Source: Wallemia ichthyophaga EXF-994
Taxonomy: Eukaryota; Fungi; Basidiomycota
Direction of reading: 5' to 3'
Assembly (NCBI RefSeq): GCF_000400465.1
Contig: NW_008806282.1
Span: 60,001 to 92,000 of the forward strand
DNA length: 32,000 bases
The position numbers and the translations under genes were made by a program. The notes below the pieces were generated by a model. It saw nothing but the letters and a program-made list of their open reading frames with translations, made no database searches and was not told the DNA's origin. Below, in pieces: positions 1-32,000 of this stretch (position 1 is its first letter; every line of letters starts with the position of its first letter).

Positions 1-643
1 GAGGATGGAAAAAAGCAACTAACCTTTAAAGCTTGAAATGCTAGAATTGGCGCACGCGTTTCAACGACATTAGATCTCGCTTCATCGTGGAGCAATAACG
101 TGTTTGCAATTGTAGTCAAGACTTCCAATTGGGCTTCAGATTGACACAATGGGTCAGACGATGAAATGTAGGATGGACGATGGGATTGTAATCTGCTAGT
201 GAGGGAGGGAGTTGATGTATTTGATTCACGAAACGACTTCCTCTCCATCACGCTCGATAAGCAATCTAATGCTTCAACAGTGGTGAGTGGTGTGGTTCCA
301 ATGGGAGAGCGCCCTAAGACCTTTATAACTTTCAGGGCAGCAAGTACAGCTGCGTCTGGTTTAGCGAGAATCCTAAATAATGGAGCAATGGAGCTCACTC
401 TGTAAATCCCACTTGTCAGATACACCGCCTGGCTTGAGATCTATAAGAAGCTGGCTTAAGAATGCATCCCTATCTTGAGAGCTTATCTCGCTGTATTCTT
501 TGAAATGGTGAGATATGTAGAAATCAACGAGCGAATAACGAACCAAGAAAGCCAATGAATATTTCAGCTGACTGGAATGCTGATTTCTCAATAGGCTGCA
601 ACGATCTGTAATGCGATGCCTGTAGGATGTGTGAGAATGCCAT
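1..643 (-). CDS. RIC8: Ric-8/synembryn-like G-alpha GEF/chaperone, 5' portion (continues beyond window start)
   Basis: Not in the ORF track as one piece. The intron at 356-398 (GTGAGC...CTAAACCAG, 43 nt) joins ...DKWDLQ to NAAVLAALKVIKVLGRSPIGTTPLTTVEAL...LEVLTTIANTLLLHDEAR. This resembles the Ric-8 N-terminal motifs (LKxxGRxP; LxxLANxLLL). The start at 643 and the first intron are less certain. Confidence 0.65.
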
Positions 644-1274
644 AGCGATAACAAGTAATTGAACCGACGAATCCCATATGATATCGCTGATTTAAACTTT
701 CATGATCTCTTTTCGTCAACTCCTTCTGAAAATATCCACTGAACCTTTTCATTGCGTGGTCGACAAGCTCCTCGAATTCCAACGCAGCACATTTCGGCGG
801 TAAAATAATTACATGATTGTGACTACAGAGAAATTATATTCTGCACGCTAGGAGTACGTGCTAAGCAGCTGTGCCCTTGCGTTTATCCACTCTCTTTACA
901 ATGTGATCACGGAGAAACTAAGGAGTTCAAGAATGTGTTTCATATTCGTTGTAAAATGATTAGAATATACTAAAGGCCTTGCAAATAAAACCCGGTAGCC
1001 TCTCGACGACGTTCTGCTGTAGCGCACGTCAATCAGCGGATGTCGGAACGTGTCTTCTTCCAATAGGAACGCTTGCGAAACTAATAATAGCTTCATAAAA
1101 TGTTTGGACATGTCTTATTGGTTTTGATTTTCACATGGCATGCAAAGTTTCTTAAAATCACATTGCACATTGCACCCTGATGCAGTTACAAACTTGGGAG
1201 GCTTTTAGTTGTTATTTGAATATTTCACATCTTTTCATACAAGGTTAAAGCAAGAATTGCACTCAAGCAACAGA

Positions 1275-3113
1275 TCACTTGGCCTTACGCTTGAGAAGAC
1301 TGTCACCGTAAAGCTTCTTGGCGTACTGCTCTTTCATTCTTGCCATGCATTCCTTGTTGGCTTCCTTCTCATCAATCATAGGCTCTGGATAGTCTTTCCC
1401 GATTTTCTGAAAATGTGTTAGATCGTCCTCCTACGCATGGCTCACTCACACATCCAGCCTTCTTCTGCACATCTTCAGGTGCTTCCCAAGGCTTGTAGAT
1501 ATATTTGTCCGGATATTCCTTCAGCTCTGGTACGTACTTCCTGACTAATTTGCCCGTCTTGTCATATTTGGAGGGAAAGGTCGTCATACCATAATTTCTG
1601 TAGTATTGGTGGAAAAATGCTGAACAAGATAACCACATCCAATTGCCAGCGTTGGAAGCTGGGTCTTGGTCAACCAAGTACCTATCAAATACCTCAGCAC
1701 CTCTCTCCCAGCTAATATACAATTGACCTCGGGTGAGGAAACCCGCAACACAGTGTCTGGCGAGATGGTGCATCCAGCCTTCTTGCTTGAGCTGACGCAT
1801 AGCCGCATCGACCCATGGAAATCCTGTGTTGCCATGCTTCCACTTCTCGAGAGCTTCCTCGTCCTCTTTCGATCCTTTTGGACGGGGGAAAATCTTCTCA
1901 CCATCCTCGTCATAAGCGTTGCAGAGCTTCCAGTCTATGACTCTGCATATTTTATTCCCTCTTATCTGTCCGAAAGGCTTTCCAATGCCCAGTTGAGCTG
2001 CGAAATACATCTCTCTAAAGATAAGTTGTCCTGGAAGATTTTCAGGCTCGGAGCTAGTTTCGCCATCATAGTTCTCCATCAGATCAACGACCCTCCAGTA
2101 GAACTCACGCACACCCAACGCGCCGAACTTTATATAGGGCGACAATTGTGTAGTGGCCGGAGGATCGTACTCTGAGGGAGATGTTTGAGGCTTGCGGAAT
2201 GTAGCTGTTGCGTCCTTATCTTTGATCCACTTGTCAAGACGTCTAAGTGCCTCATCTTCACCACCAGGAATCTGCGTAGTTGCATCCTCTGAATCCAGAC
2301 CCAACTCTTCCAGAGAAGGTGGTTCCAGTGAGTCTTTTGGGCCTGTAACTGAGTCGTAAGCCGTCATCTTGCCCTTGCGATGCTCTTCGTTGACGTCATG
2401 ATCTGACTTTACCTTTTTAACTTCCTTTTTAATTGCATCCAACTTGAGATCATCTGCTTTTGGCACATCTTTTGGTGCTTGAAGGGGACGCTCGATTTTC
2501 ATATCCTTAGCCGCGGCTTTGAAAGCCGTTGCAGATGTAATTGTCTTACCCTTCTGCTTTTCAACGATGGCGTCGATATCGTAAAGTGTGTGTCCAGTGA
2601 TATCTAAAACTTCCACGTTTGCATCTTTTGCTAGTTTCTTGATACTTTCGTCGCGCTCGATCGCGTATGGCGCTGGATCCTGCAGCTGTCAGGGCGCGTT
2701 TGACTGACGTCATAGATACCCACTTTTTCATAAACAAGGTGTGTGATATTCCACTGCTTGAATAGCACAGGGAATAGGTCGGCTGGGGCAGCTCTAAACA
2801 CGTGAAGCTTGTTGCCCATCTTGCTCAGTTTTTTGTCTATCTCTTTCATGGACTCGGTCAGGAATTTGTATCTGCTGAGTGAGATGGAGCAGCGAGATGA
2901 GAGTTGGCCTACCTATTTGGACCAACTGGGCATTCAAAGTTGAAGTAGGGATCCCAGGTCCATACCTTTACTCAATCAGGGACGAAAAGTACCGATAAAA
3001 CCTAAACCTACGGGGAAGAACACCTCAGGCTTGAGTTCCAATCCTTTTAGAAGCGCAGGTGCATCGTGCAACCTCAAGTCAGTTCTAAACCAGTGTAATA
3101 CGCGTGCTGGCAT
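1275..3113 (-). CDS. (6-4) photolyase / animal-type cryptochrome family flavoprotein (4 introns)
   Basis: The N-terminus is MPARVLHWFRTDLRLHDAPAL (ATG 3113). FAD-domain motifs TQLSPYIKFG, GFPWVDAAMRQLKQEGWMHHLARH, FLTRGQLYISWERG and NAGNWMWLSCSAFF are present. The last exon KIGKDYPEPMID...KAK* ends at 1275. Both His of the HHLARH (6-4) repair motif are retained. Confidence 0.93.
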
Positions 3114-3363
3114 TAGTGTGGCGTGAGTGGTGAGTGAAGGAAGATAATCTTAGCTGAGAATCAAATAGATTACGTTATGACATTCAAAGTATATTTATGA
3201 CAATGTATTTGAAAATGCTGATTTTTGCTAAGTGTCCGTCTAATTAAGTTATTCTAGGTAATGATCACTAATGATCACGCTTTTAGGTTGTCTAATAAGA
3301 ATTATCGCAAGTTTAATCGTATATTGGGTTACTATGCAGGTAGTTTTTAGATTGTAAAGGTCT

Positions 3364-5460
3364 TCAAACTCTCTCCCACTCTTCAGGTTCGGGCCAACGA
3401 GAAGTAAACCAATTGCCCATCAATTCATTGATTGCGGGTATGTCTTTCTCCTTCTTGACGTCATCATTAAGGCAGATAAATGTGGTATCTTGGTGTGTAT
3501 CTGCCATATCAAGTTGCTGTTTTAGTTGAGATGGATTGTACACTTTCGTGAACTGTGACGGCGTTTCACCAAATACGTGGTTGTATCTCATTATCAGCCT
3601 TGCTGCAAATGACCTGGGTGACGTTTCCCCGTCTAAGACAGTGTTCAATTTAAAATCAGCGTCGTGCCAGTCGTCGTTCAGTGGAAGATTTGGAACCCCA
3701 CTAAACTGTTTAAGGCTGTCTTTAGGTGGTAGAAAGATTTCCAAACCTTTGCTACCTCCTTGTGAGATTAACTGAGTGATTACTAACCCTTCTGTCAGCT
3801 GCATCGGGATATTCCGAAAGTACTTACTGCAATCACCGCAATCACCATATTGTTCGAATGCAATATGCTTAAACAACTCTTCGGCTGTACTTCCTTGCTT
3901 GAAGCATTGCTCTTTTGTAATTGTGCAAGCTTTCAACCGTTTATCATCTCTCAAATCAGGCCACCCATGGCGACTGAGCAATCTATGCCATATTTGTCGA
4001 AGATAACCAGGACCATAGCCATCCATACTTGAAAATGCATACTCGGTGTTGAGTGGTTTGGGTATATGTGCATTATTCAGAGTTTTTTCGAGCTCTTCAT
4101 CCTCAACCGTCACTCTATGTGGAACGTAAACTTGGTGCTTCAACGACTCACCGCCTGTGAGTTCACTCCACATTTTATCTGTGTCGATTACTTGATTGGA
4201 AGCGCCCCATTTTCCTACTATCCATGACCACAGCAGAGCCTCACGATGTCGCTCAGTTATGAACCATGAAGCAAAAAAGAAGGATTGGATAGCCCAAGGA
4301 GCATCTTTTGTATTTCTGAATCGTGCTAATGTGACGTTGTTGAATGAGTTGTCAAACATTATGGCAGCCTCATTGAGGATGGGCAGCGACAGACTGCGAG
4401 CGTGATGTGCGATATAGGGTCTCCACCTCATACCGAACCGTCTTCCCAGAACCCAAGACGATCTAGCAATAGCGACACCTTCGCCATTCCGTGATCCTAG
4501 AGGCTTTTCTTGTGGAACGTACATACTGTAACTTAAACTACGCAGAACTGGACCGTGAAGTGGGGAGTAGTAGTCGCTGACCTCGTTATTCTTAAGTGTA
4601 AAAAAGTCATCGTTGTGGTAAACTATAGTGTCTGATTGGGCGTCTATGTTGTGCATTTGACCTTCTATAGCAAATGAGTTGAAAGTTGGAAGTGAGGCGG
4701 CCCTCCATTCAGCATTGAGATTATTCAGCTGATCTTCTGTTAATGATTGAGACTCGGGAATCGTAGGCATACGCCGGAAGAAGTTGAAGTGATGGTGCAT
4801 TTCAACCTTTTCATGATCGTTCAACCAAAACGGATGCTGTGCAATCTGGTTACCACCTTCCGGTGAGTCGTACGAGGAAGCAAGAATATGATACTGTCCA
4901 ACATTCTGTCCAACTGAGCGTTCGATTGATCTGAGTGCGTATCTAAGTTCATCGTGTTCTTGATAGCGGTGCTGGCTATCAACTTTCTGATCAGAGAATG
5001 CTTGCAAGGCAGAGATCTGCACGGGATCGCTGTCAATTTGTTAGGAATGTGATTGATCGCTCAATCGAAACGCTTACCTTCCGTTGACCCAGGGGAAGAC
5101 AGGATCGATAGTGCTAAATTTCTTAATATCAACGTCTTTGCAATGCTCCCCCCAAATTCCAGCCCCAATCCACTCGTCCACGCAGAGATCTGGCAACGCT
5201 TGATGAAACTTGATAGGTCGTACAGCTCTAGAGGCAGAATTTGGAGGATTTGAGCTGGAAAATACCTCGTGGCTCTCATCCTGTCCAACAACGATCAATT
5301 TGTATATCTCTTTAACCTCGCCATTCCCTTTGTATGTGTATACAATCAACAGGAGCAACAGGACAGGAATGGCGAGTAACTTGGTGGCATTGTTCTTCAC
5401 GCTTGCTTGTGTTATAGGCAGCGGCAAGTATCCATTATGCCTGAATTTACTGAAGACCAT
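3364..5460 (-). CDS. Stealth-family sugar-phosphotransferase (Xpt1/GNPTA/XcbA-like), type II membrane protein
   Basis: N-terminal TM segment (LLAIPVLLLLLIVY), CR1 IDPVFPWVNG|SD (intron GTAAGC...CTAACAAATTGACAG), CR2 ELRYALRSI...NSFAIE...YHNDDFF, and CR4 FICLNDD. A second short intron probably lies at ~3780-3830. Confidence 0.85.
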
Positions 5461-5770
5461 CTCAGCTGCTCACTGCATAGATCAAAAGTCGGCCACAGCG
5501 AGATCGACTGCTTAGACCAAGTCAAAATTTATTGACGTTGCCGCTTTGTAATTGCGTGTGCATGTAAGTGCTTGAATATCTAAATTATTATCTATATCAA
5601 TTTGTGTTTATAACATCACATCCAGCTCTATATGTTTAATTTTCCGAGCGCAAAAATTAGGAAGAAAGCTTTTGTAGAGCTGCTTTAAGGCATTATGCAC
5701 TTCAGAAAAAGAAATACACCAGCTTGATTTTCAACCTTAGTCAAATTTTCAGCTACAATTTACAATACAA

Positions 5771-6796
5771 TTACAACTCAAAAACACATTCCAGAGTAGC
5801 CGGATCAACGAACTGGATACATTTGAGTCTATGGAGAAGATGTCAGTCACATTCCTCGCAAATGCCAGGTGCATGAGCCCACCTTCCATCAATCACTAGA
5901 GTCGTTGCCGGGTCGACCTCGCCGTCTTCGCTCACGCCAGCATTCATTATAATGTAGTTGATACTGGACGCGTCAATTAGTGAAACAAACGAACGAGCGT
6001 CCTAACCCACGTATTCAATGTCTCATCAACAACATCACAAACTGTAATTCCCTCGTCGTTCTCAACTCTGCTGACGTGATCGCCTACGTGAAGGTCGAGT
6101 TTATGCTGAGGAGGTTCTGTCGCCATACAGTAGTACGTCTGAGGATGGTCTACTAGTTTTTCCCGATAAACATTGTCTGGCAGAATAACCTCCACGCTGT
6201 CGAGCGTTGTGCACGACCTATTGAACCAGAGTGCGGCGAGTGAAGGGTGTGCTTTTACTGTCCTCACTTTGCTGCGTGAACGACTCCTGCTACGTGATCT
6301 TGAGTTGGATTCTTGTCTTAGAGACCTGCTAGAATTCCCTGTACTAATTTAACATTATGAGGCGAGGGAGTAATTCAAACTCACTAAGCGGTCTGACCAT
6401 ATCGACAGCCTCTTCAGGATGCTCGACTTGCATATGGGCCATTTCTGCATCCACCTCTTCCAGAACGTCATCTTCCTCACTGGATGACTGTGTTTTCCAA
6501 TTGATCGGTCCTCTTCTGCCTCTGCTTCGCTCCTCACTGGCTGCTCTCTTGCCAATGCTTTGGAATGTATCTCTCACGCCATTTCTGTGCACTGAGCGCG
6601 ACCTGCTCCTCGATCTTGATCTGTCTGGTCTGCCTATTCTTGCATTGGCTGACACAGCTTTCCAGCTCAAGTTGTCGTCGAATAGCTCCCGCAGCGTACT
6701 GCAACTCTGCGATAGCATGTCCAACGAGGCTGGGTCTAGATACTCTGGCAACAACAGCAATATCTCTGACGGCAATTCAAGTAGACTGTAGCTCAT
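5771..6796 (-). CDS. F-box protein with two RS-dipeptide tracts and an unrecognised C-terminal domain (3 introns)
   Basis: The N-terminus MSYSLLELPSEILLLLPEYLDPASLDMLSQSCSTLRELF is an F-box pattern. GT-AG introns join ORFs 6344-6826 and 5977-6267 and two short 3' exons in frame, ending ...FVDPATLECVFEL* at 5771. Confidence 0.75.
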
Positions 6797-7005
6797 CGTT
6801 GTTGGTTTGAAACAAGTGGAATTCATATCCGTGTGGATGACATCACTCTCACTCTTCCCCGCCTCACGCTATCCGCGAACCGCTTGAAGCGAGCGTCTAA
6901 ATTTGCCAAGACTGTCAATTTCATTGTGTTTATTTCTACATTACACGTGATAGCGTGTTCATGTTAAATCAATGTGTCATTCTGATACAAGTAAATCAAG
7001 TAAAA

Positions 7006-9769
7006 TTAAAGATTATTTACAGACGTTGAACTCCTCAAATGAGAAGCATTTCTACGTATGCTGTTCCGTAAATTGGCTCGAACGCCTCCTGAACGTGTAG
7101 ACACGTCGTCCGATATTTGATTGCTATGTCTCATAGAGGCTTGTATAGCTGCTTCAGTTTGGGCTATTTCCATAGCATCTGTGTTTGCGCTAGAAAGGTC
7201 TTCCTGTCTCACTCTCCTCCTTCTTCTCCGTCTTGGCAGTGTAGTGAGCTTCGGCATTGGACGATGGTCCAAATCTACTGATACATTGGTAGATGCTTGT
7301 AGTGCCTTTTTGTATACGTTAGATTTATATCTTTTCATATACTATATACCCACCTCAATCCAGTCTATCACTGATGACTGGTCGTATGCCTGTATAAGAA
7401 ATTGCTCCTTGACACCCTTGTCAGACAGCAAACGAACTCTAATAACATTCCGTCGCTTGACATAGTCTGCTGCAAGGCCGCTTTCGGCATTTTGTAACGA
7501 ATATTTCCGCAGTAAAGTTGGTGCATACTTGACGTTATTCGCAGGTGCATTTATATGATTTTGGAATGATGGTCTTTGCGCAAGAAGTTGTGGTAGCGCA
7601 GGTACTGGAGGAATAGGGGCATCTGCCGGAGGTGGTTCATGTACATAAGCACTTTCAACATCTGCTTCATTAAGATCGTTAATTTCTGAAGAAAGCAGTG
7701 CACGACCGTGATCCCATTTGTCTGCTTTGTATATTTTCAATACCGTACCATGTAATACCACGTAGACTCTCCTCCATGTCCTGTCTCTCGCTTGGTTGCC
7801 AGGTGACGTAAACTCCATCTTGCGTGGCATTAGTCCTTCAATATGTATACCACACTTATATTTCGGTAGCTTCTCTCTGCCCTCTTCCTCGCGAGGTCTT
7901 ATTATCCTCCTTATTCCACCAAAAATTGTCTCACGTAATGCAACCTCGTCGTACTGTGGAGGTGCCACCATCATATTTGGAAGCGACAATCTCCTCTTGG
8001 CTGCGTTAGGTGTTCCATGGGCGGGCAACGGTGTAATTGGGGGAGGTGGACTGAGTGGCGTGCTATTGAATATCTCCTTCCAATTACGACGCTCTTGCTC
8101 CATCTGAGCCGAGTGTGCTGTTGCAGGTGACGTTGGTGGGCTAGTACCGACGCCAATCTCGCGCGTACTTGAACTACTCTGAACCAAATCGTCGACCTCA
8201 ACAACTGGACTGGATGGTACTTGGGCTCTTTCCTTTCCTTTGAGAGTAATGTCTTTCTCGCCATTCAGCGGAGAGTTCAGCCCTACTCCTAATCCCTCGA
8301 TCACTTGAGGCGATTGAAAGGAGGATAGGTCTGTAAGTGACCGAGACATTTGCCTGCCGCAGGTTTTGGTACTTGCTACTGCGAGCGATGGAGCTTCATC
8401 AATAACATCCTTGTTAAGTTGAGTGACGTCTTTGTGAGACGTTGTCCGGTTTGGTATACTAGTTTGGGTGGGTTGTGTAGGTTGTAAAGGTTGCTTTGGT
8501 TGCGGTGGTGGTGGAGACGAGTCGACGCTGGTCAGCATGATTGAACTCGTTAATCTTCGCAATGCCTCTGGTGACCGTGAGCCTTCTTTGGCAGAGTCCT
8601 CTGATGGGCGAGCATCGTCTAGAGTACTTTGAGTGTTTTGCCTTGATCTCTGCTGAACGGTGACTGAGGATGCAGTTCGCTGATTCAACTTTGGTGGCAG
8701 CACGGAGGATGATTTTCCTGGAGTGCCATTGGCACCTGGGGATATTGGAATGGCACGAGGTGTTTGTGGGGGCACGAGAGCATTTGAAGGCGGCAGGCTA
8801 AAGTAATCGGTCGTTGGTGCATGTGGAGCACTTGGTCGCCTATATTGTTCTACTTGCTCGTCTTCGCCGTCGTCATCCTCAAAGCTATCTTCACTGTCGA
8901 TATCCTCAAGTTCGGAAGCTTCGGCAGTTTCGGCGTTCTCGTGGCTCTGCGAAGCTTGCACAGTAGATGAAGGGGGCTTTGAAGGATCAGCTGAGCCACG
9001 GGCGAGCGTGGGGAGTTGCCGAGCAGCTCTACGGACGTCTCTTGGCGAAGTTGGAGGAGTCGCGTGACTGATGAACTGATCACGAATCGGCGGTGGAGGC
9101 TGCGCTAAAGGATTGAAGGGAGAGAAAGTGGGAAGACTGAGACCTTTAGGCGTGGAAACTCCTGTGATTTATTTAGTGAAGCGCTATGACATAAAGTAAT
9201 AGCTCACTTGGTATAGGCGAGAAAGTGGATAAATCTGGGGGAGCCAAAACATCATTTTCAGGTGACAAGGGTTGTTCACGGATGCTTTCTTGGTTATTCT
9301 GTGGCTGTGGCTGCTCCGACTCGAGCTCTTCGCTGTAGTTTGGCGGGTGATCGGTATGTGGGACACCGTGGGGCACCTCAGTATCGCTGTGCTGCTCGTG
9401 GTGCTGCTCGTGATGCTCAACATCGCTGATCCTAGGGCTATTGGAAGGCTGTGAACTAAAATTGGAAGCGTGCTTATCGGCTAGGGAATAAGTTAGCGTG
9501 CGAGTGTGGATAGGCAGAGCGAACGCACCCTTTGAGGAAACATTAACATTCTCATTGCTGCTGTTCTTATTTGATTGATCGACTGGGATTATTGGACTCG
9601 TATCGCTATTCATTCCACCCAGATTGTTGTATAGGGATCCTCGTTTCGGCGGAATGAGAGCTGCTCTAACTGCAGAAGCGATGTGATGCTGGTGCTGCTC
9701 AATCTCCTCCTTATTGTCTGTAGATTGCTGATTCTGCTGCTGCGTACGCTTCTTGAACAGATTCTTCAT
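7006..9769 (-). CDS. Fungal PH-domain protein (YHR131C/YNL144C-like) with long disordered N-terminus (2 introns)
   Basis: Motifs LPKY...RKMEF...RDRTWRRVYVVLHGTVLKIY, KYSLQNAESGLAADYVKRRNVIRVR...EQFLIQA...IDWIE|ALQASTNVSVDLDHRPMP, then a poly-Arg tract. Introns at ~9165-9208 and ~7306-7351 restore the frame. The ATG is at 9769. Confidence 0.8.
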
Positions 9770-10059
9770 CAACGTAGTTATTCAATAGCTGTGGCGTGTA
9801 TATCGCGTGCCAGTCTAACCGAATTCTTGGTTATTCATGTCAACAATTCCAATCCAAATCCCTTCCATTATCCCACTTACCAATTTATATCGGCGAATCG
9901 TCGTTGAGGATTGAAACGCTTCCCTGGTTAATCGTTAATCGCAATGACGAGGTGAGATATTTTGTTTTTTAAAAAAAATAAGTTATAAATCTCAAACATC
10001 ACAGAAATAAGGGAAAATCTCGGGAAATTGTTGACGACGAGCAGCTTCTAGGCCACGAG

Positions 10060-11571
10060 ATGCATCATCTTAGCACCGACGACGACGCCGACAAAGATCG
10101 CGAGCATGTCAGCGACTGGTCCACGTTCTGGGGTGAACCTGATCCCTCTGAATCCAATGGGATTCGCTCAAAGTATCTTTCTCCTTTTTCTCCCTTGCTA
10201 TTCGCTAACTCCCACTTAGTTGGAAGAAGAACTTATACCAGCTCTTACAAGAACCTACAAGCTCACAAGGCGCTTTCACAATACACATATGTGTCACTCT
10301 TCTCATCGTTATCGCTGCCCTTCTCACCATTCTCGAGACTATACCCAGCTTCAGAGCGATAGATTCGCGCATTTGGTTCGGTTTTGAGACTGCTATCGTC
10401 GTAATTTTCACAATTGAGTACTTTGCTAGAATCGCTGCTCACTCTGATTCTTGGGTCCGTCTTATTCTCTTCGGTTATCTCGCCGCTAACCCTACTCAAG
10501 TCAATGCTCTGGAGATGGTCAAAATCCTTTTTTGCTCTTATAGATCTCGCTTCTATTCTTCCTTACTACATTGAAGTTGCTATACAAACCGACGCAGTAT
10601 GTTCAATTGTCCAAATGTCTTACTTGTCTCACAGCTGACGCCTTACCACAAAGTCCAACTTCTTCCATTTTTCGATACTGCGGACGTTTCGACTACTCAG
10701 AGTCTTCAGAGCCTTCAGATGTATGTTCATCTTCCCTGACCGTTGTTGAGAGCCTAATCTCTGCTTCAGACTCGAGTAAACTGTTACTCACCATTGAAGT
10801 GATGGTGCTATCTTTCAAGAGATCTGCAGATGCACTCATTGCACTGTCTTTCCTGGTCTGTACCCTCGTCGCATTATTCGCTACCTTTTTATACTTTATT
10901 GAACGTGGAAGCTGGGACGCAAATCTTGAACAATTCATGAATAGCGACGGCCAGCCTTCTTCTTTTGAAAGTATACCTGCTGCAGCTTGGTAAGGTGCTT
11001 ATTTCTATTTGAGAACCAGCTAAAATCATCCTTTAGGTTTGTTCTGGTCACCATTTCCACAGTCGGTTATGGTGAAGTTACGCCAACGACTACGATAGGA
11101 AGATTAATTACTCTACCTTTGCTTGTGTTTGGGTTACTGCTGATTGCTTTACCTTCTTTTGTCTTGGGGAGGAACTTCTCGATTGGTTGGTGGTTACTGT
11201 ACGTCTAAATACAACACTGACACAGCAAACTAGTATGGGACACTGTCACATCACACCATAACACAGAGACAATACCTAAGAAACGCAATTACACAGCTGT
11301 TCCAACAGCAGCAGGTTTCGATATTCCATCTGAGCCAGAACCAATTTTCGACTCGCGCCAACCTTATGGTAGTTCCGACAATACAGCACTCAGACCTAAT
11401 ATGGACAACAGGCATAATACACAAACTGAAGAGAATTATTTAGCTAGTACAAGCACAATGAGTAATGAATCGAATGTTGTTGATGAAGTAAAGTCACTCA
11501 GACTAGCAATAAATCAGCAGTCTCGCGATATCAGAATTCTCATGGATGCTCTGTCGCAGCGGCAGATTTAG
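10060..11571 (+). CDS. Six-TM voltage-gated potassium channel (Kv-like), about 6 introns
   Basis: The spliced product has S1-S3 (LYQLLQEPTSS...LETIP; FTIEYFARI; IDLASILPYY), S4 LRTFRLLRVFRAFR, pore SIPAAAWFVLVTISTVGYGEVTP (TVGYG filter) and S6 GLLLIALPSFVLG. The last exon ends ...DALSQRQI* at 11571. Confidence 0.88.
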
Positions 11572-11741
11572 TTCTATTCCACCTTGCTGATCTTGCTGTT
11601 TTGATTCGGATAAATTTGTAATTTGCAATTTGCAATATAGTAATATGTATCTTAACTCTCAACTAACGTTACAAAAGTAACGCAAGTTCTAGACAGGATC
11701 ATGATAGCATTGATACCCAATCCCGTTGAATTACTCAACAT

Positions 11742-13094
11742 CTAGAAATATTTTCCTTTTAAAGCGTAGTTGTTTTTGTTTGGCGTTGTAGATGCCATAG
11801 AAGTGTCATCATGTTCTGGTGTATCTTTCAACATCCACGCTATCTGGGGAGGACTATACGGCGTTGGGGCCACGAGAGACCTTCCACTAGGGATTTGAGA
11901 TGTCAATGATTGTGATGAGGGTATGATTTGAAAATGAACCTGAGGTCTTGGTCAGATTTTTGGCAACGCATTGCAATTCCATATGCATACAGTGTCATTC
12001 AGCTGTTTGTAGGCTTTGAGAAAGGTATCTATAGAACCAAGCTCGATGTCTAATTCATTTTTGCGTTCATCGCGAGCCTTTCGAGTGCTCCTGCTCAATA
12101 TTTTAAGCCTCTCTGACGGACTTGAGGAAACACTCTCGGTGAGTTGCTCAGAAGCAGTCTTAAGCCACGCTATAGCAAAACCAGTATTACCGTTATTTGC
12201 AGCGTCGATACCGAGCCATTTTTTTGCCACTCCGGCATGAAATATATCTCTTCTCTTCATATAAGCTTTGAGATCTGCGGGTAAGTCGACATGCTGAACG
12301 CGCAGAGTGGATTTGATAGAGCTTTTCAGCATGACTCTCGAGGCATTAAACAGAGATGACGTATCTAGGTGCAGTTTGAGCAGAATTTGAGGAGATGGGT
12401 GTGTCTTTGGTATCGGTGGTCCGGGGTTGTGAAGCGTGTAAGCGTGCAGAGGTGACATCAGTTTCCTAATAGCTAGCGATTGTGAGACAGCCAAGCTGAG
12501 CTTAGAAAGACCGCTGTTATACTCTCTATTGAGTATTGGCGTGTCTGCGTCACGAGCACCCTCGTACCTATCGATGGCGGTGTCTGAAATGTATCTAAAC
12601 ACACCAGCTGAAGTGTTGAGAAACCCAATAGCGGTTTGAAGCACATTATCACCTTCTTTTCTGCTGCTTTCTGGTAATGTCGGTATAGAGTCATATGATC
12701 CAATGTTTTCTGCCAAGCCTTGGGCGTGATTAAACAGAGCTAAAGCATACACATGCAATACGTGTATAGTTTCGAATGTGAGGCTGCTTGATGAACTCGA
12801 TTTGCCTTTAGCCGATAGCTGTGAAGGCACAGTCCATACGAAGGACTCGTCGGATATAGCAACAATCGAATCATTAAGAGCTGCTCTTTCAAGTGAAAGG
12901 ACATGAGGCAAATAGTCCAATACGGATGAAACCAATGAAAGATGATCCCTCTTATCTGACTTGAGTGCTGAGTAGATATGCGCACGCTTGGCCGTGGATT
13001 CCGAGGCACGAGAGGAGTAATCTGCAGAAGTTGTAGACGTGAACATTTTACTGAACCAGATTGATTGAGTCGTTGGATATTGTAATCTAATCAT
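11742..13094 (-). CDS. palC: pH-response regulator PalC/Rim23 (Bro1-like domain)
   Basis: The N-terminus MIRLQYPTTQSIWFS resembles the PalC xxxLPTTxxISFS pattern. It has SSLTFETIHVLHVYALAL and, after one intron, NDT|VHFQIIP...IPSGR. It ends in an aromatic di-residue ...KGKYF*, as PalC proteins do. The ORF track start at 13241 is a GTG extension overlapping SMC1. Confidence 0.75.
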
Positions 13095-13116
13095 GATGTG
13101 ATGGGCGTATTGAACA

Positions 13117-13122
13117 ACGCGT
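13117..13122. promoter_or_regulatory. Possible MCB element (ACGCGT) just upstream of SMC1
   Basis: An exact ACGCGT lies in the 48-bp palC/SMC1 gap, and ACGCGCG lies at 13151 in intron 1. Cohesin genes are MBF targets in yeasts. The hexamer also occurs several times inside CDSs here, so the support is weak. Confidence 0.3.
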
Positions 13123-13142
13123 TTCTCACTTACACGTCCAAG

Positions 13143-16100
13143 ATGTAAATACGCGCGATTAGACAAAATACGCAACTGACGCAACACAGGCCACTCGAAT
13201 GGATCGAAGTGTATGACTTTAAATCTTACAAAGGCAGACACAAGATTGGTCCATTCAGCCCTTTCTCGTGCGTTATCGGCTCAAATGGCGGGGTGAGTAT
13301 ACTGCCATTTGGGACAATTCCACACAGTTTACGTGTTTACGCAGGGCAAATCTAATCTCATGGATGCCATCTCTTTCGTCCTCGGCGTGAAATCTGCTCA
13401 TCTCCGTGGTTCGAACATTAGAGATCTCATTTATCGTGGCAGGAGAGTGGGCTTGGAAGACGGCGATCAGGTTGATCAGACTCAGGAAGGTCAGAGCGAT
13501 TACTATTCTGCTCAAAAAGCCTCCGTTTTGGCTCAATACACGAGCACTTCTGGACGCGAACTCAAGTTTGAGAGAACGTGGGTGTGGAATATTATAAAGC
13601 TATTCAGCTTATCTGCTTTCAAGTATAACAATCTCTGGTTCTTCAGAATACAGGCTCAACGGCAGAGCTATCAGTTATGCAGACTACAATCAAGCACTCG
13701 TTAAAGAGAACATCCTCGTAAAGTCAAAGAACTTTCTAGTCTTCCAGGTGTGTGTGGAGATTGCGAGTTATTACACAGCTAATCCTCTATAGGGAGACGT
13801 TGAGGCAGTCGCGACGCAGTCATCTTCGCAGTTGTCGAAACTCATTGATCAAATATCAGGCTCGATAGAGTTCAAAGAGCGTTATGAAGAGACTAGGGGT
13901 GCCCAGGAGCGTGCAAACGAAACATCTGTTGCTCAAGGTTTGAAGAGACGCGTTTTGAATGGTGAAATTAAACAATTTAAGGAGCAAACATCTGAGCTCA
14001 AGCGTTTCGAGGATATGAAGGACAACAGGGTAGGCTTAAGGATTGAGGATCTCTTCGATTAGTTCTCACGTGCAATCCAGAACAACTTGATAATTAGGCT
14101 ACTGTTGATGAAATTATACCACATAGAAGCACAAATAACCACTAATACCGATGCCATCACCTCTAAGCGAGATCATTTGCAAGATCTACAACAACAACAA
14201 GTTAGTCACTGTACTATATCAGCACCCGCACTAACGCCATTCTCTAGGATGGAGCCAAAAGAGAGCTTAAAAGAGCTTCAAAAGAAAAAGCGGAAGCTCA
14301 CAATAAGACAATCAAATGCGAAAACACCATCAAATCTAGCCAGCGTGACATCGATAACAAGGTAGGTGAGAAAATGCCAAAGTTGCACAATCCGCTGACG
14401 CAAGAGTTAATTAGACTCCAAACATTGTTGCCCTTGATGCTCGAATCAGTCATGCTCGTACAAAGCTTAGAACATCAGAAACAAATGCCTCCCGTCTCCA
14501 AGCTGAAGTAGAAGAATTGCAGGAGTGTGTAAATAGGTACAAGGTAGATGTGGATAAGATTGAAAAGGCTGCCGGTCGTGCACAAGCCGAAGCTAGAAAA
14601 CTAAGCGAACAGCGCGGTGTTAATTTATCTGATGAGGATTTGAATGAGTACAGGCAGCTGAAATTGCAGGCAATGTCACTCGCACCAGAAGCTCGTCAGC
14701 AAGTTGAGGAGCTTGGACGTAATGAAAAAACGTCAAAGTCTTCGTTGAATGCAGCCAAATCACGTCTCAGTGAAGCCGAAGCTAAGCATGAGAAACTAAA
14801 GCTTGATGAACGCCGAAATGCTGCTAATGTGGAAGATACTCGAGATGGATTTCAGACTGCTCAAAGCAATTTGCAAGAAGCCAAGCAAAGGTATGACAAT
14901 TTACTTAATGAGAGGAACAAGATTGGTCAACTCGAAACTGAAAAGAATGAAAAGTTGCACGCACTTCTCGGTCAACTTTCCAGCGCTAGCCACGATCTCA
15001 GACAGACAGAACGCGATAACAAATTCAAAGACGTACTCATGACCCTGAAAAGGATGTTTCCAGGTGTTAGAGGAAAATTGGTAGATTTATGTCAACCAAC
15101 TCAGTCAAAATACTCCACGGCTGTTGTGACGGCATTAGGAAGGAACGTAGAATCAATAGTTGTTGACGATGAAGCTACCGCTATTCAATGTATCGAGTAC
15201 ATGAAGGCTCAAAGAGTTGGAAGCGCTACATACCTTCCACTAGACTCTCTTCAAGTCAAGCCAGTACAAGAGCGACTCAGAACTTTGTCATCTGGGGCGA
15301 GATTGACAGTGGACGTCTTGAAGTATGACAACATTTACGAGAAGGCTGTTCATTTTGCAGCAGGTAGCTCTCTCATTTGCGACGATATGACCATTGCGAG
15401 AGATTTGGTTTACGACAAACATCAAGATGTTAAGGCAGTCACCCTGGATGGCACGATTATTCATAGGTCAGGTCTGATAACAGGTGGTCAGGGCGCTAGA
15501 GATTCTGGTAAACGGTTTGACCAAGCTCAATACGACCAAATGATGCGCAGGAGAGATGAACTTGTAATCCAGCTGAAGGCATTGAGGAATAAGCGTCCTC
15601 AGCCTAAAGTGGACGAGGAACTTGTGCAGAACGTCAGGAAATGTGAAAATGATGAGCACAACTCTAAAGACAGCTTTGATGGAGGTGTTAGTCGTTTAGA
15701 TGGTACTCAAAAGGAATTAAAAGTTGCTGAACTCAATCATTCAGAAAAGTCAATGGAGTTGGACACTATGCGTTCTTCATACGATGCACTCAAACGTGAA
15801 CTGGATGATGTACTCGCTATAGTCCATAGAGCTGAAGATGGAGTGTTTGAGCCGTTCTGTGCAAGAATTGGAATAGAGAACATTCGTGAATACGAAGACC
15901 GAGAAGGTCGTGTGGCCGCTGCAGAAAGCGAGGCTAGAGTAAAATTCGAAACGCAAATAGCCAAGCTCAACAATCTGCTCCGCTTTGAAGAAGAACAGCT
16001 CAAGACGTCTAGCACGCGTCTTGAACGTCTTCAAAATAAGCTGGATAGTGATAGGCAGAATCTTGCGACATTTGAAAGTGAGAAGAGATCGCTCCAAGAG

Positions 16101-17286
16101 ATAGTAGATGAGATCAAAAACACAATCGCCACAAATGAAGCTCTTCTCAATGAACTGAGAGAGAGTGAGCAGAGTATTGCAGAAAACGTTGACAGTGTCA
16201 GGCGTAACTCACATAAGGCAGAGCGCCAATATGACGGTGCTTTTAAAGACATTGCAAACAATGTTAGTCTTTTCATTATTCGGGAATGCATTCACTAACT
16301 TTCTCTAGAACGACAACATTAGGATGCTGGCAAGTGAACGGTTCTCCATCTACCGTAAATGTAAAGTAGACGAATTGCCACTGGATCTTGTCGCTGGTAG
16401 CTTGGATGATGTACCATTGGATGCTGACTTGAAGGAGATTGAGCCAATGGATGTCGACGATGACGAAGATGCTACGCAGCGTGCAGTCCAGATCGAAGAC
16501 TATGGCATCGAAGTCAATTTCGATGGTGTAGAGGACGAGGACGAATTGACAGAGGAAGCTGAGTTAAAGTACCAACAAGAAATTGCTCAGATGAGTGAGG
16601 AAATTGATAGAATGGCTCCCAACCTCAAAGCCAGTGATCGGTGAGAAATTTAAATATCCATATCACGCATTGACTGACACTAAGATAGTTTATCTGATAT
16701 GAAAAAGAGGCTAAGTGAAACTGAGAAAGTATTTGAACATGCTCGAAAAGAAACAAAGCAAGCTAGAGATGCATACCAAGACGCGAAAGCTTCCCGACAA
16801 GAGTTATTCATGCAGGCTTTCGATCATCTAAGCAGTAGTATAGATGTCGTCTACAAGGAATTGACCACTTCGCGTGCCAATCCAACTGGTGGTACTGCAT
16901 ATTTGTCGCTAGAAGATGAAGACGAACCATATAATGCTGGTTTGAAGTATCATGCGATGCCACCAGGCAAACCATTTAGAGATATGTACCAGCTATCCGG
17001 TGGTGAGAAGACAATTGCAGCAATGGCTCTGCTTTTCGCCATACAGACGTACAAACCGTCTCCGTTCTTTGTTCTTGACGAGGTTGACTCTGCGCTAGAC
17101 AATCAAAACGCCGCCCAAATAGCCAAGTATCTCCGAAACCATCTGCGAGAATCACAGTATATTTTCATTACACACTCTTCTAGAGTGTATGAGAGAGCTG
17201 ATGCTTTGGTTGGTGTGTTTAGGAATGGTGACATCAATTCTAGTCAAGTTCTCACCCTTGATCTTACTCAGTACGATGAGCCTTAA
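13143..17286 (+). CDS. SMC1: Cohesin subunit SMC1 (multi-exon)
   Basis: MPLEWIEVYDFKSYKG...IGSNGG|GKSNLMDAISFVLG (Walker A), coiled coils, hinge (GVRGKLVDLC...ALGRNVESIVVD...VTLDGTIIHRSGLITGG), signature LSGGEKT and Walker B FFVLDEVDSALD. The MPPGKPFRDM motif matches SMC1. Confidence 0.96.
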
Positions 17287-18228
17287 ACCTCCTGGTTTAC
17301 CTGTACTTTAAGTCTTTAACTGAATGTATTTGTTATTATTTCTAATTGGCAATTAGTAGTTCAGGACTTTTTGAAGTAGAATTCTTTGTTTAAGGCTGAC
17401 ATTTTCGAAGTTGCGGAGGAAGGTGATTACCTCCCCAGTTTACACCCATTGATATGCGCCAAGTTAATGAGAAGCATGTACATTAAAATCATTTTCAAAG
17501 GTATACAGCTGTGACATATTCACTGAAACGTGATGTAAAATACTTGTGCCTCACTGGCATGAAGTTTTGCATATTTTGTCGTATTCCTGAGACCCTGAAG
17601 AGGACACACGGGACGTCGATACATAGACAACAAGCTTGTTGATGCCTTTACCTAGGTGAGACAGATTTCGAACGTCATCAGCGGAGTCATCATCATCTTC
17701 AAATCGGAATGAGTCAAATTTGAAGCAACCGACAGCGAGCTATTTAAGCTTAACGTGACCGTCAGTAGTATTCTTTCTTATCTAAAATGATGCTCTCTGA
17801 AAGGCTTACACCAACATATGTCGAGAGCTAATCTTCCGAGCCTGTTTGAAGTTAAAGAGTGATTTCGATGTAATAAGTTACGAATTTATAATAAATGATC
17901 ATATGTATAAGCTCAATTGAGAGATTGGAAGAGTTCAAGTATGGCTTCGGTTGTTTCGGAAGAGGTGAAAGCTGGTAAATAGATACACAGAGCCTTAAAT
18001 AATTAGAGCATAGTGTTTGTAATATCCTACCTAAAGATAATTGCGCTTATCAAGTGGCTGCGAGACAATTGATATGCTCTCAAGTCGAGAAAGATCACAA
18101 GGAACAAATCGGAGGAGTTAGAGTATTTAAATAAGCAGCTACAACACTAGGATATTGTTTTACAAATTTTATTCGATGGAAGGCTGATATCATTGAAGAA
18201 GACGCTGTTAAAGTCAACGACGTCAAAG

Positions 18229-18616
18229 ATGGACGAAGCAACGCAAGTGAGTGGCTGTAAAATTCGCAGCGAAATATCTCATATGAAACAGCGCGAACTG
18301 AATACTTTCGTTGAACAAGAACAAGCCAAGGCCAAGTTGCAATCTTCTACACACACATTTACGGAAATGTGCTGGAACAAGTGAGCGAGTGGGGCATCTC
18401 CTATAAATACTAACAGTCACAAAGGTGCATTACTGGCTCAATTAGTTCCCGCTTCTCAAAGTCTGAGGAGTCTTGTTTGGTGAACTGCGTTGACCGATTC
18501 CTGTGAGTGATGATCTTCTCTTGATACTCATCTAAATCTGAATATTATACAGTGACACATCATTACACATTGTTAAAGCATTGGACCACCAAAGGCAACA
18601 AATGCAACCTCAATAG
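18229..18616 (+). CDS. TIM8: Mitochondrial IMS small Tim chaperone Tim8 (3 introns)
   Basis: Spliced: MDEATQRELNTFVEQEQAKAKLQSSTHTFTEMCWNKCITGSISSRFSKSEESCLVNCVDRFLDTSLHIVKALDHQRQQMQPQ*. It has the twin CX3C motif, and all donors are GTGAG(T/C). Confidence 0.92.
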
Positions 18617-18695
18617 ATTCCTATACATGACCTACGCCATTAATAAGAACTGTTCTTTATTAGTTGAGTACAGCTAGAATTACATTAAGAAAGAC

Positions 18696-21129
18696 CTAAA
18701 ATGGTTGAGGAAAGTTATTTGAATGGTTGCGCGTGAAAGAAAACTGTTGGAGCATTTTCAACATCCCCTTATCACCATCTCCGCCGAAACCGTCCTCCAA
18801 ATTGTTTTGTTCTCCTTCATATTCGTACACCTCTCCTAAGCCAAACTCAGGCGATTTTATACCTCCATTACGCCTAGACGATGGCATGACTGAGTCAGAC
18901 ATTTTCTGCACAAAGACTGATCCTGCCTGGTCGCTCGGAATCCACTTGGGATTTGCAGCTTTGAAATTCATCACACTCTTCTCCAATTTTCCATCCTGGC
19001 TCATTAGTTTCACATTTTGAGCATCTTTAGGTGCACCAAACTAGATACCATGTTAGTGGTATCTTAGATTGTACACAAACAAGCCTACCTTTGTGTTACC
19101 GTGTCTGACGAAATCAAAGTGTGCAAAAGAGCAGATATAACCAAGCTGATCAACCTTGACAGTCGACTGAGACACAAAGTCAATGATCGCTGGTGAGGAT
19201 TTTGGTAAAGAGTAGTAGAGAATAAGAGGCGTAAAAACGACTGAAAGAATCTCTTGAAGGAAGATAACTATTTTGAGCTCAAATAGCTTTGAAAATTCCC
19301 TATGAATGCTCTTTGAGTGCATTTGACTTTGCCATTCTTGGGGCAGATGGTGAGTATAAGCGCATGCCCTCCTCAAAAGTCTTTCGGGGTCATTAACTTC
19401 ATTCTCTACTGGTACCATTCCACGAGCAATAGCGAGAATTGTCCCAAACAATCCAATGTAGAATACAGTCGTGCGCTGTGGAGATATCTCAAAATGCAAA
19501 AACATGTCTTAGAAGGAATTAGCAGGGCATGTCTTCAAAAATAGTCTGCATACCTGGATCTATAACAGATGCGAGTATTAGAACAGCGGCAAATGAACCA
19601 GCCACAAAGGCTACAAAGCGCGCCACGATTGCTGCCTTTTCGTTGGGAAATTGCACAATGTATTTTTGGGCATCGTCGTAGGACATATTGAGACGCTTCT
19701 GAAAAATATGTTGAAGCTCGTTAAACTCTCTAAACTTCCACCTTGCAAGCTCGGTGTAATTTCTAGAGCCTATTGAAGATGGATTCTTGTGATACTCCTC
19801 GAAATACCTAAAGAACGAGTAGAAGAGTAGAAATATGACTAAAAATGGAGCAAGAAGAGCGTTTATGAACGCCAAAACTGTAAAGCGCTTCTTCAATCTA
19901 AAATGTGTTAGTCATCTGGTTAGTAAAAACAGTCACACTAACTCTTGGACATTGCGACCACGTGCTGAAGATTGGAGTATTTCAGGCTTAACTTGACCTT
20001 TCTCGTCAAAGACGTGTCCAAGCAACGCAAATGAGAGATTCCACTCTAACGCCTTTGTCAAGCCATTTGACGTTGCGAAACTGAGCATCTTGTTAATAAT
20101 TCGGTTTTGGATGGGTATATTGATATTCAAGAGGTCCTTGTTGAATAGCGCAATGAGATAATTCTCCTGTCGCATGATTCTGTTTGCGACATCAAGCACA
20201 TCAAGCTGTGCAACCGGATTATGAGAAACATCCACACTCGATAACGCAGTCAAAGGGTTGGACTGCCTAATATGAGAGATCCGCGACACGATTTCCTCCC
20301 ACGATATAGTCTGAACATCACTCTGGAGGTGAGTTAGCGATGCTATCAAGGGAGCCAAACGAAAGACTTACATCAGGAATATGCAGGACGTGTGTGTAGA
20401 ACTTGTACATGTCGACAAGAGCTCGCATTGACAGCACGAATGTTAGTACCTGGTATACATAAAAGGTACCAAACGCAAGCAGCCATATCCAAGTTAAGAA
20501 AGGGAACCTATCGAATTGTTAGTAAGCAATGTATCGAGATACTAACTTACCTGGAAACGCAATGAGGAATTACTATATCAGACAGATTGCCGTTGTGTGT
20601 AATAGCAGAATAGTCGATACAGCCCAAGAGGAAGGTAGAGAAGATGAAAACAAAACCAACGGTAGCGAGGTTGAGAGCTCTCGTAAGAATGATGCAGTAA
20701 ATACCCTTATTTGTGTAATATCCATATGCCTGCGAGAGGATTACGTCAATAAGATAGTGGATGAGGATATCTACGCACGTCTTGAAGGAATTTGTCAAGA
20801 TTCTGGACATTAACCCATTTCCACATAGCGAGTTGATGTGCACTCATGCTCCTGCTACTAGGCTGGTAGCTGCTGTTGCGTTGTTGCTGTGGTAAGGGGA
20901 TTGATGGTTCCGTGTGGGTGTACTTGATGGGGATATCTCTACGATCATCTAGGCTAGTACGCTGATCACCTTCAACGAGGATACTGGGCGGTGGGCCATC
21001 ATCTTCATCTGTATGGCGTGGATTGAGCTCGACGGTCTCGTGGATATCCTGCTCGTCGTCTTCAAGTGGAGCGTAAGTACTCCTTCGCGAATTCATCAGC
21101 ATATTTAATATCGGGGTACTGATATCCAT
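18696..21129 (-). CDS. ATG9: Autophagy lipid scramblase Atg9 (multi-exon)
   Basis: MWKWVNVQNLDKFLQD|AYGYYTNKGIYCIIL, LDVLDVANRIMRQENYLIALFNK, LARWKFREFNELQHIFQKRL, IVARFVAFVAGSFAAVL, and IIDFVSQSTVKVDQLGYICSFAHFDF. The start could be a slightly later Met. Confidence 0.94.
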
Positions 21130-21204
21130 CTGTTATTTTATTGGTGGTTGTTATGATTAAACCCGAGAGATAAGATGGCGGCCTCTTAATCATATACGTC
21201 CATC

Positions 21205-23505
21205 ATGTCAGTTCATTAGTTGTTATTTTCTCCGCTAACAGCCCAGCAGGTCTCGTGTCATCGTTAAGGGATTACCGTCAACGGCTGATAACAGTGCGCT
21301 GAGAACTCACTTCGGCAGCAGAGGTGCGACTATCACAGACGCTAAGGTGGTTTTTAAGAAGGGCAGCGGGGTGGGCACGAGCAGACAATTAGGGAAATCC
21401 AGGGGTTTTGGTTTCGTAGGATTTAAAACGCCAGAAGAAGCCCACGAAGCTTTGCAATTCTTCAACAATACATACTGGGGCACATCGAAGCTCGAAGTTG
21501 AACTTATTAGTGACAATAAGAGTATTCAAGAGCAGCTTCTTGACGGTAAAGAGACTAGAGCGAAGCGTAGAAGGAAGGAAGGAAACGAAGGTAAGGAGGA
21601 GTCAGACAGTGAGGATGAATCAAACAAGAGAATAAAGACACTTAAGCCTGTACATCTCAAGGCTATCGAGATGCAGAAAGCAAAGAACAATACTGGCAAT
21701 GTGGATCAAGGCCAAGTTGAGGACGTAGAGAAGGATGTAAATACAGAAATGTCTGATCTGGATTACATGCGCGCTAGAATGAAAAGGCGTCATATTCCCG
21801 AAGAGCTCGACGACCCAAGCAATAGAGTCCCCGAACACCCACCACAGCCACAGGAAACACCAGAACAAGCTGAAGCTCGTAAGCAAGCAGAGGTTATCGA
21901 TCAGGTTATGGAAACAGCTCGTATTTTCCTTCGTAATTTGCCATTCAGCTGCACTGAGGAGGACCTCAAGACGGAGTTCTCCAAGTTTGGCGTTGTAAAC
22001 CAAGCTCATATACCGCTTAGTAATGATACAAAGACTCCCATTGGTATGGCTTACATCTCATTTGCATCTCCAAATTCTGCAGTTGCTGCTTTTAAGGCGT
22101 CGGACGGATCAATTTTCCAGGGAAGACTACTTCACGTCCTTCCTGCAGTTAACAAGCGTGCACCTCAGGATCAATCAAATGCAAGCTTTAAAAAGATTCG
22201 TAATAAGGATAGAAAAGAGGGCGCTGAGAGCAGAGATTTCAGTTGGTCTGGTTTATATATGAATGTAGGTAGCAAGTGTGAGGCGATTCAAGTACACTAA
22301 CACACTTTGCGTAGGCTGATGCAGTTGTCAGCTCTCTTGCATCAAGATTGAAAATAGATAAATCTGAGATACTCAGCTCAGAATCCTCTTCTAATCCAGC
22401 AGTCAAGGTTGCTTTGGCAGAGACACACATTATTAACGAAACAAAAGGATTTTTGAAAGATCAGGGGGTGAATTTAGATGCATTCTCTCCCGAAAACAAA
22501 GGACCTAGACTTGAGAATACAATCCTAGTGAAAAACATTCCATTTGGGACGAGTGTCGATGACCTTGATGCAATTTTCAGACCATTTGGAGAAATAGGCA
22601 GGCTGCTTTTACCACCAGCTGGTACGATTGCAGTAGTTGAATTCACATTACCTCAAGATGCTCGCACAGCGTTTAAGAAGCTAGCGTACAAGAGATTGGG
22701 CAACTCCGTCCTGTATCTCGAAAAGGCGCCAGACGGAATATGGAGTAAAGAGCAACCATCTTCAGAGGCTATCGCTGGTGGACCTAAACCAGTCGAAGTG
22801 AAGGAGAATGAAGCATCCAATGAGGATGGAGGAGAAGCAGCCAGCACGCTCTTTATTAAGAACATTGCATTCAGCAGCACCGAATCTAAGCTTGCTTCCA
22901 TATTCTCCTCCATTTCTGGATATAGATACGCAAGAATACAAACTAAACCTGATCCTAAGAAGCCTAGCAACCGACTAAGCATGGGATATGGTTTTGTTGG
23001 ATTTGATAATGAAGAGCACGCAAAGCATGCCCTTTCAACGATGCAGAACTACGTTTTAGATGGGCATTCACTGCAAGTTAAATTCGCACAACGTGGCAAA
23101 GAGTTAGACTCTACAAACACCACTTCGATGGGTCAATCGAAGACGACAAAGATGATTGTCAAGAATGTTCCGTTCGAAGCAACGAAGAAGGATGTCAGAG
23201 AGCTGTTCGGTATGCATGGTCAGCTCAAATCTGTCAGAGTGCCGCGCAAATTCGACAGAAAGACGCGCGGTTTTGCCTTTTTGGACTTTGTTACAAGGAG
23301 GGATGCGGAGATCGCTTACGAGAGTCTAAGACATACACATTTGTTGGGGCGTCACTTAGTTCTTCAATGGGCTGATGATGAGGCCGCGAATGACATTGAT
23401 GCTCTCAGGGAGAAGACTGCGTCGTCGAGGTCGACCAATATGCCAACGAACAAGACCAAGTTTGTTGGACCGGAGGATTTGGCGTTGGAGGATACTAGCG
23501 ACTAG
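21205..23505 (+). CDS. MRD1: Multiple-RRM ribosome biogenesis protein Mrd1 (5 RRMs)
   Basis: AT(21205-6)|intron 21207-21249|G TCT CGT gives MSRVIVKGLP, the typical Mrd1 start. RRMs begin at RVIVKGLP, RIFLRNLPF, TILVKNIPF, TLFIKNIAF and KMIVKNVPF. The second intron is 22265-22314. Confidence 0.93.
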
Positions 23506-23593
23506 AATTGTGAGATTAGTGCATGAATAGATATTTATTGTTATATAACTTTAAGTTATTTGTCTCTTTCTCACCACCACCGATAAGCTATCG

Positions 23594-26067
23594 ATGACGC
23601 TGCCATATTACAGAATATCATCGACTTTAGAAGGGCACAGCGATGATGTGAAAGCTGTGCATGGCTGCTCAGACAATTCAATTTTATCAGCCAGCAGAGA
23701 CGGGAGTGTGAAAAGATGGACGATGGATTTGAACGAGTACAAGCTGGAAGGGACATACGTAGGGCATGGTGCGTATGTGAACAGCGTGGTATACAATGAG
23801 GGTGAGTCTTTCTCCGCTCACTAGCACGTTTACGCTCACACTCCAACGGACGTGAAAGAGATAATCTCAGGAGGTTCAGACTCGAGGGTGTTAGTGCACG
23901 ATTTGGACCGTCAGGACAAGCCCCGCGAGACCCTGCTAGAGCATTGGGGCAACGTTTGCTGTTTATCAGTACACTCGGAAACACTAGTCAGCGGCAGCTG
24001 GGATTTGAGTGCGCGGGTGTGGAGAGCGCAAAAAGGGCAATACGAGCAGACGCTCAGACTAGACGGACATGAAGAGGCAGTTTGGGACGTTAAATGTCTT
24101 TGCGATGGCTCCTTCCTGACAGCCTCAGCTGATAAGGTTATTCGCCGGTTTGATAAGTCCGGAAGGCTTATCAAGCGCTATCAAGGACACTCCGAGCCCG
24201 TTCGCTCACTTGCTTTGTTGAATAACGACGCCTTCTTCTTGTCGGCGTCTAATGATGGCACACTGCGCAAGTGGGCTGTCGAGACTGGAGAGCAAGTGTG
24301 CGTTATGCGTGGACATTCGTCGTTTGTGTATGCAGTGGCTGCACTTGCATCGCCCACCGATGATGATTTCGTTGTCAGTTGCGGAGAGGATTTTGAAGTG
24401 AGATTGTGGCTGGGTGAGTTTGGGCTATTGCAGTGCCTCCTTTATGGCTAATCGAAGAACCAACTTCAGGTGAAACCTGCTTGCAGACTATTCTCATACC
24501 CGCTGTGTCTATCTGGAGCGTCACTGTGCTTCCGAATGGCGATTTCGCAGTCGGTACTTCGCAGAATCTTGTTCATGTCTTCACACGTGCGGAAGAGCGT
24601 ACAGCTACCAATGTAGCTTTAGATGTGGGTTTTGTGGTTTATCGGTAGCTGTGTCTCAGACAATAAATCAGGAATGGGAAGCACAATCAGCGCAGCTGAA
24701 GGAGAGGTTTGTGACTGTACACTTATCGTCCTTAACACTAACAAAGCCAGACAAACGGGCAGATCAGAAGAGCGGTTGGTGAATGAAAAGTCACCGGTAC
24801 TGATTGATATAGACGTCGATGATGACACACCGAATCTGCAGCTCAAGTGGGAAATGGGCGATGATGTAAACGAGACTGCCAGGAGGTTTGTCGAGGAGCA
24901 CAGCTTGTCGCCGAACTATGAAGATCAGATAGCGCAGTTCCTATGGCAGGCCGTGGGAGGCGTAGGAGGGGTGGAGGTAGGACAGCAGATTGATAGCGTT
25001 GAGGGTGCGCATAATGATGCGGAAGCAGAGTCAGAATCAGAATCAGAATCAGAGTCAGAAGAGTCATTAAAGCCGCCAAAGTCAAATTCACAGTCAGAGT
25101 CAAAATCAGAGTCGCCAAAGTCAAAGACAAAGTCGCCAATTAAGCGACTCGCAGAAATACTAACATCCAGTGCGAGTAGGTAGCATAGAAAGTGTCAAGA
25201 AATGACTAACCAGGTTGTGCAGCTAGGAGGGTGATTGTGATGGCTGGCGCTGGAGTATCGACGGGTGCGGGACTACCAGATTTCCGCTCACCTAACACGG
25301 GGCTGTACGACAATCTGAAGCAATACAATCTGCCCTACCCGGAGGCGGTTTTCGATGTGGATTTCTTCCGGGAGCAGCCCGAGCCATTTTACGCTTTAGC
25401 CAAGGAGCTATACCCTGGGTCGTACCTGCCTACGATGACGCATTATTTCTTCAGACTGCTTGAAGTGCGAGGCATTCTCAAGCGCGTGTTCACGCAGAAT
25501 ATCGATACATTGGAGAGAGTAGCGGGTGTTTCTGACGAGAAGATGGTAGAGGCGCACGGGTCGTTTGTGCGAGCTCGTTGCATAGATTGCAAGGTGGTGA
25601 GCGATGGGGCATACGTCAAGCGGTGCGTAATGCAAGGTGTCATACCACGCTGTCAAGAGGAGAACTGCTCGGCTTATGTTAAACCTGATATAACATTCTT
25701 CGGAGAGGCTCTCCCGAAAAGGTTCTTCGATCAGCTGGATGACTTGGGTGAATGCGATCTGCTCATGGTGCTCGGGACTTCGCTCGAGGTGCACCCTTTC
25801 GCTAGCCTCATTGGTTTGGTGGAGAAGAGCGTTCCGCGCGCGCTGCTCAATCTTGAACGTGTGGGTGAGCGCAAGTATGACGGAGGGTTTGATTTCGAGG
25901 ACGGGAGCAGGGATATCTTCTGCGGAGGTAGAACAGACAATGTCATTGTCGAGCTGGCCAAGGAGTGTGGGTGGCTCGATGAACTGATGGAGCTGTACAC
26001 CACTGAGCGGGGAAGCAAGGCGAAAGAGTTTGCACTGGAGGGTGCGCTCGACAAGTTGAGATTGTAG
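23594..26067 (+). CDS. Chimeric gene: Doa1/Ufd3/PLAA WD40 + trimmed PFU fused in frame to an Hst2/SIRT2-class NAD+-dependent deacylase (predicted 740 aa)
   Basis: Exons 23594-23801, 23859-24413, 24470-24624, 24672-24706, 24751-25175 and 25223-26067 sum to 2223 nt = 741 codons with no internal stop. Doa1 motifs: LEGHSDDVKAV, SGSWDLSARVW, CLQTILIPAVSIWSV and IDIDVDDDTPNLQL...ARRFVEEHSLSPNYEDQIAQFL. Sirtuin motifs: GAGVSTGAGLPDFRS, TQNIDTLE, VEAHGS, CxxC...C, KPDITFFGE and GTSLEVHPFA. Both domains are high confidence; the fusion itself is about 0.8. Confidence 0.8.
25028..25139 (+). repeat. Degenerate hexamer repeats (GAGTCA/GAATCA/AAGTCA) encoding a Glu-Ser/Lys-Ser linker
   Basis: gagtcagaatcagaatcagaatcagagtcagaagagtca...cagtcagagtcaaaatcagagtcgccaaagtcaaag, which translates as ESESESESESEES...QSESKSESPKSKTKSP. 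Confidence 0.85.
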
Positions 26068-26226
26068 AGTTGTTTTACTACTATCACATAATGACGTATC
26101 AGAATGGCTTAATAACATATTACAAGTTAAAGGTAGTGAATAGCCTGCTAGCTTAGATATTTTAACAACTGGAGAGTTGAGAAAGAGGGAGATAAAAGCA
26201 TGAGCCCTAAAAAAAAGAAGACCCAT

Positions 26227-26664
26227 CTACTCATCGTCTTCGTCACTCTTAGCCTCCTCTTCGTCATCATCGATTTCTTCCTTCTTTGCAGGTTTCTTAG
26301 ATTTAGTAGACTTCTTGCTATTCTTGCTTTTCTTTTCATCCTCGTCGTCATCGTCATCCACCTTGTCTGCCTCCTTGCTAGATTCATACTCTTTCTTTTC
26401 TTTTTCATATCTGGCTTTATCAGCCGCAGCCATATCCTCGTATGGCTTCCTCTCCTCACTGCCCATTTCCTTCCACTTGGCACCGAGCAGTCTACCAATT
26501 TCGCCAAAGGATACTTTGTCATTCTCTTCCTTTACGCGAGGACGCCATTCTTGTGACATGTACATGTACGCAGATAGCGCGCGCTTGGGAGCGTTTTCAT
26601 CTTTCTTTCCTTTTGTGGATGCTTTCTTGGTATTAGCGCGTGGTTTTGTCTCTGCTTTTGGCAT
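26227..26664 (-). CDS. NHP6: Nhp6-like single HMG-box protein with acidic/basic C-terminal tail
   Basis: KKDENAPKRALSAYMYMSQEWRPRVKEEN...FGEIGRLLGAKWKEM...KPYEDMAAADKARYEKEK is a canonical HMG box. The ORF is single-exon. Confidence 0.9.
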   Translation of the reverse strand: MPKAETKPRANTKKASTKGKKDENAPKRALSAYMYMSQEWRPRVKEENDKVSFGEIGRLLGAKWKEMGSEERKPYEDMAAADKARYEKEKKEYESSKEADKVDDDDDEDEKKSKNSKKSTKSKKPAKKEEIDDDEEEAKSDEDDE

Positions 26665-26708
26665 CTGCGGGAGGTGTTAAACAAGTATGGGGGTGTGAGG
26701 AATGTGGT

Positions 26709-26709
26709 T

Positions 26710-26751
<42 letters not shown>
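26709..26751. repeat. (GT/CA)n microsatellite, about 20 units, upstream of NHP6
   Basis: ttgtgcgtgtgtgtgtgtgtgtgtgtgtgtgtgtgtgtgtgtgta is read directly from the sequence. Confidence 0.95.
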
Positions 26752-26752
<1 letters not shown>

Positions 26753-27165
26753 TAGCGGGAGCAGCATCGCTGCAAATGTCTAGAGTACCTGGGAGTCATC
26801 TGCAAGTTATCTTGGCCTCTACGTTTTCTTTCCATCTCATCTCCCTCATCTCCACCGAAAACGCGCGCGAATGGACACACGCACAAAAAACACCACAGCA
26901 GCCACGACCATCATCCTCATCTGTGCAGAAATACCCACTTTTAATTAACTCCTCGTTGTTTTGCGCAGAGTGCCACGCCTGGTGTGGTCTGCTGGAGAGG
27001 CGGGCCATTTTTTATTTTAATTGAAAGCAGAACAAAGGTAAGGCGGCGGAAAAGGAAGGCGGGAGTGAAATATGTGAGTTTGTAAAAGTATAATTGAATA
27101 TAGATGTTAGATGTAGATGATTTATACGTGAATAAGACTACGTGTTTTGTGTGTAAACTACTGCA

Positions 27166-29991
27166 TTACTGCACAGCGCCCATGATCAATTCACAGGTGA
27201 AGCTATTAGGTGACCTAACGACCATCTCGAGGTTGACGCCTTCACCCTCCTCGAAAGCCATTCTGGCCATAGCGAGTACCTTGCCTTGAGCACTACCGCG
27301 GATGATACACCCACTAAGGCGGAGAGTGTGGAGGTGAGCGCTACCCACGACATCCGATCCACCCAAAGCCATCATACCGAGAAGGGCGGTGAGAGCGTCT
27401 GTAGCTTCCTGTAGACTACCCATAGCGGAGAGGGTGAAAGAGTCGCGTAGTTCACTGTGTTCGCTGTGCTCCATCGACATTGCCTCCCATTCTCCATCGA
27501 AACTGACCCACTCAGGACGTACATAGTCACTTATACCCAGTTCCACGTCATCCACTTGATATTCATCCGCATATCCCTCCTCCTCCACCATACCACTATC
27601 TGGATCTACCTCTTTGGTGGTAAAGGTGAGAGTGTTGGAGAGTGCGCCAGTGGGGTAGCCCGCATTGTCACCGTTACCGTCACCTTCATCGTCAATAAAC
27701 GAGTAGCTCACGTACGTACTCCGTTCGCCATCTGCAACTGTAAGTGTATCGATGGGAAGGATAAAGTCCTCGCGCAGGCTACCACCCACATCACCAAGAC
27801 CCATCAACACACTTACCCCATCAAGTACCGCCTCTGGGACCGTGTTGCGCACGTGGTATTCAAACACTACATGCTCGCTGAAGAGGTGCTTCTGTACACT
27901 CACTACATACTCCGTCTCCTCTTCTGTGAGATGGACTGGTGGCGATGTGTGCAATGGAGCACCGTATCCAGCGAATTCTGGGATAGACGTGATGTTGGTG
28001 GTGCTCGACAAGGCATGTGAATTGTGTGCAGATGTCGCTGCAGAAGCAGGTGCATCGTGTGATAAGAGCAATTCTTCAGAGTGAGCGGTTGCGTTATCCT
28101 TGTTATTTTTGCTATTTTCACTCTCACCCTGCTTCTCACCTAGGTCTCCCAACCTACCGACATGGGTATCCAATCTGATTTGGTCCTTGGGCATGCGTGG
28201 GATAACGGCAGAGTTGAAAGGCTCTTCATAATTTTGCTCTGTGGTATATGTGCAGAGGGATTTCTCCAATACACCCACACTCCATGTGTGCTCCTCGTGC
28301 GTCGTACGCTTGGCAAGCTCGTCGTCGTGAATAATACGCATGTACATGGCAGCTCTGTCGCGCACCTCGTCATCGCTATCGTCGAGACAGCGTCCGAGGA
28401 GCACTTTAACTGAACGTCTAACATGTTGGGCAGCGTATGCGACGTTTGTGCCGAATTTTGCCAAACTAGATACAGCAGCGGCGCGTACGATTGCATTCTC
28501 CAACACTACACGGTTGTATATATGGCGAATGTACTTGGTAGGCTCGGGTGTAGAGGGGCCTTCCACACCAAGCAAGTGCAATACACGCACGGATAACTTG
28601 GTGAACTCGCAATCTTCAATAAATTCACAAAGGTGGGCCAGTGCCATCTCTTTGCTCTCGCCTATACCCTTTATCATGTCGATTATCGCTTCCACTACCG
28701 CACGTTTGAAGTCATACCCTCCCTCATCACGTAAGGCCTGCGAGAGGAAAGCGAGCATTGCGGGGTATTTATTAGGGAACTTGAGACATAAAGTACGGAC
28801 GGCATCCACCACTATCACCTTGAATTCATCGGAAATTTCAAGCATGAAGGAGGAAATTTGCTTCATTAGCCTATCTACGCTGGCTTCATTGCCTGTCTTT
28901 AGCAAGGTGGTGATTGCGAAAGTGGCAATGGAGCGGTTAGAGTCGGTAATAAGGTTTTCAATTTCGAGGTTGCAGGATGAGACGGTAAGAGGGTGTCTCT
29001 GTGCAAGGTCGTTGAGAGTGCGAATGGCAGCGAATTTGAGGGGAGTGTTGGGGGTGCTGAGAGCGAGTTGAAGAACAGCGACAGGACGAGAGAGATGAAC
29101 AGGAGTAGCACCATTCCACTGGCAGATAGCTCTCGCAGCTTCAATGGAGACCATGTCAGATTTATTGCGTAACCAGGATTCCAATAGGGGGAGGATGGAT
29201 GAGGAGAGGTTTGGATCGGAATTGATTAGGCGTGAGGAGTAGCGCACGAGCATTGAAAGGGCTAGAGGGTTTCTAAGGGAGGAAGGCGATTGGGTGAGGG
29301 ACTGAATGAGTTTCGAAATAGCGACTCTGTCTTTATGACGGATATTGTAGAGCAAACCGAGAGCGTGGTATTGGGCGGTAGATGAGGGGTTAGTGGACAA
29401 GGCATCAAACACCTCGTTTGACCATCTGTTGATGGTATCGGAAGCTTGTGGGTGGATGTGGTAGGATGAGACGAGTGCAGAGGAGGAAATAGCGGGGGAT
29501 CTGTCGACGATGGCATTCTTATAAAACCTTTCAAATGATTGGATCATGGAAGGGTGAGTGATTGCAGCGAGAGTTCTGATTGCATTTGGGCGGTAAATGA
29601 GGTTTGAATTTGGCTGAATATCTTTAATAATCGAGGAGGTGGCCATGAGAACATCGTCAGCCTGGTTTGATAGCTGCTTCACCACCAAGTAAACCATCTG
29701 CCTCAAAGCAGGATCTTTGTTTTGGAATAATTTGGTGATGGAGAAGAAAAGGTTTGTAGATTCTAGTCTGTTGAAGCTGTCGTCGAGCAATAAATATGAC
29801 AGCTTGGTCAATAGAATCCTTGAATTCCTCGGACTGATTGGTGATTGGTTGAATATTCTAGCCTCTTGGAATATAGTAGTCTGGGTGTGGTTAGATGGCT
29901 ACAAATCGGCGTAAATAACCCAATAACCCACCTTGTCTTGATTTAAATTATTTAATTTATCATCTTCATCCTTTTTTATATTCAAGTTCAT
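27166..29991 (-). CDS. SEC21: Coatomer gamma subunit (gamma-COP)
   Basis: Exon 1 MNLNIKKDEDDK...QDK (ATG 29991), intron GTGGGT...CTAACCACACCCAG, then TTIFQEARIFNQSPISPR, NLFFSITKLFQNKDPALRQMVYL, LLKTGNEASVDRLMKQI and HLCEFIEDCEFTKLSVRVLHLLG. Confidence 0.95.
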
Positions 29992-30048
29992 GGTTGATGC
30001 GTTGGATAGACAGATACAACGACCAAGATACTTTGAATAAAATAAAAA

Positions 30049-31191
30049 ATGGGCGGCGGTGATCTAAATATGAAAAAGAGCTGGCATCCTATGCTGATGA
30101 AGAACCAGAGAGTGGTTTGGGATAAAGAGCAGGATGTTCTCCACGAGAAGAAGAAACTTGAGCAGTTGAGAAGGGAGAAGGAGGAGGAGAGGCAACTGCA
30201 GCAACTGCAGCAATTACAACACGCTTCTACGGGCTCAGCACCTTCCGACAGAATGGAATGGATGTACGCTGCTCCTGCCACCGCTAACTCTTTAAACTCA
30301 TCCGAAATGGAAGATTATCTCCTTGGCAAGAAGAGGGTTGATCATATTCTAAAGGGTGACGATGAGAAAGGGCTAGCGGGTCAGCAGCAACAGCAACCTC
30401 AACAGCATCCCAACAATCCCCGTGACACCTCCTCTAAGATCAAACTAGACCCAATGCTCGCAATTAAACAACAAGAACAAGCTGCTTACGACGCTCTCCT
30501 TAAAAACCCATTTAAACTTGGTCAGCTGAGGGAATCCGCAGGTCATTCATCCTCTTCCTCTAGAGCTGAAAAAGATGAACGCAAACAAGCTAGACATGAA
30601 AAGAGGTTGTTCAAGGAGAGTTTAAGAGAGGGTAAAACACGTAATGATAGATTGGGTGATAGGTATGGTGATATAAGGGGTGATAGACGGAGTGGTAGAT
30701 ACAGCGATAGATACAACGATAAATATAGCGATAAATATAGCGACAGATACAGTGACAGATACAGCGACAGATACAGCGACAAATACAGTGACAGATACAG
30801 CGACAAATACAGTGATAGATACAACGATAGATACAACGACAGATACAACGATAGATATCGTGATAGTCATCGCTACTCCCCACCACCACGCAAGCATCAC
30901 TCCCCATCACAGCATCCCCCAAATCCCTCCTCACAGTCTCGCGCTGATAAGTTGGCCGCTATGTCAGCTTCTGCCCAATCACTCCAATCCGAACGCGACA
31001 TTCGCCTCGCAGACATGCAACGCAAGGATGATGCCGAGAAGAAGCGTGACGATATTGCTAGATCCAGAGATGTGAAATATGGCAACCACAATCAATTCAT
31101 TGCAAACGAGCAACGTAAAGTTTATTCTGGAGATGGCGGTCTAGCTGAGCAAATGAGACGGAGGGGTGGTAACGGTGGTGGTGTAGTGTAA
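30049..31191 (+). CDS. CWC25: Pre-mRNA splicing step-1 factor Cwc25
   Basis: MGGGDLNMKKSWHP is the diagnostic Cwc25 N-terminus. RMEWMY, DYLLGKKRVD and KIKLDPMLAIKQQEQ are also present. Confidence 0.93.
   Translation: MGGGDLNMKKSWHPMLMKNQRVVWDKEQDVLHEKKKLEQLRREKEEERQLQQLQQLQHASTGSAPSDRMEWMYAAPATANSLNSSEMEDYLLGKKRVDHILKGDDEKGLAGQQQQQPQQHPNNPRDTSSKIKLDPMLAIKQQEQAAYDALLKNPFKLGQLRESAGHSSSSSRAEKDERKQARHEKRLFKESLREGKTRNDRLGDRYGDIRGDRRSGRYSDRYNDKYSDKYSDRYSDRYSDRYSDKYSDRYSDKYSDRYNDRYNDRYNDRYRDSHRYSPPPRKHHSPSQHPPNPSSQSRADKLAAMSASAQSLQSERDIRLADMQRKDDAEKKRDDIARSRDVKYGNHNQFIANEQRKVYSGDGGLAEQMRRRGGNGGGVV
30697..30864 (+). repeat. Coding tandem repeat, 14 x 12 bp, encoding [RK]Y[SNR]D
   Basis: Units are variants of AGATACAGCGAT/AAATACAGTGAC/AGATACAACGAT. 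They translate RYSD RYND KYSD KYSD RYSD RYSD RYSD KYSD RYSD KYSD RYND RYND RYND RYRD. Confidence 0.95.
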
Positions 31192-31266
31192 TATAACAAT
31201 TAACATAAATATATTCATGTACTTGTAAATGTACATCTAATTCTATCTCCATTTAAACAACCCACT

Positions 31267-32000
31267 CTAAACACTAATCGTTTTGCAAATATTAAACCCA
31301 TCCGAGGCCGTAGACACAAAACAGCCGGGCACCTGCGCATGCCAGTGAACCTCTTTGATATCCTTCTGGCCTTGATGACAGAACATGAGTTGAGGAGGAA
31401 CGAGCTGCTCGACCTCGCTAGCCAACTCCTCCTGATCGAGCTCAACAGCGAGATCCCACAGGGTGACCTGATCGTCTGCACCTGAAGCAGCGAGGACCGA
31501 AGGCTCCTTATGATGCCACTCGATGCCCGTAATAGGACCTTTATGCCAATCGAACTGAGCAGCAGGCTGAGGGGCAGTGCTAGTACCTGGTTTGAAATTG
31601 CGCAAATCCCACACCTTTACCATTCCTTCATCACCCCCAGATGCCAGCAGATACTCCGTGTTTTTGTTCCAATTAATTACGTTCACATCCTCGCTATGTG
31701 CGTCGAGGACGCTGACGACAGCTGTGCGCGTGCGCACACGCGTATCCCATACGCGCACACTCCTGTCAGCAGAGCACGATGCGAATACGGTGCGTTCACT
31801 AGGCGACCACTGCAGGTCCTCAACGGAAGAGGTGTGCGAGGTGAATGGGGCGGGTGACGGGATATATCCGCTATCAGTGAAAGTAGAGTTGTGAATAACG
31901 CCCGCGCAGTCACCCGTCAGGAGCTGTCTCTCGCTCGCACCCTCGCGCGACCAGTCAAGCGCAAAACCCTCTTCGCTATGCGAGTTTATAGTGTAAAGAG
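31267..32000 (-). CDS. RRB1: WD40 ribosome assembly protein Rrb1/GRWD1, 3' portion (start beyond window)
   Basis: The frame is open to the window edge: EGFALDWS...HTSSVEDLQWSPSERTVFASCSADRSVRVWDTR...HSEDVNVINWN...GADDQVTLWDLAVE...VPPQLMFCHQGQKDIKEVHWH...KTISV*. Confidence 0.92.
   Translation of the reverse strand, partial: LYTINSHSEEGFALDWSREGASERQLLTGDCAGVIHNSTFTDSGYIPSPAPFTSHTSSVEDLQWSPSERTVFASCSADRSVRVWDTRVRTRTAVVSVLDAHSEDVNVINWNKNTEYLLASGGDEGMVKVWDLRNFKPGTSTAPQPAAQFDWHKGPITGIEWHHKEPSVLAASGADDQVTLWDLAVELDQEELASEVEQLVPPQLMFCHQGQKDIKEVHWHAQVPGCFVSTASDGFNICKTISV

Follow-up and report, generated by a model that had tools for sequence, protein, structure and literature searches.

The gene and its exons

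The window analysed here is a stretch of 32 000 nucleotides from the salt-loving fungus Wallemia ichthyophaga. It contains a gene of six exons, at 23594-26067 on the + strand, in which a WD40 propeller, part of a PFU domain and a sirtuin are encoded in succession. The best model has 740 codons and a stop, summing to exactly the 741 codons counted in a preliminary description of the locus, and the encoded protein of 740 amino acids has a mass of 82.5 kDa. The features are as follows.

23594..23801, + strand: exon 1; start codon and WD40 blades 1-2, amino acids 1-69, ending in phase 1
23802..23858, + strand: intron 1; 57 nt, GTGAGT...AAAG, with an in-frame stop inside
23859..24413, + strand: exon 2; WD40 blades 2-6, with SSFVYA at 24317-24334
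24470..24624, + strand: exon 3; last WD40 blade (VSIWSV at 24505-24522) and the start of helix 302-321
24672..24706, + strand: exon 4; 35 nt, EWEAQSAQLKER, part of the post-propeller helix
24751..25175, + strand: exon 5; PFU remnant, linker and sirtuin N-terminal helix in one open frame
about 24788-24967, + strand: PFU remnant, amino acids 331-390, in exon 5
about 24968-25132, + strand: disordered Ser/Glu-rich linker, amino acids 391-445, in exon 5
25133-25171, + strand: sirtuin N-terminal helix, SPIKRLAEILTSS, in exon 5
25176..25222, + strand: junction intron; 47 nt, phase 1, GTAGGT...CTAAC branch site...TGCAG
25223..26067, + strand: exon 6; sirtuin catalytic core and C-terminal tail, stop at 26065-26067

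Inspection of related genomes, proposed in the preliminary description, revealed the same architecture in two other lineages. The same order of elements on the same strand is present in a syntenic relative (L001, about 77% amino acid identity) and in a metagenomic relative of 29% GC content (L002/L005, about 55% identity). Comparison with these sequences informs the exon boundaries. The ATG of exon 1 and the N-terminus that follows are kept in L001, where the stretch equivalent to intron 1 is open in frame; in the L005 orthologue a phase-1 intron occupies the place of intron 1. Exon 2 could begin at 23859 or, alternatively, at 23871. The donor of exon 3 (GAT-GTGGGT, the hyphen marking the splice site) is conserved in L001, and the model of this exon matches the public W. 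ichthyophaga protein P0001. The acceptor (CAG-GAATGGGA) and donor (AG-GTTTGT or AG-GTTGGT) of exon 4 are likewise conserved in L001, while in L005 the exon 4 sequence runs on continuously, the intron being absent.

The sirtuin is complete

Hst2 and SIRT2 are class I, stand-alone cytoplasmic NAD+-dependent deacylases. Judged by its sequence, the C-terminal 40% of the fusion protein is a complete class I sirtuin of the SIRT2/Hst2 subfamily. The Pfam SIR2 profile (PF02146) is matched over its full length (positions 1-180 of 180) by residues 468-651, at 192.6 bits and E = 7.5e-57. The catalytic motifs had been described as intact, and every one was found in exon 6.

25246-25260, + strand: GAGVS
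25492-25506, + strand: TQNID
25549-25566, + strand: EAHGSF
25579-25590, + strand: CIDC
25651-25668, + strand: CQEENC
25696-25707, + strand: FFGE
25771-25785, + strand: LGTSL

All of these align to human SIRT2, and none varies among the three fusion lineages. The closest sirtuin of known structure is SIRT2 (4y6l, 291 bits, E = 1e-85), followed by SIRT3 (280 bits), Hst2 (232), SIRT1 (187), Sir2 (164) and SIRT5 (79). The alignment to SIRT2, SIRT3 and Hst2 runs from the N-terminal helix onward, and the core is predicted by AF2 with a pLDDT of 85-98. Stand-alone SIRT2/Hst2 proteins, of which 51 were examined, also have that helix, with the exception of ORF fragments and one annotation that is suspect; a median of 39 residues lies ahead of strand beta-1. 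The Wallemia sirtuin thus has in common with Hst2 and SIRT2 the N-terminal helix, GAGxS, TQNID, the catalytic histidine, four zinc cysteines, FFGE and GTS. It differs from them in having no start of its own, with about 445 Doa1-derived or linker residues in front, and in its second zinc pair, which is C-x4-C rather than C-x2-C.

The propeller is related to Doa1

Doa1, also named Ufd3, Lub1 or PLAA, is a WD40-PFU-PUL adaptor that connects ubiquitin to Cdc48/p97. Pfam analysis of the fusion protein identifies five WD40 repeats, a PFU remnant and the full-length SIR2 domain. By sequence comparison the seven-bladed propeller (residues 8-301) matches that of Doa1 (3odt) at 199.8 bits, and its N-terminus aligns to 3odt from residue 8. 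From an alignment of Doa1 sequences alone AF2 gives a confident model of the propeller (pLDDT 96-98) and of the PFU remnant; the propeller pLDDT of 23-50 obtained from a mixed alignment of Doa1 and sirtuin sequences is an alignment artefact. When the predicted propeller is compared with known structures using Foldseek, 3odt comes first, with a TM-score of 0.92-0.93 and an rmsd of 1.4-1.5 Å, and an E-value of about 1e-30 compared with about 5e-23 for the next WD40 protein. Doa1 is therefore the closest relative both by sequence and by predicted fold, and the proposal that the fusion carries a Doa1-type propeller is borne out. The N-terminal third of the protein is a propeller derived from a Doa1/Ufd3/PLAA gene, probably from a duplicated copy.

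Over the WD40 region the changed codons relative to L001 comprise 113 synonymous and 50 non-synonymous, with 83% amino acid identity, a pattern that points to purifying selection on the propeller. Its sequence is only 36-44% identical to those of canonical Doa1 proteins. The putative ubiquitin face was assessed by family-wide residue conservation only, and by that measure near-invariant Doa1 propeller residues are retained in all three fusion lineages, including F225, in SSFVYA, and W270, in VSIWSV. These are the equivalents of F222 and W265 of yeast Doa1, which we take to be ubiquitin-contact positions, as reportedly described by Pashkova in 2010.

Half of the PFU domain and all of the PUL domain are absent

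The preliminary description was of a WD40-PFU protein fused to a sirtuin. The propeller and the intact sirtuin stand, while the PFU domain has to be reduced to its C-terminal half. The Pfam PFU profile (PF09070) is matched at 37.8 bits over positions 54-109 of 113 only. Some 60 residues of the N-terminal half of a canonical PFU are missing, with nearly invariant columns of the family aligned to gaps, and there is no space in the genome where they could be encoded. The truncation is identical in L002/L005, and common to all three fusion lineages. What is retained is the most conserved, C-terminal half of the domain, and AF2 predicts that it forms two strands and two helices (pLDDT 81-96). No match to the PUL domain (PF08324) was found by Pfam in the fusion protein, nor is it in the precomputed Pfam list for P0001; the sirtuin stands where PUL would be. 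Thus a seven-bladed propeller and a confidently modelled C-terminal PFU half are shared with Doa1, whereas the N-terminal PFU half, PUL and with it the canonical docking to Cdc48 are absent, and an enzyme is present instead. Lacking PUL, the fusion should not dock on Cdc48/p97 as Doa1 does.

Published Pfam counts for the W. ichthyophaga genome give two PFU domains and one PUL. This makes it probable that the fused copy is a paralogue and that a canonical Doa1 is encoded elsewhere in the genome. On the same counts we reject the view that the fusion took the place of a sole Doa1.

What might the propeller do? The explanation that we favor overall, and consider probable, is a chimeric enzyme encoded by a single gene in which the Doa1 propeller is the targeting module of the sirtuin. 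That ubiquitin is what it targets is a more tentative proposal, to which we would give somewhat less than an even chance, based on orthology of the propeller with that of Doa1. The propeller of yeast Doa1 binds mono-ubiquitin with a Kd of about 40 µM and without linkage preference (PMC4828692, PMC5663479). Yet yeast WD40 plus PFU without PUL did not pull down ubiquitylated Fzo1 in vivo (PMC4828692), and for this reason ubiquitin targeting cannot be assumed. The fusion might also be real and its propeller repurposed, as a module of interaction, localization or oligomerization for another partner or substrate. The low identity to canonical Doa1 and the unique PFU truncation in all three lineages would fit such a change, the apparent presence of the canonical PUL protein elsewhere would leave the fused copy free to change its function, and the top faces of WD40 propellers bind many kinds of ligand (PMC3419727). 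Nevertheless Doa1 is still by far the closest protein in sequence and fold, and residues nearly invariant in Doa1, F225 and W270 among them, have been kept in three lineages. We regard repurposing as somewhat unlikely.

The two halves are very probably joined in one gene

As first described, the PFU segment, an acidic linker and the first helix of the sirtuin lie within one exon, and the frame is open across 24751-25175. The linker between them is disordered (AF2 pLDDT <50), fast-evolving and rich in Ser, Glu and Lys. Tandem Repeats Finder locates one repeat within it.

25022..25060, + strand: (GAATCA)x6.5 microsatellite, in frame, encoding (Glu-Ser)n in the linker

The length of the linker varies among lineages by whole codons. 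Measured from PFU to helix, it is 180 nt in one lineage, 93 nt in another and 141 nt in the third, always a multiple of three, and the sequences are unalignable while being open in each. Shuffling puts the chance of open linkers at 0.026 x 0.17 x 0.0037, or about 1.7e-5. The helix shares its frame with the PFU remnant, and its codons have undergone 10 synonymous and two non-synonymous changes relative to L001; by this comparison nearly all change in the coding sequence of the helix, upstream of the junction intron, is synonymous.

The junction intron has the length, phase, donor, branch site and acceptor originally assigned to it, and all four combinations of the donors at 25170 and 25176 with the AGs ending at 25213 and 25222 are in frame, in agreement with the earlier observation on alternative splice sites. 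The intron is found at the same position and phase in L001 (52 nt) and L005 (66 nt). In the stand-alone HST2 of Malassezia furfur intron 1 falls in the same codon and phase, so that the intron between helix and beta-1 is a further feature in common with that gene. We consider it very probable that a single fused gene product is made.

The junction intron carries an in-frame stop in every lineage, so that its retention would give a propeller-only product. It could therefore be a switch, generating the fusion as a tethered deacylase when spliced and, when retained, a ubiquitin-binding adaptor of propeller, PFU and linker that ends ...SSASR. This would be compatible with the chimeric enzyme, but we find it distinctly unlikely. 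A stop is encountered soon after the donor in three lineages (following SASR, STSR, and ...NVLN or ...IVNV), and the window and L001 have the same donor context, CGA-GTAGGTAGC. Intron retention is moreover among the splicing modes seen in W. ichthyophaga RNA-seq (PMC3849046). However, stops are expected by chance in short fungal introns, and transcripts with a retained intron are often merely degraded.

It is very improbable that two genes have been wrongly merged by the predictors, a Doa1-like gene ending at the TAG at 25182-25184 and an independent sirtuin. The genome is certainly very compact: just 88 nt separate the stop of the upstream gene (23505) from the ATG of the fusion (23594). The public gene models for W. 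ichthyophaga are all ab initio predictions (GeneMark-ES), and so do not constitute transcript evidence. A separate Doa1-like protein could end at the stop in the junction intron in every lineage, and in the low-GC relative a methionine lies two residues ahead of the helix, so that the sirtuin could be translated separately in that lineage. By contrast, neither the window nor L001 has an in-frame ATG after the PFU remnant and before the helix. The only one in exon 5 (24854) is inside the PFU segment and the next (25240) is the M of MAGAG, so the sirtuin has no AUG that would keep its conserved first helix, just as the preliminary description held; initiation at MAGAG would also cut away most of strand beta-1. 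Since the upstream ORF includes the sequence coding for the helix, two separate genes could exist only by overlapping, and they would leave the open, in-frame linker of three lineages to be accounted for. An assembly error is ruled out by at least 19 accessions and by the same arrangement in independent assemblies of the two other lineages.

How widespread is the fusion?

The same 740-amino acid model is public as XP_009268153.1, 'NAD-dependent deacetylase sir2A', and under at least 19 accessions in all, with many different strain locus-tag prefixes. Our best model differs from P0001 at only four residues. The protein has entries in RefSeq and UniProt and thus is not new as a sequence, but it is unstudied. 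The protein cluster of the fusion yielded no ORF from a spliced transcript, and among the rows listed in the expression tables of Zajc 2013 the gene was not matched by name or CDS length. Searches of the literature for W. ichthyophaga sirtuins, and for proteins combining sirtuin, PFU and WD40, found no description of the architecture in full texts.

Annotation as a fusion is confined to the W. ichthyophaga cluster; the remaining two lineages are represented by ORF fragments on unannotated contigs. Single-sequence, profile and exhaustive HMMER searches returned no further annotated fusion or 50%-identity cluster representative, and no orthologue from W. mellicola or W. sebi surfaced in word-prefiltered searches, which may miss one. 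The architecture had been called unfamiliar, and no other annotated protein with WD40, PFU and SIR2 was found. From these searches it appears to be rare, and confined to a clade of Wallemia and its relatives.

Origin and significance of the fusion

The structure of the gene suggests a route by which it may have arisen. A truncated copy of DOA1, without PUL and without the first half of PFU, would have been placed directly upstream of HST2, and its reading frame would have run into exon 1 of HST2. The original HST2 start would then have been lost in Wallemia, with the methionine before the helix in the low-GC relative perhaps its survivor, and the first intron of HST2 would have become the junction intron. 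At the Sistotremastrum DOA1 (L003) and Malassezia furfur HST2 (L004) loci we found neither adjacency of DOA1 and HST2 nor neighbours shared with Wallemia. The locus may thus illustrate how a new multidomain gene can emerge in a very compact fungal genome, where an upstream ORF reads through into the first exon of its neighbour. Each of the modules is well known. Their union in one protein appears not to have been described before, although the distribution is narrow and the sequence was already public.

In the chimeric enzyme the sirtuin core would perform ordinary NAD+-dependent deacylation and the Doa1-type propeller would serve to target it. The linker, flexible and about 55 residues long, would give the catalytic domain access to acyl-lysines that lie on ubiquitylated proteins or close to them. 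Provided that the propeller has kept its binding to ubiquitin, the fusion would be a naturally occurring enzyme that recognizes one modification of lysine and removes a different one, and a compact model of the crosstalk between acetylation and ubiquitylation. A stronger proposal would have the fusion act as a genuine ubiquitin-directed deacylase on ubiquitylated proteins or on acetylated ubiquitin, and predict a partnership of PLAA/Doa1 with SIRT2/Hst2 elsewhere. We think this unlikely. Were it true, lysine deacylation would be coupled directly to ubiquitin signalling, and the fusion would be a 'Rosetta stone' for a conserved partnership between PLAA/Doa1 and a SIRT2/Hst2-type deacetylase in other eukaryotes, parallel to that of HDAC6, PLAA and p97.

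The loose analogy to HDAC6 drawn in the preliminary description is apt, and is sharpened by reports of HDAC6 in complex with p97/VCP and PLAP/UFD3 (PMC9331760) and of a SIRT2/HDAC6 complex (PMC3676797), while remaining an analogy. HDAC6, which deacetylates tubulin, likewise combines a lysine deacetylase of cytoplasmic type with ubiquitin recognition, and its partnership could be seen as mirrored in one polypeptide. However, HDAC6 is a zinc hydrolase and recognizes ubiquitin through a ZnF-UBP domain, in contrast to the NAD+-dependent sirtuin and WD40 fold of the Wallemia protein. The fusion would lend genomic support to a link between PLAA/Doa1 and a cytoplasmic deacetylase that has so far been based on co-purification with HDAC6.

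A second parallel is provided by sirtuins of the Dictyostelium type. In P0240 of D. citrinum Pfam identifies zf-UBP (2.2e-19) and SIR2 (4e-62), and a ZnF-UBP is also present in P0233. Here too a SIRT2-like core, 50% identical to that of Wallemia, is preceded by a domain from the ubiquitin system. That domain is a ZnF-UBP and not WD40/PFU, and its origin is independent; Pfam finds no ZnF-UBP (PF02148) in the Wallemia fusion protein. The resemblance to ZnF-UBP deacetylases is, on this comparison of domains, a functional analogy only. If the Wallemia propeller still binds ubiquitin, such a combination would have been reached a third time, independently of HDAC6 and of the ZnF-UBP sirtuins of Dictyostelium. 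The name 'sir2A' of the Wallemia protein probably came from a best match of the Dictyostelium type.

Gene structure and domains of the fusion protein

We rebuilt the gene model of the fusion from the raw sequence, with its two short middle exons settled by comparison with a related species. The exons are as follows:

23594-23801, plus strand, exon 1
23859-24413, plus strand, exon 2
24470-24624, plus strand, exon 3
24672-24706, plus strand, exon 4
24751-25175, plus strand, exon 5
25223-26067, plus strand, exon 6

The model has 740 codons and a stop, in agreement with the total of 741 in the preliminary description, whose exon 5 and 47-nt phase-1 intron at the junction were also correct; the alternative donor and acceptor of that intron keep the frame, as checked on the sequence. 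The computed product is 82.5 kDa with a pI of 4.8. The closest entry in a protein database search is a 740-residue W. ichthyophaga protein (99% identity, full coverage), from which our model differs at only four residues. In its cluster, models of equal length come under accessions that bear many different strain prefixes in their locus tags, and the reference entry is XP_009268153.1/EOR00876.1 ("NAD-dependent deacetylase sir2A [W. ichthyophaga EXF-994]", UniProt R9ALE6). The fusion sequence has been publicly available since 2013, and its two modules are well known; full-text searches on W. ichthyophaga sirtuins and on sirtuins with PFU and WD40 domains gave no account of the architecture.

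The N-terminal half of the protein is derived from Doa1. Pfam places five WD40 repeats within residues 1–300, and across all seven blades the propeller aligns with 3odt, the WD40 domain of yeast Doa1 as solved by crystallography (199.8 bits). Residues 1–320 are modelled by AlphaFold at pLDDT 96–98 from a clean Doa1 alignment, and Foldseek ranks 3odt first for the modelled propeller (TM 0.92–0.93, rmsd 1.4–1.5 Å), seven to eight orders of magnitude ahead of the next hit. The enzyme half belongs to the SIRT2/Hst2 subfamily, with a full-length SIR2 domain at 468–651 (7.5e-57) that matches human SIRT2 (291 bits, E 1e-85), SIRT3 and yeast Hst2, and with all the catalytic and zinc motifs intact, as had been proposed. 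The alignment with SIRT2 starts at IKRLAEILTSSATRRVI in the fusion, facing LEGVARYMQSERCRRVI of SIRT2, so the segment before the GAG strand had been rightly identified as the sirtuin helix. Using a sirtuin-containing alignment, residues 446–735 are predicted at pLDDT 85–98 and the linker (388–445) below 50.

Of the WD40-PFU assignment made earlier, the Doa1-type WD40 part stands, but only half of the PFU domain is present. The Pfam match (residues 331–386) spans profile positions 54–109 of 113, and alignments with canonical Doa1/PLAA/Lub1 proteins leave a gap of about 60 residues in the fusion, corresponding to the N-terminal half of PFU, several nearly invariant columns included. Only 126 nt separate exons 3 and 5, too little for the genome to conceal the missing half. 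The remaining half is predicted to form two strands and two helices (AlphaFold, pLDDT 81–96) and is conserved in all three lineages considered below; it is therefore a maintained remnant and not decay. A Pfam scan of the fusion protein found no PUL domain. The fusion accordingly departs from the Doa1 family in two defining features, the complete PFU domain and the PUL domain.

Comparative evidence for a single gene

The reference annotation of W. ichthyophaga is an ab initio prediction by GeneMark-ES (PMC3849046), so the public models provide no independent evidence for a single gene, and the argument rests on comparative sequence. A Logan contig from a second Wallemia species (L001, 48% GC) is syntenic with the window, carrying RRM protein, WD40, PFU, SIR2, HMG box and coatomer gamma. 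Two contigs from ENA metagenome assemblies (L002 and L005; 29% GC, 98.9% identical to each other) belong to one low-GC organism and have the order WD40, half-PFU, SIR2 as in the window, with the same HMG-box and coatomer genes downstream:

26227-26664, minus strand, HMG-box gene of the window
27166-29811, minus strand, coatomer-gamma gene of the window
L002:837-3289 and L005:2874-5336, fusion in the low-GC organism (ENA metagenome assemblies ERZ27248834 and ERZ28597539), synteny partly conserved

Fusion models of 717 (L001) and 763 (low-GC) amino acids can be built, with 77 and 55% identity to the Wallemia protein. An assembly artefact, which the preliminary description had wished to see excluded, is ruled out by the presence of the fusion in many strains and independent assemblies.

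In the three lineages the frame is open from the PFU remnant through the linker into the conserved sirtuin helix. The linker is essentially unalignable, at 180, 93 and 141 nt in the window, L001 and the low-GC organism, yet is whole codons each time; by shuffling, the probabilities of its being open are 0.026, 0.17 and 0.0037, jointly ~1.7e-5 before the frame match is counted. Between the window and L001 the changed codons among the 14 of the helix are 10 synonymous and 2 non-synonymous, indicating that the helix is translated in a frame common with the PFU remnant. There is no in-frame ATG between remnant and helix in the window or L001, bearing out the claim that the sirtuin has no start of its own that keeps the helix. 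Among 51 stand-alone SIRT2/Hst2 homologues the helix is found in all except ORF fragments and one suspect annotation, and where it is present a median of 39 residues precede strand β1; a sirtuin starting at MAGAG would be abnormal. The propeller, 83% identical between the window and L001 (113 synonymous versus 50 non-synonymous changed codons), is under clear purifying selection. From these comparisons the fusion is very probably a single gene. Retention of the junction intron, which has an in-frame stop in every lineage, would end the product after the propeller part, and a propeller-only product is a secondary possibility.

Origin of the fusion

The junction intron (25176-25222) interrupts the fifth codon past the last Leu of the helix (...LTSSA-T-RRVIVMAGAG). 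Its position and phase are identical in the window, L001 and L005, at lengths of 47, 52 and 66 nt. In Malassezia furfur, whose HST2 stands alone, a phase-1 intron likewise splits the aligned codon (...LTNAK-V-QRVLIMAGAG). By this correspondence the junction intron is evidently HST2's own first intron, and the helix-coding stretch is what was once exon 1 of HST2. The actual point of fusion is within the linker. A Met two residues ahead of the helix survives in the low-GC relative and may be a relic of the HST2 start. An in-frame hexanucleotide microsatellite, (GAATCA)x6.5 encoding (Glu-Ser)n, lies inside the coding linker at 25022-25060, and fits a linker growing and shrinking by whole codons; the window and L001 linkers differ by 87 nt.

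The W. ichthyophaga genome is packed extremely tightly, with coding sequence making up about three quarters of it (PMC3849046). Upstream, a multi-RRM (Mrd1-like) gene stops only 88 nt before the fusion ATG (23505-23594), a setting in which read-through fusions would be easy, and about 160 nt separate the two convergent stops downstream (26067-26227). Pfam counts for the genome are four SIR2, two PFU and one PUL protein (Table S1, PMC3849046). The simplest reading of these is that the genome also encodes a canonical WD40-PFU-PUL Doa1 at another site, and that a duplicate gave rise to the fused copy; replacement of Doa1 by the fusion is ruled out by the same counts.

Possible function

All fusion lineages retain the residues nearly invariant in Doa1 propellers, among them the positions equivalent to F222 and W265 of yeast, which we take to be ubiquitin contacts. 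The Doa1 propeller is a transplantable, linkage-independent ubiquitin-binding domain (PMC5663479), binding mono-ubiquitin with a Kd of about 40 µM, against about 1 mM for PFU (PMC4828692). Targeting of ubiquitin by the fusion propeller is a tentative proposal. The propeller would deliver the sirtuin to ubiquitylated proteins, where a disordered tether of about 55 residues could give the catalytic domain reach to nearby acyl-lysines. Cdc48 binding requires PUL (PMC4828692), and the fusion protein would not be expected to dock on Cdc48. In the same study, a WD40+PFU fragment devoid of PUL failed to recover ubiquitylated Fzo1 in pull-downs in vivo. The main alternative, that this diverged paralogue binds something other than ubiquitin, we consider less likely.

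The closest functional analogues of the fusion are HDAC6 and the Dictyostelium-type sirtuins; the latter bear a ZnF-UBP at the N-terminus, and Pfam confirms it in P0240 (from D. citrinum) and P0233. The Wallemia fusion would thus be a third independent route by which a cytoplasmic-type deacetylase has come to carry a ubiquitin-system module, covalently linking a PLAA-deacetylase pair that is non-covalent in mammals. The preliminary description had called for an architecture search: word-indexed and profile searches, and exhaustive HMMER over 1.84 billion cluster representatives, recovered no further full-length fusion from beyond the clade. The fusion is a neat, testable natural chimera of narrow distribution.

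Additional observations

The low-GC fusion is without introns 2–4 of the window gene and has an additional intron in propeller blade 3. At 29%, the GC content of this organism is far lower than in W. ichthyophaga (45%) or, as published, in W. sebi (40%). In L001 the equivalent of intron 1 (L001:4658-4723) is stop-free and in frame, ORF P0245 continues through it, and the only canonical frame-keeping acceptor would remove the IISGG strand; it may therefore have turned into coding sequence.

Among other sirtuins, a Malassezia vespertilionis 'Hst2p' (P0212, 335 aa) is annotated from exactly MAGAG, without the N-terminal helix. In M. furfur HST2 (L004:7001-7130) a 26-nt intron immediately precedes this point, and the first exon was thus probably overlooked in the M. 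vespertilionis model. An Armillaria protein (P0129, 682 aa) has a tandem double SIR2 domain, an unusual SIRT2-type architecture, and two red-yeast SIRT2-type sirtuins (P0006 and P0008, Rhodosporidiobolus/Rhodotorula) are very long (1170–1190 aa), with PF27812.

Elsewhere in the window are:

1372-2616, photolyase/cryptochrome FAD domain
3364-5022, minus strand, ORF with Stealth CR2 and CR4
7342-8961, PH-domain protein
11952-13241, BRO1-domain protein
14517-16298, SMC-hinge protein
30049-31191, CWC25

More familiar members of the Stealth family are capsule phosphotransferases of bacteria and the GlcNAc-1-phosphotransferase of animals. A (TG)x20.5 dinucleotide microsatellite (26710-26750) sits between the HMG-box and coatomer-gamma genes, in their short divergent region.
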